A stretch of 64,000 nt of DNA from an uncultured Candidatus Saccharibacteria bacterium (GTDB lineage Bacteria; Patescibacteriota; Minisyncoccia; Minisyncoccales; JANBVM01): positions 17,303 through 81,302 of the forward strand of contig CAZEQH010000001.1 in the NCBI GenBank assembly GCA_964514375.1, written 5' to 3'. The translations under genes were made by a program, and so were the position numbers. Below are positions 1-64,000 of this stretch, piece by piece (position 1 is the first letter of the stretch; every line of letters starts with the position of its first letter). Under the pieces are notes generated by a model. The model saw nothing but the letters and a program-made list of their open reading frames with translations, did no database searches and was not told where the DNA came from.

Positions 1-139
1 CCGGCTTTTTCGTCACGGCCAGGCCAAGACCAGTTTTTCCATCTAAAGCCGATATTACTTCGAACCCTTCTGATTCTAATGCGTCGCTGAAAGTCTTTTG
101 CAGAGCGGATTCATCTTCAATAAAAAGTATTTTTTTCAT
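1..139 (-). CDS. Response regulator receiver domain, N-terminal part (gene runs off the window start)
   Basis: Hand translation from ATG at 139: MKKILFIEDESALQKTFSDALESEGFEVISALDGKTGLGLAVTKKP, a CheY-like receiver N-terminus. It starts 17 nt downstream of the histidine kinase stop. Confidence 0.6.
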   Translation of the reverse strand, partial: MKKILFIEDESALQKTFSDALESEGFEVISALDGKTGLGLAVTKKP

Positions 140-155
140 AATTTTAATAATTTTA

Positions 156-1127
156 TTAAGGTTTACCCTCTCGACTAGAATTAATAGGAAGCATAAACCA
201 AAACGTCGACCCTATATTTTCTTCAGAAGTAAAGCCCATTTTACCTTTAAGTTTTTTGATGATGGCCTGAGAGATGTAGAGGCCTAGGCCGGAGCCTTCG
301 GTTTGATATTCCCTGATGTTTTTGGCCCGGAAAAATTTTTGGAAGATATATTTTTCTTCTCCCTTGGGTATACCTGCACCATCGTCTTCTATTGAAAAAT
401 ATACATTATTTCCTTTTCTTGAAAGGATTATTTCCACCTTACCCTTCTCTTTTTCATACCTGACGGCATTATCCAGCAGGTTGTCCACCACTATTCTTAT
501 ATGGAGAGGGTCGGAAAAAATCTTTGGAAGATTTCTCTGAGTTTTTAAAATAATTTTTACGTTATAGGCTTGAGCAAAAGACTTATACTCGGAGACAATA
601 TCATTAACTAATCTTCTGAGGGAAAAGAATCTCTTTTTAATGGGCAGCTTGGCAGCTTCTATTCTGGATACGGTTAATAAATCAGAAATAGATTCCTGCA
701 TCCGGTAAATATTTTCCTTGAGAATTTTAAAATATTCCATTTCCTTTTCTTTGTCTTTCCTAATTTTTCCCGAGATCAAAAACTCTATTATCCAGCGAAG
801 GTTAGCCAGAGGAGAACGCAGCTGATGGGTCGCGATACTAATAAACTCTGACTTCATTCTGTTGGCCTCTGCCAATCTTTCCACGCTTTGCATTATGATG
901 TAAGAAAGCCCCAACAACGCTCCCCCTAGGGCAAGGACGAGAAGGGTAACCTCCAGAGGGTCGTTTAGATAACTTGTACCTATCAGGTAGGCGGTGATGG
1001 AAGAGGAGATAATAATAATCCCCATCACCAAAAAAAGGAATTGAGGGCATTCCCAGACAGAAAGATTGTATTTTCTGCACTGACCAAATATGCTTAATTG
1101 CTCAAGAATTCGTTTTGGTTCATCCAT
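156..1127 (-). CDS. Sensor histidine kinase (two N-terminal TM segments, HisKA + HATPase_c)
   Basis: H-box SEFISIATHQLRSPL, N-box DNLLDNAVRY, G1 DDGAGIP, G2 GSGLGLY. The track ORF starts at a GTG (1145); first ATG (MDEPKR) is at 1127. Confidence 0.85.
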   Translation of the reverse strand: MDEPKRILEQLSIFGQCRKYNLSVWECPQFLFLVMGIIIISSSITAYLIGTSYLNDPLEVTLLVLALGGALLGLSYIIMQSVERLAEANRMKSEFISIATHQLRSPLANLRWIIEFLISGKIRKDKEKEMEYFKILKENIYRMQESISDLLTVSRIEAAKLPIKKRFFSLRRLVNDIVSEYKSFAQAYNVKIILKTQRNLPKIFSDPLHIRIVVDNLLDNAVRYEKEKGKVEIILSRKGNNVYFSIEDDGAGIPKGEEKYIFQKFFRAKNIREYQTEGSGLGLYISQAIIKKLKGKMGFTSEENIGSTFWFMLPINSSREGKP

Positions 1128-1179
1128 AAAATAAGTATAACACACTAAAAGATTAAGAAAAATATTGGAAAATCTTTTA

Positions 1180-1208
1180 TTGACGCTCTACTCTAAAAGT
1201 AGTACAAT
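1180..1208 (+). promoter_or_regulatory. Sigma70-like promoter for the tRNA-Pro/tRNA-Gly unit
   Basis: TTGACG (1180-1185), 17-nt spacer, TACAAT (1203-1208), about 38 nt upstream of the tRNA-Pro 5-prime end. Confidence 0.5.
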
Positions 1209-1245
1209 AATTCCATTCCTAAGATAAAAACAGCCCTTAATGTCG

Positions 1246-1316
1246 CGGGGTATGGTGTAATGGTAGCACGAGTCCTTTGGGAGGATTTAGTCCCAGTTCA
1301 AATCTGGGTACCCCGA
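1246..1316 (+). tRNA. tRNA-Pro (UGG), CCA not encoded
   Basis: Hand-folded: acceptor CGGGGTA/TACCCCG, anticodon stem AGTCC/GGATT with loop TTTGGGA, T-arm CCCAG-TTCAAAT-CTGGG. Confidence 0.85.
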
Positions 1317-1342
1317 CGGGATAGTAGCACCCAGAGTAAAAA

Positions 1343-1448
1343 CCTTCGCCGGAGTGAAGCGTAGCGGGCTTGCCTCGCTAAAGTTCGCCGCCGCCGAAGG
1401 CTAAGGTCGTACGTCGCCAAAGGCTATGACGACGGCGCGCGAGCGAAG
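1343..1448 (+). repeat. GC-rich tRNA-flanking repeat (5-prime flank type), copy 1
   Basis: Contains GTAGCGGGCTTGCCTCGC and CGCCGCCGCCGAAGGCTAAGG...GCGAAGG. 1385-1453 matches 51869-51937 with 2 mismatches in 69 nt. Related copy at 42296-42405. Confidence 0.7.
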
Positions 1449-1520
1449 GCGGGTGTCGTATAAAGGCTATTACCCAGCCCTTCCAAGGCTGTGATGAGGG
1501 TTCGATTCCCTTCACCCGCT
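1449..1520 (+). tRNA. tRNA-Gly (UCC), CCA not encoded
   Basis: Acceptor GCGGGTG/CACCCGC, anticodon stem CAGCC/GGCTG with loop CTTCCAA, T-arm GAGGG-TTCGATT-CCCTT, discriminator U. Confidence 0.85.
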
Positions 1521-1553
1521 CAAAAATTGTAAATAATTTTTAAACGAGGATTG

Positions 1554-1603
1554 TTCGCCTCTATTCGAGAGTGAAGCGGTTCCAAAAGGCGCTTGCCTCA
1601 GAG
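1554..1603 (+). repeat. GC-rich tRNA-flanking repeat, degenerate copy downstream of tRNA-Gly
   Basis: GAGAGTGAAGCGG...GCGCTTGCCTCAGAG parallels GGAGTGAAGCG...GGGCTTGCCTCGC at 1351-1378. Confidence 0.5.
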
Positions 1604-1606
1604 ACT

Positions 1607-1638
1607 AAAAAACACGGCTTTTAAAAAGCCGTGTTTTG
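1607..1638. terminator. Bidirectional intrinsic terminator (tRNA unit on + / rny on -)
   Basis: Perfect hairpin ACACGGCTTT-TAA-AAAGCCGTGT, flanked by an A-run and a T-run. Confidence 0.75.
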
Positions 1639-1656
1639 GAATTAAAATGGAATGGT

Positions 1657-3186
1657 TTATTTTGCGTATTCTATAGCCCTGCTTTCCCTGATAACGGTCA
1701 CCTTGATTTCTCCGGGATATCTCAACTCTTCTTGTATTCTACTGGCGATATCTTTGGCTAATTTTTTAGACTGGAGGTCGCCTAATTCCTCCGGCCTTAC
1801 AAAGACCCTTATTTCCCTCCCCGCTTGAAGAGCCCATGCTTTCTTGACCCCCATAAAGGAGGTTGCGATATCCTCCAATTCGGATAACCTCTTCAAATAG
1901 TTTTCCAGGCTTTCCTTTCTGGCTCCCGGTCTAGCTCCTGATATTTGGTCTGCAACCTGTACTATTACAGCTTCAATACTTTTCACAGGATATTCTCCAT
2001 GGTGGGATTTCATTGCTTCTATCACTTCTTTCTCTATGCCGAACTTCTCCAGAATCTTTATTCCGATGTCCACGTGGGAGCCTTCAATCTGGTGGTCTAC
2101 CGATTTTCCTATATCGTGGAACAGTCCAGCTTTTTTGCAGACAGAAGCATTGGCTCCGATTTCCTGTGCCAGGAAAGAAGCCAGGTAAGCTACTTCAATG
2201 GAGTGGAGCAGCACATTTTGGCCGTAACTGGTCCGGAATTTTAATCTGCCCAGCAGTTTCAGTAATCTTTCGTTCAGTCCCAACATTCCCAGTTCATATG
2301 CCGCTGTCTCTCCGGCTTTTTTAATTTGGGCGTCTATCTCTTTTCTGGCTTCCTCAACTTTTTCTTCTATTCTGGCTGGCTGTATTCTTCCGTCCAATAT
2401 AAGCTTTTCCAGAGCCATTTTGGCTATTTGCCTTCTGGCGGGGTCAAATCCTGAAATTACCACCGTTTCCGGGGTCTCGTCAATAATAATTTCCACACCC
2501 GTCAGCTTCTCCAGGCTGCGTATATTCCTTCCTTCCTTTCCGATAATTCTTCCTTTGATATCTTCGTTGGGGAGGGCTACCGTGGAGGTGGTAATCTCCT
2601 GAGCTTGGGAAACGGCATACTTTTGGATTGCAGTAGCTAATATTTCTTTAGCCTTCATTTCAAATCGCTCATAGCCTTCCTGTTCCATCTTGTTGATTTT
2701 TTCCAGGATGTCTATTTTATATTCTTTCTCTACTTTATCCAGAAGTTCCATCTTAGCCTCCTTGCTGCTGATACCTGAAACCTTCTCCAGCTTTTCTATG
2801 GCTTGCCTTCTCATGTTCTCCAAATCATTTTTGATTTCCTTTACTCTCTCTATTTTCTCCTGGAGTTTCTGTTGGTTCACCTCAAAATCAGATATCTTTT
2901 TGTCCAAGATACTTTCACGCTTAGATAAGAGTTGTTCTGCTTTGAAAAGTCTTCTTCTTCTAACCTCTTCTTCTTTTTTACCCCTCTCTATTATGAAAGA
3001 AGCCCTTTCCTTTGCCCGAGAGACTATGCCTTCAGTTTCTTTGGCGGCCTTTTCGATTCGCTTTTGAATCTTGGCCTCTATTGTCTTCCAGTCTCGTTTG
3101 GCAATTGATTGACGAACATAATATCCGAGGATTACTCCTATAGAAAGGCAGCACAAACCCCCGATTAACAGTATTAACGGATTCAT
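1657..3186 (-). CDS. rny: Ribonuclease Y
   Basis: N-terminal TM helix, long coiled coil, KH motif GRIIGKEGRNIRSLE, HD domain (LFHDIGK...HH). 509 aa. Confidence 0.95.
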   Translation of the reverse strand: MNPLILLIGGLCCLSIGVILGYYVRQSIAKRDWKTIEAKIQKRIEKAAKETEGIVSRAKERASFIIERGKKEEEVRRRRLFKAEQLLSKRESILDKKISDFEVNQQKLQEKIERVKEIKNDLENMRRQAIEKLEKVSGISSKEAKMELLDKVEKEYKIDILEKINKMEQEGYERFEMKAKEILATAIQKYAVSQAQEITTSTVALPNEDIKGRIIGKEGRNIRSLEKLTGVEIIIDETPETVVISGFDPARRQIAKMALEKLILDGRIQPARIEEKVEEARKEIDAQIKKAGETAAYELGMLGLNERLLKLLGRLKFRTSYGQNVLLHSIEVAYLASFLAQEIGANASVCKKAGLFHDIGKSVDHQIEGSHVDIGIKILEKFGIEKEVIEAMKSHHGEYPVKSIEAVIVQVADQISGARPGARKESLENYLKRLSELEDIATSFMGVKKAWALQAGREIRVFVRPEELGDLQSKKLAKDIASRIQEELRYPGEIKVTVIRESRAIEYAK

Positions 3187-3364
3187 AATTCAAAATGGGA
3201 AATTGGCTATTTAGAATAATGCTCTTTAAAATCATACTCTCTTTTTAAGAAATTAACTAAATAATTCCAAAATCCGCTGTTTAAACTCATTATTTTCATA
3301 CCATAATTATATAATATTTTATCCAGAAGTCAAACGACTTCCTTGATAAACTTTATCTGAAAGT

Positions 3365-3390
3365 AAAAGCCCGAAATTTTCGGGCTTTTT
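3365..3390. terminator. Intrinsic terminator hairpin
   Basis: AAAAGCCCGAAA/TTTCGGGCTTTT palindrome downstream of the minus-strand gene that ends at 3415. Confidence 0.65.
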
Positions 3391-3414
3391 ACAGGCTTAT
3401 AAATCTTCAGCTAA

Positions 3415-4176
3415 TTATTGATTCACAATCTCTGCCTGACTTTTTTCTTGTATGCTTTCGTTTTTCTTCAAGTCTTCATATATGAGCAAAGAATAAATTA
3501 TCGGAAAGGGAGCGACAATAAAGTCAAAGAGTGAGCCTATAAAGGGAATATGCATGGCTTTGGAAATGGAACTTGTAAGATAAACAATCACGGAAATCAC
3601 CAGCATCATAAGGAACATTCTGACAAAAACCTCCCACCATTTTCCGCTTACCAATTTCTTGCTCCTGGACATAGCTTTTGTGCCCTTTAACCCTTCTATA
3701 ACAAGGACATAAAAGGAAAAGTAAAACCATATACTGAATATTATGCCCGGGATTATGAAGAAAAGATACCCCGCGCTTATTATCAGGCCGGTAAGCATGG
3801 AAATCCAGGCCGCCGACATTATCTTACCTCTGACTTTGCCATAAGATTCCCTAATCCCCGGTTTCTCCTCGCTTTTCGCGATGGCGTATATGAGGGCTAA
3901 GTGAGACCAGACAGCAGTAATCCCGACAATAATTACGCCCAGGACAAACCACAAGAGCAGAAGACCCTTTAAAGGGCTGAAATCGAAAATAGCCGAGGAT
4001 ACTACGAAAGAGAGAAATCCCGCGGCCAGGGCAATAATTAAAAGAGGCAGGAATATCAGCATGGGAACTGCCGTAATTCCCAATAAGGTGCCAAGTCTGG
4101 CATTATAAATTTGCCATGTCTTCTCAAACAGCTTATTGATATTAGGTAAAGAAGGTTCTTTTTGGTTATTATTCAT
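3415..4176 (-). CDS. Multi-pass membrane protein, function unknown
   Basis: 253-aa ORF with about six hydrophobic helices. No catalytic motif recognised. Confidence 0.6.
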   Translation of the reverse strand: MNNNQKEPSLPNINKLFEKTWQIYNARLGTLLGITAVPMLIFLPLLIIALAAGFLSFVVSSAIFDFSPLKGLLLLWFVLGVIIVGITAVWSHLALIYAIAKSEEKPGIRESYGKVRGKIMSAAWISMLTGLIISAGYLFFIIPGIIFSIWFYFSFYVLVIEGLKGTKAMSRSKKLVSGKWWEVFVRMFLMMLVISVIVYLTSSISKAMHIPFIGSLFDFIVAPFPIIYSLLIYEDLKKNESIQEKSQAEIVNQ

Positions 4177-4239
4177 AGAGTTTTAAAGAGTCAAATTTAA
4201 GACTTTTGAAATATTGTACCATAATTTCTCTGGAGAAAA

Positions 4240-4270
4240 AACAAAAAAAGCGGCAGTCACCGCTTCTTTT
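4240..4270 (-). terminator. Intrinsic terminator after the 63-aa membrane ORF
   Basis: On the minus strand: AAGCGG-TGACTG-CCGCTT followed by TTTTTGTTTTTT. Confidence 0.55.
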
Positions 4271-4292
4271 GTTTTAATTAAAGTTAACCCGT

Positions 4293-4484
4293 TTAGTCAA
4301 AATCCATTTCCTCTTGCTCGTTTCTTTGGGCTGATCTCAAATCGGTAAGTACTGTGGGCAGAAGATATACGCCCACAGCTATCAGCATTACACCGATTGC
4401 GTCTCTTAAAAAGATTCCTACGGCTATGAGTACTAGGCAGACTATCAAGGCTGACTTTTCTAAGGAATTCTTACTACGCGACAT
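4293..4484 (-). CDS. Small two-helix membrane protein
   Basis: 63-aa ORF, ATG start, two hydrophobic segments, own terminator. Confidence 0.4.
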   Translation of the reverse strand: MSRSKNSLEKSALIVCLVLIAVGIFLRDAIGVMLIAVGVYLLPTVLTDLRSAQRNEQEEMDFD

Positions 4485-4524
4485 ATATTTATATCTTGCT
4501 TTATAATGCCTATCCTTTCTTTTG

Positions 4525-4917
4525 TCAAGAGTTGAGATGTTTTGTCTTTTCTCTGCGATTTTCTGCCTTTCTTACCTCTTCCTCATCCATACCGAAATAA
4601 TGGGCAATTTCATGCCAGACGGTATTTTTAACGATTTCCCTTATTTGTTCTTCAGAGTGCGCCGCCCTTTCAATCGCTTTTTTGAAAATAGTGATTTTGT
4701 CGGGCAGGACCTGACCGTAGTGCCATCTCTTGGTTTTAGGAATGCCCTCGTAGAGTCCGAATACCGCCCAATTTTTTTTATCTTTCAGTTTTTCGGCTTG
4801 AAGTGCAGTTGGTTCCTCCTCTATTACAATATCCACATTATCTAGCCTCCTCAAGAATTTTTCCGGTATAGCCCTTATCCCTTCATTGACCAGCTGCTCG
4901 AATTTTTCAGAGTCCAT
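4525..4917 (-). CDS. Zincin-like metallopeptidase family protein (HExxH)
   Basis: C-terminal WHEIAHYFG motif on a small acidic protein. Track start is TTG (4923); first ATG is at 4917. Confidence 0.7.
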   Translation of the reverse strand: MDSEKFEQLVNEGIRAIPEKFLRRLDNVDIVIEEEPTALQAEKLKDKKNWAVFGLYEGIPKTKRWHYGQVLPDKITIFKKAIERAAHSEEQIREIVKNTVWHEIAHYFGMDEEEVRKAENRREKTKHLNS

Positions 4918-4967
4918 GTGCAAATTAAAACACCTTAAGACTTGCCCTTTTTTCGGTAGTCCGGTGT

Positions 4968-5228
4968 TTATTTTCCCAAGTTGTTATAAAGCCGGATAGT
5001 GGCATAAACAAGTACCCAAACAGATAAAACTATCATTGCTGCCCCCAGCAAACTGAAACCTGAGCTGACATCATTTGATTCTATCGATGACAGGTTAAAC
5101 CCGGGGGACATACTGGTCACATAAATATGAATAAGTTTCGGGAAAGCCGTCAGCACAACCAGATAGACAATGTAGCAGGCGAGAGCTACGACTGAGGAGG
5201 CGTTTGCTAATTTCGTTGGTTTAAGCAT
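4968..5228 (-). CDS. Small membrane protein, paralog pair member (C-terminus RLYNNLGK)
   Basis: 86 aa, three hydrophobic helices. Shares the C-terminal YN(K/N)LGK with the neighbouring ORF. Confidence 0.5.
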   Translation of the reverse strand: MLKPTKLANASSVVALACYIVYLVVLTAFPKLIHIYVTSMSPGFNLSSIESNDVSSGFSLLGAAMIVLSVWVLVYATIRLYNNLGK

Positions 5229-5237
5229 GGTTTAATA

Positions 5238-5483
5238 TTATTTTCCCAGTTTGTTGTAAACCCAGGCGATTATCACCCCGCCTACAAAGCCGTCGGTAAA
5301 TGCCCAGACAGCCCCTATAACGGCTCCAAGGAGAGAAGGAGTATAGCCAATATAAAGAGATGACAATACTTCTACGATTACCGTTCCCCACCCGAAGATA
5401 GAGGTCATGCCTATTGTAAGAACAAGAAATGCCCACGCTGAGCCGACTGCTAAGCCGAGAGACAAGATGTTTAAGTTTTCCAT
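5238..5483 (-). CDS. Small membrane protein, paralog pair member (C-terminus VYNKLGK)
   Basis: Gly-rich hydrophobic protein. Track start is TTG (5492); first ATG (MENLN) is at 5483. Confidence 0.5.
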   Translation of the reverse strand: MENLNILSLGLAVGSAWAFLVLTIGMTSIFGWGTVIVEVLSSLYIGYTPSLLGAVIGAVWAFTDGFVGGVIIAWVYNKLGK

Positions 5484-5520
5484 ATGATTCAATATTATTA
5501 GATTTCGGCCTTTAAAGCTC

Positions 5521-6120
5521 TTACCATTTTAATAAAAATTTATGACAGTCTTCTTCGTTTCCTTGGCAGGGTTTTATACTGCACGAAGTTTCCTTTCCTA
5601 CAATCATCTGGAGTACAGTGGAAAAATACCCTATAAGATACTGGAGATGAGACGGAATGGTCTTAAAATTTTCCAATCGGAGCAGTAATGTTTTTTTACT
5701 TTTATCCAGATTTTCCACTTTGAGGTTCCCTGCCGTATGATACCTCCTCCACATATTAGGGGCTTCATTTGCGGCCATATCCAGAGAAATCAAAAATCTC
5801 ATGAATAACCTTTTGATGGGTCCTACCCTGGCGTCTATTTTTCCCATCTCTTGGAAGTCTTTATCGTTGAAAGAGAACAATCTCTGTGACAATAGCAGAG
5901 TGATAAAGGCTAGGCCCATTGGGTAGAAGTCCATCAGCTTGATGTCCTTGTAGTCTATAGGATAGCCGGCCTCTGTGATTGCCTTCTCCAATTTTTTCAA
6001 GCCTTCCATACCTTTCCTTTTTAATACAAGGTCGCTGATATTCTTGGGGCCGCTCCCCCTGACTTTTCCGCTGACGCTTATTAATTGTTTAAACTCTTCC
6101 TTGGTGATTGGCGGTTCCAT
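5521..6120 (-). CDS. Paralog family A, member 1 (~200 aa; suspected V4R/DUF2378-like ligand-binding domain)
   Basis: MEPPITKEEFKQL...GKVRG...FYPMG...MWRRYH...C-terminal CQGNEEDCHKFLLKW. Aligns over its full length with the ORFs at 6175, 7553, 9343 and 39833. Confidence 0.7.
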   Translation of the reverse strand: MEPPITKEEFKQLISVSGKVRGSGPKNISDLVLKRKGMEGLKKLEKAITEAGYPIDYKDIKLMDFYPMGLAFITLLLSQRLFSFNDKDFQEMGKIDARVGPIKRLFMRFLISLDMAANEAPNMWRRYHTAGNLKVENLDKSKKTLLLRLENFKTIPSHLQYLIGYFSTVLQMIVGKETSCSIKPCQGNEEDCHKFLLKW

Positions 6121-6174
6121 AAAATATAATAACGGTTAATTTGATAAGTCAAAGGTATTATTTTATAAGATATT

Positions 6175-6774
6175 TTACCAATTCAGAACGAACTCATGAT
6201 AATCGTCACCCTTATGGATGCATTTTCTTTCTTCGCAACTGACCGGTTTTTTGACAATCATCTGAACCAGAGTAGGCAGATACCCCTTAAAGGTCTCGCA
6301 CACCAGGGGTGTAGTATGGAAATTTTTCAAGATAAGCTCCGCATATCCGTCTTTCTCATCTAACTTTTCAACGGACATTTCTCCTATAGTATAGTAGGTA
6401 TGCCACATCCTGGGTACTACTTTTGCCATTCTGTTTAAGGAAAGAAAATATTTCATGAAAAGCCTCACTAAAATGGAATGTTTGATTTCAGCCCTGCCCA
6501 TTTTCTGGAACATCAGGTTATCGTAGTTAAACATTCTTTGGATGAGTGTTAGGGTGACGGCTTCGACCCCTACAGGATAAAGTTCCATCCTCTTTATCTT
6601 GTCATACTCTATGGGATAGCCCAGATCTTTCATTGCTTTCTCTAAATTTTTTAGTCCTTCTTCTCCTTCCTGCTCCGTAAAAAAATCAACGTCGTTTTTT
6701 ATGCCGTTGCCTCTTATCTCCCCCTTAAGATTTATTAATTGTTTAAACTTTTCCTTGGTGATTGGCGGTTCCAT
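6175..6774 (-). CDS. Paralog family A, member 2
   Basis: MEPPITKEKFKQL...C-terminal CIHKGDDYHEFVLNW. An upstream in-frame ATG at 6795 is possible. Start chosen by homology to member 1 (48-nt near-identical 5-prime end). Confidence 0.7.
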   Translation of the reverse strand: MEPPITKEKFKQLINLKGEIRGNGIKNDVDFFTEQEGEEGLKNLEKAMKDLGYPIEYDKIKRMELYPVGVEAVTLTLIQRMFNYDNLMFQKMGRAEIKHSILVRLFMKYFLSLNRMAKVVPRMWHTYYTIGEMSVEKLDEKDGYAELILKNFHTTPLVCETFKGYLPTLVQMIVKKPVSCEERKCIHKGDDYHEFVLNW

Positions 6775-6832
6775 AAAATTTTTGTGATTGTGCATTATAT
6801 TAAGCAGCTTAATTCAAGGCACTGTTATTTCT

Positions 6833-7165
6833 TTATTTTTCTTCCTCAAGCTGGAACTCTCTTTCGGCGTAAGTGCCCTTTTCCATATCTTCCAGACCTC
6901 TTTTCTCGCTTTTCAATCTTTTCTGGGCGTCCCCGGTTTTATATGCCTGTTCGATAATATCGTCATATCTGCCGGGATGGGACTCTTTTACTTTTTCTTC
7001 AGCTGAAACATAATCTAATTCTAATTTTATATCCTTGTCTTTTTCTTCCCGTAAGGCCTTCTCAAATAACGCTTTAATTCTGGGAATGTGGTAATCACTA
7101 CTTATCAAGGCAACTTTTTCCCAACCCTTTTCCTCTTTTAATTCTAATGTTTCGGGATTCCTCAT
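6833..7165 (-). pseudogene. Stand-alone C-terminal fragment of a DUF218/YdcF-like domain
   Basis: KVALISSDYHIPRIKALF resembles the DUF218 TSxxHxxR motif. The N-terminal half of the domain is absent. The track ORF begins at TTG 7201; first ATG is at 7165. Confidence 0.4.
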
Positions 7166-7211
7166 ACTCTTATTATAGCCCTTATAGTCTTTATGGAGCA
7201 AACCTTTTTCT

Positions 7212-7237
7212 AATAAAAAGTGGTGCGAGACGCACCA
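7212..7237 (-). terminator. Intrinsic terminator after the 71-aa ORF
   Basis: Minus strand TGGTGCG-TCT-CGCACCA followed by CTTTTT. Confidence 0.5.
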
Positions 7238-7246
7238 GTGATTGGC

Positions 7247-7462
7247 TTAAAAATCAAGCGGTCTGCGATGCATTCTCGCCCTTTCATAAAAAGCTCCTAA
7301 TTCTGTGACCTGCTTTGCAGAGATAAGTTCTTCCGCTATGAGTTCGTCGAACAGGTCCTTAAATTCTCTGATTTGCTCTTTATATTTTTCCGCATCCTTT
7401 TTGATTTTTTCAGCCTTTTTTTCTATTTTTTTCTTTAATTTTAAAAGTTCTCTAAGACTCAT
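7247..7462 (-). CDS. Small Lys/Glu-rich coiled-coil protein
   Basis: 71-aa ORF with ATG start and its own terminator. No recognisable domain. Confidence 0.4.
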   Translation of the reverse strand: MSLRELLKLKKKIEKKAEKIKKDAEKYKEQIREFKDLFDELIAEELISAKQVTELGAFYERARMHRRPLDF

Positions 7463-7552
7463 AAGCTCTTTTTAAGCCTTCTTATTCTCCCTGTCAAACA
7501 AAAAAGCGGACTGAGTGTCCGGGTTTTTGAATGAAAATACCAATAATAATCA

Positions 7553-8167
7553 CTACCACTTCAGCAGGAAGTCATGATATTTATCCCCCTTGTAAACGCA
7601 GTTAATTTCCTCCCCCGTTACTTTTTTCCCCGTCACTATCTGTATGGCAGTGCAGTAGTATCCAATAAGAAAATGGCAGTAAATGCGCGGCGTATCAATG
7701 GGATAAACGGGATAATCCTTCATGCGGATAATGACATACCTCTGTTTTTCACTGTAATCCGGCACCGTAAGCTCCCCTACGGTAAGCATCATCTTGTACA
7801 TTTTTGGGGCGGATTCAGCTGCCTTGTCGATGGAAATCAAATATTTTAACCAGAGCCGTAAGAGATTAGGAAGTTTGAAGCAGAATCTCCCCATTCCCTG
7901 AAATTTTTGTTCGTCATAATGAAATAGCTTTTTGATAATGGCGAAAGCGAGGAAACTCCACCACAGAGGATAAAAAGACATCGCGCTTATCTCATTATAC
8001 TTTAGCGGACATCCGAGATTCTGCGATGCCTCTTCCAATTTTTTCAGCCCTTCTTTTTTGTGTTCCTGGAGAATGTATCTTCCATAGTTTTTCAACGCCA
8101 AACCTCTTACTTGTCCTTTTATCTTCTTTATCTTCTCCAGCTCATCTTTGGAAATTATTTCTTCCAT
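7553..8167 (-). CDS. Paralog family A, member 3
   Basis: C-terminal CVYKGDKYHDFLLKW. Its start overlaps the PAP2 gene end by 13 nt. Confidence 0.7.
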   Translation of the reverse strand: MEEIISKDELEKIKKIKGQVRGLALKNYGRYILQEHKKEGLKKLEEASQNLGCPLKYNEISAMSFYPLWWSFLAFAIIKKLFHYDEQKFQGMGRFCFKLPNLLRLWLKYLISIDKAAESAPKMYKMMLTVGELTVPDYSEKQRYVIIRMKDYPVYPIDTPRIYCHFLIGYYCTAIQIVTGKKVTGEEINCVYKGDKYHDFLLKW

Positions 8168-8715
8168 ATATTAATATTAGCAAAAAACCGCCCGGTAAAA
8201 TAGGAAGTTATATACCCAGTAAGCATCCCGATAATCATTCCGGCCAGAATGTCTGATGGATAATGCACCCCTGCGATAATGCGGCTTATATTCATCAAAA
8301 CAGCGGCGGTAAAAAAGCCGATACCCCACTTTTTATTGTAAAAATAAATAGCGGCTGCCATTGCAAAGAAAAAAGCAGAATGACCGGATGGAAATGACCA
8401 TTCTTTGTCGGAATAAAACCACCCGTTTGATAAGAGCTTGTGGACCTGAAAGGCGAGAAAGGGGCGAGGACGATGGTAAAAGAAACGAATAATTTCTGTT
8501 ATTCCGAGACGGGCGACAATGATTGATATTACGGTTGTCCAGAACATATAGAGCTTTTCTCTCTTTGAATACACTGAAAAACACAAGAACAGAAGAAAGG
8601 TGGCAACGACAAAATACTGTAAATAAGAAGCGAAGAATACTACTAAAATATCAAAAAGCCGGGATTTGCCGGAGAAGTTATTAAGAAGATAGAATAATTC
8701 TATATCCAACACCAT
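8155..8715 (-). CDS. PAP2-family membrane phosphatase (BcrC/PgpB-like)
   Basis: PAP2 motifs YHRPRP, PSGHS, SRIIAGVHYPSD; multiple TM helices. Confidence 0.85.
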   Translation of the reverse strand: MVLDIELFYLLNNFSGKSRLFDILVVFFASYLQYFVVATFLLFLCFSVYSKREKLYMFWTTVISIIVARLGITEIIRFFYHRPRPFLAFQVHKLLSNGWFYSDKEWSFPSGHSAFFFAMAAAIYFYNKKWGIGFFTAAVLMNISRIIAGVHYPSDILAGMIIGMLTGYITSYFTGRFFANINIWKK

Positions 8716-8745
8716 ACAGTTATACTAGAAGCGTTTTGAGATAAA

Positions 8746-9150
8746 TTACCAGTCAATAATTTTTTCCTTGATACAGAAAGGTATAATCTGATTCTCTATG
8801 GACGGCGGGAGTTTTATCTTCTGTCTTTTATAGTTTTTTCCTACAAATCTGTATTCTTCCAATTCCGGGTCAATTAATTGAATTTTTCCTTTCAGGTTGA
8901 CTAAATAAGCCGATAGCCTGACTATTGCCTCATCAAAAACTGCTTTGTCTTCAAAATCGCCCAGCCTTTTAACAATCTCGGCTTCGCAATTGAATTCTTC
9001 CTTGATCTCCCGTCTCAAACATTCCTCTTCCGTCTCTCCCTGTTCGATTCTGCCGCCCAGACTAGTCCACATGTCCTTACCTACTTTGCGGACCATTAAA
9101 AATTTATTGTCTTTGACGACAACCGCTATTATTTTGTGTATCTTTCTCAT
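8746..9150 (-). CDS. NUDIX hydrolase
   Basis: Nudix box GGRIEQGETEEECLRREIKEEFNCE. Track start is TTG (9165); first ATG is at 9150. Confidence 0.85.
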   Translation of the reverse strand: MRKIHKIIAVVVKDNKFLMVRKVGKDMWTSLGGRIEQGETEEECLRREIKEEFNCEAEIVKRLGDFEDKAVFDEAIVRLSAYLVNLKGKIQLIDPELEEYRFVGKNYKRQKIKLPPSIENQIIPFCIKEKIIDW

Positions 9151-9284
9151 AGCTTTACGTAACAAAGTACAAGAATACTCGCAATTATTCTTCCTCTTTA
9201 ATTTTTTGTTCTCTCTCCATGATAGTGTTATTTTGAAGGATTATTACATTATAATCTTTTAACAATATTTTAAACAACCCGCTA

Positions 9285-9310
9285 AAAACCACCTCTTCGG
9301 GTGGTTTTAC
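9285..9310. terminator. Intrinsic terminator downstream of family A member 4
   Basis: AAAACCACC-TCTTCG-GGTGGTTTT. Confidence 0.65.
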
Positions 9311-9342
9311 GTGGTCTGTGCAACCAGGCGAGGCGGATTATC

Positions 9343-9945
9343 CTACCAGCTCAAGATAAACTCATGATATTCGTCACCCCTATGGATACATTTCGTTTCT
9401 CTGCAAACCGGATCCTTTCCGATAATCATTTCGAGAATAGCGGCTATATAACCTTTAAAAACGTAGCACAAAAAGGGATGAGTGCGAAAATTTTCAATCC
9501 TTACAATAGCGTATCTTTTCTTCTTATCGTATTCTGTAATTTTTAAATTGCCGAACTTATAGTGTGCTTCCCACATCCTTTGCGCGTTCCTTGCCGCCAT
9601 ATCGATGGAAACAAAGTATCTCATAAAAGCCCTTATGAGCATAGAAGAAATTTTGGCCTCAGTTCTTCCCATTTTTTCAAAATCCTTTTCTTTGTAATTA
9701 AAAATTTTACTGACGGCGATATCAAGAGCAACAAGTGCTCCTACAGGATAAAGAGCGGTTCTTTTAATATTTTTGTGATTGACTGTATAACCTGCTTCTG
9801 CCATCGCGTCCTCTATTTTTTTTAACTCCTTCTCTCCTTTCTGTTCCAGGATAAAGTCAAAATCAAGCATGATGCAATCGCCGGTAATCTCTCCTTCGAT
9901 TTTTCTTAACTCCACTAGCTCTTCTTCTGTGAATGTTTTTTCCAT
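9343..9945 (-). CDS. Paralog family A, member 4
   Basis: C-terminal CIHRGDEYHEFILSW. Track start is TTG (9960); first ATG (MEKTF) is at 9945, 19 nt downstream of the HD gene end (9964). Confidence 0.7.
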   Translation of the reverse strand: MEKTFTEEELVELRKIEGEITGDCIMLDFDFILEQKGEKELKKIEDAMAEAGYTVNHKNIKRTALYPVGALVALDIAVSKIFNYKEKDFEKMGRTEAKISSMLIRAFMRYFVSIDMAARNAQRMWEAHYKFGNLKITEYDKKKRYAIVRIENFRTHPFLCYVFKGYIAAILEMIIGKDPVCRETKCIHRGDEYHEFILSW

Positions 9946-9963
9946 ACTACATAATTGCAATAT

Positions 9964-10515
9964 TTAACTGAATTCTTTATGCCAACTGTGAAATATCTTC
10001 AGTTTATCTTTACCAAACTTACCAATATTCTTTTCGACCTCCTTAAAACTTAATTCTTGCCAGAGCAGACTTGGTGTTTTTGAATAGAAGAGGTCAGCAT
10101 AGCTAATAATCCTGTCTTCTATTCTGTCTGCCATAATATCTTCTGGCGGAAAAGGCAGCCCTTTGTTAATAATCTCTTCTTTTGTGATACCTAAGCCAAT
10201 ATGATTTCTTGCTACTCTCGCATATTCAGATAGACCTTCTGTTTCTAAAATCTTTTGACCCTCTAATGTATGCAGTATATAGGGCCTATTTCCAGTGCAA
10301 TGTATTTCTTCATCTTTCGTGTGTATTATTCCAATATCATGCAGCATGGATGCTTCTTCAATAAAACTAATCTGTTCTTCAGAAAGCCCCAGTTTCTTAC
10401 CAATTTTAACTGCTTTTGTCGTAACTAAAATTGCATGGATAATATATAGAGGATAAACGGGTGAATCCGGCTTGATATATTTATGGATTATTTTGAAATA
10501 ATCTACTTTTTTCAT
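9964..10515 (-). CDS. HD-domain phosphohydrolase
   Basis: HAILV...MLHDIG...ARNH...YADL, the HD superfamily metal-ligand pattern. 183 aa. Confidence 0.8.
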   Translation of the reverse strand: MKKVDYFKIIHKYIKPDSPVYPLYIIHAILVTTKAVKIGKKLGLSEEQISFIEEASMLHDIGIIHTKDEEIHCTGNRPYILHTLEGQKILETEGLSEYARVARNHIGLGITKEEIINKGLPFPPEDIMADRIEDRIISYADLFYSKTPSLLWQELSFKEVEKNIGKFGKDKLKIFHSWHKEFS

Positions 10516-10529
10516 TACCCAATTATACC

Positions 10530-10553
10530 AAAAACCCGGGACTAAATCCCGGG
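10530..10553 (-). terminator. Intrinsic terminator after the 116-aa membrane ORF
   Basis: Minus strand CCCGGG-ATTTAGT-CCCGGG followed by TTTTT, then GGTATAAT (a possible -10 for the HD gene). Confidence 0.6.
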
Positions 10554-10603
10554 TTGGCAGGGTGGTCTACGCGACCAGGTTCGAACTTGCCATTTAATAA
10601 AGA

Positions 10604-10954
10604 CTAATTAACTAGATATGTTTTTAATGAGTATACCAGCATTAAAATTGGGATTAAAAGACCAATAATCAATAAAATCACTTCCTTAAGGTTGTTTTTA
10701 ATACTTGCTTCTTTGCTTTTCATCATTGCTATTATGGCCAGTACTCCGAAAAGAAGTGATAAATAAGGAGAAAAACGCATACCCGCTGTAATTATTGAGT
10801 ATATAAACCAGTGGAAAGGGGATTCAATATCTGGAGGAGTTTTCGGATAAAACATTACTCCTATAAGAAAGGATATTATAGGTATTACAACGGCGAAAAC
10901 AAAACACGCAATAGCTAGTTTAGTAATCCTCTCTTTTTGTAATTTTTCTTCCAT
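10604..10954 (-). CDS. Small membrane protein, tandem paralog 1
   Basis: 116 aa, MEEKLQKE..., three or four TM helices. Similar layout to the adjacent ORF. Confidence 0.5.
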   Translation of the reverse strand: MEEKLQKERITKLAIACFVFAVVIPIISFLIGVMFYPKTPPDIESPFHWFIYSIITAGMRFSPYLSLLFGVLAIIAMMKSKEASIKNNLKEVILLIIGLLIPILMLVYSLKTYLVN

Positions 10955-10955
10955 A

Positions 10956-11315
10956 TTATCTAATTAGAAAAAACCAAAATAAAATAACCATCCAGATTGC
11001 CAACAAAAGAATGATAGCTAGCATAATCTTTTCCTTACTTAAATTCTTTTTAGCGCCTATGTCTTCTGTTTTCTCCTTGATTTTACATTTATTTATAAAA
11101 GCTACTATAACTAAGATGATGGCCAATATAGGAGAAACAAAAATTCCTGTTATAATCAAGAAGAATACAACCTGCTGGAGAAGAGATGGATTACGAGGGA
11201 GTTCTGGGAAGAACATTATTCCTATAAGAAACAACGCGATAGGCATTACAGCGAAATAAAGGGTCAATTCCATTAATTTGTTGTCACCTTTCTTTTTTTC
11301 TTTTTCTTCTTCCAT
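10956..11315 (-). CDS. Small membrane protein, tandem paralog 2
   Basis: 119 aa, MEEEKEKKK...FLIGIMFFPELP versus FLIGVMFYPKTP in the neighbour. 1-nt gap between the two genes. Confidence 0.5.
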   Translation of the reverse strand: MEEEKEKKKGDNKLMELTLYFAVMPIALFLIGIMFFPELPRNPSLLQQVVFFLIITGIFVSPILAIILVIVAFINKCKIKEKTEDIGAKKNLSKEKIMLAIILLLAIWMVILFWFFLIR

Positions 11316-11424
11316 ATTATTTAATTATACTCTAAAAATCAAAATTTGAAAAAACTTTTATACAGCTTGATTCTCGCTACCGAGAGCATAGAGTCAAATT
11401 ACTAAAAACCAAATACTAACTACT

Positions 11425-11450
11425 AAAACCCTCCGTTTATGAGGGTTTTC
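11425..11450 (-). terminator. Intrinsic terminator of the tRNA-Lys/tRNA-His unit
   Basis: AAACCCTC-loop-GAGGGTTT. The same stem sequence recurs at 59484-59511. Confidence 0.6.
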
Positions 11451-11452
11451 AT

Positions 11453-11478
11453 GGGCTTGCCCTGAGCGAAGTCGAAGG
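11453..11478 (-). repeat. tRNA 3-prime trailer repeat (CCTTCGAC...GCTCAGGGCAAGCCC type)
   Basis: Minus strand reads CCTTCGACTTCGCTCAGGGCAAGCCC directly after tRNA-His. Related copies at 35254, 45774 and 59334. Confidence 0.6.
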
Positions 11479-11553
11479 GGTGGTCGACGGGAATCGAACC
11501 CGCACATCTCCTCGGCCACAACGAGGCGCTTTGCCAATTAAGCTACGACCACC
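11479..11553 (-). tRNA. tRNA-His (GUG) with G-1, CCA not encoded
   Basis: Acceptor GTGGTCG/CGACCAC preceded by an extra G. Anticodon stem CCTCG/CGAGG with loop TTGTGGC. T-loop TTCGATT. Confidence 0.85.
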
Positions 11554-11707
11554 ATAATTTCAAATCCCAAATCCTAAACTCCAAGCTCCAAATAAATACC
11601 AATAACCAAATTTCTAATTAAGCAAGTCGAAAACTTTGTATTTGAATTCTGATGCTTCGAATTTATTTGGGATTTGGATATTGGGATTTAGAATTTCTCT
11701 CTAAGTG

Positions 11708-11780
11708 TGCCCCCACCAGGACTCGAACCTGGAACCAATTGCTTAAGAGGCAACTGCTCTGCCAATTGAGCTACGGGGGC
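11708..11780 (-). tRNA. tRNA-Lys (CUU), CCA not encoded
   Basis: Acceptor GCCCCCG/TGGGGGC, anticodon stem GTTGC/GCAAT with loop CTCTTAA, T-arm CCAGG-TTCGAGT-CCTGG. Confidence 0.85.
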
Positions 11781-11916
11781 CTGGCGATAATACCTTAATA
11801 TCTTACTATGGAAAAGGGGAAATGTCCATGCCTCTTTATTCATTTTATCACAACCAAAAACCCGGGTCTCCTGCCAGCTGGCGGATCCCGGGCTTTGATG
11901 TGATAGATAATTATTT

Positions 11917-12519
11917 TTACTCCTTGGTTTTAATCACCTGGTCTATAATTCCGTATTCCTTGGCTTCTTCCGGAGACAGATAGAAGTCGCGGTCGGTATC
12001 TTTTTCTACTTTCTTTAAGTTCTGGCCGGTGTGTTTGGCAATTATGTGATTTACCTTGTCTTTAAGCCGGATGATGTGTTTTGCGGCAATTTCAATCTCT
12101 ACGGCCTGTCCTCCCACCCCACTTACGGCTACCTGGTGCAGGAGAATCTGGGCATTGGGCAGGGCAAACCTTTTCCCCTTGGCTCCTGCAGCCAGCAGTA
12201 CGGCAGCTCCCGAAGCAGCAGACCCTACACAAACGGTTGAGACCGGACAGTTTATATATTGAATGGTGTCATAGATGGCTAAGGCCGAGGTCAGCACTCC
12301 ACCCGGTGAGTTAATGTATAACTGGATGTCTTTCTTGGGGTTCTGGGAAGCCAGGAAAAGCATCTGGGCAATAATGGAGTTTGCTATGGGGTCGACAATA
12401 GGCCCTCCCAGGAAAACAATCCTTTCTTTCAGGAGCCGGGAATAAATGTCATACACCCGCCATCCCTGCTGGGTTTTCTCCACGACGTTGGGAATGATGT
12501 TGTTGTTTTTAGGTTTCAT
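11917..12519 (-). CDS. clpP: ATP-dependent Clp protease proteolytic subunit
   Basis: [11 protein letters not shown] (Ser), LLHQ (His), [20 protein letters not shown] (Asp region). 200 aa. Confidence 0.95.
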
Positions 12520-12538
12520 AATAGTAGTGTAGTGATTT

Positions 12539-13882
12539 TTAATTATTTTTTGTCTGTTTTTTTAACCGTTTTTGCCTTTTCGTCTTTTTTTCCTCTTCCC
12601 CCTCTTTTCCTTCGTCTTTTTCTTCTTTTCCCTCTTCTTCCTTTACGTCCTCTGCAATCTTTTCACTTTTCTTATCTTCCTCTTCCTTCATGACCTCCGC
12701 ACCCTCTGCACTTTTCGGCTCCTTTTCATCATCTTCCTCGTCTACATCAATCTTTCTTTCATCAGAAGGACTTCGAACATCTATTTTCCAGCCGGTGAGT
12801 TTGGCGGCCAGCCTGACGTTCTGTCCGTCTTTGCCGATAGCCAGCGACAGCTGGTCTTCCGGGACTATAGCTAAGGCCTTGTTTTTGGGAAGAATTTTTA
12901 TTTCCACCACTTTTGCCGGACTCAGGGCGTTGGCAAGGTATTCCTTGGGATCGTCTGAGTATTCGACGATGTCTATTTTTTCCCCTCCCAGTTCGTTTAT
13001 GATTACCTGCACCCTGGTTCCTCTTTGGCCTACAGCAGCTCCTATGGGGTCTATGCTTTCCTCTTTGGAAAAAACGGCTATTTTGGTTCTGGAGCCTGCT
13101 TCCCTGGCGATTGATTTTATTTCTACGGACCCCGAAGCTATTTCGGGCACCTCCAGCTCAAAAAGCCGTGAAACCAGCTTAGGATAGGCGCGGGAAAGAA
13201 AAATTTTAGGACCCTTAGGGGTTTCCTCCACCCTTAAGACGTACAGCTTCAAGCGCTGGCCCGGCCGATAGAATTCCCCGGGTACTTGTTCCTCTCTGGT
13301 AAGAACTCCCAAAGTTTTCCCAATGTTCAGTAAGATGTTCCTTCCTTCTATTCTTTGTACAACCCCGGATATTATTTGTTCTTCCTTTGATTTAAATTCT
13401 TCAAAGACCATTTTCTTTTCTGCCTCCCTGATGCGTTGCATAATCACCTGTTTGGCGGTTTGGGCTGCGATGCGTCCGTAATCCTGATGAGGTTCCAGGG
13501 GCAGAATAAGTTCCTCGCCCGGTTTTATCTCAGAGTTTATCTTTTCGGCGTCTTCTACCATAATATGCTTTTCCGGATGAAAACGGATTTTACCTTTTTC
13601 TTCGTCTCCCTCTTCCTGGTCGGCGGCTTTGGTTTCCTTCATTGCTTCCAACTCTTCCTCGGAATAAATCATGTCTTTGTCGACAACTAGCTTTATCTGC
13701 CAAAACTTAACCTCACCTGTCTCTGGTTCCAGTTCAGCCTTGATGACTTGTCCTTTTTCTCCATAGTCTTTTTTATATGCCGCAGCCAGCGCCTGTTCAA
13801 TGGTTTCCACTACTATCTCTCTGGGAAGACCTTTCTCTTCCGCAATTTGGGCGATAGCTGAGGCAAAATTTTTAAAATTCAT
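12539..13882 (-). CDS. nusA: Transcription termination/antitermination factor NusA with a long Lys/Glu-rich C-terminal tail
   Basis: NusA N-domain, S1 ([18 protein letters not shown]), two KH repeats ([35 protein letters not shown]), then about 70 aa of E/K-rich tail. Confidence 0.95.
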
Positions 13883-13963
13883 ATATTTTTATTTAGATTA
13901 ACAGCTGATATTATTTCAAAAAAATGTCCGATTTTAGGGCGGACTCTTTTATCCTATCAAAAA

Positions 13964-14653
13964 TTATGATTTAGTCAAGCACCGGACTACCTTTTTGATT
14001 CTCGGCTCCTTATAGGGTTTGTCGTCGTCGAAGACCAACCTGTTTTTTATTATTTCGGTTTTAAAAATGTGTTTCTTGCTCTTGGCATTCCTCGCCATTA
14101 ATTCGGTAAGAGGACTGAGTCTTTTTAGAAAGATGGGAGCCAGACAAAGGATGCCGAAGGTGCCCACCGGGCTGAATTTATTAAAGTGGGCAGACAGCAC
14201 CAGGAAAAGAATCAAAAGCAGAATAGTGGCTTCGGCGGCATTCCAGGTTAGGGCCATCAGGACGGGCAGGATTAGAGAAAAACCTATTATTTTTGGAGAG
14301 AGAGCCAGGGCCGCTCCCACGAAAGTGCCTATTCCTCTGCCTCCGGCTAATTTCAGGAAGAAGGACCAGTTGTGCCCTACTACCGCAGCCGCTCCGGCCA
14401 GGGCCTGGAGGCTGGGAGGAAGATTGAACCTTTGGGCTATCCTGACGGCTGCATATCCTTTAGCCACGTCCAGTATGCCGGTTGCCACACCTTGCCACTT
14501 GCCTATGTTCTTAAATACATTAGAGCCGGAAGTTTTCCGCCACCCTATCTTCAGGATGTTCTGCTGGGTAGTAAGGCGGGTAATAATGTAGCCGAAGGGG
14601 ATAGAACCCAACAGGTAGGAAAGTACAATTATTGAAAGATTGGTCCAATTCAT
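13964..14653 (-). CDS. PlsY-family acyltransferase paralog (divergent, C-terminally extended)
   Basis: LLGSIPFGYII, TSGSNVFKN, DVAKGY, GHNWSFFLKLAGGRG follow the PlsY motif order with substitutions. 229 aa. Confidence 0.65.
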   Translation of the reverse strand: MNWTNLSIIVLSYLLGSIPFGYIITRLTTQQNILKIGWRKTSGSNVFKNIGKWQGVATGILDVAKGYAAVRIAQRFNLPPSLQALAGAAAVVGHNWSFFLKLAGGRGIGTFVGAALALSPKIIGFSLILPVLMALTWNAAEATILLLILFLVLSAHFNKFSPVGTFGILCLAPIFLKRLSPLTELMARNAKSKKHIFKTEIIKNRLVFDDDKPYKEPRIKKVVRCLTKS

Positions 14654-14657
14654 AAAG

Positions 14658-15245
14658 TTAAAGCTTAAGGGGACTTTTGGGTTCTTCCCGGCGGATAAGA
14701 CGTTTGATATTTTCCCTTAAGGCAAATGAGAGAATGAGAGCTCCCGTTATCCCGAAGGCAAGATATTGGGGAAAGAAAAAGTAGAGAAAGATTGAAAATA
14801 ACCAGGGGAAAAGCAGATTGGCCAGGGCAGTGATTTTTGTGGCGGCGAAGAGGAGAAGCCATACTGCAAATGCCGGAATAAAAAATTTTATTCCGACTAA
14901 TCCCAGGCAAGCTCCCAGAAAAGTAGAACCTCCCTTACCTCCCTTAAACTTGAAAAAAACAGGAAAGATATGTCCGATGGTCGGCACTAGAGCTACCGCC
15001 ATTAATTGCCAATCATTTTCAAGCAGCGGGCGGAACAATAAGACAGGCAGAACTCCCTTTGAAAAATCAAGTACGGCCGCCAGACTGCCCCATTTCCATC
15101 CCGCTGCCCGCGCCACGTTGGTGGCGGTGGCGGACTTGCTCCCTATATTGGTAATGTCGATTCCTCGGTATTTGGCTACGATATGGCCGAAAGATACTGA
15201 ACCGACAAGGTAAGAAAGTACGGATATTGATAAAAAAAGAATCAT
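14658..15245 (-). CDS. plsY: Glycerol-3-phosphate acyltransferase PlsY (acyl-phosphate dependent)
   Basis: YLVGSVSFGHIV, GSKSATATNVAR, DFSKG, GHIFPVFFKFKGGKG. 195 aa, multi-pass. Confidence 0.8.
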   Translation of the reverse strand: MILFLSISVLSYLVGSVSFGHIVAKYRGIDITNIGSKSATATNVARAAGWKWGSLAAVLDFSKGVLPVLLFRPLLENDWQLMAVALVPTIGHIFPVFFKFKGGKGGSTFLGACLGLVGIKFFIPAFAVWLLLFAATKITALANLLFPWLFSIFLYFFFPQYLAFGITGALILSFALRENIKRLIRREEPKSPLKL

Positions 15246-15248
15246 AAT

Positions 15249-16799
15249 CTACAAGGGGATATTGCCGTGTTTCCTGGGGGGTCGGCTTTCCCTTTTGTTA
15301 AGCAGGGACTCCAGTATTTTTATCAAAACCATTCTTGTCTGGGCCGGATTTATTATCTTATCGATTTGGCCGAGCTCAGCCGCTTCATAGGGGTTGAGAA
15401 AGGATTTTTTTAACTCCTCTATTTTTTCTTTTTCCAATTTTCCGGGATTTTTGCTTCTTTCCAGCTCTTTTCTGTAGATAATCTTCACTGCCTGCTCGGG
15501 ACCCATGACGGCAATTTGGGCCGAAGGCCAGGCCAGTACGGTGTCGTATCCTAATTTCCTGGAAGCCAGGGCGATATAGGCGCCGCCGAAAGCCTTTCGC
15601 AGTATAAGGCTTATTTTAGGAACAGATGCCTCCGAAAAAGCATAGAGCACCTTGGCTCCGTGCCTGATGATGCCTCTTGTTTCCTGGTCCACGCCCGGAA
15701 GGTATCCCGGCGTATCTACCAGGTTGATAAGTGGGATATTGAAGGCGTCGCAGAATCTTACAAAACGGGCTATCTTATCCGAGGAATCAATATCCAGGGT
15801 GCCGGCCATGGATTTAGTCTGGTTGGCTACTATGCCCGCTACCATTCCTCCCATTCTGGCTAAACCTACAATGGCGTTGGCGGCAAAATGGGGATGGATT
15901 TCGAAGAAAGAGTTTTTATCCGCTATTTCCGCGATCACTTCTTTCATATCATACCCCTTCTCGTCTTTTTCCGGAACCAGTTCCAGAAGCCGGTAGTTTT
16001 CCTCTTGTTCGAAAAGCTCTGCCAGCAGGCTTCTTTCTCTGGGAGGATTCTCAAGATTGTTCTGAGGAATGTACGAAAGCAGTTTTTTAACAGCTGAAAA
16101 GCAATCTTTTTCCGAATTGAATGAAAAGTGAGCGCATCCGCTTTTGGCGTTATGTACCTCAGCCCCTCCCAAACCCTCAGAAGAAACCTTTTCTCCGGTA
16201 ACTTTTTCTATAACCTGGGGACCCGTAATGTACATCTGCGAGATTCCCCGCACCATGAATACGAAATCGGACAGGCCCGGGGCGTATGAGGCGCCTCCCG
16301 CAGAAGGCCCTGCTATTACGGATATTTGAGGAATAATACCGGAAGCCTTTATCATTTCCCGGAACAGGGAGGCGTAGCCGTCCAAACTGGATATTCCTTC
16401 CTGGATTCTGGCTCCACCAGAATCTATTATGCCGATAACGGGACTGCCCGTTTTTCTAGCTAATCTAATGACCTTGACTATCTTTTTTCCATGCATTTCT
16501 CCGAGCGACCCTCCTATCTTGGAAAAGTCCTGGCTGTATACGCAAACCTGACGGCCGTTAATTTTTCCAAAGCCCGTTATGACCGCATCCCCGGAAACCT
16601 TCTTTTCCTCAAGTCCTAATTTGGTAAACCTGGTTTCAACAAAAGGATCCAGCTCCTCAAAGGTTTCCAGGTCAAGAAGAAGCTCAATCCTTTCCCTGGC
16701 GGTAAGTTTCCCTTTCTGATGCTGCTTCTCGGCCAATTCGGGGTTGTTGAGTCCTTTTTCTTTCTTATTTAATTGTTTAATGTCTTCTTCAAAGCTCAT
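15249..16799 (-). CDS. Acyl-CoA carboxylase carboxyltransferase subunit (PccB/12S type)
   Basis: 516 aa. KLTARERIELLLD, GFGKINGRQVCVYSQDF...GGSLGE, IGIIDSGGARIQEG are typical of fused alpha/beta carboxyltransferases. Confidence 0.9.
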   Translation of the reverse strand: MSFEEDIKQLNKKEKGLNNPELAEKQHQKGKLTARERIELLLDLETFEELDPFVETRFTKLGLEEKKVSGDAVITGFGKINGRQVCVYSQDFSKIGGSLGEMHGKKIVKVIRLARKTGSPVIGIIDSGGARIQEGISSLDGYASLFREMIKASGIIPQISVIAGPSAGGASYAPGLSDFVFMVRGISQMYITGPQVIEKVTGEKVSSEGLGGAEVHNAKSGCAHFSFNSEKDCFSAVKKLLSYIPQNNLENPPRERSLLAELFEQEENYRLLELVPEKDEKGYDMKEVIAEIADKNSFFEIHPHFAANAIVGLARMGGMVAGIVANQTKSMAGTLDIDSSDKIARFVRFCDAFNIPLINLVDTPGYLPGVDQETRGIIRHGAKVLYAFSEASVPKISLILRKAFGGAYIALASRKLGYDTVLAWPSAQIAVMGPEQAVKIIYRKELERSKNPGKLEKEKIEELKKSFLNPYEAAELGQIDKIINPAQTRMVLIKILESLLNKRESRPPRKHGNIPL

Positions 16800-16822
16800 A
16801 TCTTCTTTATTTTCACCCTATG

Positions 16823-17341
16823 TTATTCGCTTATTATTTTCAACTGATGCTTAAGTTCTTTAACTATTTGATTGATAATATCCCTGTTATCCACCTTCCT
16901 CCCAATTTCTATTTTAAGTGAAGTGGCGGTATTTTCCAGTTCCGCGGGGAACTTGCCTATATTGGTATTAAGGCCGATACCCATAATGGAAAATTTTACC
17001 TCAGACCCTATGACGGCTTCCGTAAGGATGCCTGCCACCTTTTTCCGGTTAATGTAGACGTCATTGGGCAGCTTGATAAGAGGTTCTAAATCGAAGTTTT
17101 CCTTGATAACCTTGGCGACCACAAAAGCTGCCAGGATGGTAAGAGTCTGTATGTCTTCCACCGTGCTTTTCGGCAGGATTACGGAAAAATAAAGGCCGCC
17201 TTTCGGGGAAAACCAGAAATCTTTTTTTCTGCCGTGGCCCGCCGTCTGTTCTTCGGCCCAGACAACCAGCCAGGGTTTATGTTTTTTCCCCTTAGCTAAA
17301 ATATTGGTGGAGGAAACTTTTTTATATTTCTCAATTTTCAT
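16823..17341 (-). CDS. birA: Biotin-protein ligase, catalytic domain only
   Basis: STN...EEQTAGHGRKKDFWFSPKGGLYFSV...NDVYINRKKVAGIL. Short (172 aa), without an HTH or a C-terminal domain. Confidence 0.75.
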   Translation of the reverse strand: MKIEKYKKVSSTNILAKGKKHKPWLVVWAEEQTAGHGRKKDFWFSPKGGLYFSVILPKSTVEDIQTLTILAAFVVAKVIKENFDLEPLIKLPNDVYINRKKVAGILTEAVIGSEVKFSIMGIGLNTNIGKFPAELENTATSLKIEIGRKVDNRDIINQIVKELKHQLKIISE

Positions 17342-17343
17342 AA

Positions 17344-17742
17344 TTATTCCATTATAATTAATACGGTTCCTTCCTTCACGTTTTGTTCTTTTTCCACTTT
17401 AATCTTTTTTATCTTTCCTTTGGAATCTGAAACAATTTCATTTTCCATTTTCATGGCAGACAGGAGGATTACCTTCCTGTCCTTTTCTATAGATTCTCCT
17501 TCCGCCACGAAAATTTCAGAAACCGTACCGGAAATGGGAGCTCTTATTTCTTTTTCCCCAAAATTTTTTTTGGGCAGGGAAGTTCCGGCAAGGGAAAGAC
17601 CTTGGCCCTTCTCACCACCTTTCTGCTTAAAGTTAAATTCTTCTCCTCCCACTTTTATTTTAACAGAGTCTGTCCCCTCGGGCTTTATTTCCACTACATA
17701 TTCTTTATTCCTGATATTCAGTTTAAACTTTTTTTCCTTCAT
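17344..17742 (-). CDS. Biotin carboxyl carrier protein
   Basis: C-terminal biotinyl domain with the SAMKMENEI biotinylation motif. 132 aa. Confidence 0.85.
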   Translation of the reverse strand: MKEKKFKLNIRNKEYVVEIKPEGTDSVKIKVGGEEFNFKQKGGEKGQGLSLAGTSLPKKNFGEKEIRAPISGTVSEIFVAEGESIEKDRKVILLSAMKMENEIVSDSKGKIKKIKVEKEQNVKEGTVLIIME

Positions 17743-17747
17743 AATTA

Positions 17748-19292
17748 TTATTTGCGGAACATCCGCAGGCGTTCTGCCATAATCCAGCTGGAAACCTTAC
17801 CCTCGCCCTTGTTCAAAGGGCCGTTTCCGTTTTGTCCGATACTTTTGTAAATCTGGAATATTATATCGGCTAACTCCTTATTGCTTAATTCTTTTTTCTG
17901 GGGGGGCTTTTGAAAACAGGGCTGGCAGGAGAGTTTATCAAGAATTTTGCTTTTCTCAATAAAGTTAGTGGTGAAGTCACCTCGGAGAAAAGCGTCATTT
18001 TCTACCAGAAGGTTAAAAAAGGGAATGGTGGTGGGTACTCCTTCTATCACCATTTCTCCCAGAGCCCTCTTTAGTCGGGCTATGGCCTCTTCTCTGGTTT
18101 TCCCATGTGAGATTACTTTGGCCAGCAGAGAGTCAAAGTAAGGATAAATTTCCTGTTCCTCATGCAGGAAGGTATGCAGAAATATCCCCTGGCCTCCGGG
18201 AGGGATATACTTCTGGATTACGCCCGGGGTCGGCATGAAGTTTTTCTGGGTATCTTCAGCATTTATTCTAGCCTCCACGGCCCAGCCATTGAAGTTGATG
18301 TCACCCTGGGAAAAAGAGGTTTCCTGGCCCTGGGCTATTCGTATCTGCTGTTCCACAATATCCACTCCAGTGATGGCTTCGGTGACCGGGTGTTCCACCT
18401 GGAGTCTGGGATTGGCTTCCAGAAAATAGAAGTTCTTGTGTTCATCCATTAAGAATTCAATAGTTCCTGCTCCATTATATTTAAGTTTTGCGGAAAATTT
18501 GACCGCCAGGTTTCTTATATTGTTTCTTTCTTTTTCGTTGAGAAAAGGGGAAGGGGCTTCTTCAAATAGTTTCTGGAATCTTCTCTGAATGGTGCACTCC
18601 CTTTCTCCCAGATGAACAACTTTTTTCCGGTCTCCCAGCACCTGGACTTCGATGTGACGGGCATTAGGAAGGTGTTTTTCCAGGAAGAAGTCTGTTTCAG
18701 AAAAAGCAGTGGCAATCTGCCTCTGGATACCGTCCGAAATATTAAAGAGGTCTCCAAAATCAATTTTTCCGTCAATTACCCTTATCCCTATGCCTCCTCC
18801 TCCCTTTTGGGCCTTGAGTATAAAAGGAGGTTTTATCCGGTAAACCCATTTTACCAGGTCTCTTTTTGTCTTAATCGGTCCGTTACTTGCGGGAAGGGTG
18901 GGTATTCCGATTCTTCGGGCAATTCTTTTGGCTTCAACCTTATCTTCCAGCTTCCTTAAAGTATTGAAATGGGGACCTATAAAACGAACCCTGTGCTTTT
19001 CGCAGAGCCTGGCAAATCTCCAATTTTCCGACAAGAAACCGTAACCGGGATGGATGGCATCGGCCCTGGAAGCCTTGGCTATCCTTATGATTTTTTTTAT
19101 ATCAAGGTACCCGGCTGCTCCTTCCTTTTCCAGGAAATAGTATTCATCGGCCAACCTGGTTTCCAGAAAATTATGCTCCTGTCCCACTGTAGGGCAGAGA
19201 GCTACCGTCTTGATATTCATTTCCCGGCAGGTTCTTATGATCCGCAAGGCCACTTCTCCGCGGTTGGCTACAAGGATTTTTTTAATCTCCAT
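17748..19292 (-). CDS. accC: Biotin carboxylase (ATP-grasp) with a ~60-aa C-terminal extension
   Basis: KILVANRGEVALRIIRTCREM, ATP-grasp core, EANPRLQVEHPVTE. 514 aa. Confidence 0.9.
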   Translation of the reverse strand: MEIKKILVANRGEVALRIIRTCREMNIKTVALCPTVGQEHNFLETRLADEYYFLEKEGAAGYLDIKKIIRIAKASRADAIHPGYGFLSENWRFARLCEKHRVRFIGPHFNTLRKLEDKVEAKRIARRIGIPTLPASNGPIKTKRDLVKWVYRIKPPFILKAQKGGGGIGIRVIDGKIDFGDLFNISDGIQRQIATAFSETDFFLEKHLPNARHIEVQVLGDRKKVVHLGERECTIQRRFQKLFEEAPSPFLNEKERNNIRNLAVKFSAKLKYNGAGTIEFLMDEHKNFYFLEANPRLQVEHPVTEAITGVDIVEQQIRIAQGQETSFSQGDINFNGWAVEARINAEDTQKNFMPTPGVIQKYIPPGGQGIFLHTFLHEEQEIYPYFDSLLAKVISHGKTREEAIARLKRALGEMVIEGVPTTIPFFNLLVENDAFLRGDFTTNFIEKSKILDKLSCQPCFQKPPQKKELSNKELADIIFQIYKSIGQNGNGPLNKGEGKVSSWIMAERLRMFRK

Positions 19293-19911
19293 AAATGTAT
19301 GGTTTTTTTGAAAGGATTGATATTTCTCTCATTATAATGTCGGTAGTCTTTCTTAAAAGTTTGTAATATCGGCCGTTATCTTCACTTATTCCTTCCTCTT
19401 CTGAAAACCTTAAAGGTTTTCCTATGGATACTATCCTTTTGGCAGAATACGGCACCCTGCTGAGACCTATGGTCAAAACGGGGCAGCCGCTTCTCAGGGC
19501 TAATTCCGCCACGCCGGTTTTTCCTCTCAGCAATCCTCTCTTTCTGTTGGTATCTCCTTCCGGGAAGAGCACGACAATTTCCCCTTTTTCCAGACAGCTT
19601 ATCATTTTTTCCATAATGGTTTTTCTGTCACCCGCCTTTCTGTTAATGATTATAGGCTCTGAAAAATAATAAAGAAGGCCTGATTGGACAGCAGTCATAA
19701 TGGTATCCAGAGCGCCCACGAAACGCAAGCTTCTCAGCTTTTCTTTCAGTACGTTGCCGATAAACCAGTAATCTAAACTGTCTATGTGGTTGGAGGCCAC
19801 AATGAAGCTTCCCTGCTGGGGTATATTCTCCCTACCCTCTATCCTGTCCGTAAAAAGGTTGGCGGCAGGCAGCGTGAGAAGCCTGCAGAACCAAACAAAA
19901 AGTGTTTTCAT
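19282..19911 (-). CDS. plsC: 1-acyl-sn-glycerol-3-phosphate acyltransferase family protein
   Basis: Acyltransferase motifs NHIDSLD and FPEGDT. 11-nt overlap with accC, 4-nt overlap with the upstream plsC. Confidence 0.8.
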   Translation of the reverse strand: MKTLFVWFCRLLTLPAANLFTDRIEGRENIPQQGSFIVASNHIDSLDYWFIGNVLKEKLRSLRFVGALDTIMTAVQSGLLYYFSEPIIINRKAGDRKTIMEKMISCLEKGEIVVLFPEGDTNRKRGLLRGKTGVAELALRSGCPVLTIGLSRVPYSAKRIVSIGKPLRFSEEEGISEDNGRYYKLLRKTTDIIMREISILSKKPYIYGD

Positions 19912-20576
19912 TTTTCTTCCATCTGAGACTTTAATAAGGCTATTTCCCTCATTACCTTGTCCGTTATCTTGATAAGAAAATCCCTTTTTTCTATATCGTT
20001 CAATTCTTCTTTCTTTCTTCCCTCCAGCTCTTTTTCAAAGTAGATGGGCTTTCCAATGTTTATTTTAATGATTCTTTTAATTTTCAGTTTTCCGCCCGGG
20101 GGCAGCAGTTTGAAGGTGCCGCTGATGGCGGCCGGAAGAATAGGGGTTCCTGTCTCAAAAAAAATTTTCGCTACTCCCCATTTTCCTCTCCCCAATTTTC
20201 CGGTCCTGGTCCTGGTGCCTTCGGGATAAATAATCAAACTGTCGCCTTTCTTTGCAAATTCTATCGCCTCTTCTATCACTTTTCTTTTCGAGCCTTCATC
20301 TTTTCTGTTGAGGCGAATAACGCCTGCTATAAAGTAGACAATGTATAATATCAGCTTGGCCAGGCCTTCGTAGTTATCGGTCTGTCCTATAAAATGGAAT
20401 CTTCGGGGTACGCAGATATAGCCGTTGGCTATTTCGTCCAGATGGCTTTGGTGGTTGGTGGCCAGTATAAAATTCCTGTCAGGCAAATTACCCCATCCTT
20501 TTACCTGTCGGATAAATAATCTCTTGACTATGGGTGCTAAAAATATTTTACAGAACCAGGAAACAGCTCTGTTCAT
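19908..20576 (-). CDS. plsC: 1-acyl-sn-glycerol-3-phosphate acyltransferase
   Basis: NHQSHLDE and YPEGTRTRTG motifs. Start trimmed to MNRAVSWF (ATG 20576), which gives an ATGA overlap with the upstream stop. The track ORF extends to 20675 inside the FabK gene. Confidence 0.85.
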   Translation of the reverse strand: MNRAVSWFCKIFLAPIVKRLFIRQVKGWGNLPDRNFILATNHQSHLDEIANGYICVPRRFHFIGQTDNYEGLAKLILYIVYFIAGVIRLNRKDEGSKRKVIEEAIEFAKKGDSLIIYPEGTRTRTGKLGRGKWGVAKIFFETGTPILPAAISGTFKLLPPGGKLKIKRIIKINIGKPIYFEKELEGRKKEELNDIEKRDFLIKITDKVMREIALLKSQMEEK

Positions 20577-21511
20577 AGTTCTTCCGCCTTTTCCCGAATA
20601 ATTCTCCGGGAATCTTCCATTATATCTTTTATTATTTCGGCGCAGGTTTTGATGTCTGAGATTCCGCCGGCACATAATCCGCAGAGCAGGGGTGCATGCT
20701 CTATGTTGCCGCTCTCTATCTTGGAGCTAGAGAATCTGTCAGCCCTTATCTCTTCCGGAAAGGCATTCTGCTCTTCCATTTTCTTGATTTTCTCGGTCAG
20801 TTTATTTTCGATGGCTCTTACCGGATATCCGGTAAACCTGGCTGCCACAATAATGTTTTCTTCCGTCGCTTCCAGGATGGCCTTCTTATAGTTATCATGG
20901 GCCAAACATTCTTTGCTGGCGAGGAACCTGGTGCCCAGCTGGACTCCATCTGCCCCCAGCATGAAAGCTGCGGCAGCTGTCCTGCCGTTGTATATCCCGC
21001 CTGCCGCAATAAGGGGTATATTGAGGTATTCGGCTGCCTGGGGGACAAGGACCATAGTTGTGACTTTACCAATATGGCCTCCTGATTCCAGCCCCTCAAC
21101 TACCACTGCATCAGCCCCGTTATCCTCCATTTTTTTAGCTAACCGTGACAATCCTACTACCGGAATTGCTTTGATTCCGGCCTTTTTTAAATAGGGAAAA
21201 AGAGGCAGAGGGTTGCCTCCACCGGTAAATACGATGGGAACCTTCTCCTTTATGACCACCTCGGTAAGCTCCTGTATTTTAGGATTTCTCAACAGGAGAT
21301 TGGCACCGAAAGGTTTGTCGGTAAGTTTTTTTGTCTTCTGAATTTCCTCTTCCAGCCAGGAAGCGGGCAGAAACCCTGCTCCTATTACTCCCAATCCGCC
21401 GGCATTGGAAACCGCTGAAACCAAGGCAGAATCAGATATTCCCGCCATACCTCCCTGAATAATGGGATACTTTATTTCGAGAAGCTCGGTCAGTTTATTT
21501 TTTTTGGGCAT
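20573..21511 (-). CDS. NMO/FabK-type FMN-dependent enoyl reductase
   Basis: YPIIQGGMAGISDSALVSAVSNAGGLGVIG and GADGVQLGTRFLASKEC, the nitronate monooxygenase/FabK TIM-barrel pattern. 312 aa. Confidence 0.75.
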   Translation of the reverse strand: MPKKNKLTELLEIKYPIIQGGMAGISDSALVSAVSNAGGLGVIGAGFLPASWLEEEIQKTKKLTDKPFGANLLLRNPKIQELTEVVIKEKVPIVFTGGGNPLPLFPYLKKAGIKAIPVVGLSRLAKKMEDNGADAVVVEGLESGGHIGKVTTMVLVPQAAEYLNIPLIAAGGIYNGRTAAAAFMLGADGVQLGTRFLASKECLAHDNYKKAILEATEENIIVAARFTGYPVRAIENKLTEKIKKMEEQNAFPEEIRADRFSSSKIESGNIEHAPLLCGLCAGGISDIKTCAEIIKDIMEDSRRIIREKAEEL

Positions 21512-21522
21512 GTTGGTATGTA

Positions 21523-23019
21523 TTAGTCGTTAACTATTAAAGGGTCTTTTTTTAGGATGCTGTTGGCCTCTTCAACAAGTTCTGTCAGCAGTTCCTTTAC
21601 GGTAACTATCTTTTCTATTCTCCAGAAATTGGAACCTGCAAAGACCAGTCCGTTTTCTATGTCTCCCTTACGGGCGTTTTCCAGCGCTTCTAGAATACAG
21701 TAACTCTTATCGCATACTATGCCTATGCATCCCTGGCATTTTTTAGGGTCGGGCTTGGGGGCTTTGCCTGCCAGGATTTTATCGACGAGAGGACTGCGGA
21801 TGGCTCTGCCCGGCAGGCCTACGGGCGAATGAATGATTACTCCGTCTTCTTTACTCGCTTTCAGGTAAGCTTCTTTGAAGTTTATGTGTGCGTCGCATTC
21901 CTTAGTGGCTACAAAACGGGTAGCCATCTGCACTCCTTTGGCTCCCGCCCTGAGCATCTCTACTATGTCTTTTCCGTCAAAGATGCCGCCGGCCGCTATT
22001 ACCGGTATTCTGACCTCATTCACCACTTCCTTCACAATATCTATGGTCTTGCGGAAGGGATGTCCTTCTGGAAATCCGAGATGACCTCCGGCATCCTTTC
22101 CTTCTATCACTACAGCAGCAGCTCCCATATCCTCTCCCTTTTTGGCTACTTTAAGCGACGAGGCCATGGAGAATATGGGCACATTGAATTTTTCTCCGAG
22201 CTTGAAAATGTCGTTTCTAAATCCGGCGCCCTGGATTACCAGATTAATGCCTTCTTCCATGGCCGCCGTTACAAGTTCGGTGAAACGGCTGACGACGCCC
22301 ATAATATTGATACCTATCATTCCTTCTGGGCCGGCGATTTCCCTGGCTTTTCTGATTTCTGCCTTCACTTCTTCAGGATATCTTATGCCGGAAACAGCTA
22401 CTATCCCCACAGCTCCATTCTTGGCAACGTTTCCTGCCAGATTGTGCAGGGCCACCCTTACCGCCATGCCTCCCTGGATGATGGGGATTTTAGCAAAGAC
22501 GCTTCCTATCTTTAAGGGAGGTAATTCTTTCTTGGCAATGGGCTTTCCCTGTTTCGCTTCCTCTTTTTTTTCTGCTAATTTGTCTTTATCCACCACGGCC
22601 ACTACGAATCTTACTTCGCATTTCCTGTCTCCCTTGACCAGGACCTCCCCGACGAAGTTGGCTATCTTCTGACCATAAAACCCTAGGAGTTTTACCTTGT
22701 ACTTTATTTTATCTCCCGGGAATACAGGCTTGAAAAATAAAGCGCTCCTAACCTGATAGGCCAGGAGATGTTTGTCCTTATGGCTTTTCCCCATTTTCTG
22801 CCTTAGGAGGACGGTAGCGGTCTGAGCCATTCCTTCCACCATCAATACGCCGGGCATAATGGGAAAGTCCACGAAATGTCCTTTAAAATAGAGGTCCTGC
22901 GGCGAAGTGTTTTTATAACCTATAATGGTATTTCCTTTAATACTCTCTATCTCTTCCACCCAGAGGAAAGGGTCATCATAGGGAATGATTTTCTTAATCT
23001 GTTCTTTATTAAACATCAT
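21523..23019 (-). CDS. Fusion protein: FabZ-like hot-dog dehydratase (N) + NMO/FabK-type reductase (C)
   Basis: N-terminal FKGHFVDFPIMPGVLMVEGMAQ. Linker KDKLAEKKEEAKQGKP. C-terminal PIIQGGMAVRV...GAKGVQMATRFVATKEC. 498 aa in one uninterrupted frame. Confidence 0.8.
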   Translation of the reverse strand: MMFNKEQIKKIIPYDDPFLWVEEIESIKGNTIIGYKNTSPQDLYFKGHFVDFPIMPGVLMVEGMAQTATVLLRQKMGKSHKDKHLLAYQVRSALFFKPVFPGDKIKYKVKLLGFYGQKIANFVGEVLVKGDRKCEVRFVVAVVDKDKLAEKKEEAKQGKPIAKKELPPLKIGSVFAKIPIIQGGMAVRVALHNLAGNVAKNGAVGIVAVSGIRYPEEVKAEIRKAREIAGPEGMIGINIMGVVSRFTELVTAAMEEGINLVIQGAGFRNDIFKLGEKFNVPIFSMASSLKVAKKGEDMGAAAVVIEGKDAGGHLGFPEGHPFRKTIDIVKEVVNEVRIPVIAAGGIFDGKDIVEMLRAGAKGVQMATRFVATKECDAHINFKEAYLKASKEDGVIIHSPVGLPGRAIRSPLVDKILAGKAPKPDPKKCQGCIGIVCDKSYCILEALENARKGDIENGLVFAGSNFWRIEKIVTVKELLTELVEEANSILKKDPLIVND

Positions 23020-23756
23020 ATTGATAACCCTCCGTCGATTTTGATTATGGTTCCCGTGATAAATCCGGCTTTTTTCGAGGACAGGAAGGCCACCAGGTGG
23101 GCAACCTCCTCGGGTTTACCGAATCTGCCCAGAGCGGTTAGTTTTTTAACCTGTATTTTGAAATCTTCCGGAAGTCTTTCCGTTAATGAGGTTTCTATGA
23201 AACCGGGCGCCAGCGCATTAACGGTAACCTCAAACCTTCCTACTTCCTTTGCCAGAGCCTTAGTAAAACCTGCAATACCTGCTTTGGCGGCTGCGTAGTT
23301 AGTCTGGCCGAAGTTGCCCCGGAGCCCTACTAGGGAGGACATGTTAATTATCCTGCCTTTGCTCTCTATTATCATGGGCAGGGCGGCTTTGGTGCAATTG
23401 AAGACTCCTGTGAGATCAATATCTATTACGTTCTGCCATTCCTCCCGGCTCATCTTAGCTAGGGTTCTGTCTTTGCATATACCTGCGTTATTAACAAGAA
23501 TATCCAATTTCCCGAACTCTTTTTTTACCGTTTGCATCATGACTTCTACTTCATCCAGGCTGGATACGTCGGCCGTAAAATAAGCAGCCTTCGTTCCCTT
23601 CCCTTCTAAATCACCTTTTAGATTTTTAAGACTCTCTTCCTGTGCCTTAATGTCATTTAAAGCGATTAAGGCGCCTTGGGAAGCAAGTTCCAGGGCAATA
23701 ACCCTGCCTATTCCTTGAGAGGAGCCGGTAATAAGAACTACTTTTTCTTTAAGCAT
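23016..23756 (-). CDS. fabG: 3-oxoacyl reductase (SDR)
   Basis: TGSSQGIG, NNAGI, S...YAAAKAG catalytic pattern. 246 aa. 4-nt overlap with the downstream fusion gene. Confidence 0.9.
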   Translation of the reverse strand: MLKEKVVLITGSSQGIGRVIALELASQGALIALNDIKAQEESLKNLKGDLEGKGTKAAYFTADVSSLDEVEVMMQTVKKEFGKLDILVNNAGICKDRTLAKMSREEWQNVIDIDLTGVFNCTKAALPMIIESKGRIINMSSLVGLRGNFGQTNYAAAKAGIAGFTKALAKEVGRFEVTVNALAPGFIETSLTERLPEDFKIQVKKLTALGRFGKPEEVAHLVAFLSSKKAGFITGTIIKIDGGLSI

Positions 23757-23763
23757 AGAATAT

Positions 23764-24372
23764 TTAAATTAGTTTATTGGCGATTTCGGAAACCTTTATT
23801 TTTGATAAATAAATTAATCCTCCCAGAATGCTTTTCAGACAGTCTCCGAACAGAAAGGGATAAAGCCCCAAAGACAATACCTTGGGGGTCCCTACATACT
23901 CTGTTAACCATAAAAGACCCGGTATGTAAATGACCATGGAGCTCGCGGCCATGGCCGCAATTGCTGAGAGAAAATTCTTACTTTTTATTTTTTCTGTCAG
24001 ATATCCTGCAGTAAAAGCGGCTGCCGGAAAGCCGAGAATATATCCGAAGGTCGGACTCAGAATGTAAGCCAGACCTCCTCCGTTTGAAAACCAGGGAAGA
24101 CCCGACAGGCCTCCTGCCAGATAGATAAGCTGGGCTGCTGCGCCCTTCTTCTTTCCCAGTAAAGCTCCGCTTAATATAACGGCTAGGGTCTGGAGGGTAA
24201 AAGGGACGGGACCCAGCCCCGCTTTTATTCCCGCCGATATGCCCGTCAGAACGGAAAAAACGAAGACTAACGTAATATCCTTCAGTGCCTGCAAAAATTT
24301 CATCTTGGCAGGGGAAAAGGTAAAATCCTGCAGAGTTGACCTTGAGGGATTAGTAGAATTGTTCGATGTCAT
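23764..24372 (-). CDS. bioY: Biotin transporter BioY
   Basis: PFTLQTLAVILSGALLG...GLPWFSNGGG...SPTFGYILGF. An internal ATG (MKFLQ, 24303) is an alternative start. Confidence 0.85.
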   Translation of the reverse strand: MTSNNSTNPSRSTLQDFTFSPAKMKFLQALKDITLVFVFSVLTGISAGIKAGLGPVPFTLQTLAVILSGALLGKKKGAAAQLIYLAGGLSGLPWFSNGGGLAYILSPTFGYILGFPAAAFTAGYLTEKIKSKNFLSAIAAMAASSMVIYIPGLLWLTEYVGTPKVLSLGLYPFLFGDCLKSILGGLIYLSKIKVSEIANKLI

Positions 24373-25417
24373 ATTGGACTTCTTTTATCTCCCTTCCTGT
24401 TATGGGAATATCTTGAATTTTAATATTTTTGAGATACTCTGGCAAATCCTTCTGGAATGTGATTTCCGCAAAAACCCTTTCTAAATTGAAGGCGTTGAAG
24501 CTAGCCAATACAAGGCCTAAAGAGGCCGTGTAACCCGTTGATTTTCTAATGGATATTCCTTCGGCCACTGTAAGAAAAGAAGGCAGGATTTTCTGAAGAC
24601 AGGAAACTATTTTTTGATATTCGTTGAGATATTTGGCGGAGAGAAACGAATCTTTTTTAATCAGCTTGAGGGTATTATCGAGAGCCCCTCTTACCTTTAA
24701 TTTGCTGTCTAGTTTAAGAATAGGGAGATTAATCACGACATCGCTGCTGAATACTTCTTCTGATATTCCAAGAGAGATACCGTCAATCTCTTTCTCGAGA
24801 AAATTAGTTTGGGCGATATCTAGCGGGGATAGTCCGTTTTGCTGACATATTTCCAGTAGGCGGGATTTGGCGGCGGAGGCTTCTATTGGTATTTCTCCAA
24901 AGGCTTGGGCGGCCACCTTAATGTTATTTTTGGAAGCTCCCTGGTTCAGCAGATATTTAACGGCTGCGTTTAAAAATTGAGGGCTAGTATTTTCCCTGAA
25001 ATATGGATGCTGGGCGGAAATTAGAGTAGGAAGCACTAAAATCTTTGAATCCCTATCCAGGTTTAACCCCCCGGGCCTTAAGAGCGAGACGGTCCGTTCT
25101 ACCGCTTCCAGAATATCGTATTTTGCCCGCCATATAGATACCGTATCTTCACCCGGCAAGGATTTGATTTCAAAGTCGTCTCCTATGCCGTATTCCTTTA
25201 TTGATTTGAATGTCCAGTGATTTTTATTTTCATCCTCCAACACCAAGACAAAATAGGGTACCTGCGGATGGAGAATGGTGGGTATGCTGACCTTGGAAAC
25301 ACCAATGACTTTAATCCTTTCGCCTTCGTTTATCCTTTCCAATTTCCGGAAGCAGTCGGGACATTTTCCGACAGGATACTGCCATGTTTTTTTACACTGC
25401 GGACATTGGTAAAACAT
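24350..25417 (-). CDS. Fusion: DUF35-like zinc ribbon/OB fold (N) + DUF362-like domain (C)
   Basis: N-terminal CPQC...GKCPDC followed by an OB-like segment, as in thiolase-associated DUF35. The C-terminal ~235 aa (VINLPILKLDSKLKVRGALDNTLK) resemble DUF362. Confidence 0.55.
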   Translation of the reverse strand: MFYQCPQCKKTWQYPVGKCPDCFRKLERINEGERIKVIGVSKVSIPTILHPQVPYFVLVLEDENKNHWTFKSIKEYGIGDDFEIKSLPGEDTVSIWRAKYDILEAVERTVSLLRPGGLNLDRDSKILVLPTLISAQHPYFRENTSPQFLNAAVKYLLNQGASKNNIKVAAQAFGEIPIEASAAKSRLLEICQQNGLSPLDIAQTNFLEKEIDGISLGISEEVFSSDVVINLPILKLDSKLKVRGALDNTLKLIKKDSFLSAKYLNEYQKIVSCLQKILPSFLTVAEGISIRKSTGYTASLGLVLASFNAFNLERVFAEITFQKDLPEYLKNIKIQDIPITGREIKEVQYDIEQFY

Positions 25418-25465
25418 ATTTGTGTATTTTTAAAATGTTAGCAGAAATGATAGACTATATATTAC

Positions 25466-25978
25466 ATGAAAACACTTTATTTGCCAGCGGAGATTAGGGA
25501 GGAACTCAGGAAACCCTGGGGTATCTCCATCTTCGGCACTGAAAAAGAAATAAGGGAAAAATACAGCCAGATTATAAAGGAGAAAAAATACAGCCAGGTC
25601 ATCACGGTAGGAGACAAGTGCTCTCTCAGCCTTACCTCTGATATTAAAATATTTGATGGGAAGATAAACCGGAAAGGCATAGAGAGCATCATTCCTTTTG
25701 AGTTGAAGGTTTTTAATCCTGCAGGCACTATCCAGGAAGAGGCGTGGCAGACTGTCGAGGAGGCTATTCGGGGAAAAAAGAACGTTTTTGTGAAAGGAGA
25801 GGAAGACCTTCTTGTAATTCCCGCGGTCTTGCTGGCGCAGAAGAATACGGTCGTGGTGTACGGATTGCGCGGCAGGGGAATATGTCTGGTGGAGGTTTCC
25901 CCTAAAATCAAACAGGATTTCCAAAACATAATAAGCAGATTCCAGGCTAGACGGTCCTCTGAAGAATGTGAACCGTAA
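25466..25978 (+). CDS. DUF359 family protein (archaeal-type GTP-dependent dephospho-CoA kinase family)
   Basis: VITVGD, IFDGKINRK, VKGEEDLLVIPAVL, VVYGLRGRG match my recollection of DUF359 conserved blocks. The 3-prime end overlaps the convergent thiolase by 32 nt. Confidence 0.65.
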   Translation: MKTLYLPAEIREELRKPWGISIFGTEKEIREKYSQIIKEKKYSQVITVGDKCSLSLTSDIKIFDGKINRKGIESIIPFELKVFNPAGTIQEEAWQTVEEAIRGKKNVFVKGEEDLLVIPAVLLAQKNTVVVYGLRGRGICLVEVSPKIKQDFQNIISRFQARRSSEECEP

Positions 25979-27074
25979 CACTGCCTCCAGTCCCTCCGAT
26001 ATTGTGGCAGAGTCCCGTTCTTGGAACGGGATTTATTTGTCTTTCTTTTTCACATCTGCCCCTTATCTGCTTTGTAATCTCGTAAATCTGGGCCAGCCCT
26101 GTGACCGATATGGGATGTCCCTTGGCTTTTAGGCCCCCGGAAGTATTAACAGGAAGCGCACCGTCCCGGTTGATTTTTCCGGAACGGATAAGCGCGGCCC
26201 CCTTACCTTCAGCGCATAATCCCAGGTCTTCATAAGAAAATAATTCCACAGACGTGAAGGCATCGTGAACCTCAGCTATTTCAATATTCTCAGGCTTCAG
26301 CCCGGCCTGTTGGAAGGCCTGATGGGCGGCCTTTCCCGTAGCCAGAAAGTGATGCAGGTCTTTCCGGCCGAAGGTAAGCATGTGGTCTGTGGCGAATCCC
26401 GAGCCGATAATCTTGACGTCTGTTTTATCACGGGTGAGAACCGCCGCCGCTCCTCCGTTTACCGACAGGGAACAATCCATAAGACGGAGTGGGGAAGCTA
26501 CCACGGGAGAATTTTTAATTTTATCCAGAGATACGGGGCGCTGGTAAAAATAGGCCTTAGGATTAAGGGCCGCATTCTGGTGGTTCTTAAAGGCGACGAG
26601 GGCCAGATCATCCATAGAGGCCCCGTATTTTTGCATATACTGCTGCCATACCAAAGCATTCTGGACCGGAAATAAAAGCCCTTCCGTCTGTTCTATCATC
26701 CTTTCGGAAGCGGATAGTATCCAGTCAACGGTTACTTCACTTCTGTTGTCAACGAGCTTCTCCCCGCTTACTACCAGTACGTTGTTAAAACCTAAGCGGT
26801 TGGCCGTCCAGACAGCCACTCCTCCCCCTGCGCATACGGAAGGCAGCTCTATGATAGGGACATTGGTCTTGAATATATCGGATACCACTGATACCTTATG
26901 GGTTTGGTGTTCTCCTCCGGCTGCACTGGATACGGCCGAGATTACGATAGCATCCATGTCGGATATGCCCATGGAGGCATCCTCCAAGGCTTCCAAGGCA
27001 GCCTCAAAAGCCTGTTTCCACCAGGGTTTTTGGGAATAATCAAACTTTGTCATTCCTACTCCTTTGATATACAT
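25947..27074 (-). CDS. Thiolase-superfamily condensing enzyme, archaeal/SCP-x-like type
   Basis: 375 aa. Nucleophile region ELPSVCAGGGVA. C-terminal NTSGGLKAKGHPISVTGL and CHNIGGTGGS. No KAS-type motifs. Confidence 0.8.
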   Translation of the reverse strand: MYIKGVGMTKFDYSQKPWWKQAFEAALEALEDASMGISDMDAIVISAVSSAAGGEHQTHKVSVVSDIFKTNVPIIELPSVCAGGGVAVWTANRLGFNNVLVVSGEKLVDNRSEVTVDWILSASERMIEQTEGLLFPVQNALVWQQYMQKYGASMDDLALVAFKNHQNAALNPKAYFYQRPVSLDKIKNSPVVASPLRLMDCSLSVNGGAAAVLTRDKTDVKIIGSGFATDHMLTFGRKDLHHFLATGKAAHQAFQQAGLKPENIEIAEVHDAFTSVELFSYEDLGLCAEGKGAALIRSGKINRDGALPVNTSGGLKAKGHPISVTGLAQIYEITKQIRGRCEKERQINPVPRTGLCHNIGGTGGSVTVHILQRTV

Positions 27075-27087
27075 AGAAATAAAAAAA

Positions 27088-28872
27088 TTAGTTTTCTGGA
27101 AGCCAGCTTACAGTGAGGCACCCTGAGCCGAAACCGGCTGTACTGGCGGCAGGATTGGCACCTATGAAAGACACTTCTGCTTCCATTCTGCTTTTTAATT
27201 CCTTCTTCATTAATTCCGCCTCCTCGAAATTGTCGCTGTGGCCTATCAATATCCTGATTTTTTTACCGTCCTTCCTCTTTTTTTTACTGACCCTGATGGT
27301 TTTTTTGACTAGGGCCTGACGGTAATCTTCTGCCAATACCACACCTCCCTTCCTATACTGTCCCTTTTTAATTTCAAATAGGGGGTTGAGTTTGATTATC
27401 TTGTCAACGTTACGCGCCCATCTCACATAGGAAGATTTCATCCCCTCCACTTTATCAAGCAGTTTTAGGTCCTTTGCGGCGATATAGGAACGGACTTGTG
27501 GAATGAGCTCTCTGAGCTTTTTTATTATATCTTCCAGTTCCCACTGTTCCTGTATTAATTCTATAGCGCGCAGCAATATCAGAGATTCTCCTCCGGCAGT
27601 ATTCAGCGAATCTAATACGAAAACTCTTTTAGGGTTATCCAATCCTTTTTTTGCCTCCATGCCGTTTTTGAATGAATTGAAGATTTTGGAAGAACTGGTG
27701 ATACACAGCACTTTTTCAAAGTTTTTCAGCTGTTCCTGAAAGATTTTGAAATAATCATCTGCGTTCGGCGGAGAGAAGGAGGGCATAGAAAAATCTTTTC
27801 CCTCTTCCCTTGAATGAAAGAGGACACTGTCTTCAAGAGGGGGCACGCTTCGAAAACTAATTTTTTGGATTTGATATCTTTCTTCTATCTTGGGTAGCAG
27901 GAGCGCTTGGTTGTCGACCATCAATCCTATGGATATCGTTCTCAAAGATTGCTCTCCCGCTATTTCATTGGACATGTCTTCCATCCTCAGGTCCCGGATT
28001 TGCCCCAAATTCCTCATCACTTGTTTTACCTCTTCAGGATAATCGGTGTGGATATGTATTTTTATCCTATTTTTTACCCTGACAATGTCAAGGCAGTTGC
28101 CTAACCCTTTCAGTTTTTCCGTGATTTCCTGCTGACTGAAAGGAGAATCCTCAATCAGGGAAACTATTTCATATCTGTTGGACAGCACCTGGATGAATCT
28201 CTTGATTTGTTCTGCGGAAGATTCTTCCTTTTCTTCTGCCGCCGTTTCCTTTTTCCCTTCCAGTGTCTCCAGATAACTTTCTAGTATAACGAGAAATCCC
28301 AGGCCTCCCGCATCTACCACATTGGCTTTTTTAAAGATTTCCATCTTTTCCCTGGTTTCCATAAGGGCCTTCCCGGCATTCTCTTTCGCTCTCCTGAATA
28401 TTTTTATAAGGTCCTGTTCTTTTTTAGATTGCTCCCGGAAGGTTGCGGCCGCCTCATCAATTACGTCCAGTATGGTTCCATCTCTGGGATGCTGTATGCT
28501 TTCTCTCGCTCTGTCGGCTCCTTTTTCGAAACCTCTGGCTAATCTTTCGGCGTCCAAAGACTCCGGACTGGAGCTTGACGATATTCCCTCCAAGAATCCC
28601 GCTAAAAAGCCGGTATAAATTACACCGGCATTGCCTTGAGCCTGGCTCAGCGCTCCTTCCAGTATGGCATCGGCCAGGCTGGAGATATTTTCGAATTCTT
28701 TATTTTCGACAGCTTCTTTTATGCCGGACAGGGTCTTGGCGATATTATTGCCGGTATCCTGGTCCGGTACGGGAAAAACGTTTATTTTATTGATTTCTTC
28801 TTTTTCCTGTTCAATCTTGCTCCAAGAACTCAACATCATCTCCTTTAATTCTCTTTTTGTGAGATGTAGCAT
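27088..28872 (-). CDS. DAK2 (DhaL-like) domain fused to a DegV-like domain; FakA/YloV-like fatty acid kinase component
   Basis: N-terminal FPVPDQDTGNNIAKTL (DhaL nucleotide site). YloV-like middle (IHIHTDYPEEV). C-terminal DegV blocks (SFSPPNADDYF, CITSSSKIFNSF, VLDSLNTAGGESL). Confidence 0.75.
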   Translation of the reverse strand: MLHLTKRELKEMMLSSWSKIEQEKEEINKINVFPVPDQDTGNNIAKTLSGIKEAVENKEFENISSLADAILEGALSQAQGNAGVIYTGFLAGFLEGISSSSSPESLDAERLARGFEKGADRARESIQHPRDGTILDVIDEAAATFREQSKKEQDLIKIFRRAKENAGKALMETREKMEIFKKANVVDAGGLGFLVILESYLETLEGKKETAAEEKEESSAEQIKRFIQVLSNRYEIVSLIEDSPFSQQEITEKLKGLGNCLDIVRVKNRIKIHIHTDYPEEVKQVMRNLGQIRDLRMEDMSNEIAGEQSLRTISIGLMVDNQALLLPKIEERYQIQKISFRSVPPLEDSVLFHSREEGKDFSMPSFSPPNADDYFKIFQEQLKNFEKVLCITSSSKIFNSFKNGMEAKKGLDNPKRVFVLDSLNTAGGESLILLRAIELIQEQWELEDIIKKLRELIPQVRSYIAAKDLKLLDKVEGMKSSYVRWARNVDKIIKLNPLFEIKKGQYRKGGVVLAEDYRQALVKKTIRVSKKKRKDGKKIRILIGHSDNFEEAELMKKELKSRMEAEVSFIGANPAASTAGFGSGCLTVSWLPEN

Positions 28873-28981
28873 ATAAGTCCTATCTATTAACAGAATTTCA
28901 ATAATGCTGATGTGCTTCTATTGTCAGCATTGTTTCCGGAGGCGTTCAAATGACGGAGCGTTTGGTCAGTCGGCAGCATGC

Positions 28982-29635
28982 TTACTTGAACTTTTCCTCC
29001 AGTTCTTTCAGAATCCTGGCGGCCAAATCCTTTCCGCCCAGTCCGAAGGCTAATCCTACGGTTAAGGCGGTGGTAGCTACCATTCCTATGAAAATGGCTA
29101 AGATTAAAGGTTGGGTAATCCTTAATTGATAGAGGATGGCCAGTATGGCAAAAAACCAGATTATCCATCGTATAGAAGTGCCTAAAAATTTTGAGTAAAT
29201 TATTTTTTCCTTTTCCAGTGTCCCCACTACCACCTTTTGGGAAAAGTCTGCCAGGAAGGCTGCCACTATGAAAATCAATGCCGCCGTAAAGATGTTGGGC
29301 AGATAGATTATTACCTGTCGGAGCAAGGAACTAAACTGGCTTAGACCGAGAAGGTCAGAGGCGCTCATTAAAAACAGCAGTATGATGAACCATTTTATTA
29401 TTTCGCCAAAAAATTTGGCGCCGTCCAGTTCTATATCCAGCCTGGCGAAAGCAGAGTAGATTCCTATCCTTTTCAGGACTTGGTTGAGTCTGATTTTATA
29501 TAGGAAGGCCTTCACCAGGTTTTCTATAAACTTGGCGGCGAAAATTCCCACAAGGAAAAGAAAGCTTGCTCCCAAAATAGAGGGAGAAATACCGGTCAAA
29601 GTATTTAATAATGAGTTAAATATTTCTTGGAACAT
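28982..29635 (-). CDS. Multi-pass membrane protein (repeated conserved-TM-helix type)
   Basis: 217 aa, about five TM helices, two internally similar halves. No catalytic motif. Confidence 0.55.
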   Translation of the reverse strand: MFQEIFNSLLNTLTGISPSILGASFLFLVGIFAAKFIENLVKAFLYKIRLNQVLKRIGIYSAFARLDIELDGAKFFGEIIKWFIILLFLMSASDLLGLSQFSSLLRQVIIYLPNIFTAALIFIVAAFLADFSQKVVVGTLEKEKIIYSKFLGTSIRWIIWFFAILAILYQLRITQPLILAIFIGMVATTALTVGLAFGLGGKDLAARILKELEEKFK

Positions 29636-29646
29636 ATTGCCTTATT

Positions 29647-30207
29647 TTACCATTTTGCCTGATGGAGATTCAAGATGTAACCCAGCCTGTTTACTGCTAT
29701 ATGTAAGAAAAAGGTTAACAGCAGCAGGGTAATCCAAACGGTCATAGGAATGTTAACTATAGGAAAGAGGGTTAATATAAAAGACGAGCCGATGACGTAA
29801 TTAGTCTGGTCGAAGGGAATGAATGGAGCTCCTGGTTTCAGATTTAACCTTCTCTTGACTAAGGCAAACAAAACATCTCCTGCCACAGCTCCTCCCGAAA
29901 GCAGGAGTCCGAGCGCCGGTATGTTAACCTGGCGGTAATTAAAGAGGCTTATATCTGCGAATGCTGGAAAGCGGAAAAGCCAGGACTGGAAGAAGATTAC
30001 GATTAGCCCTGCAATAACGCCGCAGACAGCTCCCCGCCATGTTTTATGGGAACCCAGCAGAGGTTTTCCATCTACAAAAATTTTCCCAAAATCTATGGGT
30101 TTATCAAGAAAATTTAACAGACCCAGTTTCTTGGCAAGAGGAGGCGTCATATTGGTGAAATAGGCCGGGAGGAAAAAATAAAAGCTGGAAATCAGCAGCT
30201 TGAACAT
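29647..30207 (-). CDS. CDP-archaeol synthase (CarS/DUF46)-like CTP transferase
   Basis: FLPAYFTNMTPPL...PIDFGKIFVDGKPLLGSHKTWRG matches the archaeal CarS signature as I recall it (PAYxAN...PID.G...G.R.LG..KTWRG). 186 aa, multi-pass. Confidence 0.65.
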   Translation of the reverse strand: MFKLLISSFYFFLPAYFTNMTPPLAKKLGLLNFLDKPIDFGKIFVDGKPLLGSHKTWRGAVCGVIAGLIVIFFQSWLFRFPAFADISLFNYRQVNIPALGLLLSGGAVAGDVLFALVKRRLNLKPGAPFIPFDQTNYVIGSSFILTLFPIVNIPMTVWITLLLLTFFLHIAVNRLGYILNLHQAKW

Positions 30208-30249
30208 GATTAGCTTATTTGAGATTTGGTTTTATGTTAAGATTAATCT

Positions 30250-30930
30250 ATGAAATGCGATTTTCACGTGCATACCTGTTATTCCTATGATAGCACTTCT
30301 CATCCTCATCAAGTAGTGCAGAGGGCATTGGAAAAAGGAATCGGATGTTTAGCCGTTACCGACCACGGAGAAATAAGGGGAGCTTCGGCCGCGAAAAAGT
30401 ATGCATCCGATAAATCAGTTTTAATTATAACGGGTATTGAGGTCAAGAGTAAATCGGGCGATATTATAGGGTTGGATGTGAAAAAGATTATTCCCGACGG
30501 CTTGTCGGCATCCGAAACCATAGCCGCAATTAAAGAACAGGGAGGATTGGCCGTCGTTCCTCATCCCTTTTCCCGCATTTACGGCTTTAGAAGCGACATA
30601 TCAGATTTTATCGGGCAAATAGACGCCCTGGAGGTCAGGAATGCCCTATTATCCAAACATGAAAACGAAAAAGCCTGGCAGTGCGCCAAAGAATACGGTC
30701 TCGCTTTTACAGCGGGTTCTGACGCCCATTCTCTGGAAGGTCTTGGACGGGTTTTTCTTGAAATCCCCGGCATCAACCTTAATGAAGAACAGATTCTGGA
30801 GGCGGTGAAATTGAAAAATGGAGTGCCTCGAGGGTCAGAAGCAAATTTTACGGAGAAGGCCGTGAGCTTCTGCCAGAGGACTTTTGCTAAAATAAGTCAT
30901 TATGCTGGAGCAAAAAAGGCAAAAATTTAA
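30250..30930 (+). CDS. PHP-domain metal-dependent phosphoesterase
   Basis: MKCDFHVHTCYSYDS, AVTDHGE, VVPHPF, GSDAHS, the PHP His/Asp ligand set. Confidence 0.85.
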   Translation: MKCDFHVHTCYSYDSTSHPHQVVQRALEKGIGCLAVTDHGEIRGASAAKKYASDKSVLIITGIEVKSKSGDIIGLDVKKIIPDGLSASETIAAIKEQGGLAVVPHPFSRIYGFRSDISDFIGQIDALEVRNALLSKHENEKAWQCAKEYGLAFTAGSDAHSLEGLGRVFLEIPGINLNEEQILEAVKLKNGVPRGSEANFTEKAVSFCQRTFAKISHYAGAKKAKI

Positions 30931-31498
30931 ATTTGCCGAAGAAAGGATTGGGAGCTTTTTTGCTAAATTCGGGTTGAACGCCAATAACTATACCGTAATT
31001 TCTATCTTTTTAATTTTACTTTCTTTTTATTTTCTAAGCAGGGCCGATTTTATTCCATCCCTAATCTTTTTTCTGGCGGCAGGTTTCATGGATTTGGTTG
31101 ACGGGGCAGTAGCCCGGTTCAATAAAAAAGCTTCCAAGAGAGGAGCTTATCTGGACACCGTCTGCGACCGTTATGTTGAGGGGATAATCTTTTTAGGATT
31201 CCTTACCCTGCCCCTGCCTTACTATTTTTCTATTCCGGCCAAGGTATGGATATTTATTGCCTTTTTCGGCTCGCTTATGACAACCTATGCCAAGGCCGCA
31301 GCCAAGGAAAAAGGATTAGTTTCAGAGGAATTAAAGAAAGGCCTATTGGGCAGAGGAGAGAGGATGATTCTGATTGCTCTGGCCATGGTTCTCGGGGCTT
31401 TCAACATTTATTGGATCCTCTATCCTATTATCGCGCTGGCTGTTTTTTCCAATCTCACGGCTCTCCAGCGCATTTATCTATCCCTCGCTCCAAGATAA
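30902..31498 (+). CDS. CDP-alcohol phosphatidyltransferase
   Basis: DLVDGAVARFNKKASKRGAYLDTVCDRYVEG fits DGxxAR...G...D...D. 198 aa, multi-pass. 29-nt overlap with the PHP gene. Confidence 0.85.
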   Translation: MLEQKRQKFKFAEERIGSFFAKFGLNANNYTVISIFLILLSFYFLSRADFIPSLIFFLAAGFMDLVDGAVARFNKKASKRGAYLDTVCDRYVEGIIFLGFLTLPLPYYFSIPAKVWIFIAFFGSLMTTYAKAAAKEKGLVSEELKKGLLGRGERMILIALAMVLGAFNIYWILYPIIALAVFSNLTALQRIYLSLAPR

Positions 31499-32362
31499 GG
31501 CCAGGGCATCGGGGCCCGCTATGGCGCCTACCACGTTGTTGACCAGATTAATAAAAATAATCTGGCTGTTTTTAATCTCCTGCTCAACCATACCTTTTAG
31601 GCGGTTAGCAGCTGCCAGGTTGTCTCCGTGGGTGATAACCACTCTTATACGCTGGCCCTCAGCTGCGGATTTTTTAGTCTTCTCCTGAATTGTTTTGGCC
31701 AGGGCAACGGCCGTGTCTTTGGCTCCGAACTTCACTCCCATAGGTTTTAAGGCTCCTTTCTGCATTCCGATTACCGGACGGATTCCCACGTTTCCCATTT
31801 TTCTTACCCATCCTGCTACTGTAGAAGACATGCGGCCGGAAAATTCTATCCATTTGGGGTCCTGGAACACTATAGTAAGGTGCGTCCTGTCCCGCCAGAA
31901 TTTTTCCAGGTTTTCCGCAATCTGCCCGGCGTTTAATTCCCCTTGTTCCAGAAGCTCTTGGGCTTTCAAAACCATAAGGGCTTCGGCTCCGCTGGCGTTT
32001 AAGGAGTCTACCACGAAAACCTTCTCTCTCTTTTCGGCAGGCAGGAATTTTTTCGCCTGTATGGCGGAATTATAGGTTCCGGAAAGCTTGGAGACTATGG
32101 TGACGCATATTAATTCTTCAAATTTTTCAAATTGCTTATTATAAACGTCCAGAAAATTCTTGGGAGAGGGCTGGGACGTTTTACCGAAGGTTTTCATTCC
32201 TCTTTTTTCTACCTCTCTCATTTTTTGATAAACGTTTTCTCCGGGCAGGTCCTGGATTTCCGGCCAGTCTAATTTGACCGGCACTACCCCTATGTCGTAT
32301 TTTTCTATTATTTCATGGGTTAAATCTGCGCCTTCGTCTGTCACTAATCCGATTTTTTCCAT
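31478..32362 (-). CDS. DegV family fatty-acid-binding protein (FakB-like)
   Basis: IGLVTDEGADL, TSQPSPKNFLDVY, VSKLSGTYNSA, VVDSLNASGAEAL. 294 aa. Confidence 0.9.
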   Translation of the reverse strand: MEKIGLVTDEGADLTHEIIEKYDIGVVPVKLDWPEIQDLPGENVYQKMREVEKRGMKTFGKTSQPSPKNFLDVYNKQFEKFEELICVTIVSKLSGTYNSAIQAKKFLPAEKREKVFVVDSLNASGAEALMVLKAQELLEQGELNAGQIAENLEKFWRDRTHLTIVFQDPKWIEFSGRMSSTVAGWVRKMGNVGIRPVIGMQKGALKPMGVKFGAKDTAVALAKTIQEKTKKSAAEGQRIRVVITHGDNLAAANRLKGMVEQEIKNSQIIFINLVNNVVGAIAGPDALALSWSEG

Positions 32363-32405
32363 AGTATGAAAATCATTTTAAATTAATTTGAAAGCGACCT
32401 TTTCC

Positions 32406-32798
32406 TTAAATGGCCAGATGCCTGACCGCGGCTTTCTTTTTTTCAAAGTTGATGTTGACGGCTATAACACCTATCTCCCATTTTGAGTCCAGAGGTATTT
32501 TGTTCTTTGCCAGCCAGTATTCCGCGCTCCTGATTATCTTTTTCCTTTTGGCTGAATTTACTTTTTCTTCTGGACGTACCGGTCCATTCAGAGAAGACAG
32601 CGTCTTCACTTCCATAAAGGAGATAACATCATCCTTTTTGGCCACGATATCCAGTTCCCCTTTCTGGGGTCCCCGGGATGTGCGGAAGCAGAAATTGGTG
32701 TCCAGTATGCGGTAACCTTTCTTTTCAAGATAGGAACGGGCGATTTTTTCTCCCAGCTCCCCGACCTTCTTGGTTTTCATAAAATGGTTTCGAGCCAT
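32406..32798 (-). CDS. YraN/UPF0102 family endonuclease-like protein
   Basis: GELGEKIARSYLEKKGYRILDTNF...GELDIVAKK...FMEVKT. Start trimmed to ATG 32798, because the track ORF runs into tRNA-Ala. Confidence 0.75.
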   Translation of the reverse strand: MARNHFMKTKKVGELGEKIARSYLEKKGYRILDTNFCFRTSRGPQKGELDIVAKKDDVISFMEVKTLSSLNGPVRPEEKVNSAKRKKIIRSAEYWLAKNKIPLDSKWEIGVIAVNINFEKKKAAVRHLAI

Positions 32799-32811
32799 AT
32801 TATAAAGATTT

Positions 32812-32885
32812 TGGTGGACCTGACGGGAATCGAACCCATGTCTCTGCAATGCGAATGCAGTGCTCTGCCCCTGAGCTACAGGCCC
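32812..32885 (-). tRNA. tRNA-Ala (CGC), CCA encoded
   Basis: Acceptor GGGCCTG/CAGGTCC with G3:U70, anticodon stem CTGCA/TGCAG with loop TTCGCAT, 3-prime ACCA. Confidence 0.9.
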
Positions 32886-33511
32886 TCTATAATTTTCCGG
32901 AGTTCAGTCAGTGAAGTTGTCTTAGTCCCTCGGTAATCGGCCAATTTGTTTTTCCGGTCGATTAAAATTGTCTTTATGCCTAATTTTTCAGCAGGGGCGA
33001 TGTCCCTTTCCGGGTCATCTCCTATCATTACTGCTTTGTCGGGATTTACTTGGAAACTTTTCAGCACCGTCAGGAAGACCTTGGGATCAGGCTTCAGGAA
33101 ACCCGTTTCCACCGGAGTGAAAATTTCCCCAAAATTTTTCAGTTCAGAACTTTCAACCAGGAACTTTGCGCTGTCGGTAAGAATAGTTTTCTTGCCGGGC
33201 AGTTTCAGGATTTCTTTTACGTCATCGTATAATTTATAGGCAATGTTTTCCCGGAGAAAATCCGCCAGTCTTATCATGTTTTTCTTTCTTTGATTGTCGC
33301 TGAAATCTTTCAAAAGCTGACGGCTGAAGTCTTCCCAGTTTTTTGCAAAACACATTAGTTTGGAAAAGGCGTGAGAAAATTTTTCGGCATCGGTCTCCCT
33401 TTTTATGTTGATGCCGAAAATCCCCAGCTGGGAAAAGAATTTCCGGGGTTCATAGTCTTCAGCGAAAGCCAGGGTATTCCAGAAGTCAAAAATTATAAGC
33501 TCAGGCTTCAT
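32876..33511 (-). CDS. HAD-superfamily hydrolase
   Basis: IIFDFWNTL (motif I variant), TDS (motif II), MIGDDPERD (motif IV). The stop TAG lies 10 nt inside the tRNA-Ala 5-prime end. Confidence 0.7.
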   Translation of the reverse strand: MKPELIIFDFWNTLAFAEDYEPRKFFSQLGIFGINIKRETDAEKFSHAFSKLMCFAKNWEDFSRQLLKDFSDNQRKKNMIRLADFLRENIAYKLYDDVKEILKLPGKKTILTDSAKFLVESSELKNFGEIFTPVETGFLKPDPKVFLTVLKSFQVNPDKAVMIGDDPERDIAPAEKLGIKTILIDRKNKLADYRGTKTTSLTELRKIIEGL

Positions 33512-33543
33512 GTCTATTTTAAGTTCCTGTCCTGATTATGCTT

Positions 33544-33614
33544 TCGGGATGCTGGGAATCGAACCCAGGCCGCAGGCTCCCGATGCCTGTGTACTACCGT
33601 TATACTACATCCCG
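33544..33614 (-). tRNA. tRNA-Pro (CGG), CCA not encoded
   Basis: Acceptor CGGGATG/CATCCCG, anticodon stem CAGGC/GCCTG with loop ATCGGGA, T-arm CTGGG-TTCGATT-CCCAG. Confidence 0.85.
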
Positions 33615-33616
33615 TA

Positions 33617-35089
33617 TCAGGTGACCCAGTATTTCTTTTTGGTCATCTGGTCTCTTTTTATTTCAATTTTTTCGATGTATTTGCGGGCCGCAAAAGCAGC
33701 AGAGGAAAGTTCTTTAGCAGGCAGCCCACCCATTTCCTTAACCATTTTTCTAAGAAAACTCCTCTTATTGCTTTTCGGTTCTTTCAAAACTTCACTAAGC
33801 AGGATGTCCAGTATCTGGCCTACGGCAGGCCCCTCCTTTATGTCCATCATTTTCATTACCTCGTGGCCGTCGATTTTAAGCATCCTAGTTGAAATAGGAT
33901 CTTGGGCAACCTTGTCTATCACATACTTCATATGTCTGAGCTTGTATGGTTCAGCCTTGGGAACCCCTGAGCCGATTCTATCGGCCATCCTGACTTGAAG
34001 AAGTTCTTCCATATTCTCTGATCCCACCTGCCTTACCAATCTTCTGACGGAACTTTTTCCGACTTCTTCCGGATTATAATAAAAAAGGTGATACCTTACC
34101 AGTTTTACTATCTTTTCTGCGTCCTTTTTAGGAAATTTCAACCGGTTTAAGATGCGGGCCGTTATCCTGGCTCCGACTATCTCGTGTCCGTAGAAGGTAG
34201 CCTCTTTTCCCTTGCCTCTTTTACTTTTGGGCTTTCCTATGTCGTGCAAGAGAGCAGCCAACCTTACATGCTGGTTAAAATCCCTTTTGGCAGCGTAATC
34301 CAGGGAGCGCACGGAATGCTCATAGCAGTCGTATATATGATGTTTGCTCTGCGATATCCCGCGGCTTTCTTCTAATTCCGGGATAATATAGCGGAGCAGG
34401 TTCAATTTTCTTAATAGCTCTATGCCCTCAGCGGCTCTTTCCGACATGACAATTTTTACCAATTCATCCCTTATCCTTTCTTTAGAGATGTCTTTCAGGA
34501 GCTGTGAATTATTTTTAATGGCCTGATAAGTTTTGTCCTCTATTTTCCAGCCGCGGCCGAGCTTGACCGCAAATCTGACAGCTCTCATCATCCTTAGGGC
34601 GTCTTCCGAAAATCTTTCTTCGGGAGTCCCGACTGCCTTGATTATCCTATTTTTGATATCTCTCTGTCCTCCGAATGGGTCGATAAGCTTTTTCTTTCTC
34701 TCACTAGGTTCTTCCCAGCCTATGGCTATGGCATTGACGGTGAAATCTCTCCTGGACAAATCCTCTTCTATGGTTTTAGCGAAGGTAACTTTATCGGGAT
34801 GGCGCTTGTCGGCATACTGGGTTTCCAGCCGGTAAGTGGTAACATCGATCTCCCGCAGTCTGTCGTCCTGGCTGCCGGTTTGGACGGTCACCGTAAAAAA
34901 CCTGTTTTTATAGTAGCTTTTGGTAAATATCTTTTGTATTTGCGAAGGCCGGGCGTTGGTGGCAATGTCCCAATCCTCAGGTTCTGCACGGCTTAAAAAA
35001 TCTCTCACGCACCCGCCCACCACATATCCTTCAAATCCTGATTTCTTCAGTTTGCGGAGTACTGATTTTATTTCTTTGGGAAGCTCCAT
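33617..35089 (-). CDS. cca: CCA-adding tRNA nucleotidyltransferase with HD domain
   Basis: GYVVGGCVRDFL, DWDIAT, TYR, RRDFTVNA head-domain motifs plus LLHDIGK HD domain. 490 aa. Confidence 0.9.
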   Translation of the reverse strand: MELPKEIKSVLRKLKKSGFEGYVVGGCVRDFLSRAEPEDWDIATNARPSQIQKIFTKSYYKNRFFTVTVQTGSQDDRLREIDVTTYRLETQYADKRHPDKVTFAKTIEEDLSRRDFTVNAIAIGWEEPSERKKKLIDPFGGQRDIKNRIIKAVGTPEERFSEDALRMMRAVRFAVKLGRGWKIEDKTYQAIKNNSQLLKDISKERIRDELVKIVMSERAAEGIELLRKLNLLRYIIPELEESRGISQSKHHIYDCYEHSVRSLDYAAKRDFNQHVRLAALLHDIGKPKSKRGKGKEATFYGHEIVGARITARILNRLKFPKKDAEKIVKLVRYHLFYYNPEEVGKSSVRRLVRQVGSENMEELLQVRMADRIGSGVPKAEPYKLRHMKYVIDKVAQDPISTRMLKIDGHEVMKMMDIKEGPAVGQILDILLSEVLKEPKSNKRSFLRKMVKEMGGLPAKELSSAAFAARKYIEKIEIKRDQMTKKKYWVT

Positions 35090-35181
35090 ACAACTTGATT
35101 CTATATAAATTTATTGTTTTTTTCAATTTCTTTGATAAACTGGGAACAACAGTTTCAGATTCCTGGAATTGCTTAAATTCC

Positions 35182-35253
35182 GCCCCCGTAGCTTAATGGA
35201 TAAAGTTCTGGTCTTCGGAACCAGCGATGAGGGTTCGACTCCTTCCGGGGGCA
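35182..35253 (+). tRNA. tRNA-Arg (UCG), CCA not encoded
   Basis: Acceptor GCCCCCG/CGGGGGC, anticodon stem CTGGT/ACCAG with loop CTTCGGA, T-arm GAGGG-TTCGACT-CCTTC. Confidence 0.85.
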
Positions 35254-35289
35254 CCCTTCGACTCGCTTCGCTCTCTCAGGGTAAACCCC
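35254..35289 (+). repeat. tRNA 3-prime trailer repeat (CCTTCGAC type)
   Basis: CCCTTCGACTCGCTTCGCTCTCTCAGGGTAAACCCC immediately after the tRNA-Arg discriminator. Confidence 0.6.
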
Positions 35290-35315
35290 TTTACTGAAAC
35301 TACGGGGCGTAAGGA

Positions 35316-35344
35316 TTGATAAAACAATTCTAAAAAGTTAAAAT
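35316..35344 (+). promoter_or_regulatory. Sigma70-like promoter positioned for a leaderless transcript of the 338-aa gene
   Basis: TTGATA (35316-35321), 17-nt spacer, TAAAAT (35339-35344). The ATG is at 35351, 7 nt after the -10, with no Shine-Dalgarno. Confidence 0.5.
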
Positions 35345-35350
35345 AAAATA

Positions 35351-36367
35351 ATGATAAAACTGCCTAATATTTTAATATTTATCTTGCTGGTTTTTCTCAT
35401 AGTTCCCTCGGGCGCGGGAGCCCTTTGCGAGGGGCCGATAGTACCCTGCGGGAGGGAGGGTACTCCGGAGTGCTCGGTTTGTCATCTTTTCGAGCTTTTT
35501 AATAATGTTCTTGAGTTTCTGCTGACCTGTCTGGTTCCCATTATTGGTGTTTTTATGCTGGTGTTAGGAGGCTTTTATTTTCTTTTTTCAGGTTCCAGTC
35601 CTGCCATGATGAATCAGGCCAGGTCTATTTTCACAGCCGCTTTGATAGGCATTATCATTATTTTTTCTTCCTGGGTGGTGCTGAATACCTTTCTGAGCAC
35701 CATCGGGGTGGCAGAGTGGACCGGGCTGGATTCCGGCTGGTGGCAGATTAACTGCGTTTATAACTCTGGTGACGACGGAGACGGCGGCGATGGTGACGAC
35801 GGAGACGGCGGAGACATTGACGATACCGGAACGCCCGGTGCCTGCTGCGGGGAATGTATGAGATGGAACGCTGCCGGTGACAGCTGCAACGTGCCCTTAA
35901 AAACTAATTGGGGTTACGCCGAATGCGCCTGCACGGGACCAAACAGGGCGTGCATTATGGGAGAGTGCGTCACCTGTGACGGGAAAATATTTTCAGACGG
36001 CTGCGGCGGTTGCACTAATCAGAAAGGCGCCGAAGATTCAGAGTTTGTTTGCTGGAGGGAGGCGGGCTCGGGGCAGTCCTGCAGTTCCTTCTGTTCAGCT
36101 TTCGGAGGCGACTGCGCTTCAGGTACCTGGGACGACAATACCAGTTGCGGTGTGTGCAGGGCTTTTCATCCGGCTACTCACAGCGCAAACTGCGATGGCT
36201 CCGGTAGCAGTGGTGCCCCGTATACAGATAAGGCGTCCAATATCTGGGGAGAGACGTGGTATAACTGCCGTTACAGAGAGTCCCAGCTTTGGGTTTCAAG
36301 CGGCGCTCTGTCCTGCGGTGCCGGGCCGGGAAGCGGTAACAGGCGTTTCTGTGTTTGTGCAGAATAG
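35351..36367 (+). CDS. Pilin-module family member with the two-helix module at the N-terminus, Asp/Gly linker and Cys-rich C-terminal domain
   Basis: Signal/TM segment, CxxC, helix-SGSSPAMMNQARS-helix module as in 56176-59164. DGDGGDGDDGDGGD linker. ~170-aa Cys-rich tail. Confidence 0.7.
   Translation: MIKLPNILIFILLVFLIVPSGAGALCEGPIVPCGREGTPECSVCHLFELFNNVLEFLLTCLVPIIGVFMLVLGGFYFLFSGSSPAMMNQARSIFTAALIGIIIIFSSWVVLNTFLSTIGVAEWTGLDSGWWQINCVYNSGDDGDGGDGDDGDGGDIDDTGTPGACCGECMRWNAAGDSCNVPLKTNWGYAECACTGPNRACIMGECVTCDGKIFSDGCGGCTNQKGAEDSEFVCWREAGSGQSCSSFCSAFGGDCASGTWDDNTSCGVCRAFHPATHSANCDGSGSSGAPYTDKASNIWGETWYNCRYRESQLWVSSGALSCGAGPGSGNRRFCVCAE
35768..35815 (+). repeat. Two copies of a 24-nt tandem repeat inside the CDS
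   Basis: GGTGACGACGGAGACGGCGG occurs at 35768 and 35792. It encodes the Asp/Gly linker. Confidence 0.8.
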
Positions 36368-36411
36368 GTGCGACAAACAAAAGGTTGAAAAAACAATAAA
36401 TTATTAAAAAT

Positions 36412-36783
36412 ATGCTTTTTATAGAAACTTCACCGGATCCCGCTCACTATAATCACCAGCAAGAGCACGCTGGAGAGGAAAGGAAGGGATCACAAAAGGA
36501 TCAAGACTTTGAGGAAAACAAGGCTATCACCATATTGAGTTATCTCGGCATTCTCTGTCTGGTGCCTCTGCTGCTGAAGAAAGACAGCAGGTTCGCCAAA
36601 TTTCACGCCAAACAGGGTCTAATCCTGACCATAGGCTGGTTTTTTGTGGGTTTCCCCTTTATCGGATGGATTCTTTGGGCCGTACTGACCATTTTTTCCT
36701 TATGGGGTATCGTTAACGTACTAAACGGAAAGTATGTCGCTTTGCCCGTCATAGGAGATCTGGCTGCGAAAATCAACATCTAA
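36412..36783 (+). CDS. Small membrane protein (DUF4870-like)
   Basis: ILSYLGILCLVPLLLKKDS...AKFHAKQGL... pattern with three TM helices. 123 aa. Confidence 0.5.
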   Translation: MLFIETSPDPAHYNHQQEHAGEERKGSQKDQDFEENKAITILSYLGILCLVPLLLKKDSRFAKFHAKQGLILTIGWFFVGFPFIGWILWAVLTIFSLWGIVNVLNGKYVALPVIGDLAAKINI

Positions 36784-36811
36784 CGGTCTTAATCGATTAA
36801 GTAGATTGCTG

Positions 36812-36839
36812 AAAGCTCCGCAAGGTGGCGGAGCTTTTA
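36812..36839 (+). terminator. Intrinsic terminator
   Basis: AAAGCTCCGC-AAGGTG-GCGGAGCTTT followed by T. Confidence 0.7.
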
Positions 36840-36940
36840 AAGAAAATTAATTTTCTGATAGAATGAAGAAAGAGAAAGAAAAAATTAGCGCCGAAAGTAA
36901 CATCTGCATTTTTTAAAATTTCGCCAAGTTTAAAACATAC

Positions 36941-37339
36941 ATGAAAAAAGATTTCAACGAGAAATCCCGCCGCGAAGTTTCAAACGAAGAAATAGAAAAA
37001 ATCTATTCAAAGAAGGAGAAAGAGATAGAAGGTAAGGAAGAAATGGAAAAAAGGGAGTTTTTTCAAGAGAAGGAAAAGATGATTTTAGAAAAGCTGGAAG
37101 AAGAGGGGGTCAAGATGAGAATTGATCCTGATTTGGAAGAAGAGGCTGCAGAGAGAGCGGAAGAGATTAAATCGTTAAATAAAAAGGGCAAGATCAGCCG
37201 CCTTCTCAATTTGGCAGAAGAAAAAGGTATTCCTTTTGCCGTAAAAGTTGCCCTCAGCATTAATGACCCTTATACGCTCGATATCTTCCATGATATTATG
37301 GCTCGGGACGAATTTTATAAGAGATTCAGCGGAAAGTAA
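36941..37339 (+). CDS. Acidic coiled-coil protein, unknown function
   Basis: 132 aa, Glu/Lys-rich. Its stop lies 3 nt before the ATPase start. Confidence 0.5.
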   Translation: MKKDFNEKSRREVSNEEIEKIYSKKEKEIEGKEEMEKREFFQEKEKMILEKLEEEGVKMRIDPDLEEEAAERAEEIKSLNKKGKISRLLNLAEEKGIPFAVKVALSINDPYTLDIFHDIMARDEFYKRFSGK

Positions 37340-37342
37340 CCT

Positions 37343-39802
37343 ATGGAATTATTATACGGGACAATCTTTACCTCGGCACTGGTGCTCGCGGCAGTTCTGG
37401 GTTTTTTATTCTTTAAAAAGAGGGAGAAAGAAAAAATTCTGGGAAGCTTTGACATGTCTCTTTTCCGGGTTACCATGCCGAAGTACCGGCTCAAGAAAGA
37501 AGAGGTCTCTGAGAAAGACGAAAAGGCCGTAATCGGCCAGATGGAACAAGTGCTGTCCAATTTCCTGCATCTTAAAAAACCTGGTTTGTTCAACAGCTTA
37601 TTTTCTGGACTGCCGAGGATAGCTTTGGAAATTTCTTCTCAGATTGGAGGCACGGACATTTCTTTCTATACGGCCGTGCCGAGTTATCTGGAGTCTGCCT
37701 TGGAGAAGTATATTCAGGGAATTTACCCTCGTGCCTCAGTAGAAAAAGTCCCTCAAGATTATACTATATTTGAGCCCGCCGGCGTTACTGCGGGCGCTTA
37801 TTTGAAATTAAAGGAAACCGCCCTTTTTCCTATTAATACCTACAGGAATCTTGAAAAGGACCCTTTGTCGTCTATCACCAATTCTTTAAGCAAGATTGCT
37901 CCTGACGAAGGAGCTGCTCTCCAGATAATAATCAAGCCGTCTGCAAAAAGTTTAAAGCATATCGGAGAAAAAGTTCTTAGTAGAATCAGAGAAGGAGGTA
38001 ATGTTAGCAAGGCTATAGCAGAATCTTTCAGGTCACCCTTAGCTTCCGCACTAGCTGAGGTTTTTAAAATTTTTTCCAGTCTGGAAAAAAATAAGAAATA
38101 TGATTCGGTAGCGGAAGACATAAGGAAAAAACAGCTCAATATAGACGAAAACGTAATTAAGGCTATTCAGGATAAAATTCAGAAGCCGGTTTTTGATGTC
38201 AACATAAGAGCCGTCAGTTCCGCCTCCACCGTAGAAAGGGCAAAGGAAATCCTTAATCATCTGGAGGGAGCTTTTTCCCAGTTTTCCCTTTTTGTTAACA
38301 ATGGTTTTGTGTTTCGGGAGACCGAGGGAAGACATTTAAAGAGACTGATTTACGATTTCAGTTTTAGGAATTTTAACCCAGGTCAGGAAGCGATTTTAAA
38401 CGTGGAGGAACTTACCAGTATTTATCACTTTCCCACGCATTTTTCCGAAATCCCCTACGTTAAAGGGCTTAGAAGCGGAGATGCGGCTCCTCCCTTCGAT
38501 CTTCCGGAAAAGGGGTTGAATCTGATAGGCCGGGTCGTTTTCAGAGGAGAAGAAAAAAAAGTATGTTTTGCCGGCAGGGAAGACAGAAGGAGACATTTTT
38601 ATATTATTGGGCAGACCGGAACGGGTAAAAGCGGCCTCTTAAGCGAAGCCATCAGGCAGGATATGGAAAAGGGAGAGGGAATAGCTGTTATTGACCCTCA
38701 CGGTGATTTGGTGGAAAAAACATTGGCTAATGTTCCAGCAGAGAGGATCGAAGACGTGGTTCTTTTTGAACCCTTTGACGTTGAACGTCCGGTGGGATTA
38801 AACATGCTGGAATACAAGACTCCCGGACAAAAAGACTTTGCCGTTCAGGAAATGATTTCCATTTTTCATAAACTCTTCCCTCCTGAAATTATAGGTCCTA
38901 TGTTTGAACATTATATGAGGAACGCCATGCTTACCATCATGTCTGATTCCGGCAGGCCGGGAACGCTGGTGGAAATACCGCGGATGTTTACAGACCAAAG
39001 TTTTATGGAACACAAACTCCAGAAGGTTACAGACCCCCTGGTCAGGAGCTTTTGGCTTAAGGAGTGGAAGCAGACAACGGGCGCTACTAAATCGGATATG
39101 CTGGGATATGTTGTTTCCAAGGTGGGACGCTTTATCGAGAATGAAATGATGAGGAACATCATAGGGCAATCTCATTCCGGCTTTGATTTGGGAAAAATAA
39201 TGGACGAAGGTAAAATTTTTCTGGCCAATCTCTCCAAAGGCATGACAGGGGAAGTAAATGCATCTTTGCTGGGACTAATCCTGGTTTCTAAAATGCAGAT
39301 GGCGTCCATGAGGAGGTCTCAGGTTCCGGAAAAAGACAGAAGGGATTTTTATCTTTATATAGATGAATTCCAGAACTTCACCACAGACAGCATCGCCACC
39401 ATTCTCTCCGAAGCCAGAAAATACAGACTTAATCTTATCCTGGCGCACCAGTATATACCCCAGCTTACTGATGTTATAAGGGACGCTGTTTTAGGCAATG
39501 CGGGCACCATCGCTGCATTCCGGGTAGGGGCGGATGACGCAGAATTTCTTGAAAAACAGTTTGAGCCGGAGTTTTCCCGTTTTGACCTGGTCAACCTGGA
39601 CAACTATAATTTGGTAATAAAAATGATGATAAAGGGCAAGATGTCAGAGCCCTTCAGAATGCAGACTTTTCCTCCGAAGGAAGGTAATACTCAGGCGGTA
39701 GGGAAAATAAGAGAGACCTCCAGGTTAAAGTATGGAAAAGCCAAGGAAGAAGTGGAGGCGGAGATCTTAGAGAATTCAAAATTGGGCCTTATCGAATCTT
39801 GA
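37343..39802 (+). CDS. VirD4/TraD/TraG-like (T4SS coupling-protein-type) membrane-anchored ATPase with a large N-terminal domain
   Basis: N-terminal TM helix. Walker A HFYIIGQTGTGKSGLL...VIDPHGD. Walker B FYLYIDEFQNF. ARKYRLNLILAHQYIPQL and GNAGTIAAFRVGADDAEFL blocks. 819 aa. Confidence 0.75.
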   Translation: MELLYGTIFTSALVLAAVLGFLFFKKREKEKILGSFDMSLFRVTMPKYRLKKEEVSEKDEKAVIGQMEQVLSNFLHLKKPGLFNSLFSGLPRIALEISSQIGGTDISFYTAVPSYLESALEKYIQGIYPRASVEKVPQDYTIFEPAGVTAGAYLKLKETALFPINTYRNLEKDPLSSITNSLSKIAPDEGAALQIIIKPSAKSLKHIGEKVLSRIREGGNVSKAIAESFRSPLASALAEVFKIFSSLEKNKKYDSVAEDIRKKQLNIDENVIKAIQDKIQKPVFDVNIRAVSSASTVERAKEILNHLEGAFSQFSLFVNNGFVFRETEGRHLKRLIYDFSFRNFNPGQEAILNVEELTSIYHFPTHFSEIPYVKGLRSGDAAPPFDLPEKGLNLIGRVVFRGEEKKVCFAGREDRRRHFYIIGQTGTGKSGLLSEAIRQDMEKGEGIAVIDPHGDLVEKTLANVPAERIEDVVLFEPFDVERPVGLNMLEYKTPGQKDFAVQEMISIFHKLFPPEIIGPMFEHYMRNAMLTIMSDSGRPGTLVEIPRMFTDQSFMEHKLQKVTDPLVRSFWLKEWKQTTGATKSDMLGYVVSKVGRFIENEMMRNIIGQSHSGFDLGKIMDEGKIFLANLSKGMTGEVNASLLGLILVSKMQMASMRRSQVPEKDRRDFYLYIDEFQNFTTDSIATILSEARKYRLNLILAHQYIPQLTDVIRDAVLGNAGTIAAFRVGADDAEFLEKQFEPEFSRFDLVNLDNYNLVIKMMIKGKMSEPFRMQTFPPKEGNTQAVGKIRETSRLKYGKAKEEVEAEILENSKLGLIES

Positions 39803-39832
39803 TTTAATATTCTATAGCCAGCTATTTATTAT

Positions 39833-40438
39833 ATGCCGGAACAAACATTCTTCAAGGAACAGGCAGAGTCCTTTATGAAATTCAAGGGTAAGATAAGAGG
39901 CGTTGGATTAAAGAATTACGCAGATTATATTTTTAAGGAAGAGGGAGAGGAAAGTCTTAAAAGAGTGGAAGATGCAACTGCCCGGGTCGGTTATCCCATT
40001 AAGTACGGAATGCTTAAGAGTATGGAATTTTATCCCTTGGGCTATCAGGCCATTACTATCGAGGCTGTCAGGCAAACCTTAGGGTATACGAATGAAAAAT
40101 TCTACGAATTAGGGAATTTTGAACCAAAGGTTTCTTTTATAATCAAACTTTTCCTCAAATATTTTGTATCCCTTGACAGGTTAGCCAAAGAAGCACCCAA
40201 TATGTGGAGGAAGTACTACACTGTGGGGAATATTAAGGTAACGGAGCTGAATAAAGAACAAAATAATCTGGTTATCAGACTGGAAGATTTCCCCTGTCAT
40301 CCTATACAGTGTCACGAAACACTTAGGGGTTATTTTGCCAGGATGGTACAGATGGTGGTAGCGGATGAGGTGATTTCCAAAGAAACCAAATGCGTATTCC
40401 GGGGCGATGACTATCATGAATATTTGATGGAGTGGTAA
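39833..40438 (+). CDS. Paralog family A, member 5
   Basis: GKIRGVGLKNY...FYPLG...MWRKYY...C-terminal CVFRGDDYHEYLMEW. Starts 30 nt after the ATPase stop. Confidence 0.7.
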   Translation: MPEQTFFKEQAESFMKFKGKIRGVGLKNYADYIFKEEGEESLKRVEDATARVGYPIKYGMLKSMEFYPLGYQAITIEAVRQTLGYTNEKFYELGNFEPKVSFIIKLFLKYFVSLDRLAKEAPNMWRKYYTVGNIKVTELNKEQNNLVIRLEDFPCHPIQCHETLRGYFARMVQMVVADEVISKETKCVFRGDDYHEYLMEW

Positions 40439-40462
40439 TCCTAAGGTTATATTATAAAAAAT

Positions 40463-40490
40463 AAAAACAGCCTTCTGCGGCTGTTTTTTT
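40463..40490. terminator. Bidirectional intrinsic terminator between convergent genes
   Basis: AAAAACAGCC-TTCTGC-GGCTGTTTTTTT. Confidence 0.75.
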
Positions 40491-40512
40491 AAACAAAAGC
40501 GTCGCACAGCGT

Positions 40513-41565
40513 CTATATCTTTTCTTCCAGTCTTACCTTAACATTCATGATGCTTCCTTCCCTCAGCACTCTCAACAGCACTTCTTCTCCTATTTTGTGT
40601 TGCTGCAGTATGTCAGCCAAGGGATTGTCTTCATCTATCTTCTGGCTGTTGCATTCCAGTATGATGTCGTATTCTTTAAGCCCGGCTTCGTCTGCAGGGG
40701 AGCCCTTGATAATGGCTTTTTCTCCCAGATTTTCCCTTACTATCAAGGCGCCGTAATCTACGGGCAGCTTATTGGCCTGCGATATTTCCTTGTTGAGTAC
40801 AAAATACCTTACCCCCAGAAAAGGCCTCTTGATTTTCCCGTGTTTCATGACTTCCTCCAGATTCTTCTTGGCGTAATTAATGGGTATGGCAAAGCCGATG
40901 TTTTCCGCTCCCATGACCATGGCGGTATTAATACCGATGGCCTCTCCCCTGATATTGACCAGCGGTCCTCCTGAGTTACCGGGATTAATAGCGGCATCCG
41001 TTTGTATCAGCCCGCGCAGGCTGGTGGCTTTAACGGGGAATCCTCCTCCGTAGGCCTTTATTTTCCTGCTTAACCCGGAAACAATGCCGGAGGAGAGCGT
41101 ATCTTCAAACTCTCCCAACGGGTTTCCTATGGCCACTACGGTTTCGCCCAATTCTATCTGGGTGGAATCGCCCAAAGCAAGATGGGGGAAATTTTTGCCG
41201 GATATCTTCAAAACAGCAATGTCTATCAAGGGGTCTTTAGCCAAGATCTTGGCCGGATATTTCTTAGTTGGTTCTACGATTACCGTATAGTCTGCGGTCG
41301 GATCTTTAATGACGTGATTGCATGTGATGACGTAACCGTCAGACGTGGCGATAAATCCTGACCCTCCCCCTATTTTAGTCCTCTGCTTGCCCCCTTTTTT
41401 CTGTATCTGGGGTATGACAAACTGCTGTCCTTCGAAAGGAAATAAATAATATCCCTCCACTTTAGGAAGGTCTTTGGAAACAACGATGGTAATGACAGAC
41501 GGGCAGACTTTTTTTGCTATTTCTACTATAGGAGACTTTGACTGCATACAATAAAATTGTAACAT
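40513..41565 (-). CDS. htrA: HtrA/DegP-family serine protease with one PDZ domain
   Basis: Triad context TCNHVI, DIAVLK, GNSGGPLVN. C-terminal PDZ (GALIV...GSPADEAGLKEYDII). Confidence 0.9.
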   Translation of the reverse strand: MLQFYCMQSKSPIVEIAKKVCPSVITIVVSKDLPKVEGYYLFPFEGQQFVIPQIQKKGGKQRTKIGGGSGFIATSDGYVITCNHVIKDPTADYTVIVEPTKKYPAKILAKDPLIDIAVLKISGKNFPHLALGDSTQIELGETVVAIGNPLGEFEDTLSSGIVSGLSRKIKAYGGGFPVKATSLRGLIQTDAAINPGNSGGPLVNIRGEAIGINTAMVMGAENIGFAIPINYAKKNLEEVMKHGKIKRPFLGVRYFVLNKEISQANKLPVDYGALIVRENLGEKAIIKGSPADEAGLKEYDIILECNSQKIDEDNPLADILQQHKIGEEVLLRVLREGSIMNVKVRLEEKI

Positions 41566-41646
41566 AAAAGATTATTGTCAACAATAAATAAATCTGCTAT
41601 TATATTCTTGAACTTTAATGTCTGTTTTCTTTTTCGGAGAGAGGCA

Positions 41647-41721
41647 GTCCCCGTAGTTTAACGGATAAAACAGTGGCCTCCTAAGCCGCGGATGGAGGTT
41701 CGATTCCCCCCGGGGACACCA
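41647..41721 (+). tRNA. tRNA-Arg (CCU), CCA encoded
   Basis: Acceptor GTCCCCG/CGGGGAC, anticodon stem GTGGC/GCCGC with loop CTCCTAA, 3-prime ACCA. One A-C mismatch in the T-stem. Confidence 0.8.
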
Positions 41722-41760
41722 GGTTGCTCCGCAACCCAGCAATTCAGCAAAACTGAATGC

Positions 41761-41837
41761 GGGCCCATAGCTCAGCTGGCCAGAGCGTCGGTATGGCATA
41801 CCGAAGGTCGTGGGTTCAAGTCCCACTGGGTCCACCA
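41761..41837 (+). tRNA. tRNA-Ala (GGC), CCA encoded
   Basis: Acceptor GGGCCCA/TGGGTCC with G3:U70, anticodon stem TCGGT/ACCGA with loop ATGGCAT, T-arm GTGGG-TTCAAGT-CCCAC. Confidence 0.9.
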
Positions 41838-41898
41838 CTTCGCTCCTTCACTTTGTTTTGGAGCTTCGCGGCGCAAGCACAGTGTGATTTACAGGTTG

Positions 41899-42204
41899 AT
41901 GGTATCAGAGAAAATAAGAAGTGGTGTCCCGCGGAGCTATAGAATACAGCGAAGTGGGGCAATAGTCTCTTATGTATATATATTAAAGAGCCAAAGAGAC
42001 AATAGTCACTATATTGGAGTAACCGGAGATTTAAAAAGAAGAATTCAGGAACATAATTCAGCCTCAGTAAAATCTTCTAGGTTAAAACGCCCTCACAGAT
42101 TAATTTGGTATTGTGTTTTTAAAAATAAAGGAAAGGCATATAATTTTGAAAAATATCTGAAATCCAGCTCTGGTTACGCTTTTTCTAAAAAGAGATTTCT
42201 ATAA
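41899..42204 (+). CDS. Small GIY-YIG nuclease family protein embedded in the tRNA cluster
   Basis: YVYILKSQRDNSHYIGVTGDLKRRIQEHN...E.YLK pattern. The track ORF start (41692) runs through two tRNAs. First ATG after them is 41899; the true start is uncertain. Confidence 0.7.
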   Translation: MVSEKIRSGVPRSYRIQRSGAIVSYVYILKSQRDNSHYIGVTGDLKRRIQEHNSASVKSSRLKRPHRLIWYCVFKNKGKAYNFEKYLKSSSGYAFSKKRFL

Positions 42205-42223
42205 CTGTCTGCGCAGCAGACGA

Positions 42224-42295
42224 GCCGCGGTAGCTCAGTGGTGGAGCGTCTCTCTGAAAAAGAGAAGGTCGGTGGTTCAATTCCACTCCGCGGCA
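42224..42295 (+). tRNA. tRNA-Phe (GAA), CCA not encoded
   Basis: Acceptor GCCGCGG/CCGCGGC, anticodon stem TCTCT/AGAGA with loop CTGAAAA, T-arm GGTGG-TTCAATT-CCACT. Confidence 0.85.
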
Positions 42296-42405
42296 CAGGA
42301 CATTGTTATTCGCCTAAGGCTGGGGCTCGCGAAGCAGGTAGCGGGCTTGCCTCGCCGAAGCTAGCCGCCGCCTCTGCCGGCTGGCGGAGGCTAAGGCGAA
42401 CGAAG
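42296..42405 (+). repeat. GC-rich tRNA-flanking repeat (5-prime flank type), copy 2
   Basis: GGTAGCGGGCTTGCCTCGCCGAAGC...GGAGGCTAAGGCGAACGAAGG abuts the tRNA-Gly(GCC) 5-prime end, as copy 1 abuts tRNA-Gly(UCC). Confidence 0.65.
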
Positions 42406-42480
42406 GCGGGTGTAGTATAACGGCTAGTACATAACCTTGCCAAGGTTACGGCGAGGGTTCGACTCCCTTCACCCGCTCCA
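42406..42480 (+). tRNA. tRNA-Gly (GCC), CCA encoded
   Basis: Acceptor GCGGGTG/CACCCGC, anticodon stem TAACC/GGTTA with loop TTGCCAA, 3-prime TCCA. Confidence 0.9.
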
Positions 42481-42528
42481 TTGCAAGCTTAAATATTCAA
42501 CTTTAGAAGGTGTATTTTGGAGTCCTGC

Positions 42529-42551
42529 ATCCCGCCGAGTGCGGGGTTTTT
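42529..42551 (+). terminator. Intrinsic terminator after the tRNA cluster
   Basis: CCCGC-CGAGT-GCGGG followed by GTTTTT. Confidence 0.6.
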
Positions 42552-42557
42552 GCGATA

Positions 42558-42586
42558 TTGACATCATGCCCGGAATGGGATATGAT
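42558..42586 (+). promoter_or_regulatory. Sigma70-like promoter of the 3D-domain gene
   Basis: TTGACA (42558-42563), 17-nt spacer, TATGAT (42581-42586). Confidence 0.55.
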
Positions 42587-42608
42587 TACGCAAACTTGGA
42601 AATTATTT

Positions 42609-43151
42609 ATGTTACTCAAAAAATTAAAGAATAAAGGAAAGAACCAGCATTTTTCCTCAAAGTTTTGGTTTTTAGCCTCAAGCGCCATGCTCTCCATTTT
42701 CTTTACCGGACTCTTATTCCAGATTTATCCTTTGACTGCCCCCAAGCCGGAGGAAAACTTCCCTCTGGCAGACAAAGATGCCCTCCCTCTGGTAATATTC
42801 CAACACAATACCCTGTCTTCTTTTTCTAATCCCGTAAATCCTCCTCCCGAAGTGGAAAGGGAAATACCGGTTATCATTACGGCTTATTCCAGCACTCCTT
42901 CCCAAACGGATGACAGCCCATACATTACTGCCGCTGGAACCTTAGTGAGGGAAGGTATTGTGGCCAACAATTATCTGGCTTTTGGTACGGAAATCAGAAT
43001 CCCGGAGATATATGGGGACAAGATTTTTGTAGTAGAAGACAGAATGAGCGATACCAAAGGTTATTACCATATTGATGTCTGGTTACCCGATTATTACCAG
43101 GCTCTTTCCTTCGGCGCCAAGAGGACCCATATCGAAGTACTCAAGAGATAA
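42609..43151 (+). CDS. 3D-domain (RlpA/MltA-like double-psi beta-barrel) cell-wall protein with N-terminal TM anchor
   Basis: VIITAYSSTPSQTDDSPYITAAGT...GIVANN...FGTEIRIPE...VVEDRM...IDVW. Start set to ATG 42609, downstream of the predicted promoter. Confidence 0.7.
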   Translation: MLLKKLKNKGKNQHFSSKFWFLASSAMLSIFFTGLLFQIYPLTAPKPEENFPLADKDALPLVIFQHNTLSSFSNPVNPPPEVEREIPVIITAYSSTPSQTDDSPYITAAGTLVREGIVANNYLAFGTEIRIPEIYGDKIFVVEDRMSDTKGYYHIDVWLPDYYQALSFGAKRTHIEVLKR

Positions 43152-43171
43152 AGGAAAAATATTTGAATCAG

Positions 43172-43198
43172 AAAACGCCTCTTTAAAGAGGCGTTTTT
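43172..43198. terminator. Intrinsic terminator (perfect palindrome)
   Basis: AAAACGCCTCTTT/AAAGAGGCGTTTT. Confidence 0.75.
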
Positions 43199-43212
43199 CG
43201 CTTTTAATGCTG

Positions 43213-43295
43213 TGCCCGGGGAGGGACTTGCACCCTCACGGAGTAACTCCACTGGATTTTAAGTCCAGACCGTCTGCTGATTCCGGCACCCGGGC
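43213..43295 (-). tRNA. tRNA-Leu (UAA), long variable arm, CCA not encoded
   Basis: Acceptor GCCCGGG/CCCGGGC, anticodon stem CTGGA/TCCAG with loop CTTAAAA, variable arm GTGGAGTTACTCCGT. Confidence 0.85.
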
Positions 43296-43369
43296 GTGAT
43301 TCAGCTACGCTGAATAATTATTAGTAATCAGTCGTTGGTTATTAAGCTAATTACTAATTATTTTATAAG

Positions 43370-43441
43370 AGGCCTGGGTGGGAATCGCACCCACGTATAA
43401 CAGTTTTGCAGACTGTTGCCTTGCTACTTGGCTACCAGGCC
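43370..43441 (-). tRNA. tRNA-Cys (GCA), CCA not encoded
   Basis: Acceptor GGCCTGG/CCAGGCC, anticodon stem ACAGT/ACTGT with loop CTGCAAA, discriminator U. Confidence 0.85.
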
Positions 43442-43479
43442 CAAGAAAGGTTTTCAAACTGGTCAATTTGGATATTATC

Positions 43480-43824
43480 CTATTGTTCTTTTTTCTTCAA
43501 CCGGTCTAATATCGCTTCAACTCTGGCTGCCTGCTCTGCTTTTTTATCATAAACAAATTCTATTTTGGGTATCGGTCTCATTCTTAATCTGGCGTTCAGT
43601 TTTTGCTGCAGGTAGTAAATCTTCCTCTGCACCATCAATAAGGTTTGTTCCTTTTTTTCTTCCGGCAGAATACTCAGAAAAACTTTACATTCCCGCAAGT
43701 CAGGAGATGATATGACTTCGGTAATAGTTACCAGCACTCCGCTCTCAAGACTCAATTCTCTAAGCATTATCCTTGACAGTTCGTCCCTTATAAGACTATT
43801 AACCCTTAAGATTCTTATTGACAT
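43480..43824 (-). CDS. rbfA: Ribosome-binding factor A
   Basis: RILRVNSLIRDELSRIM...VTITEV..SPDLRECKVFLS. 114 aa, directly downstream of infB. Confidence 0.9.
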   Translation of the reverse strand: MSIRILRVNSLIRDELSRIMLRELSLESGVLVTITEVISSPDLRECKVFLSILPEEKKEQTLLMVQRKIYYLQQKLNARLRMRPIPKIEFVYDKKAEQAARVEAILDRLKKKEQ

Positions 43825-43835
43825 GACCTTAATCT

Positions 43836-45335
43836 TTAGAGTTCTCCTTTTTTCCTTTCCTTTTTGTATATTTTTAAAACGTCTCCCTTTTCTATTTTCT
43901 TGCTCCCTTCATATAATATACCCACTTCGTCTCCCTTGGAAGCCTGTTCAATACTTTTTTTATTCTTCTGCAGGTCAACCATCTTTCCCTTGTCTATTAT
44001 TTCTTCTTCTCTGAGAACCTCGATCAGCGTCCCCTTGGTCACCTCGCCTTCGGTTATCCTGCCTCCCACTATCTGACGATTTTTTTTACTCCAGAAAGTC
44101 TTTAATACTTTGAGACTGCCTATGTCTGTTCTGACGTCTTCGAGTCCCAGGGTGCCTTTCATAACCTTTCTTACTTCCTCCACCAGGTCATATATTATTT
44201 CAAAATTCCTTACTTGCACCCTTACTTCTTCTCTCTGCAGCAGTTTTTTGGCGACGGGATTTATTTTTACCCGGAAACCCAGTACGAGGGCGTGTGAGCC
44301 CTGGGCTAGTTTAATATCGTTTTCATTGACATCGCCCACCTCGGATTTAAGTATCCTGATGACTATTTTTTCCTGGGGCAGACTCTTAAGTATTTCTTCC
44401 ACAGCTTCCACGGAACCTGCTACGTCTGTTTTCAAAATAATATTCAACGCTTTTTGCCCAGGTTCCAGGCTTGTCTCAGAAATTTTTCCTTCCTCTGCCT
44501 GAGGATGTTCAGATAAACTCCGTGCCTCATCCAGGCTTGGAAAGGATTTGAATTTTTCACCGACCATAGGCACACTTTCCATGCCCAGACAAACGGCCGG
44601 GTCGCCCGGTAGGGCTTTTTCCATGATTTTTCCCTGAAAATCTTCCAGTATCTTTATTTTTCCCGTGGTGGAAGGAGTGGCTATAACGCTTCCTAATTGA
44701 AGCTGCCCTTCGGTTACTATGAGAGTGGCGGTAGGGCCTCTCTTGCTGTCCATGTATGATTCAATAATTACCCCTGAGGCAGGGTTCTCTGTATCAGCCT
44801 TCAGTTCCTGCATTTCAGACACCAGACCAATCAGGTCCAGAAGGTCTTCTACGCCTTCCCCGGTTTTAGCAGATATTTTTACTGAAGGCACTTTTCCGCC
44901 CAGGGATTCTACGGAAATACCTTCCTTTTGGAGTTCGCTTTCCGCCCGGCGGGAATCCGCCTCCGGCTTGTCGGTCTTGTTAAGTGCCACTATGCAGGGG
45001 ATGTCGGCTTCTTTGATACGCAGTATTACTTCCTTGGTTTGGGTTTCTACTCCTTTAGCACTGTCTATTACCAAGACGGCAATGTCTGCTATTCTTGCTC
45101 CTCGTGATCTCATTTGGGAAAAAGCCTCGTGCCCCGGAGTGTCGATAAAGGTGATTTTTTTACCCTTTCGTTCCAACTGATATGTCCCTATATGCTGGGT
45201 AATCCCGCCTGTTTCCTTTTCGGCTATCCGGCTCTTTCTGATGTTGTCCAAAAGGGTTGTTTTACCGCTGTCTATATGGCCGAGCACTACTACCACGGGC
45301 GGTCTGGTTATTAAATTTTGTTTATTATTCTTCAT
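43836..45335 (-). CDS. infB: Translation initiation factor IF-2 (short form beginning at the G domain)
   Basis: RPPVVVVLGHIDSGKTTLLD, DTPGHEAF, NKTD. 499 aa, without the usual long N-terminal region. Confidence 0.95.
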   Translation of the reverse strand: MKNNKQNLITRPPVVVVLGHIDSGKTTLLDNIRKSRIAEKETGGITQHIGTYQLERKGKKITFIDTPGHEAFSQMRSRGARIADIAVLVIDSAKGVETQTKEVILRIKEADIPCIVALNKTDKPEADSRRAESELQKEGISVESLGGKVPSVKISAKTGEGVEDLLDLIGLVSEMQELKADTENPASGVIIESYMDSKRGPTATLIVTEGQLQLGSVIATPSTTGKIKILEDFQGKIMEKALPGDPAVCLGMESVPMVGEKFKSFPSLDEARSLSEHPQAEEGKISETSLEPGQKALNIILKTDVAGSVEAVEEILKSLPQEKIVIRILKSEVGDVNENDIKLAQGSHALVLGFRVKINPVAKKLLQREEVRVQVRNFEIIYDLVEEVRKVMKGTLGLEDVRTDIGSLKVLKTFWSKKNRQIVGGRITEGEVTKGTLIEVLREEEIIDKGKMVDLQKNKKSIEQASKGDEVGILYEGSKKIEKGDVLKIYKKERKKGEL

Positions 45336-45717
45336 TTTCTTTAACCAAGTTTTCAGGTTCCTCTTTTCTGCCTTCTTCTATGGCTTGCCTTTCTTCTTCG
45401 GAAAGAAGATATTTGGACTTCCCATTTTTAACTGGTTTGGCAAAAACTTTATTGTCTTGGCGGCCGTAGAGGCTGGTGATAACTACGCCGGTATCGTTTT
45501 CATCAAGAAAAGCTATAGAGAAGCTTTGGTCCCCGCCTGCTTCCTTAAAAGGATTGAATCTGACTATTCCTACTTTCTGCACGGATGCCTCAATCTTTTT
45601 TTCTAAAACTTTCAGCTGGTCCGATATCGTTGAAAACTCTTCCCTTAATTCCTGGAAACTTTTCAGGATTTCTTCTAAATTCTCGGGTTCTTTTTCCTTT
45701 TTAAAAAAATCAATCAT
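45325..45717 (-). CDS. DUF4446-like protein
   Basis: VGIVRFNPFKEAGGDQSFSIAFLDENDTGVVITSLYGR...LSEEE. Start trimmed to ATG 45717, because the track ORF extends through the tRNA-flank repeat. Confidence 0.65.
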   Translation of the reverse strand: MIDFFKKEKEPENLEEILKSFQELREEFSTISDQLKVLEKKIEASVQKVGIVRFNPFKEAGGDQSFSIAFLDENDTGVVITSLYGRQDNKVFAKPVKNGKSKYLLSEEERQAIEEGRKEEPENLVKENEE

Positions 45718-45773
45718 ATTTTTAGTTATAATATTTAAGCGAATGTGGCGGACTGCGGCGGAGGGGGTGAGAT

Positions 45774-45857
45774 ACTTCGACAGGCTCAGTATTATCCCCA
45801 TCCCAGGTCCACTCAGGCTTGCCCCGTTTGCACTGAGCAAGCTAAGCGCGTCGAAGT
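45774..45857. mobile_element. 84-nt MITE-like element with perfect 8-nt terminal inverted repeats, bracketed by a 16-nt direct repeat of the tRNA-Ser 3-prime end
   Basis: ACTTCGAC (45774-45781) and GTCGAAGT (45850-45857). GCGGAGGGGGTGAGAT occurs at 45758-45773 and 45858-45873. No ORF inside. Mobility is not demonstrated. Confidence 0.45.
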
Positions 45858-45858
45858 G

Positions 45859-45948
45859 CGGAGGGGGTGAGATTTGAACTCACGGTCCCACTGAAAGCGG
45901 GACAATGGTTTTCGAAACCATCCCTTTTAACCGCTCAGGCACCCCTCC
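45859..45948 (-). tRNA. tRNA-Ser (CGA), long variable arm, CCA not encoded
   Basis: Acceptor GGAGGGG/CCCCTCC, anticodon stem ATGGT/ACCAT with loop TTCGAAA, variable arm, T-arm GTGAG-TTCAAAT-CTCAC, discriminator G. Confidence 0.85.
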
Positions 45949-46039
45949 TCAATAAACATAATATTTTCAAATTACCATTTTTTCCCCGCAAAATCAATGT
46001 TATTTTTCAGCTCGTTAAATAATGATATAATCCAGAAAT

Positions 46040-47044
46040 ATGCGAAGAGAAAAAATAGCAGTTATAGGGGTTGGAGGAAGAACGGGTACCATGTTTGCTT
46101 TCGAACTCAGGAAGGCGGCGGACATTCTGGGCGTAGCAAGAAATCGGGAAGTAGCCATGGTCAAGGAAGGAAAGCTTTTTGTGGTCAGGGGAAAGGAAGA
46201 AGGGGGAAAATTTTCCGGGAAGGTCATCGAAGACAAATATTTTAAGAATAACGCTTTACCTGACTTTATCTTTCTGGCTACTAAAAATCCCGTTGGCCCT
46301 CCCATAAAATACTATTGCAGTCATTATCGGGGAGCAAAAAAACCCGCCCTGATAATATCCCAGAATGGAATCTCGGCCTCAGAGGAGGCTGAAAAAGCTG
46401 TACATGAAGTTTTCGGGAGTGAGGCGGAAAGCGTGAGGATAATCAGGGTAGCTCTTTTTAATCCCATAGATAAAACAGAAGAGGGCGGTTTAGTTAAGAT
46501 GCTCTACTCTCTTCCCGTAAAAGGAGCTTTTGCCCAGGTTGCAGGACAGGCGGATGTCGGCGACATCGCCGAAATCTTTAAACGGGCCGGGCTCCATTTC
46601 AAAAAATTTTCTTCCGGGAAGGCTAAGGCCATGGAATTATCCAAATTATTCCTGAACCTGATAGGTATGGCTTCAGCTTCCAGGGGTATGTCTGTGACGG
46701 AAGGCTTTAAAAACAAAGAAGTATTCTGCGAAGAAGTCAAGGCTCTCAGGGAGTACGTTAAAGCAGTGAGGCTTTCCGGAAAACACTTTGTTAATTTTTC
46801 CCAATATCCTGTTCGGGCGATGGCCGATTTATTATATTTTTTTCCCCCGAGTCTTCTATCGGCAATAAGAAATTTATTGGCCAAAGCAGTCAGTAAAGGA
46901 CGCGAGGGCAAACCCAAGGCTTTGGATGAAATAGAGTATTACAACGGGGCAGTGGTGGAATTGGGTAAGAAAACCGGGATTCCCACTCCTGCCAATAAAG
47001 AAATCTATCGGAGGGCAGTCCGGTTGAAGGAAAATGGAAGATAG
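46040..47044 (+). CDS. NAD(P)-binding oxidoreductase, ketopantoate reductase (ApbA/PanE)-like
   Basis: N-terminal Rossmann KIAVIGVGGRTG. SKLFLNLIGMASA resembles the ApbA C-domain helix. The family assignment is tentative. Confidence 0.45.
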   Translation: MRREKIAVIGVGGRTGTMFAFELRKAADILGVARNREVAMVKEGKLFVVRGKEEGGKFSGKVIEDKYFKNNALPDFIFLATKNPVGPPIKYYCSHYRGAKKPALIISQNGISASEEAEKAVHEVFGSEAESVRIIRVALFNPIDKTEEGGLVKMLYSLPVKGAFAQVAGQADVGDIAEIFKRAGLHFKKFSSGKAKAMELSKLFLNLIGMASASRGMSVTEGFKNKEVFCEEVKALREYVKAVRLSGKHFVNFSQYPVRAMADLLYFFPPSLLSAIRNLLAKAVSKGREGKPKALDEIEYYNGAVVELGKKTGIPTPANKEIYRRAVRLKENGR

Positions 47045-47098
47045 TATGCCGTAAAGAAGTTTGTCTGAGGCAAGCTTCTTTTTCGGAAGAGATAATAG

Positions 47099-47172
47099 TG
47101 GGCGCGTCAGGACTTGAACCCGAAACCTTCTGAATGTAAGTCAGACGCTCTGACCAGTTGAGCTACGCGCCC
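47099..47172 (-). tRNA. tRNA-Val (UAC), CCA not encoded
   Basis: Acceptor GGGCGCG/CGCGCCC, anticodon stem TCTGA/TCAGA with loop CTTACAT, T-arm TCGGG-TTCAAGT-CCTGA. Confidence 0.85.
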
Positions 47173-47269
47173 GGATTTGCCTTCGGCAAATAGTTATTAG
47201 TTTCCAGCCGTTAGCTTTTAGTTTCTAATACTGATTATTATTAACTAATAACTCGTTGCGAAGCAACGC

Positions 47270-47355
47270 TGGTGCCCAGGGGGAGACTTGAACTCCCACG
47301 AGCTAGGCTCACTAGCACCTCAAGCTAGCCTGTCTGCCGGTTCCAGCACCTGGGC
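47270..47355 (-). tRNA. tRNA-Leu (GAG), long variable arm, CCA encoded
   Basis: Acceptor GCCCAGG/CCTGGGC, anticodon stem CTAGC/GCTAG with loop TTGAGGT, 3-prime ACCA. Confidence 0.85.
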
Positions 47356-47361
47356 TGTTAG

Positions 47362-47862
47362 TTATTCGGGGACTTGGCGAGATTTTTCTTCAGTTATCTC
47401 TTCTGGTTTGTTTTCTGAAACAGGTTCCTGCGAAGCCTGGGACGGGACGGGCTGCTGCTCTGGAATTTGCATTTCTTCGCCTTTGCTGCCTTCATCATCA
47501 AACCTTGCTTCACGCTTCCTTTTCTTCCTTTTAAGCTTAGCCTTTTTACCGCTGACGTTCCTCAGGAAATAAAGTTTGGCTCTTCTGACCTTACTTCTTC
47601 TTATTATTTCTATCTTTTTTAGGGTTGGCAGGTGCAGAGGAAATATCCTTTCTACTCCGATGCCGTCCACTACCTTTCGGACTGTGATAGTGGCTCCTAT
47701 TCCCTTGCCGTGCTTCCTGGCTATCACCGTGCCTTCAAAGGCCTGGGTTCTTTCTTTGTCTTTTTCCTTTATCTTTTGGTAAACCTTAACCCTGTCTCCG
47801 GGGCGGATGTCCGGGAGGTCTTTTTTAATAAATTTTTGGGTAACGTTATCTATTTTTTTCAT
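47362..47862 (-). CDS. rplS: 50S ribosomal protein L19 with a ~50-aa acidic/Pro-Gln-rich C-terminal tail
   Basis: PDIRPGDRVKVYQKI...RTQAFEGTVIARKHG..GATITVRK...GVERIFPLH.P. 166 aa. Confidence 0.95.
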   Translation of the reverse strand: MKKIDNVTQKFIKKDLPDIRPGDRVKVYQKIKEKDKERTQAFEGTVIARKHGKGIGATITVRKVVDGIGVERIFPLHLPTLKKIEIIRRSKVRRAKLYFLRNVSGKKAKLKRKKRKREARFDDEGSKGEEMQIPEQQPVPSQASQEPVSENKPEEITEEKSRQVPE

Positions 47863-48515
47863 AGCTTTAAGACTATTATTTTTGCTTCATCAACGGAGGG
47901 CAGCTCTTTCTCCTTTACTACCAGTTTTTCCATGGGCTTTACGGTTTTAAGGCCGAAAACCTTGAGGAACTTGCTAAGGGGGTCTAATTTTACCTTGACC
48001 CTGGGAAGGGCATAGTGCATGGGAATGCTAATCCTCGGCTCTATCTGTGACATTATCTTGGCGGCTTCTTTGGCTGAAATAGTGTAGTTGCCCCCTACTG
48101 GAATCATAAGGATATCAACTTCTCCTATTTTTTCAAGTTGCCCTTCGGTGAGTTCTTTCTGGCCCAGGTCTCCGAGATGACATATAGTTATGCCTTCACT
48201 TTCAATAAGATAGATGGTGTTTCTGCCTCTTTCCTGGCCCTTGGCGTCGTCGTGGAATGAAGGTATACCCTGTATGAAGATATTTTTGATTTCATATTCT
48301 CCGGGACCGTCAATAACAAACGGCTCTCCTGTGACGGCCGTGACATTGTTGTGGTCGTGATGGTCATGCGTCACCAATACTAAGTCTCCGCCGATTCTGG
48401 GGACAGGAAGCCCTACTGATTTGTCAAAAGGGTCAATCAGGATTTTTACCTTAGTTTTTTTATTGGGTTTGGTCCTTATCTCAAAAAAGGAATGACCGTG
48501 CCATAATATTTGCAT
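47859..48515 (-). CDS. MBL-fold metal-dependent hydrolase (UPF0173-like)
   Basis: MQILWHGHSFFEI, LVTHDHHDH. 4-nt overlap with rplS. Confidence 0.85.
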   Translation of the reverse strand: MQILWHGHSFFEIRTKPNKKTKVKILIDPFDKSVGLPVPRIGGDLVLVTHDHHDHNNVTAVTGEPFVIDGPGEYEIKNIFIQGIPSFHDDAKGQERGRNTIYLIESEGITICHLGDLGQKELTEGQLEKIGEVDILMIPVGGNYTISAKEAAKIMSQIEPRISIPMHYALPRVKVKLDPLSKFLKVFGLKTVKPMEKLVVKEKELPSVDEAKIIVLKL

Positions 48516-48578
48516 AATTTCAAAAATCTGTTAATCTTACCCTTAAACTCTATCACAGTTCATGCTTTAATTCAACTG

Positions 48579-48607
48579 TTGAAAATTTTAAAATAGTATT
48601 GTAAAAT
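48579..48607 (+). promoter_or_regulatory. Sigma70-like promoter of the S1 gene
   Basis: TTGAAA (48579-48584), 17-nt spacer, TAAAAT (48602-48607). Confidence 0.55.
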
Positions 48608-48622
48608 GAACCACATCTAAAC

Positions 48623-49705
48623 ATGGAAAAAAATTATATGAAAAAACTGTTAGAAGAAAATGATATGCTTAGACCTCCAAAAGTGGGGGAAATAATTGAA
48701 GGTGCGGTAATAGGCAAGGGAAGGGCTGCGATTTTTTTGGATTTGGGGCCGATAGGCACGGGCAAAATTTACGGCAGAGAATTTTTCCAGGCTAAAGAAG
48801 AACTTAAAGGTTTGGACATAGGAGACAAAATATTCAGCAAGATAACGGGATTGGATACAGAAGACGGATTTATAGAGCTTTCCGTCAGTAAAGCCTCCAG
48901 GGAATTAACTTTCAGCCGTCTCAAAGAGAAGAAAGAAAAGGGAGAGATGATTACCATTAAGGTTTTGGGGGCTAACAAGGGCGGTCTGATGGCGGAAATA
49001 TCAGGCATATCCGCCTTCCTTCCTGTTTCTCAGCTTTCTTCCGAACACTATCCTAAAGTGGAAGGAGGAGACAAGACAAAGATATTGAAGGAATTGCAGC
49101 AGTTCGTGTCTAAGGAAATGGAAGTCAAGGTATTGGACCTGTTTCCCAAAAAGGAGCAGATTATACTCTCCGAAAAAGCCAAGGACATTGACCGCATCAA
49201 GGGACTCCTTCAAAACTATAAAGTGGGAGACGTGGTAGAAGGGGAAATTACCGGCATCACGGATTTCGGGGCTTTTATCAAATTTCCTTTGGAGGGCGAA
49301 GAAGCAGAGCGTCTGGAGGGATTAATCCATATATCTGAATTGGATTGGAAAATAATAGAGGACCCCTCCGAAGTAGTCAGCGTGGGGGAACACGTAAAGG
49401 CTCAGGTAGTTGATATCTCCGACAACAAGGTGTCTTTATCACTCAAAGCAATGAAGAAAGACCCCTGGGAAAACATCAGGGATGACTATCAGAAGGGCCA
49501 GGTTATTACAGGCAAAGTAACAAAACTGAACCCCTTCGGAGCCTTTATACAGGTTAGTGATAAAATTCAGGCCCTCTGTCATGTTTCGGAATTTGAGAAT
49601 GAAAAAATGGAAGAGGCACTAGAGATTGACAAAGAATATAAGTTTGAAATTCTTTCCATAGACGAACAGGAACACAAGATGAGTTTGAGAATGGTAAAAG
49701 ATTAA
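48623..49705 (+). CDS. rpsA: Ribosomal protein S1-like protein with four S1 domains
   Basis: Four repeats of the S1 pattern (GEIIEGAVIG..., ITIKVLGANKGGL, VVEGEITGITDFGAFIKF, VITGKVTKLNPFGAFIQV). 360 aa. Confidence 0.85.
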   Translation: MEKNYMKKLLEENDMLRPPKVGEIIEGAVIGKGRAAIFLDLGPIGTGKIYGREFFQAKEELKGLDIGDKIFSKITGLDTEDGFIELSVSKASRELTFSRLKEKKEKGEMITIKVLGANKGGLMAEISGISAFLPVSQLSSEHYPKVEGGDKTKILKELQQFVSKEMEVKVLDLFPKKEQIILSEKAKDIDRIKGLLQNYKVGDVVEGEITGITDFGAFIKFPLEGEEAERLEGLIHISELDWKIIEDPSEVVSVGEHVKAQVVDISDNKVSLSLKAMKKDPWENIRDDYQKGQVITGKVTKLNPFGAFIQVSDKIQALCHVSEFENEKMEEALEIDKEYKFEILSIDEQEHKMSLRMVKD

Positions 49706-49742
49706 CAAATCGGCCAGGTTTAGTTTTATATACTCTTTGGGA

Positions 49743-51644
49743 ATGAATACTCTTGTAAAAAATTTCATTTTTATTGTTCTGATATTCATCGTGATATCAG
49801 CTGTGTTCAGTTTGTTCTTCCAGCAGTCCACTCAGGTAAAGGAAATTTCCATTACCCAGCTGGCTGAGCAGATAAAACAGGGTCAGATTAAGACGATAAC
49901 GGTGTCGGGCAATGAGCTGACAATTACCTATAATGACGGTTCTGAGGGAAAATCGGTTAAGGAAGATGGCACCGCTCTCTCCGCCACTTTAAAGAATTAC
50001 GACGTTTCAGGACAGGAACTCAGCGCAGTTAACATAGAAGTTAAAGATACTGGCGGAGGAGTTTCAGCATGGCTGGGCCCGGTGCTGTTTTCCATACTGC
50101 CCCTGATATTGTTCGGCGTGTTTTTCTGGATGATTTTTAGACAGGCCAAGAGCGGAGCCATGCAGACATTCGATTTTACCAGAGCCAAAGCCCGCCTTTT
50201 CGGAGCAGAGGGCCACCCCAAGGAGAAAATCACTTTCCAGGATGTGGCTGGGCTGAAGGAAGCCAAGGAAGAACTGAAAGAGGTGGTGGACTTTTTAAAG
50301 AATCCCAGAAAATATACCAAGATGGGAGCCAGAATTCCCAGAGGTATTCTCCTGCTGGGACCGGCCGGCGTAGGAAAGACCCTTTTGGCCAGGGCAGTGG
50401 CCGGCGAAGCCAACGTCCCCTTTTTCCATACTTCAGGCTCCACATTTGTGGAACTATTCGTGGGTACGGGGGCAGCCAGGGTAAGGGACCTCTTTGAAGA
50501 AGCCAAGAAGAGAGCCCCTGCTTTGATTTTCATCGACGAACTGGATGCCGTGGGGCGTATGAGAGGGGCAGGAATCGGCGGAGGTCATGATGAAAGAGAA
50601 CAAACGCTCAATCAGCTGCTGGTGGAAATGGACGGTTTTGAACGCGACACCAACGTCATCATTATCAGTGCTACCAACAGGGCAGATATCCTGGACCCGG
50701 CGCTTTTGCGCCCCGGGAGATTCGATCGCAGGGTAGTTTTGGACCTTCCCGACATTAACGACAGAGAGGAGGTTTTGAAAATCCACTGCATAGGCAAACC
50801 TTTAGCTGCGGACGTCAAGGCCAGGGAGATAGCTGAGAGGACTCCCGGTTTTTCCGGAGCGGATTTAGCTAATGTGGTGAATGAGGCAGCCATACTGGCC
50901 GCCAGGCGCAATAAACAGCAAATCTATCAGGAAGAGTTTCTGGAATCCATAGAGAAAGTGCTTTTGGGTCCTGAGAGAAAGAGCCACATCCTTTCCAAGA
51001 AGGAAAAGAAAATAGCCGCCTTCCATGAGGCGGGGCATGCTTTGATATCCAGTATACTGTCCGATGTGGAGCCGGTCAGAAAGATTTCCATAATTGCCAG
51101 GGGATTTGCTGCAGGCTATACCTTGAAGATGCCGAAGGAAGAGACCAAAATTAAGACAAAAAAAGAATTTTTGGCGAAGATGACCATTCTGCTCGGAGGC
51201 TACTGTGCAGAACGGCTTAGGTTTGGACAAATTACCACCGGCGCTTCCGACGACCTGAAAAAGGCTTCTGACCTGGCTAGAAAACTGGTGAAAAAATACG
51301 GGATGTCAAGATTAGGCCCCATTTCTTTTGGAGAGGAGGAAGAACTGGTTTTCCTAGGGAGAGAAATTTCAGAACAGCGGAACTATTCTGAGAAGGTGGC
51401 TACCATGATAGACGAGGAAGTAGCTAAGTTTATAAAAAATGCTGAGAGGGAAGCCCTTAAAATATTGAAAAAAAGGAAGGGTCTTCTTAAGAAAATAGCG
51501 GAAACCCTGGTTGAAAAAGAAACCATCGAGAGGGAAGAGTTTGAGGCATTGATAGGAAAAAACCAGACGGATAAGGGCAAGGAGAAAAAACCTTCCGGGA
51601 AAACAAGGAAAAGAGCTGTTCGGGTAAAAGTTAAAAGTATTTAG
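49743..51644 (+). CDS. ftsH: ATP-dependent zinc metalloprotease FtsH
   Basis: Two TM helices, [30 protein letters not shown] region, HEAGHAL. The track start at 49737 is TTG; first ATG is at 49743. Confidence 0.95.
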
Positions 51645-51717
51645 GGGCGTGTAGCTCAGCGGTTAGAGCACGTCTCTTATAAAGACGGGGTCCGTGGTTC
51701 GATCCCACGCACGCCCA
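51645..51717 (+). tRNA. tRNA-Ile (UAU), CCA not encoded
   Basis: Acceptor GGGCGTG/CACGCCC, anticodon stem CGTCT/AGACG with loop CTTATAA. Begins on the nucleotide after the ftsH stop. Confidence 0.8.
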
Positions 51718-51846
51718 CCGGTTTCTGGAAGAAACCTGGTAATCAGTCGTTAGCTTTTAGTAATTAGATTATTGCCGGCGTTTCGCGATAACAAAAATCT
51801 AAAAACTCATTACTAATTACCAATAACTATTCAGCTCCGCTGAATG

Positions 51847-51934
51847 TGCGGGTTTTACCCGACGAAGCTCGCCGCCGCCGAAGGCTAAGGTCGTACGTCG
51901 CCAAAGGCTATGACGACGGTGCGCGGGCGAAGGC
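51847..51934 (+). repeat. GC-rich tRNA-flanking repeat (5-prime flank type), copy 3
   Basis: 51869-51937 equals 1385-1453 except for 2 mismatches. Abuts tRNA-Val(GAC). Confidence 0.7.
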
Positions 51935-52008
51935 GGGCGATTAGCTCAGCTGGCTAGAGCGTCTGCTCGACACGCAGGAGGTCACAGGTTCAAGTCCTGT
52001 ATCGCCCA
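51935..52008 (+). tRNA. tRNA-Val (GAC) with C at position 33, CCA not encoded
   Basis: Acceptor GGGCGAT/ATCGCCC, anticodon stem TCTGC/GCAGG with loop TCGACAC, T-arm ACAGG-TTCAAGT-CCTGT. The only fold I find puts C, not U, at position 33. Confidence 0.7.
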
Positions 52009-52015
52009 CAAGAAG

Positions 52016-52759
52016 ATGGAAGAAGAGGTTAAAATCATTTATCAGGACGGCAGCCTTTTAGTAATAGACAAACCTCCCAAGGTTGCTGTTTTTTCAGAAG
52101 GAAACAGTCCGACCATAAGCTTAGTGCCTCTCCTCTTGAGGGTTTTCCCCCATCTTGAAGAAGTTGGAAAATCTCCGAGATATGGCATAATACATAGATT
52201 AGACAAAGAGACTTCAGGTATCTTGCTGGTTGCTAAAAACCAGTCGGCCCTGGAATTTTTCCAAAAACAGTTCCGGGAAAGGAAAGTTCTTAAGAAATAT
52301 ATTGCCCTGCTTTGGGGCAACCTCAAAGAAGAGCGGGGCGAAATTGAAACGCTTATAGGCCGTGCCCCGGGCAACCGCCTTAAGCAGAAGGCGTATTTAC
52401 CCCTTGAGCCTTCCGTGGCCGGAAAGAGAGATGCCGTCACGCATTACCGCGTGTTGAAGCGCTTTTCCCAGAAGGTTAGGGGTAGGGATTATTATTACAC
52501 ATTGGTGGAGGCTTCGCCCAAGACGGGCAGGAAACACCAAATCAGGGCTCATTTTGCCTTTCTGAAACATCCGGTGGCCGGAGACAAGCTTTATTCTTTC
52601 AAAGACCAAACGGCTCCGAAATATCTTGACAGACAGTTTCTGCACGCCTCTTCTCTGGAAATAAGTCTTTTTGAAGGAGAGAAGCGAAAGACTTTTAATT
52701 CTTTCCTTCCGGATGACTTAAACATGGTTTTAAAAAATCTCGATGAATATTCTGGATAA
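52016..52759 (+). CDS. RluA-family pseudouridine synthase (no S4 domain)
   Basis: LVIDKP, HRLDKETSGILLVAK, KTGRKHQIRAH. 247 aa. Confidence 0.9.
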   Translation: MEEEVKIIYQDGSLLVIDKPPKVAVFSEGNSPTISLVPLLLRVFPHLEEVGKSPRYGIIHRLDKETSGILLVAKNQSALEFFQKQFRERKVLKKYIALLWGNLKEERGEIETLIGRAPGNRLKQKAYLPLEPSVAGKRDAVTHYRVLKRFSQKVRGRDYYYTLVEASPKTGRKHQIRAHFAFLKHPVAGDKLYSFKDQTAPKYLDRQFLHASSLEISLFEGEKRKTFNSFLPDDLNMVLKNLDEYSG

Positions 52760-53006
52760 ACTAAGAGGCAGGACTGAAGAGCAAAAAAAAATAATCGTCT
52801 GGGCGATTGTGATAGTATTCGGAATCCTCCTTTTTAATTTTTATTTAAAGGCAGCTGTTGAGAAAATAAAAAAGGAGGGCATTGAAGACATCGGGAGTCA
52901 AATGCAGTTTCCCGACATAGAAAAGATGATAAACGATATGCCGAATCCAGGCGATATTAAATCTCTGCCGTCGGGGACACTGCCGTTTCTTAAAGAAAAT
53001 CCATAA
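52743..53006 (+). CDS. Small single-pass membrane protein
   Basis: 87 aa, one TM helix. Overlaps the RluA-type gene end by 17 nt and ends 2 nt before gyrA. Confidence 0.4.
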
Positions 53007-53008
53007 TT

Positions 53009-55540
53009 ATGGCTGAGAAAAAAGAAAAGAATAACAAACAAAATAAGGAGAAAAATAAGGAAGGAGAGGGGAAGGAGAACGTGAGGTTTCAGATAGGGAG
53101 CGTCAGAGACAGAGAGATAGTTCAGGAAATGAGAGAGTCCTACATAGATTATGCCATGTCGGTCATCATCTCCCGGGCTCTACCCGATGTGAGGGACGGC
53201 TTAAAGCCCGTCCAGAGAAGAATACTGTACGCCATGCTTGAGGAGGGCCTTAAGCACGATGCTAAAACCAGAAAATCCGCTACGGTGGTGGGAAGCGTTT
53301 TGGGCAAATATCATCCTCACGGCGACCAGGCCGTGTACGGCGCCGCCGTCAGGATGGCGCAGGATTTTTCCCTGAGATATCCTCTTATCCAGGGGCAGGG
53401 AAACATGGGTTCCATTGACGATCCCAGCGAGTTTGCCGCTATGAGGTATACCGAGATGAGACTCTCGAGGCCAGGAGAGGAGATACTGAAGGACATCGGC
53501 AAGGACACCGTGGATTTCATTGACAACTACGATGGCACCAGAACGGAGCCCGTAGTCCTGCCTTCTCCCTTACCGCAGCTCCTGCTTAACGGATGCGTAG
53601 GAATTGCCGTCGGTATGGCTACCAATATTCCTCCCCACAACCTTAATGAATTGTGCGACTCCTTGATATATCTCTTAGACCACAAGGATGCGGACACGGA
53701 AGACATTTTTGAATTTATCCAGGGGCCTGATTTTCCTACAGGCGGCTATATCTATAACAAGGAGGGCATTATTGAGGCCTATTCCCAGGGCAAGGGACCC
53801 ATACTGGTCAGAGGAAAGACAGACATAGTGGAGAAGAGGAGCGGGGGTCATAAGATTGTCATTACCGAAATTCCTTTCCAGGTCCAAAAGTCCACCTTGC
53901 TGGCGCAGTTCGCCAAGCTGGTAGCAGACGGCAGGATACAAGGTGTAAAGGATATCCGCGACGAATCTGATAAGGAAGGCATGAGAATAGTGCTGGAGCT
54001 GAAAAAGGGAACAAGCCCGAGTAGAATCCTGAACAGACTTTTTAAATTCACAGACCTTCAGAAGAAGTTTCACTTGAATATGGTGTCCCTGGTTAACGGC
54101 ATTCAACCTAGAACGTTAAACTTTGTTGAGGTGCTGGAGTATTTTCTGGAGCACAGGAAGGACGTGGTTACCAGAAGGAGCCGCTACGAACTGCAGAAAG
54201 CCAAGGAGAGAGCCCATATATTAGAGGGTCTCCATAAGTGCCTGGCTCATATAGACGAGGTTATCCGGATTATCAAAAAATCGGAAGACAGAGAGGATGC
54301 CCGCAAGAACCTAATGAAGCGTTTTAAACTTACCGAAATTCAGGCCAACGCCATCCTGGACACGAAACTGGCCTCTCTGGCCAAACTGGAGAGGAAGAAC
54401 ATAGAAGATGAACTGAAGAGTCTAGAGGCCAGTATCAAGGGGCTGGTTGAGCTTCTTAAGAGTCCCGCGAAAATAAAGAAGGTTATCAAAAAAGAGCTGG
54501 AGCAGCTTAAGAAGGATTTCGGGGACGAGAGGAGGACCCAACTCTTTGAACAGAAGATAGGACAGATCGCTGAAGAAGACCTTATTCCCAAAGAAGAAAC
54601 AATTATTACTCTCACTCAGGGAGGGTATATTAAGAGAATTAATCCCAAGACCTATAAAATCCAGAGGAGAGGAGGTAAGGGATTGTTGGGCATGAAGACG
54701 GTGGGAGAGGATATTGTAGAGCACCTCCTTACGGCCAATACCCATGACTATCTTCTTTTCTTCACGGATTCAGGGAAGGTTTTCAGGATTCCTACCTATG
54801 AAATTCCGGAAGGGAGCAGGGTGGCTAAGGGAAGGGGCATATTGAATTTTCTTGAACTGTCTTCTGAAGAAAAAGTGCTGTCTATTATACCCTTAGGTAA
54901 GGACATACAGGAATTGGATTTTCAATACCTGACCATGGTAACAAAGAATGGCCTCATTAAGAGGACTTCTCTGCAGAAATTTAAGAATATCAGAAGGTCT
55001 GGTTTGATAGCCATCTCTCTTAAAAAGGGAGATTTACTCTGCCGGGTTTGTAAGACGGCCGGGGAAGATGAGATGATAATAGTAACCAGGAAAGGTAAGG
55101 CGATAAGGTTTAAGGAAAAGGACGTCAGGTCCATGGGACGGTCGGCAGCCGGAGTAAAGGGTATTAATCTTGGGAAAGGAGACGAAGTGGTAGTCATGGA
55201 TGTTATTTCCAGGAAAAGACTGGAAGATAAGAAAATATCAGACCATTTACTTGTAGTAAGCGAAAACGGCTACGGGAAAAGGACAGCCATCAAAGAATAC
55301 CGGGTTCAGACCAGAGGAGGAGTAGGTTTAATTACCGCCAAAACTACCAAAAAGATAGGCGACCTTGTTTCTGCCAAGATACTTACGGGGGTTGAAGAAG
55401 ACTTAATAGCCATTTCCACTCAGGGACAGGTTATCAGGGTTAAAGCAGGCTCTATCTCCAAGCTGAGCAGGGCTACCCAGGGTGTAAGAATTATGAAGCT
55501 TGATGAAGGAGACAGCATCGCCTCAATAGTCTGCGTGTAA
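53009..55540 (+). CDS. gyrA: DNA gyrase subunit A
   Basis: [27 protein letters not shown] (catalytic Tyr), C-terminal beta-pinwheel repeats. 843 aa. Confidence 0.97.
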
Positions 55541-55573
55541 GATTATTAAGGATAAACAGCAAGGATTCCCTCA

Positions 55574-55596
55574 CCCTCTTTATAAAGAGGGTTTTG
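55574..55596 (+). terminator. Intrinsic terminator after gyrA
   Basis: CCCTCTTTA/TAAAGAGGG followed by TTTT. Confidence 0.7.
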
Positions 55597-55669
55597 TTGT
55601 TGAAAAAGACTTTTACAAAAACCCTAAAGACGGTAAAATGAAATAAATACCTAATAAAAAAACAGAATT

Positions 55670-56179
55670 ATGGCTTTTCTTAATCCACAGAAGATATTAG
55701 AGCTCCTGGGAATAAAGGAAAATTATACTGCCGCAGATTTTGGCTCCGGCTCAGGTGGCTGGGTTATCCCACTGGCCAGATTATTGACCCGCGGTAAGAT
55801 TTATGCCGTTGATATTCTGGAAGAGCCGCTTTCTGCCATGAGAAGCAAATTGAAACTGGAGAAGCTGCTGAATGTAGAGACTGTTAAGGCAGACGTGGAA
55901 AAAAATTCCCGTCTGCTAACCGGCAGCTGCGACCTGGTTCTAATGACCAATCTCCTGTTTGAGGTAGAAAACAAGGATAGGGTTTTTGAAGAAGCTAAGA
56001 GAGTAATGAAATCAGGAGGTAAACTTTTAATAGTGGACTGGAAAAGAGATGCTCCGCTCAGCCCTGCCACTTCCGTTTCCCCAGAGGAGATAAGAGGAAA
56101 GGCGGAGAAGGCAGGCTTCACTCTGGAAAAAGAACTTGACGCAGGCTTTTATCACTGGGGTTTAATCTTCAAAAAATGA
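55670..56179 (+). CDS. Class I SAM-dependent methyltransferase
   Basis: Motif I DFGSGSGGW. Post-I acidic residue (AVDILE). 169 aa. ATGA overlap with the next gene. Confidence 0.8.
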   Translation: MAFLNPQKILELLGIKENYTAADFGSGSGGWVIPLARLLTRGKIYAVDILEEPLSAMRSKLKLEKLLNVETVKADVEKNSRLLTGSCDLVLMTNLLFEVENKDRVFEEAKRVMKSGGKLLIVDWKRDAPLSPATSVSPEEIRGKAEKAGFTLEKELDAGFYHWGLIFKK

Positions 56180-57717
56180 AGTTAAAAGAATCATCTCTTG
56201 AGAGAACTGGTCAATTTTTAATTTTAATGACGCCTCTTATTTTGGCGTCTTTGTTTTTTTCTTTTGAAATCTCAGCTCAGAGTTGTGTTCCAGCCAGGGG
56301 CGACGCATGCGTGCCCAGAATACTAATTGACTGCTGCAGTCCTTTAAGGTGCACTAACCATAACGGCGGAATATGTTATCTTCCAGGAGCCGGCTTATCG
56401 AGGGGAGAGACGTGCTATTCTGGCCAGGAGTGCACTACGGGCCTTTCCTGCACGGGAGGCGTGTGCTGTGACACTAGCCTGGACTTAGGGGGAGGCAGCG
56501 CCTGCTACTGTAGCGGAGAGTGTGCTTCAAATAATTGTTCAGGAGGCGTTTGTACAAATCCCCAGTGTTCAAATTTCCCCAATTGTTTTTGCTGTCCCAG
56601 ATTTGAACCAGGGTGTGATGAGTCAGATTGCGGTATGTCTTATGGTAGTTTTTCAAAAGATTCAAGCAAAAACTGTCCTATTTTAGGAGGAAGACCTTCT
56701 GAGTGCTGCTGCGGTGATTGTGCTTTACTGGGAAAATCCTGCTCTTCTTATAGTTGTTGTCCCGATGCCGTTTGCCTGGGTGGCATATGTAAAAATGAAC
56801 ACTTCAGGGGTGAGAGTTGCGACCCATCATATTATTTCTGCAGCAGTGGTTTGAACTGTGTCGGCACCACCTGCTGTGATCCGGCTCTTTCCCTGCCGGG
56901 AAACTCTGTCTGTTACTGTGACGACGAATGTGATTCCGGTCAGTGTACTGGCGGTCATTGTTATATAGACCCCTGTGAAGGAGTGGACTGCGGTTCCTGC
57001 GCCTACTGCAGCGGCGGTAATTGCCTGGATTATTGTTCCGGCAGCAATGATGACTGCGGCTGCAGTTCCTGCGTTGACTGTGATACCTTGGACGGATGGG
57101 TCAATGAAGGAACACCCTTTAATTGCTGTGATGGAGAAGACAGGGTCTGTATGTGCCGGAATCAAACTAATCGCGATTATTACTGTTCAGGTACCTCATG
57201 TTCTTTCTCCACGGTCGGCAGCAGGGTGGCACAAAGTAGCTGTTACGACTGTCCTTCGGGCAGATATTGCGCGGAAGGCACAGGATGTCTGCTTCCCCAG
57301 ACCAGGGGAGAAGCCTGCAGTCCTTCTGCTCCTTGTAATGCGGGGCTGGACTGTGTGGACGGAGCGTGCTGTGACCCCGCTATCGCTCTCAGCGGTGGGA
57401 CGTCTTGTTATTGTAACGACGAATGCATCTCCGGGGATTGCGAGAATGGACAATGTGCCTCCGGTATCGTGATTATGAACCCTGTTCCGGGTACGGATTT
57501 AGCGGACATTATCAAAAATATAATAAACTTTATCTTTACAGCCTCGCTTTTCATAGCACCCCTGATGATAATTATAGCTGCCTTCGTGCTGGCTACCGCT
57601 GCCGGAGATACCGTTAAGGTGGATACAGCCAAGAAAATAATCTTATGGACCGTCGTGGGGTTTTTAGTAGTATTACTGTCCAAGGGTATCTTTCAGGCAG
57701 TTCAGGGCCTCTTTTAA
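56176..57717 (+). CDS. Giant Cys-rich secreted domain (three ~50-aa repeats) fused to a C-terminal two-helix VirB2/TrbC-pilin-like module
   Basis: Signal-like N-terminus. My hand count is 72 Cys between residues 36 and 430. Repeats at aa 76-126, 211-262 and 377-427. C-terminal helix-AAGDTVKVDTAKK-helix. Confidence 0.75.
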   Translation: MKLKESSLERTGQFLILMTPLILASLFFSFEISAQSCVPARGDACVPRILIDCCSPLRCTNHNGGICYLPGAGLSRGETCYSGQECTTGLSCTGGVCCDTSLDLGGGSACYCSGECASNNCSGGVCTNPQCSNFPNCFCCPRFEPGCDESDCGMSYGSFSKDSSKNCPILGGRPSECCCGDCALLGKSCSSYSCCPDAVCLGGICKNEHFRGESCDPSYYFCSSGLNCVGTTCCDPALSLPGNSVCYCDDECDSGQCTGGHCYIDPCEGVDCGSCAYCSGGNCLDYCSGSNDDCGCSSCVDCDTLDGWVNEGTPFNCCDGEDRVCMCRNQTNRDYYCSGTSCSFSTVGSRVAQSSCYDCPSGRYCAEGTGCLLPQTRGEACSPSAPCNAGLDCVDGACCDPAIALSGGTSCYCNDECISGDCENGQCASGIVIMNPVPGTDLADIIKNIINFIFTASLFIAPLMIIIAAFVLATAAGDTVKVDTAKKIILWTVVGFLVVLLSKGIFQAVQGLF

Positions 57718-57741
57718 GACAACGAAGTTTTGTGGTAAAAT
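57713..57741 (+). promoter_or_regulatory. Possible extended -10 promoter for the 113-aa pilin-module gene
   Basis: TGGTAAAAT (57733-57741) with a weak -35 TTTAAG 17 nt upstream. Confidence 0.35.
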
Positions 57742-57771
57742 CTTATAAGCAGGCAGAAACAGGCAAAAATT

Positions 57772-58113
57772 ATGAAAAATTTAAATTTTAATAATTTCGC
57801 TACTTTAGTTATTACAGGCCTTCTCCTTGGCTCAGTTGTTTGGGGCCAGTCCGTTTCTTTGCCTAATCCTCTGGAGGCGAACAGTTTCGAAGAATTGATA
57901 GACAGTGTCATTAATATTATCTTTTATCTTGCCCTTCTGCTTGCCCCACTGATGGTAATCGTGGCCGGGTTTTTATTTGTTACAGCCGCAGGTGACCCAA
58001 ACAGGGTAACCGCTGCCAAGAGGATAATTCTTTGGACAGCCGTAGGGTTCCTTATTGTTTTGCTTTCCAAGGGTATTTTCCAAGCCGTCACAGGGTTGCT
58101 GTCCTCTCCGTAA
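57772..58113 (+). CDS. Minimal pilin-module family member (signal peptide + two-helix module)
   Basis: 113 aa. ...FYLALLLAPLMVIVAGFLFVTAAGDPNRVTAAKRIILWTAVGFLIVLLSKGIFQAV is almost colinear with the C-terminus of the 513-aa protein. Confidence 0.7.
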   Translation: MKNLNFNNFATLVITGLLLGSVVWGQSVSLPNPLEANSFEELIDSVINIIFYLALLLAPLMVIVAGFLFVTAAGDPNRVTAAKRIILWTAVGFLIVLLSKGIFQAVTGLLSSP

Positions 58114-58203
58114 ATGGAACTTGATTTCCAATACTTTGACAATATTGTATAATCTATATAAAGGTTGTTATAATATAACATTAATAGGAGGAACCAATTC
58201 GAT

Positions 58204-58701
58204 ATGAAAGACTATAAAAAAAATATCTTTCTTTTCTTGATACCGGTTTTATCTTTGATGGCTATGCCTGGTATGGTCTTTGCCCAGCCTCTTCAATGCT
58301 GTAAACTGTCTTCTGCTGTGGAATTTGACGGGCAAACCTTTAGCTCAGGAATCTGGCTGGCAGAACATCAAAACACAAATTGCGACGGCGTCTCAGGAAA
58401 TGAAATCGGAGCCGTTACTTGCAGTCCAACCAACGCCAATATTACCGCTTCCTGTGCTACGCCAAAATGGGGTATAATATGCCTGTTGAATTCAATAATT
58501 ACTATTACCAACTGGATATTCTATATCTTGGTGGTTATGACCGGTTTCCTGGTTATCCTTGGCGGATTTACGATTGCCACAGCCGGAGGCGACCCTTCTA
58601 ATGTGGATAAAGGGAAAAACTACATCCTCTATGCTATGGTTGGTTTGGCCGTTGCTCTATTGTCACGAGCCATACCGGCAGTAGTAAAGGCATTAGTCTA
58701 G
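58204..58701 (+). CDS. Pilin-module family member with a small Cys-containing ectodomain
   Basis: Signal peptide ending VFAQP. ~70-aa domain with 6 Cys. Module ...GGFTIATAGGDPSNVDKGKNYILYAMVGLAVALLSRAIPAVV. AGGAGG RBS 9 nt upstream. Confidence 0.7.
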   Translation: MKDYKKNIFLFLIPVLSLMAMPGMVFAQPLQCCKLSSAVEFDGQTFSSGIWLAEHQNTNCDGVSGNEIGAVTCSPTNANITASCATPKWGIICLLNSIITITNWIFYILVVMTGFLVILGGFTIATAGGDPSNVDKGKNYILYAMVGLAVALLSRAIPAVVKALV

Positions 58702-58753
58702 ATTTAATGAAAATTTAAAAGGTCGATAAAAGTTTTTAAAGAGGAAAATTAAA

Positions 58754-59164
58754 ATGAATAAGAAAATAGTTTCCAGCGTACTTGTGGCTGGCATGATGGC
58801 AGGAACCTTGGTTCCTATGCTAGCCTTAGCCCAGCCCCAGACCGGATGCACCCTAAAACACGACATTGAGGGCTTTACCGCAGATGGATGTACTTCAGGA
58901 GCCTCTATAAATGAAAGCAATCCCATTTGGGGTATTTGCTGCATTATGGATGCAGTACTGACCGTTACCGACTGGATATTCTACGGCTTATTGGTGGTAA
59001 CTGCCCTGTTGGTTATTTGGGGCGGATTCACTATCGCCACAGCCGGCGGCAGCCCTGATAAGGTGGGAGAAGGAAGAAACTACATCCTCTACGCCATGAT
59101 TGGTTTGGCCGTTGCTCTATTGTCACGAGCCATACCGGCAGTAGTGAGAGCTTTGATTTCTTAA
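58754..59164 (+). CDS. Pilin-module family member with a small Cys-containing ectodomain
   Basis: Signal peptide ending LALAQP. Module ...GGFTIATAGGSPDKVGEGRNYILYAMIGLAVALLSRAIPAVV. 46 nt identical to the 3-prime part of the preceding gene. Confidence 0.7.
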   Translation: MNKKIVSSVLVAGMMAGTLVPMLALAQPQTGCTLKHDIEGFTADGCTSGASINESNPIWGICCIMDAVLTVTDWIFYGLLVVTALLVIWGGFTIATAGGSPDKVGEGRNYILYAMIGLAVALLSRAIPAVVRALIS

Positions 59165-59189
59165 AAACCTGAACGAACGAAGAAAATTA

Positions 59190-59219
59190 AATCAACCCCG
59201 TTCAACGGGGTTGATTTTG
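59190..59219 (+). terminator. Intrinsic terminator after the pilin-module cluster
   Basis: AATCAACCCCG-TTCAA-CGGGGTTGATT followed by TT. Confidence 0.75.
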
Positions 59220-59239
59220 TTCTATTTTACGGTTAAAAT
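59211..59239 (+). promoter_or_regulatory. Sigma70-like promoter for tRNA-Leu(UAG)
   Basis: TTGATT (59211-59216, inside the terminator 3-prime arm), 17-nt spacer, TAAAAT (59234-59239). The tRNA starts at 59252. Confidence 0.4.
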
Positions 59240-59251
59240 TAGGAAGCATTC

Positions 59252-59333
59252 GCCCTCGTGGTGGAACAGGTATACACGCAGCGCTTAGGACGCTGTCCCT
59301 TCAGGGTTGCAGGTTCAAATCCTGCCGAGGGCA
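59252..59333 (+). tRNA. tRNA-Leu (UAG), long variable arm, CCA not encoded
   Basis: Acceptor GCCCTCG/CGAGGGC, anticodon stem CAGCG/CGCTG with loop CTTAGGA, T-arm GCAGG-TTCAAAT-CCTGC. Confidence 0.85.
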
Positions 59334-59417
59334 CCCTTCGACTACGCTCAGGGCAAGCTCCTTCGACTCGCTTCGCTCGCTCCCGCCTATTCGGCGAGGC
59401 AAAGCAGAGCAAGATCC
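59334..59417 (+). repeat. tRNA 3-prime trailer repeat, double copy (CCTTCGACT at 59335 and 59360)
   Basis: CCCTTCGACTACGCTCAGGGCAAGCTCCTTCGACTCGCTTCGCTCGCTCCCGCC...GGCGAGGCAAAGC. Its reverse complement resembles the 5-prime flank repeats. Confidence 0.6.
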
Positions 59418-59483
59418 TTTCTTTTGACAAGCTCAGGATAAATAACAATCCATTTTGCTAAAGCTTTGGAGTGCGAAACACCC

Positions 59484-59511
59484 AAAAACCCTCCGTAACG
59501 GAGGGTTTTTA
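59484..59511. terminator. Bidirectional intrinsic terminator (tRNA-Leu on + / hsp20 on -)
   Basis: AAAACCCTCCG-TAA-CGGAGGGTTTT. Confidence 0.75.
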
Positions 59512-59570
59512 GTAATGAGAATTAAGAGTTGTTAGTAATGAATTTCTAGTTATTTTTATATCTTTTAACC

Positions 59571-60158
59571 TTACTCTTCCTTTACTACCTCTATTCTTTT
59601 CTTTCCTTCCCTCATTATTTTGGGCATCCTTATCATTAATATTCCTTCCTTGAGCGTGGCCTCGATGCGTCCCGGGTCTACTTCCACGGGCAGTATTATC
59701 TGCCGGGAAAATTCTCCCCAGTAGCATTCCTGGTAAAAGAAGTCCCCCTTCTCCTGCACTGGCTTTTCCCTTTCTCCCTTAATGGTGATTAAATCCTTTT
59801 CGATGGAGATGTCCAGGTTTTCCGGTTTTACTCCGGCAATAGCAGACTGGATTACCAGTTCTGAATTGGTCTGGTAGACGTCTACTGCCAACTGGCCTTC
59901 TGCCTTGGGCCATTGGCTTTCTTCTTTTTTCTTTACCTGAATCTTTTTACCGTTGACAGCGGCTTTTCTTACTCTCTGCGGAGCAGGCTTTTCCTCAACC
60001 GCTGCCGGACTTTCCTCTTCTTTTTCGGATTCGATATCTATAGGAATTTCCCTGATTTCCTTCTTTTTTACCGCTGTTCCTCCGCCGGCTGGCGGATTCT
60101 TCTCTTCGTCCATAGCCATTCCCTTTTTAAGTTTGTTGAAAAATGATTCATCCGTCAT
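59571..60158 (-). CDS. Hsp20/alpha-crystallin small heat-shock protein with an extended N-terminal region
   Basis: Alpha-crystallin domain DVYQTNSELVIQSAIAGVKPENLDISIEKDLITIKGER...FSRQIILPVEVD...ATLKEGILMIRMPK. Confidence 0.85.
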   Translation of the reverse strand: MTDESFFNKLKKGMAMDEEKNPPAGGGTAVKKKEIREIPIDIESEKEEESPAAVEEKPAPQRVRKAAVNGKKIQVKKKEESQWPKAEGQLAVDVYQTNSELVIQSAIAGVKPENLDISIEKDLITIKGEREKPVQEKGDFFYQECYWGEFSRQIILPVEVDPGRIEATLKEGILMIRMPKIMREGKKRIEVVKEE

Positions 60159-60189
60159 GTAAAAATGAAAATTGTTAATAAATTTTTCT

Positions 60190-60945
60190 TCAGAAACCTT
60201 TTAATTCTTTTAATTTTTTAAAGCCGAAAGAAATTAGTACGGCTGCCAGAAACAACAAGGAGAAAGGAATAAATATATCTATTTGATTTTCCACTTTCAT
60301 TATAGAAAAGTTATAGAGGCCGTGCAAGATAACCGCCAGCGAGATTCCCACGAATATCAGCTTTCCGCGTCTTTTCTTGTCGAAAAAAGAGAGCCCTATG
60401 AAAAAACCAACGGTGGCGGATGATAAGGCGTGCAGAAAAGTAGCCCCCAGGAACCTCAATACCGAAATTTCCACTATCTCTCCCCACAGAGAGGTTCCAA
60501 TGATGGGAAGAAGGAGTTCTCCGGGTCGGGAATACTGACTGCCGACCGACACCAGCACTAGAAGGTTTTCGGCAGCGGCGAACCCAAGGGCGGCAATTAT
60601 CATATAAATCATGGAATCTACGGGTTCGTCATATTCGGGGTCATCCAGGACCTTCAGTTTGACTACCAGGAATTTTAGAAATTCTTCCACCAGGGCCACT
60701 CCTATAAAAAGATTGAGAAAGAAAGCAAGGTTCTCTGGCAAATTCATCGCATCTATCTGATCATAGAAAGCCATTTCAATGAAAATAGCCGGTATAGTCA
60801 ACAGCATGCCGTAGAAGAATATCTTCAGTATCATCAGTTTGGGCTCGGGTTTGACGTCGCGCCTCAGATAAAACTGCAGCCAGATGAAGCTGGGGAGAAT
60901 ACCGAAGAATATGTATAGGGAATAATTAAGTAAGTGATTATCCAT
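60190..60945 (-). CDS. PrsW-family intramembrane metalloprotease
   Basis: EEFLKF (EExxK), HALSSA and HGLYN motifs across about seven TM helices. 251 aa. Confidence 0.7.
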   Translation of the reverse strand: MDNHLLNYSLYIFFGILPSFIWLQFYLRRDVKPEPKLMILKIFFYGMLLTIPAIFIEMAFYDQIDAMNLPENLAFFLNLFIGVALVEEFLKFLVVKLKVLDDPEYDEPVDSMIYMIIAALGFAAAENLLVLVSVGSQYSRPGELLLPIIGTSLWGEIVEISVLRFLGATFLHALSSATVGFFIGLSFFDKKRRGKLIFVGISLAVILHGLYNFSIMKVENQIDIFIPFSLLFLAAVLISFGFKKLKELKGF

Positions 60946-60966
60946 GATTTATTGCGGAAAAAATTA

Positions 60967-62517
60967 CTACAGAAAGGGAGTTCTCTCCTTGGTTTTTTCC
61001 GTCACCCAGAAACCGAGATATCGGCCGAACATCAATCTCGTCTGTGCCTCCAGGGAAGGGATGCTTCCGAAGACTATTAAGGTCAGGGGCAGCACCAGCC
61101 ACTGCAGGCCCAGGGACAACTTTTTGAATTTACTCATATTTTTCGGGCTGGGCGGAAGGAGCAGGAAACTTATAGTAGAAGAAACAAACACTCCGATCAT
61201 GGAAAGGGTCATGAGATTCCTGGTTACCCTGGGAAGATTATATGAAAGAAGCGTGACGTTGAATTTTTCCCCTCCCAGTAACAGAGGCAGCCATCCTAAG
61301 AAGAAGATTAAAAGAGAAACCGTAGCCCAGGACCAGAATCCTTCCAGCATGTTCCATGCCTGATAGAATTTTTGAGAAAAAGAAATTTTCTTATTTCTGA
61401 TGAATCCGAAGAGTAAAAAAGGAATGTCAACGCATCCCCATGCCCAGCGCCTCTGCTGGCGGTATTGGTTGACGATGGTTCTGGTGAGGTTTTTAGCCAG
61501 TACAGCATCCATGGATACAGGGTAATGAAGAGGGATAACATTGTAGTCTCCGTCGTAATGCAGATAAGCTTTCCAGAATATTCTGGAATCGTCGGGTACC
61601 AGATTATTAGGATAGCCCACTTCTTCCACTACGCTGAAGGGAAGGGAATGGGAAGAATATGTAACCAGCACCTCGGGCCTTTCCTGCTGCATCATCTGCC
61701 AGAAGGTGTTGGATGTTGCTACCACGCGGGAAAAACTGGGGGCAGCCCATATGTTGTTATTATAAACCGGAATTGGCTGATAGGAAGACCGCAGAGGTTT
61801 TGCCGCCGTCAGGTGGTGAAAGGTCAGGCAGGAAAAATACTGGGGATAGGGCTTGGTATCTATATCAAAGCTGGATAAGATGATGTTTTTCTTGTTCAAG
61901 CCAAGAGGCTCAATTATTTTCTCTTTTGTCTGTTTCACTGCCCAGGCAACGTTTGAGCCTTTTCCCTTTATCTCTCCGGGGATTCTATCAGGGTGGGCTG
62001 TTATCAGAAAACGGAAAAATTTGTCGGAAAATTTTTTTTCTACCTGACGGGCGGTCTGTTGAGCCTCCTCTCCTGCCCTTTCCTCGGTGGCCAATACCAC
62101 TATCATTCTATCCTTGGGAAATTTACAATCGAGAATAGCCCGACACGAGTGCTCCACCAGCTCTGCGGGCTCCTGATACATGGGCAGGACGATGATATGA
62201 TAGATATCTCTCCAGCCGTCAGTGTCTTTAAGCTCCCCAATCCAGTCCGTGTTAATGTTTTTTTTCATCTGGCGGAAACTGGCAATCTGATGAAAAGACA
62301 GGTAAGCTATTTTCAGCAGCCAATAAAGGTCAAAAATAATAATAAAGAATGCTATTATCGCCGGCGTCATCCAGGAGAGTACAAGAGCTCCTAGGAGAGT
62401 GGCCCAAGACAAAAAACCGGGAACCATCTCCAGGCATCTGTATAGCATTCTCTCTCTCGGGTTTTTGAGGTCGTCTGCCCTAGATAGAGCAATATAGTCT
62501 TTCTTTCCGTTAGTCAT
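60967..62517 (-). CDS. Membrane-embedded processive family-2 glycosyltransferase (cellulose/chitin-synthase-like)
   Basis: N- and C-terminal TM bundles. Cytoplasmic GT2 core with SFDIDT and QQRRWAWG (QxxRW) motifs. 516 aa. Confidence 0.75.
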   Translation of the reverse strand: MTNGKKDYIALSRADDLKNPRERMLYRCLEMVPGFLSWATLLGALVLSWMTPAIIAFFIIIFDLYWLLKIAYLSFHQIASFRQMKKNINTDWIGELKDTDGWRDIYHIIVLPMYQEPAELVEHSCRAILDCKFPKDRMIVVLATEERAGEEAQQTARQVEKKFSDKFFRFLITAHPDRIPGEIKGKGSNVAWAVKQTKEKIIEPLGLNKKNIILSSFDIDTKPYPQYFSCLTFHHLTAAKPLRSSYQPIPVYNNNIWAAPSFSRVVATSNTFWQMMQQERPEVLVTYSSHSLPFSVVEEVGYPNNLVPDDSRIFWKAYLHYDGDYNVIPLHYPVSMDAVLAKNLTRTIVNQYRQQRRWAWGCVDIPFLLFGFIRNKKISFSQKFYQAWNMLEGFWSWATVSLLIFFLGWLPLLLGGEKFNVTLLSYNLPRVTRNLMTLSMIGVFVSSTISFLLLPPSPKNMSKFKKLSLGLQWLVLPLTLIVFGSIPSLEAQTRLMFGRYLGFWVTEKTKERTPFL

Positions 62518-62626
62518 CCTCTATAAAATGATTATAACATTACTTTTTCCTTTCATATATAACTCCATTATAACAGAGATGCCTAATCCGCGTTTAAATG
62601 TCAAAAATCCAATAATTAATAACTAG

Positions 62627-62650
62627 AAAACCGCCTTTCAAGCGGTTTTC
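62627..62650. terminator. Intrinsic terminator downstream of tRNA-Glu
   Basis: AAAACCGC-CTTTCAA-GCGGTTTT. Confidence 0.65.
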
Positions 62651-62655
62651 GAAAT

Positions 62656-62727
62656 TGGCCCCAAGGGGAGTCGAACCCCTGTTGACGGGTTGAAAACCCG
62701 TTGTCCTAACCATTAGACGATGGGGCC
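62656..62727 (-). tRNA. tRNA-Glu (UUC), CCA not encoded
   Basis: Acceptor GGCCCCA/TGGGGCC, anticodon stem ACGGG/CCCGT with loop TTTTCAA, T-arm AGGGG-TTCGACT-CCCCT. Confidence 0.85.
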
Positions 62728-62807
62728 CGCAGACATTTCATGGAATTAATTTTATATAAGAATAGGAAAAAAGCAAGATTTTTGGTTTTCCAGATATTCT
62801 CAAAAAA

Positions 62808-62816
62808 TGGTAAAAT
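62808..62816 (+). promoter_or_regulatory. Extended -10 element upstream of tsaD
   Basis: TGGTAAAAT 10 nt upstream of the tsaD ATG. The same nonamer occurs at 57733. Confidence 0.35.
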
Positions 62817-62825
62817 GGCAGAAAT

Positions 62826-63890
62826 ATGATTATTTTGGGACTAGAAACTTCCTGCGACGACACATGTGTGGGGCTCATTGAGGTTGATGAAAGAAAAAAG
62901 GCCAAGGTTAAGATACTGTCTAACCTTATCTCCTCTCAGGTAAAATTGCACCGCAGGTACGGAGGCGTCTATCCTCTTTTGGCTCGCAGGGAACACAGGA
63001 AAAATCTTCCCTTACTGGTTAAAAAGGCACTCATGGAAGCTGGTAATCCCAGGCCCGACCTGATAGCTGTGACACAGGGTCCTGGATTGGAGCCGTGTCT
63101 GTGGGTGGGCGTCAATTTCGCTTCAGAATTGTCGGAAAAATTCAGAGCACCCCTTTTCCCTGTTAATCATCTGGAGGCTCACATTTATTCCTCCTTTATC
63201 GAAAGAAACCTTGATTTTGAAGAGGTCTTTCCCGCCTTATGTTTGATAGTTTCCGGGGGTCACACTCAGCTTGTTCTGACAAAGGCCTTCGGCAGCTATC
63301 GGCTATTGGGAGAAACCAGGGATGATGCGGCGGGAGAATGTTTTGATAAGACTGCCAGGACATTGGGATTGTCTTATCCCGGAGGTCCTGCCGTAGAGCG
63401 GGAAGCCGCAAAGCTGAAGGCCGCCGGAAAATTAGCGGAAGAGTTCGGGCTTTCGTTTCCCAGGCCGATGAGAAATCAGAAGAATTTCGATTTCAGTTTT
63501 TCCGGCTTAAAAACCGCCGTTCTTTATGACTACCGCAGCCGCAGTAAAAGAGTACAGAAATCAAAGAAATATATCATGGCTGCCGCCGGGGAAATTCAGC
63601 AGGCCATTATAGACGTTTTAGCCCATAAGACTTTGAGGGCAGCTGAGGAATTCAGAGTAAAAAGCATTATTTTGGGAGGGGGAGTAACGGCCAACAAGGA
63701 ACTCAGGAGGCAGTTTAAAAGGCGGCAGAAAAAAGAGCTGCCTGCAGTAAAGCTGATAATGCCTGACCCGGCTTATTCCACTGATAATGCCCTGATGACG
63801 GCAGTAACGGCTTATTATCACTGGCTTGAAAAGAAAACACCCCCCAAAGGGGTATTAAAGGCGGAAGCCAATCTGAAATTGGGAAAATAA
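62826..63890 (+). CDS. tsaD: tRNA N6-adenosine threonylcarbamoyltransferase
   Basis: ILGLETSCDDT, NHLEAHI, SGGHTQL, GGVTANKELR. 354 aa. Confidence 0.93.
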   Translation: MIILGLETSCDDTCVGLIEVDERKKAKVKILSNLISSQVKLHRRYGGVYPLLARREHRKNLPLLVKKALMEAGNPRPDLIAVTQGPGLEPCLWVGVNFASELSEKFRAPLFPVNHLEAHIYSSFIERNLDFEEVFPALCLIVSGGHTQLVLTKAFGSYRLLGETRDDAAGECFDKTARTLGLSYPGGPAVEREAAKLKAAGKLAEEFGLSFPRPMRNQKNFDFSFSGLKTAVLYDYRSRSKRVQKSKKYIMAAAGEIQQAIIDVLAHKTLRAAEEFRVKSIILGGGVTANKELRRQFKRRQKKELPAVKLIMPDPAYSTDNALMTAVTAYYHWLEKKTPPKGVLKAEANLKLGK

Positions 63891-63893
63891 ATT

Positions 63894-64000
63894 TTATTCC
63901 AGATGGATTTTTTTGGTGAATTCCTTTACCGCGGACTTTAAGACGGGATAACTGTCCAGAGCAGGGCTTTCCTGCAGTATTTCCTTTGCCCAATTCCTGG
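63894..64000 (-). CDS. C-terminal end of an unidentified minus-strand gene (runs off the window end)
   Basis: Hand translation gives ...RNWAKEILQESPALDSYPVLKSAVKEFTKKIHLE followed by TAA at 63896-63894. Too short to classify. Confidence 0.3.
   Translation of the reverse strand, partial: RNWAKEILQESPALDSYPVLKSAVKEFTKKIHLE

Follow-up and report, generated by a model that had tools for sequence, protein, structure and literature searches.

A predicted chromosomal operon of VirB2-like pilins, some of them with cysteine-rich heads, in a patescibacterial genome

A 64,000-nucleotide stretch of patescibacterial DNA (the window) probably carries a chromosomal operon of a SAM-dependent methyltransferase (MTase) gene and four paralogous VirB2-like pilin genes of the Patescibacteria-type type IV secretion system (T4SS; Pfam PF18895), of which the head-bearing members would expose their additional domains. 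Much of the bacterial diversity that has not been cultivated belongs to the Patescibacteria, whose cells appear to live attached to hosts. In the one species tested, both the T4SS and the array of pilins proved essential. Should the hairpin of these pilins carry binding domains that can be exchanged, the headed pilins become concrete candidates for host recognition.

The array and its genomic slot

The features of the locus, together with two more distant genes of interest in the window, are as follows.

35351..36367, + strand: E338, divergent fifth family member, 338 aa
37343..39802, + strand: VirD4/T4CP-like membrane-anchored P-loop ATPase (HerA/FtsK superfamily), 819 aa, assigned by Pfam
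55573-55592: gyrA terminator
55612..55639, + strand: candidate sigma-70-like promoter TTTACA-16-TAAAAT between the gyrA terminator and the MTase gene (consensus match only)
55670..56179, + strand: class I SAM-dependent MTase gene, 169 aa (Pfam Methyltransf_11/25/31)
56176..57717, + strand: A513, head-bearing pilin, 513 aa
57772..58113, + strand: B113, head-less pilin, 113 aa, proposed bulk subunit
58204..58701, + strand: C165, pilin of the second class, 165 aa, with a head of ~60 aa and 6 Cys
58754..59164, + strand: D136, pilin, 136 aa, with a head of ~35 aa and 4 Cys
59189..59217, + strand: intrinsic terminator hairpin, 13-bp stem then T-run, 24 nt 3' of D136

The initial annotation had described four consecutive reading frames and a separate fifth member, and all of their coordinates and lengths held. 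The MTase stop and the A513 start overlap by 4 nt (ATGA), and the gaps within the pilin array are 54, 90, and 52 nt. Because of this overlap, the short gaps, the gyrA terminator, the promoter-like site, and the strong terminator after D136, the MTase and the four pilin genes are predicted to form one chromosomal operon. Promoter-like sites in the array region are no more frequent than in shuffled sequences, and NCBIfam gives no specific assignment for the 169-aa MTase. The array lies between the MTase gene and a tRNA-Leu/Hsp20 gene, in the order gyrA-MTase-pilins-Hsp20-PrsW-GT-TsaD.

In related genomes (GyrA 60-93% identical), arrays of 2-4 tandem pilins are present in 16 of 17 loci and are flanked by the same housekeeping genes as in the window. 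In 14 of the 16 array-bearing loci, gyrA and/or the MTase is directly upstream; the MTase gene precedes the array in 14 related loci and directly adjoins it in most of them. Two distinct pilin classes are co-conserved. Seven loci have head-less two-gene arrays, and four others (L004-L007) have heads of 100-430 aa; the minimal array is a pair of head-less ~110-aa pilins, and the heads are lineage-specific additions. The cross-genome comparison suggested at the outset revealed both gain and turnover of heads between related loci. E338 has syntenic orthologues in two loci (L009 and L012), located after the gene for the CCA-adding enzyme.

The shared hairpin and the variable heads

All five proteins share a module of two helices, as had been proposed, even though its length is ~78 aa and not ~65 aa. 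Module identity is 56% between A513 and B113 and 69% between C165 and D136, 30-35% between these two pairs, and 14-19% between E338 and the other four. When the six-frame translation of the window is searched with an HMM of the five modules, exactly these five are retrieved (E 1e-33 to 1e-37), with the next match at E = 0.2. The loop motif described earlier is present, except that D136 has GGSP instead of GGDP. Pilin models also find the module: PF18895 (T4SS_pilin) matches all five proteins, four of them over its curated gathering score of 26.6 bits (A513 26.7, C165 31.7, E338 33.7, and B113, the best, 44.4 bits). D136 scores 23.3 bits, narrowly below the cut-off, with a module 69% identical to that of C165. 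Judged by these profile matches, the module belongs to the T4SS-pilin superfamily.

The PF18895-type family comprises 64,035 representatives at E <= 1e-3. Four features hardly vary over 71 divergent members: the NP(L) junction, the T-A-G-D/N-P loop, F67, and G92. The canonical TrbC/VirB2 profile PF04956 is also matched by 22 of the 71 (E <= 0.01, best 6.9e-26), and three of ten head-less relatives match near its full length at E 0.001-0.012, below the cut-off; the five window proteins themselves give no PF04956 match at E <= 0.1. A profile comparison by hhalign with six genuine VirB2/TrbC proteins, including VirB2 of Agrobacterium, Sinorhizobium, and Sphingobium, yields a probability of 5.6% and E 0.0069, with a register that holds only along helix 1. 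Competing matches to non-pilin membrane families were also sought, and none of these families matched more than 5 of the 71 members (MatE). PHROG and PADLOC scans of the pilins gave no phage or defence family, and no phage homologue was found.

The expected signal-peptide character was borne out by hydropathy windows and -3/-1 residues, as all five have an N-terminal hydrophobic segment followed by a site fitting signal-peptidase-I cleavage (ISA|Q, VWG|Q, VFA|Q, ALA|Q, and AGA|L). Hydropathy likewise supports two long hydrophobic helices in each protein. The AF2 model of B113 (pLDDT 79.8) has helices at 6-23, 39-70, and 76-110, the last two forming a hairpin with pLDDT 84-94. Helix 2 begins with a basic residue in all five, much as solved pili have a positive charge in the loop that faces the lumen. 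Foldseek of the hairpin against the PDB returns nothing at E <= 0.001, and its matches are generic helical hairpins, among which the Aeropyrum pernix conjugation pilus (8dfu) ranks 13th (E 5.7, TM 0.53/0.68). Sequence searches against solved structures were no more informative.

Two other pilin types were considered and rejected. Type IV pilus pilins do not fit because none of the five has the G|(F/M)xxxE prepilin-peptidase site of a class III signal peptide in its first 40 residues, and their hydrophobic module is C-terminal and two-helix, not a single N-terminal helix. Sortase-assembled pilins do not fit because there is no LPXTG near any C-terminus; the only similar motif, LPGAG, lies within the head of A513, at residue 69.

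A Cys-bearing region had been ascribed to all four tandem members, which holds for A513 (72 Cys), C165 (6), and D136 (4). B113 has no cysteine at all and is essentially without an ectodomain, so that it is a plain pilin and not a head-bearing one. The subdivision of A513 is given below.

aa 1-34, 56176-56277: signal peptide
aa 35-429, 56278-57462: Cys-rich head, 72 Cys
aa 74-128, 56395..56559, + strand: 10-Cys repeat R1, from Cys spacing and alignment (DNA repeat family D3)
aa 209-264, 56800-56967: 10-Cys repeat R2
aa 265-374, 56968..57297, + strand: central 20-Cys domain
aa 375-429, 57298-57462: 10-Cys repeat R3
aa 430-513, 57463-57714: linker and PF18895 hairpin

The three repeats follow the pattern C-x5-6-C-x5-C-x4-CC-x11-C-x-C-x3-C-x4-C-x4-C, and the central domain also occurs in non-pilin secreted proteins (Hint-, CarboxypepD_reg-, and LTD/SNase-containing). 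Between A513 and its orthologue, 72 of 72 cysteines are conserved against 65% identity at non-Cys positions, and the codon differences are 138 synonymous versus 113 non-synonymous; by this comparison, the cysteine framework is under constraint, which points to a functional head. A model of the head reaches pLDDT 40 only and lends no structural support to a binding function. C165 and D136 are paralogues with 53% identity over their full length and a 76% repeat at the DNA level. E338 indeed combines an N-terminal module with a C-terminal Cys-rich domain, in the order signal peptide, short 4-Cys N-segment, PF18895 hairpin (aa ~48-114), Asp/Gly-rich linker, and Cys-rich domain.

Heads followed by a C-terminal hairpin are present in 36 of 63 single-module representatives of the family. 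Head types elsewhere are Ig-like, crystallin-like, or Cys-rich; the domains at this position include TIG, fn3, Kre9_KNH, NPCBM_assoc, BACON, and crystallin, and relatives' heads reach 650-1,000 aa. The family also contains poly-pilins of 2-8 concatenated modules. The signal peptides, the even Cys count of every head segment, the 72/72 conserved cysteines, and the extracellular-type domains at the same position in relatives suggest that the heads face the outside.

Proposed assembly and competing explanations

In the favoured model, each pilin would be exported by Sec and its signal peptide removed, after which the C-terminal ~78 aa would insert as a helical hairpin with both ends outside. The short T-A-(A/G)-G-(D/S)-P...K/R loop would face the cytoplasm, and would line the lumen in a pilus. 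With both ends of the hairpin outside, the segment between signal peptide and hairpin would sit on the exterior of the cell or filament, as would the segment after the hairpin in E338, and the disulfide-rich heads of A513, C165, D136, and E338 would thereby be exposed. Head-less B113 may act as the bulk subunit, and the headed paralogues either as minor or alternative subunits or as forms remaining anchored in the membrane; binding domains that are modular and evolve fast would in this way be presented to the surface of host cells. VirB4, VirB6, and other assembly machinery would be encoded elsewhere in the genome. We infer topology, polymerisation, the division of labour among paralogues, and adhesion.

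The division of labour is argued from geometry, with Gram-negative pili as the template. In a canonical pilus (rise 12.14 Å, C5, 90 Å diameter), the outer surface per subunit is about 687 Å^2; the head footprints of C165 (494 Å^2) and D136 (325 Å^2) fit within it, and that of a compact A513 head (1,699 Å^2) does not. This suggests B113 as the bulk subunit and the headed paralogues as decorations.

The earlier observation that no VirB4, VirB6, or relaxase is visible in the window stands among the larger ORFs scanned, in which VirB3 and VirB8 are not found either, but it had overlooked the VirD4-like ATPase. The gene of this ATPase lies two genes downstream of E338 and 18 kb from the pilin array. 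Its product was rejected as VirB4 and is VirD4/T4CP-like by Pfam (TrwB_AAD_bind 37.7, DUF87 34.9, and TraG-D_C 23.6 bits); NCBIfam matches are all far below cut-off, and phrog_5156 matches over the full length (E 1.9e-87). Its connection to the pilins is uncertain. The array is linked to a T4SS by homology only, because the scanned window ORFs hold none of the T4SS core genes virB4, virB6, virB3/prgI, and trsD, and the flanks of the related loci are filled by the same housekeeping genes. The missing virB4 linkage does not exclude the array from the PF18895 pilins, since a pilin gene is near virB4 in only 1,135 of 1,948 assemblies (PMC12102498).

The same isolation agrees with a rather unlikely alternative, in which the PF18895 hairpin now serves as a C-terminal anchor of two helices that ties secreted Cys-rich or Ig-like domains to the cytoplasmic membrane of a monoderm cell, with neither filament nor T4SS. 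The array is away from T4SS core genes, in a slot among housekeeping genes that many genomes share; heads of 650-1,000 aa occur in relatives, and with one head per subunit, a compact head of 395 aa would be 2.5 times too wide to pack; and no pilus has been demonstrated for the PF18895 family. However, a generic anchor would need far less conservation than the 71 members show at the NP(L) junction, the loop, F67, and G92. The commonest form is the head-less one, which has nothing to anchor; it is always retained in the array, and two pilin classes are co-conserved. Moreover, the homologous array of Southlakia epibionticum is essential and lies within a T4SS cluster (PMC10633639).

It is improbable that the heads are pro-domains, released as soluble Cys-rich proteins or serving as long leaders, after a cut at the N-P-(L/V) junction that lets the plain pilin alone enter the filament. 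The conserved NP(L/I/V) lies exactly at the junction of head and hairpin, and canonical conjugative pilins are processed at their termini, as in TrhA, which loses five C-terminal residues and is then cyclised. Even so, the array has no linked protease gene, and poly-pilins show that covalent terminal extension is tolerated. In head-less pilins, which have nothing to remove, the same motif comes just after the signal peptide, and it is thus more simply read as the start of the pilin fold. It is very improbable that these are pilin-unrelated two-helix membrane proteins (holin-like, bacteriocin/immunity, or transporter accessory) resembling VirB2 through hydrophobic composition only, as the weak profile match to genuine VirB2 and the generic Foldseek hairpins would allow, given the specific PF18895 matches over a curated threshold, the recurrent in-register PF04956 matches among relatives, the empty PHROG, PADLOC, and phage-homologue results, and signal peptides and extracellular-type heads unfit for holins.

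The pilin model can be extended to a speculative and so far doubtful proposal that the VirB2-like hairpin is a general display scaffold. Lineage-specific, modular binding domains, disulfide-rich or Ig-like, would be fused to its outward terminus. Together with a major pilin that has no head, they would build a T4SS filament with decorations on a monoderm cell, and host specificity would be set in this way. The conserved two-class pilin operon, co-transcribed with the MTase downstream of gyrA, would be the core of the system in Paceibacteria-like lineages, and poly-pilins a further variation. The arrangement can be likened to phage display on a coat protein. If true, this would be the first T4SS pilus with large globular domains on its subunits, the turnover of heads between genomes could serve as a record of past host switches, and the structural repertoire of conjugative-type pilins, so far bare subunits of ~70 residues, would be wider. 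Without the display proposal, the array itself is an ordinary example of a class already in the literature.

Comparison with known systems

The system is not a new one: arrays of 2-11 divergent VirB2-like pilins have been published for 383 patescibacterial assemblies (Quinonero-Coronel et al. 2025, PMC12102498). In Southlakia epibionticum, the array is inside the T4SS cluster SEML1_0006-0019 (Wang et al. 2023, PMC10633639), and TM7x has an array of small signal-peptide proteins (bioRxiv 10.1101/258137). No pilus made of PF18895 proteins has been observed; a cited review calls such a pilus an 'intriguing possibility'. The window array resembles these arrays in PF18895 membership, tandem divergent paralogues with signal peptides, chromosomal location, the absence of a nearby relaxase, and a patescibacterial host. 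In contrast, it has no virB4 cluster beside or around it, lies in the gyrA-MTase-...-Hsp20 slot, and belongs to a Paceibacteria/Parcubacteria-like lineage, whereas the published arrays are most abundant in Microgenomatia and Saccharimonadia (PMC12102498). C165 and D136 (53% full length, 69% module) are closer than the 25% typical within published arrays. Three of the four window members and E338 bear Cys-rich ectodomains of up to ~395 aa; no description of a pilin hairpin fused to large Cys-rich outer domains was found in the literature searched, and the cited array papers concern small pilins and do not mention fusions.

Canonical TrbC/VirB2/TraA/TrhA pilins (PF04956; T-, F-, H-, and RP4 pili) resemble the window proteins in their Sec signal peptide, in the short basic loop between two long hydrophobic helices, and in a mature core of about 70-80 aa; their termini both lie on the outer side, as predicted for the window proteins. 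They differ in that the window proteins lack a PF04956 match, reach only 5.6% with hhalign, and come from a monoderm host. The genuine virB2 genes fetched all lie between virB1 and virB3, whereas the window array is not beside virB1, virB3, or virB4. Canonical pilins have no known large terminal domains, and their termini are trimmed or cyclised instead.

The VirB2 paralogues of Bartonella and Anaplasma (in PMC12102498) are likewise tandemly amplified and diversified, and are thought to vary the exposed surface or host range. In contrast to the window array, their variation comes from point substitutions in a small pilin, with no gain of modular ectodomains, and their genes are part of virB operons in diderm pathogens. 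The Mycoplasma ICE pilin-like family NF045849 (Mbov_0395 family), also from monoderms, has weak full-length hairpin similarity (B113 33.9 and A513 26.1 bits; cut-off 40), but its genes belong to ICE conjugation modules, unlike the window array.

Pilin-like genes and their shared module

The initial annotation described four consecutive plus-strand ORFs and a fifth member elsewhere, and the ORF check returned coordinates and lengths exactly as claimed:

56176-57717, plus strand, A513, first pilin-like gene of the tandem array, 513 aa
57772-58113, plus strand, B113, second gene of the array, 113 aa
58204-58701, plus strand, C165, third gene of the array, 165 aa
58754-59164, plus strand, D136, fourth gene of the array, 136 aa
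35351-36367, plus strand, E338, divergent member outside the array, 338 aa

Hydropathy and motif analysis bear out the signal-peptide character reported earlier, with a hydrophobic N-terminal segment ending in a signal-peptidase-I-like site in all five proteins, and hydropathy places two long hydrophobic stretches beyond this segment in each. The common two-helix module is present as well, but it spans about 78 aa instead of the ~65 aa first given. Module identity is 56% between A513 and B113, 69% between C165 and D136, 30-35% between these pairs, and 14-19% to E338. A five-module HMM searched against the six-frame translation of the window finds solely these five (E 1e-33 to 1e-37; next E = 0.2).

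A T4SS pilin relationship had been proposed, and the T4SS_pilin model (Pfam PF18895) indeed matches all five proteins, four over the gathering score and D136 slightly under it. NCBIfam NF045849, a Mycoplasma ICE pilin-like family, shows weak similarity. The module profile retrieves 64,035 cluster representatives at E <= 1e-3, and among the 71 family members scanned, PF18895 is found in all 71 and canonical TrbC/VirB2 (PF04956) in 22, with a best value of 6.9e-26. Head-less single-module relatives scanned singly match PF04956 in three of ten cases, sub-threshold and with nearly the whole profile covered. Comparison of the module profile by hhalign with six genuine plasmid VirB2/TrbC sequences gives a probability of 5.6%, both profiles being shallow. 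The AF2 model of B113 contains a signal helix and a hairpin (helices 39-70 and 76-110; hairpin pLDDT 84-94), for which a fold search against the PDB returns generic helical hairpins only and is nondiscriminating. No pilin came up among PDB chains searched by sequence and by profile with queries A1, P0014 and A3. Judged by the profile matches, the array proteins and E338 can be placed firmly in PF18895, and their tie to canonical VirB2 appears remote but recurrent. Type IV-pilus pilins and sortase pilins were also considered and ruled out by motifs.

Heads and multi-module relatives

The region between signal peptide and hairpin (after the hairpin in E338) is termed the head. The earlier description of a Cys-bearing ectodomain in every array member needs correction for B113, which has 0 Cys and lacks a real ectodomain. 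The A513 head (aa 35-429) consists of six segments with 6, 10, 16, 10, 20, and 10 Cys, and a 10-Cys repeat occupies three of the six. Its central 20-Cys domain is also found in unrelated secreted proteins with Hint, CarboxypepD_reg or LTD/SNase domains. Compared with the orthologue in L004, the closest related locus, 72/72 Cys are conserved and non-Cys positions are 65% identical, with more synonymous than non-synonymous differences. The A513 gene is therefore a genuine one, whose disulfide framework is under constraint and whose surface positions vary. AF2 modelling of full-length A513 from a 6-sequence alignment gave a mean pLDDT of 40, and the model was discarded.

The 63 single-module representatives nearly always carry the module at the extreme C-terminus; it is preceded by >150 aa (maximum 647) in 14 of them and by 60-150 aa in 22, and the other 27 are head-less. 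The heads of relatives include TIG, fn3, Kre9_KNH, NPCBM_assoc, BACON, and crystallin-type domains, all typical extracellular binding folds. Such counts and domains indicate that a head joined to a pilin hairpin is an architecture across the family, not specific to the window.

A second head-bearing pilin, P0004 (361 aa; L021 1630-2715, L022 432-1517), comes from JGI 3300031364, one of the metagenome samples in which the array of the window was also present. A related Cys-rich unit is repeated several times in it, alongside 'CNNGVDDDCDG' repeats. P0004 lies outside the gyrA slot, alone amid small hypothetical genes, and its neighbours include two ~199-aa proteins with weak V4R matches, resembling window ORF 39833-40438.

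Many other representatives (P0014-P0017 and others) appear to be poly-pilins with 2-8 complete modules per polypeptide and a single signal peptide, such as P0014 (606 aa, 7 modules) and P0015 (820 aa, 8 modules). Multi-module proteins make up 85 of the best 150 module-profile matches, a ranking that favours them. Their linkers from one hairpin C-terminus to the next hairpin N-terminus are short, as expected if both ends are on one side of the membrane. The papers searched make no mention of poly-pilins.

Genomic setting and related loci

The window is ordinary chromosome, encoding NusA, IF-2, FtsH, S1, L19, gyrA, TsaD, a fatty-acid synthesis block and, within 64 kb, 20 tRNA genes. The array sits 3' of gyrA and of a class I SAM-methyltransferase (MTase) gene:

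55670-56179, MTase gene, its stop sharing 4 nt with the start of A513

The MTase has generic class I similarity only, with no specific family assignment. Its gene is the next one 5' of A513 here, and 14 related loci likewise have it 5' of their array (gap ~770 nt in L017). A terminator is predicted after gyrA and a promoter-like site before the MTase gene, the inter-pilin gaps are 52-90 nt, and a terminator with a 13-bp stem follows 24 nt past D136; the predicted unit is therefore MTase-A-B-C-D.

VirB4, VirB6, and relaxase had been described as missing, and none was found among the larger window ORFs scanned, but a VirD4-like ATPase is nevertheless present in the window:

37343-39802, VirD4/T4CP-like ATPase, 819 aa, membrane-anchored, with TrwB_AAD_bind, TraG-D_C, and DUF87

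This ATPase matches phrog_5156 (PHROG, function not annotated) over its full length (E 1.9e-87) and the PADLOC model mad8 (E 1.4e-13), and has ~22%-identical full-length relatives, each a 'hypothetical protein', in SPO1-like Bacillus phages such as CP-51, Shanette, and Goe10. Its VirD4-like label is soft.

T4SS genes lie near oriC in the published survey. A replication origin at ~35 kb, which would put E338 beside oriC, was considered from the cumulative GC skew minimum at 32000-36000, where gene orientation turns from minus to plus. It was dropped because DnaA boxes do not cluster (18 matches across the window vs 13.8 +/- 4.1 expected, 0 near 35 kb) and the skew tracks gene orientation.

Two further features of the window were noted:

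15249-28872, minus strand, fatty-acid-related block with carboxyltransferase, biotin carboxylase, thiolase-like protein, and FakA-like/DegV
41692-42204, ORF with a GIY-YIG domain (aa 93-160)

The block also contains two enoyl reductases of NMO/FabK-like type, of which one carries a fused FabA-like dehydratase domain, and a separate DegV gene lies at 31478-32362. The block is unexpected because Patescibacteria are usually described as being without de novo fatty-acid synthesis (PMC10633639, introduction). The GIY-YIG ORF probably starts further downstream, since it overlaps tRNA-Arg (41647-41721) and tRNA-Ala (41761-41837).

A tighter-alignment search, biased towards B113-like pilins, gave 17 related loci, all from Patescibacteria MAGs (labelled Paceibacterales, Parcubacteria, Nealsonbacteria, Wildermuthbacteria, and others). 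Tandem pilin genes (2-4) occur in 16 of the 17, and wherever contigs reach, the genes largely follow the arrangement (S1-FtsH-RluA)-gyrA-MTase-[pilins]-Hsp20-PrsW-glycosyltransferase-TsaD, at GyrA identities of 60-93%. Seven loci have just two pilins, ~105-120 aa, head-less and Cys-free, one B-like and one C/D-like. Added genes and heads are present in L004 (512/220/117/184 aa), L005 (410/113/133), L006 (327/433/134), and L007 (202/135/137). Between the window and L004, flanking proteins are 78-93% identical and pilins 67-77%, and the 220-aa headed pilin of L004 is additional to the window set. In L009 and L012, E338-like genes occupy a separate slot 3' of the gene for the CCA-adding enzyme. 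The gyrA ORFs of L013 (5315-9418) and L011 (5580-9284) encode ~1,230-1,370 aa vs 843 aa in the window, and the alignment spans just ~715-735 residues, which suggests an insertion, e.g. an intein.

Proposed topology and comparison with published pilin arrays

Solved pili carry both pilin termini on their outer face, with the basic loop lining the lumen. Signal peptide cleavage would leave the N-terminus outside, helix 1 would cross the membrane inwards, the cytoplasm would hold the short loop and its conserved basic residue, and helix 2 would take the C-terminus back outside, as in VirB2. With this topology the heads would be exterior, whether N-terminal (A513, C165, D136) or C-terminal (E338). 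H-pilus geometry leaves an estimated ~687 Å^2 of outer surface per subunit, against head footprints of 494 Å^2 for C165, 325 Å^2 for D136, and 1,699 Å^2 for a compact A513. Heads of C165 and D136 could thus fit on every subunit, and that of A513 could not, unless it were drawn out into a chain of small modules (~456 Å^2 each). From this estimate, B113 is proposed to make up the bulk of the subunits, and its headed paralogues, as minor or alternative ones, would display binding domains.

A hairpin acting as membrane anchor only is conceivable but rather unlikely; the absence of T4SS linkage at the array and the very large heads favour it, yet the hairpin is strongly conserved, head-less members are ubiquitous, and two pilin classes are co-conserved. 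Cleavage at the NP(L) junction, possible but unsupported, is improbable. A non-pilin identity is very improbable; PHROG, PADLOC, and phage homologue searches with the pilins gave no match, so holin and defence readings are disfavoured. For the pilin reading, a decorated pilus or adhesin as function is plausible but unproven.

A survey of 3,035 Patescibacteria genomes by means of PF04956 and PF18895 (Quinonero-Coronel et al. 2025, PMC12102498) found 441 pilin arrays of 2-11 genes in 383 assemblies, with a mean identity of about 25%, and a pilin gene near virB4 in 1,135 of 1,948 assemblies. Southlakia epibionticum cannot grow epibiotically without its pilin series and T4SS (Wang et al. 2023, PMC10633639), and its T4CP is non-essential; T4CP homologues distant from virB4 are the rule in Patescibacteria. 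TM7x was described in 2018 as having an array of small proteins with signal peptides, and a pilus in these monoderm bacteria is an 'intriguing possibility' according to a 2025 review. The Patescibacteria pilin-array papers searched, including these last two and PMC12102498, make no mention of pilins fused to extra domains, and no structural or experimental work on domain-fused pilins was found in the literature searched. The locus is a further member of the published class of Patescibacterial VirB2-like pilin arrays. Beyond the literature searched, it adds a fixed housekeeping position with a predicted co-transcribed MTase gene, a two-class minimal pilin core, and modular Cys-rich heads fused to the hairpin.
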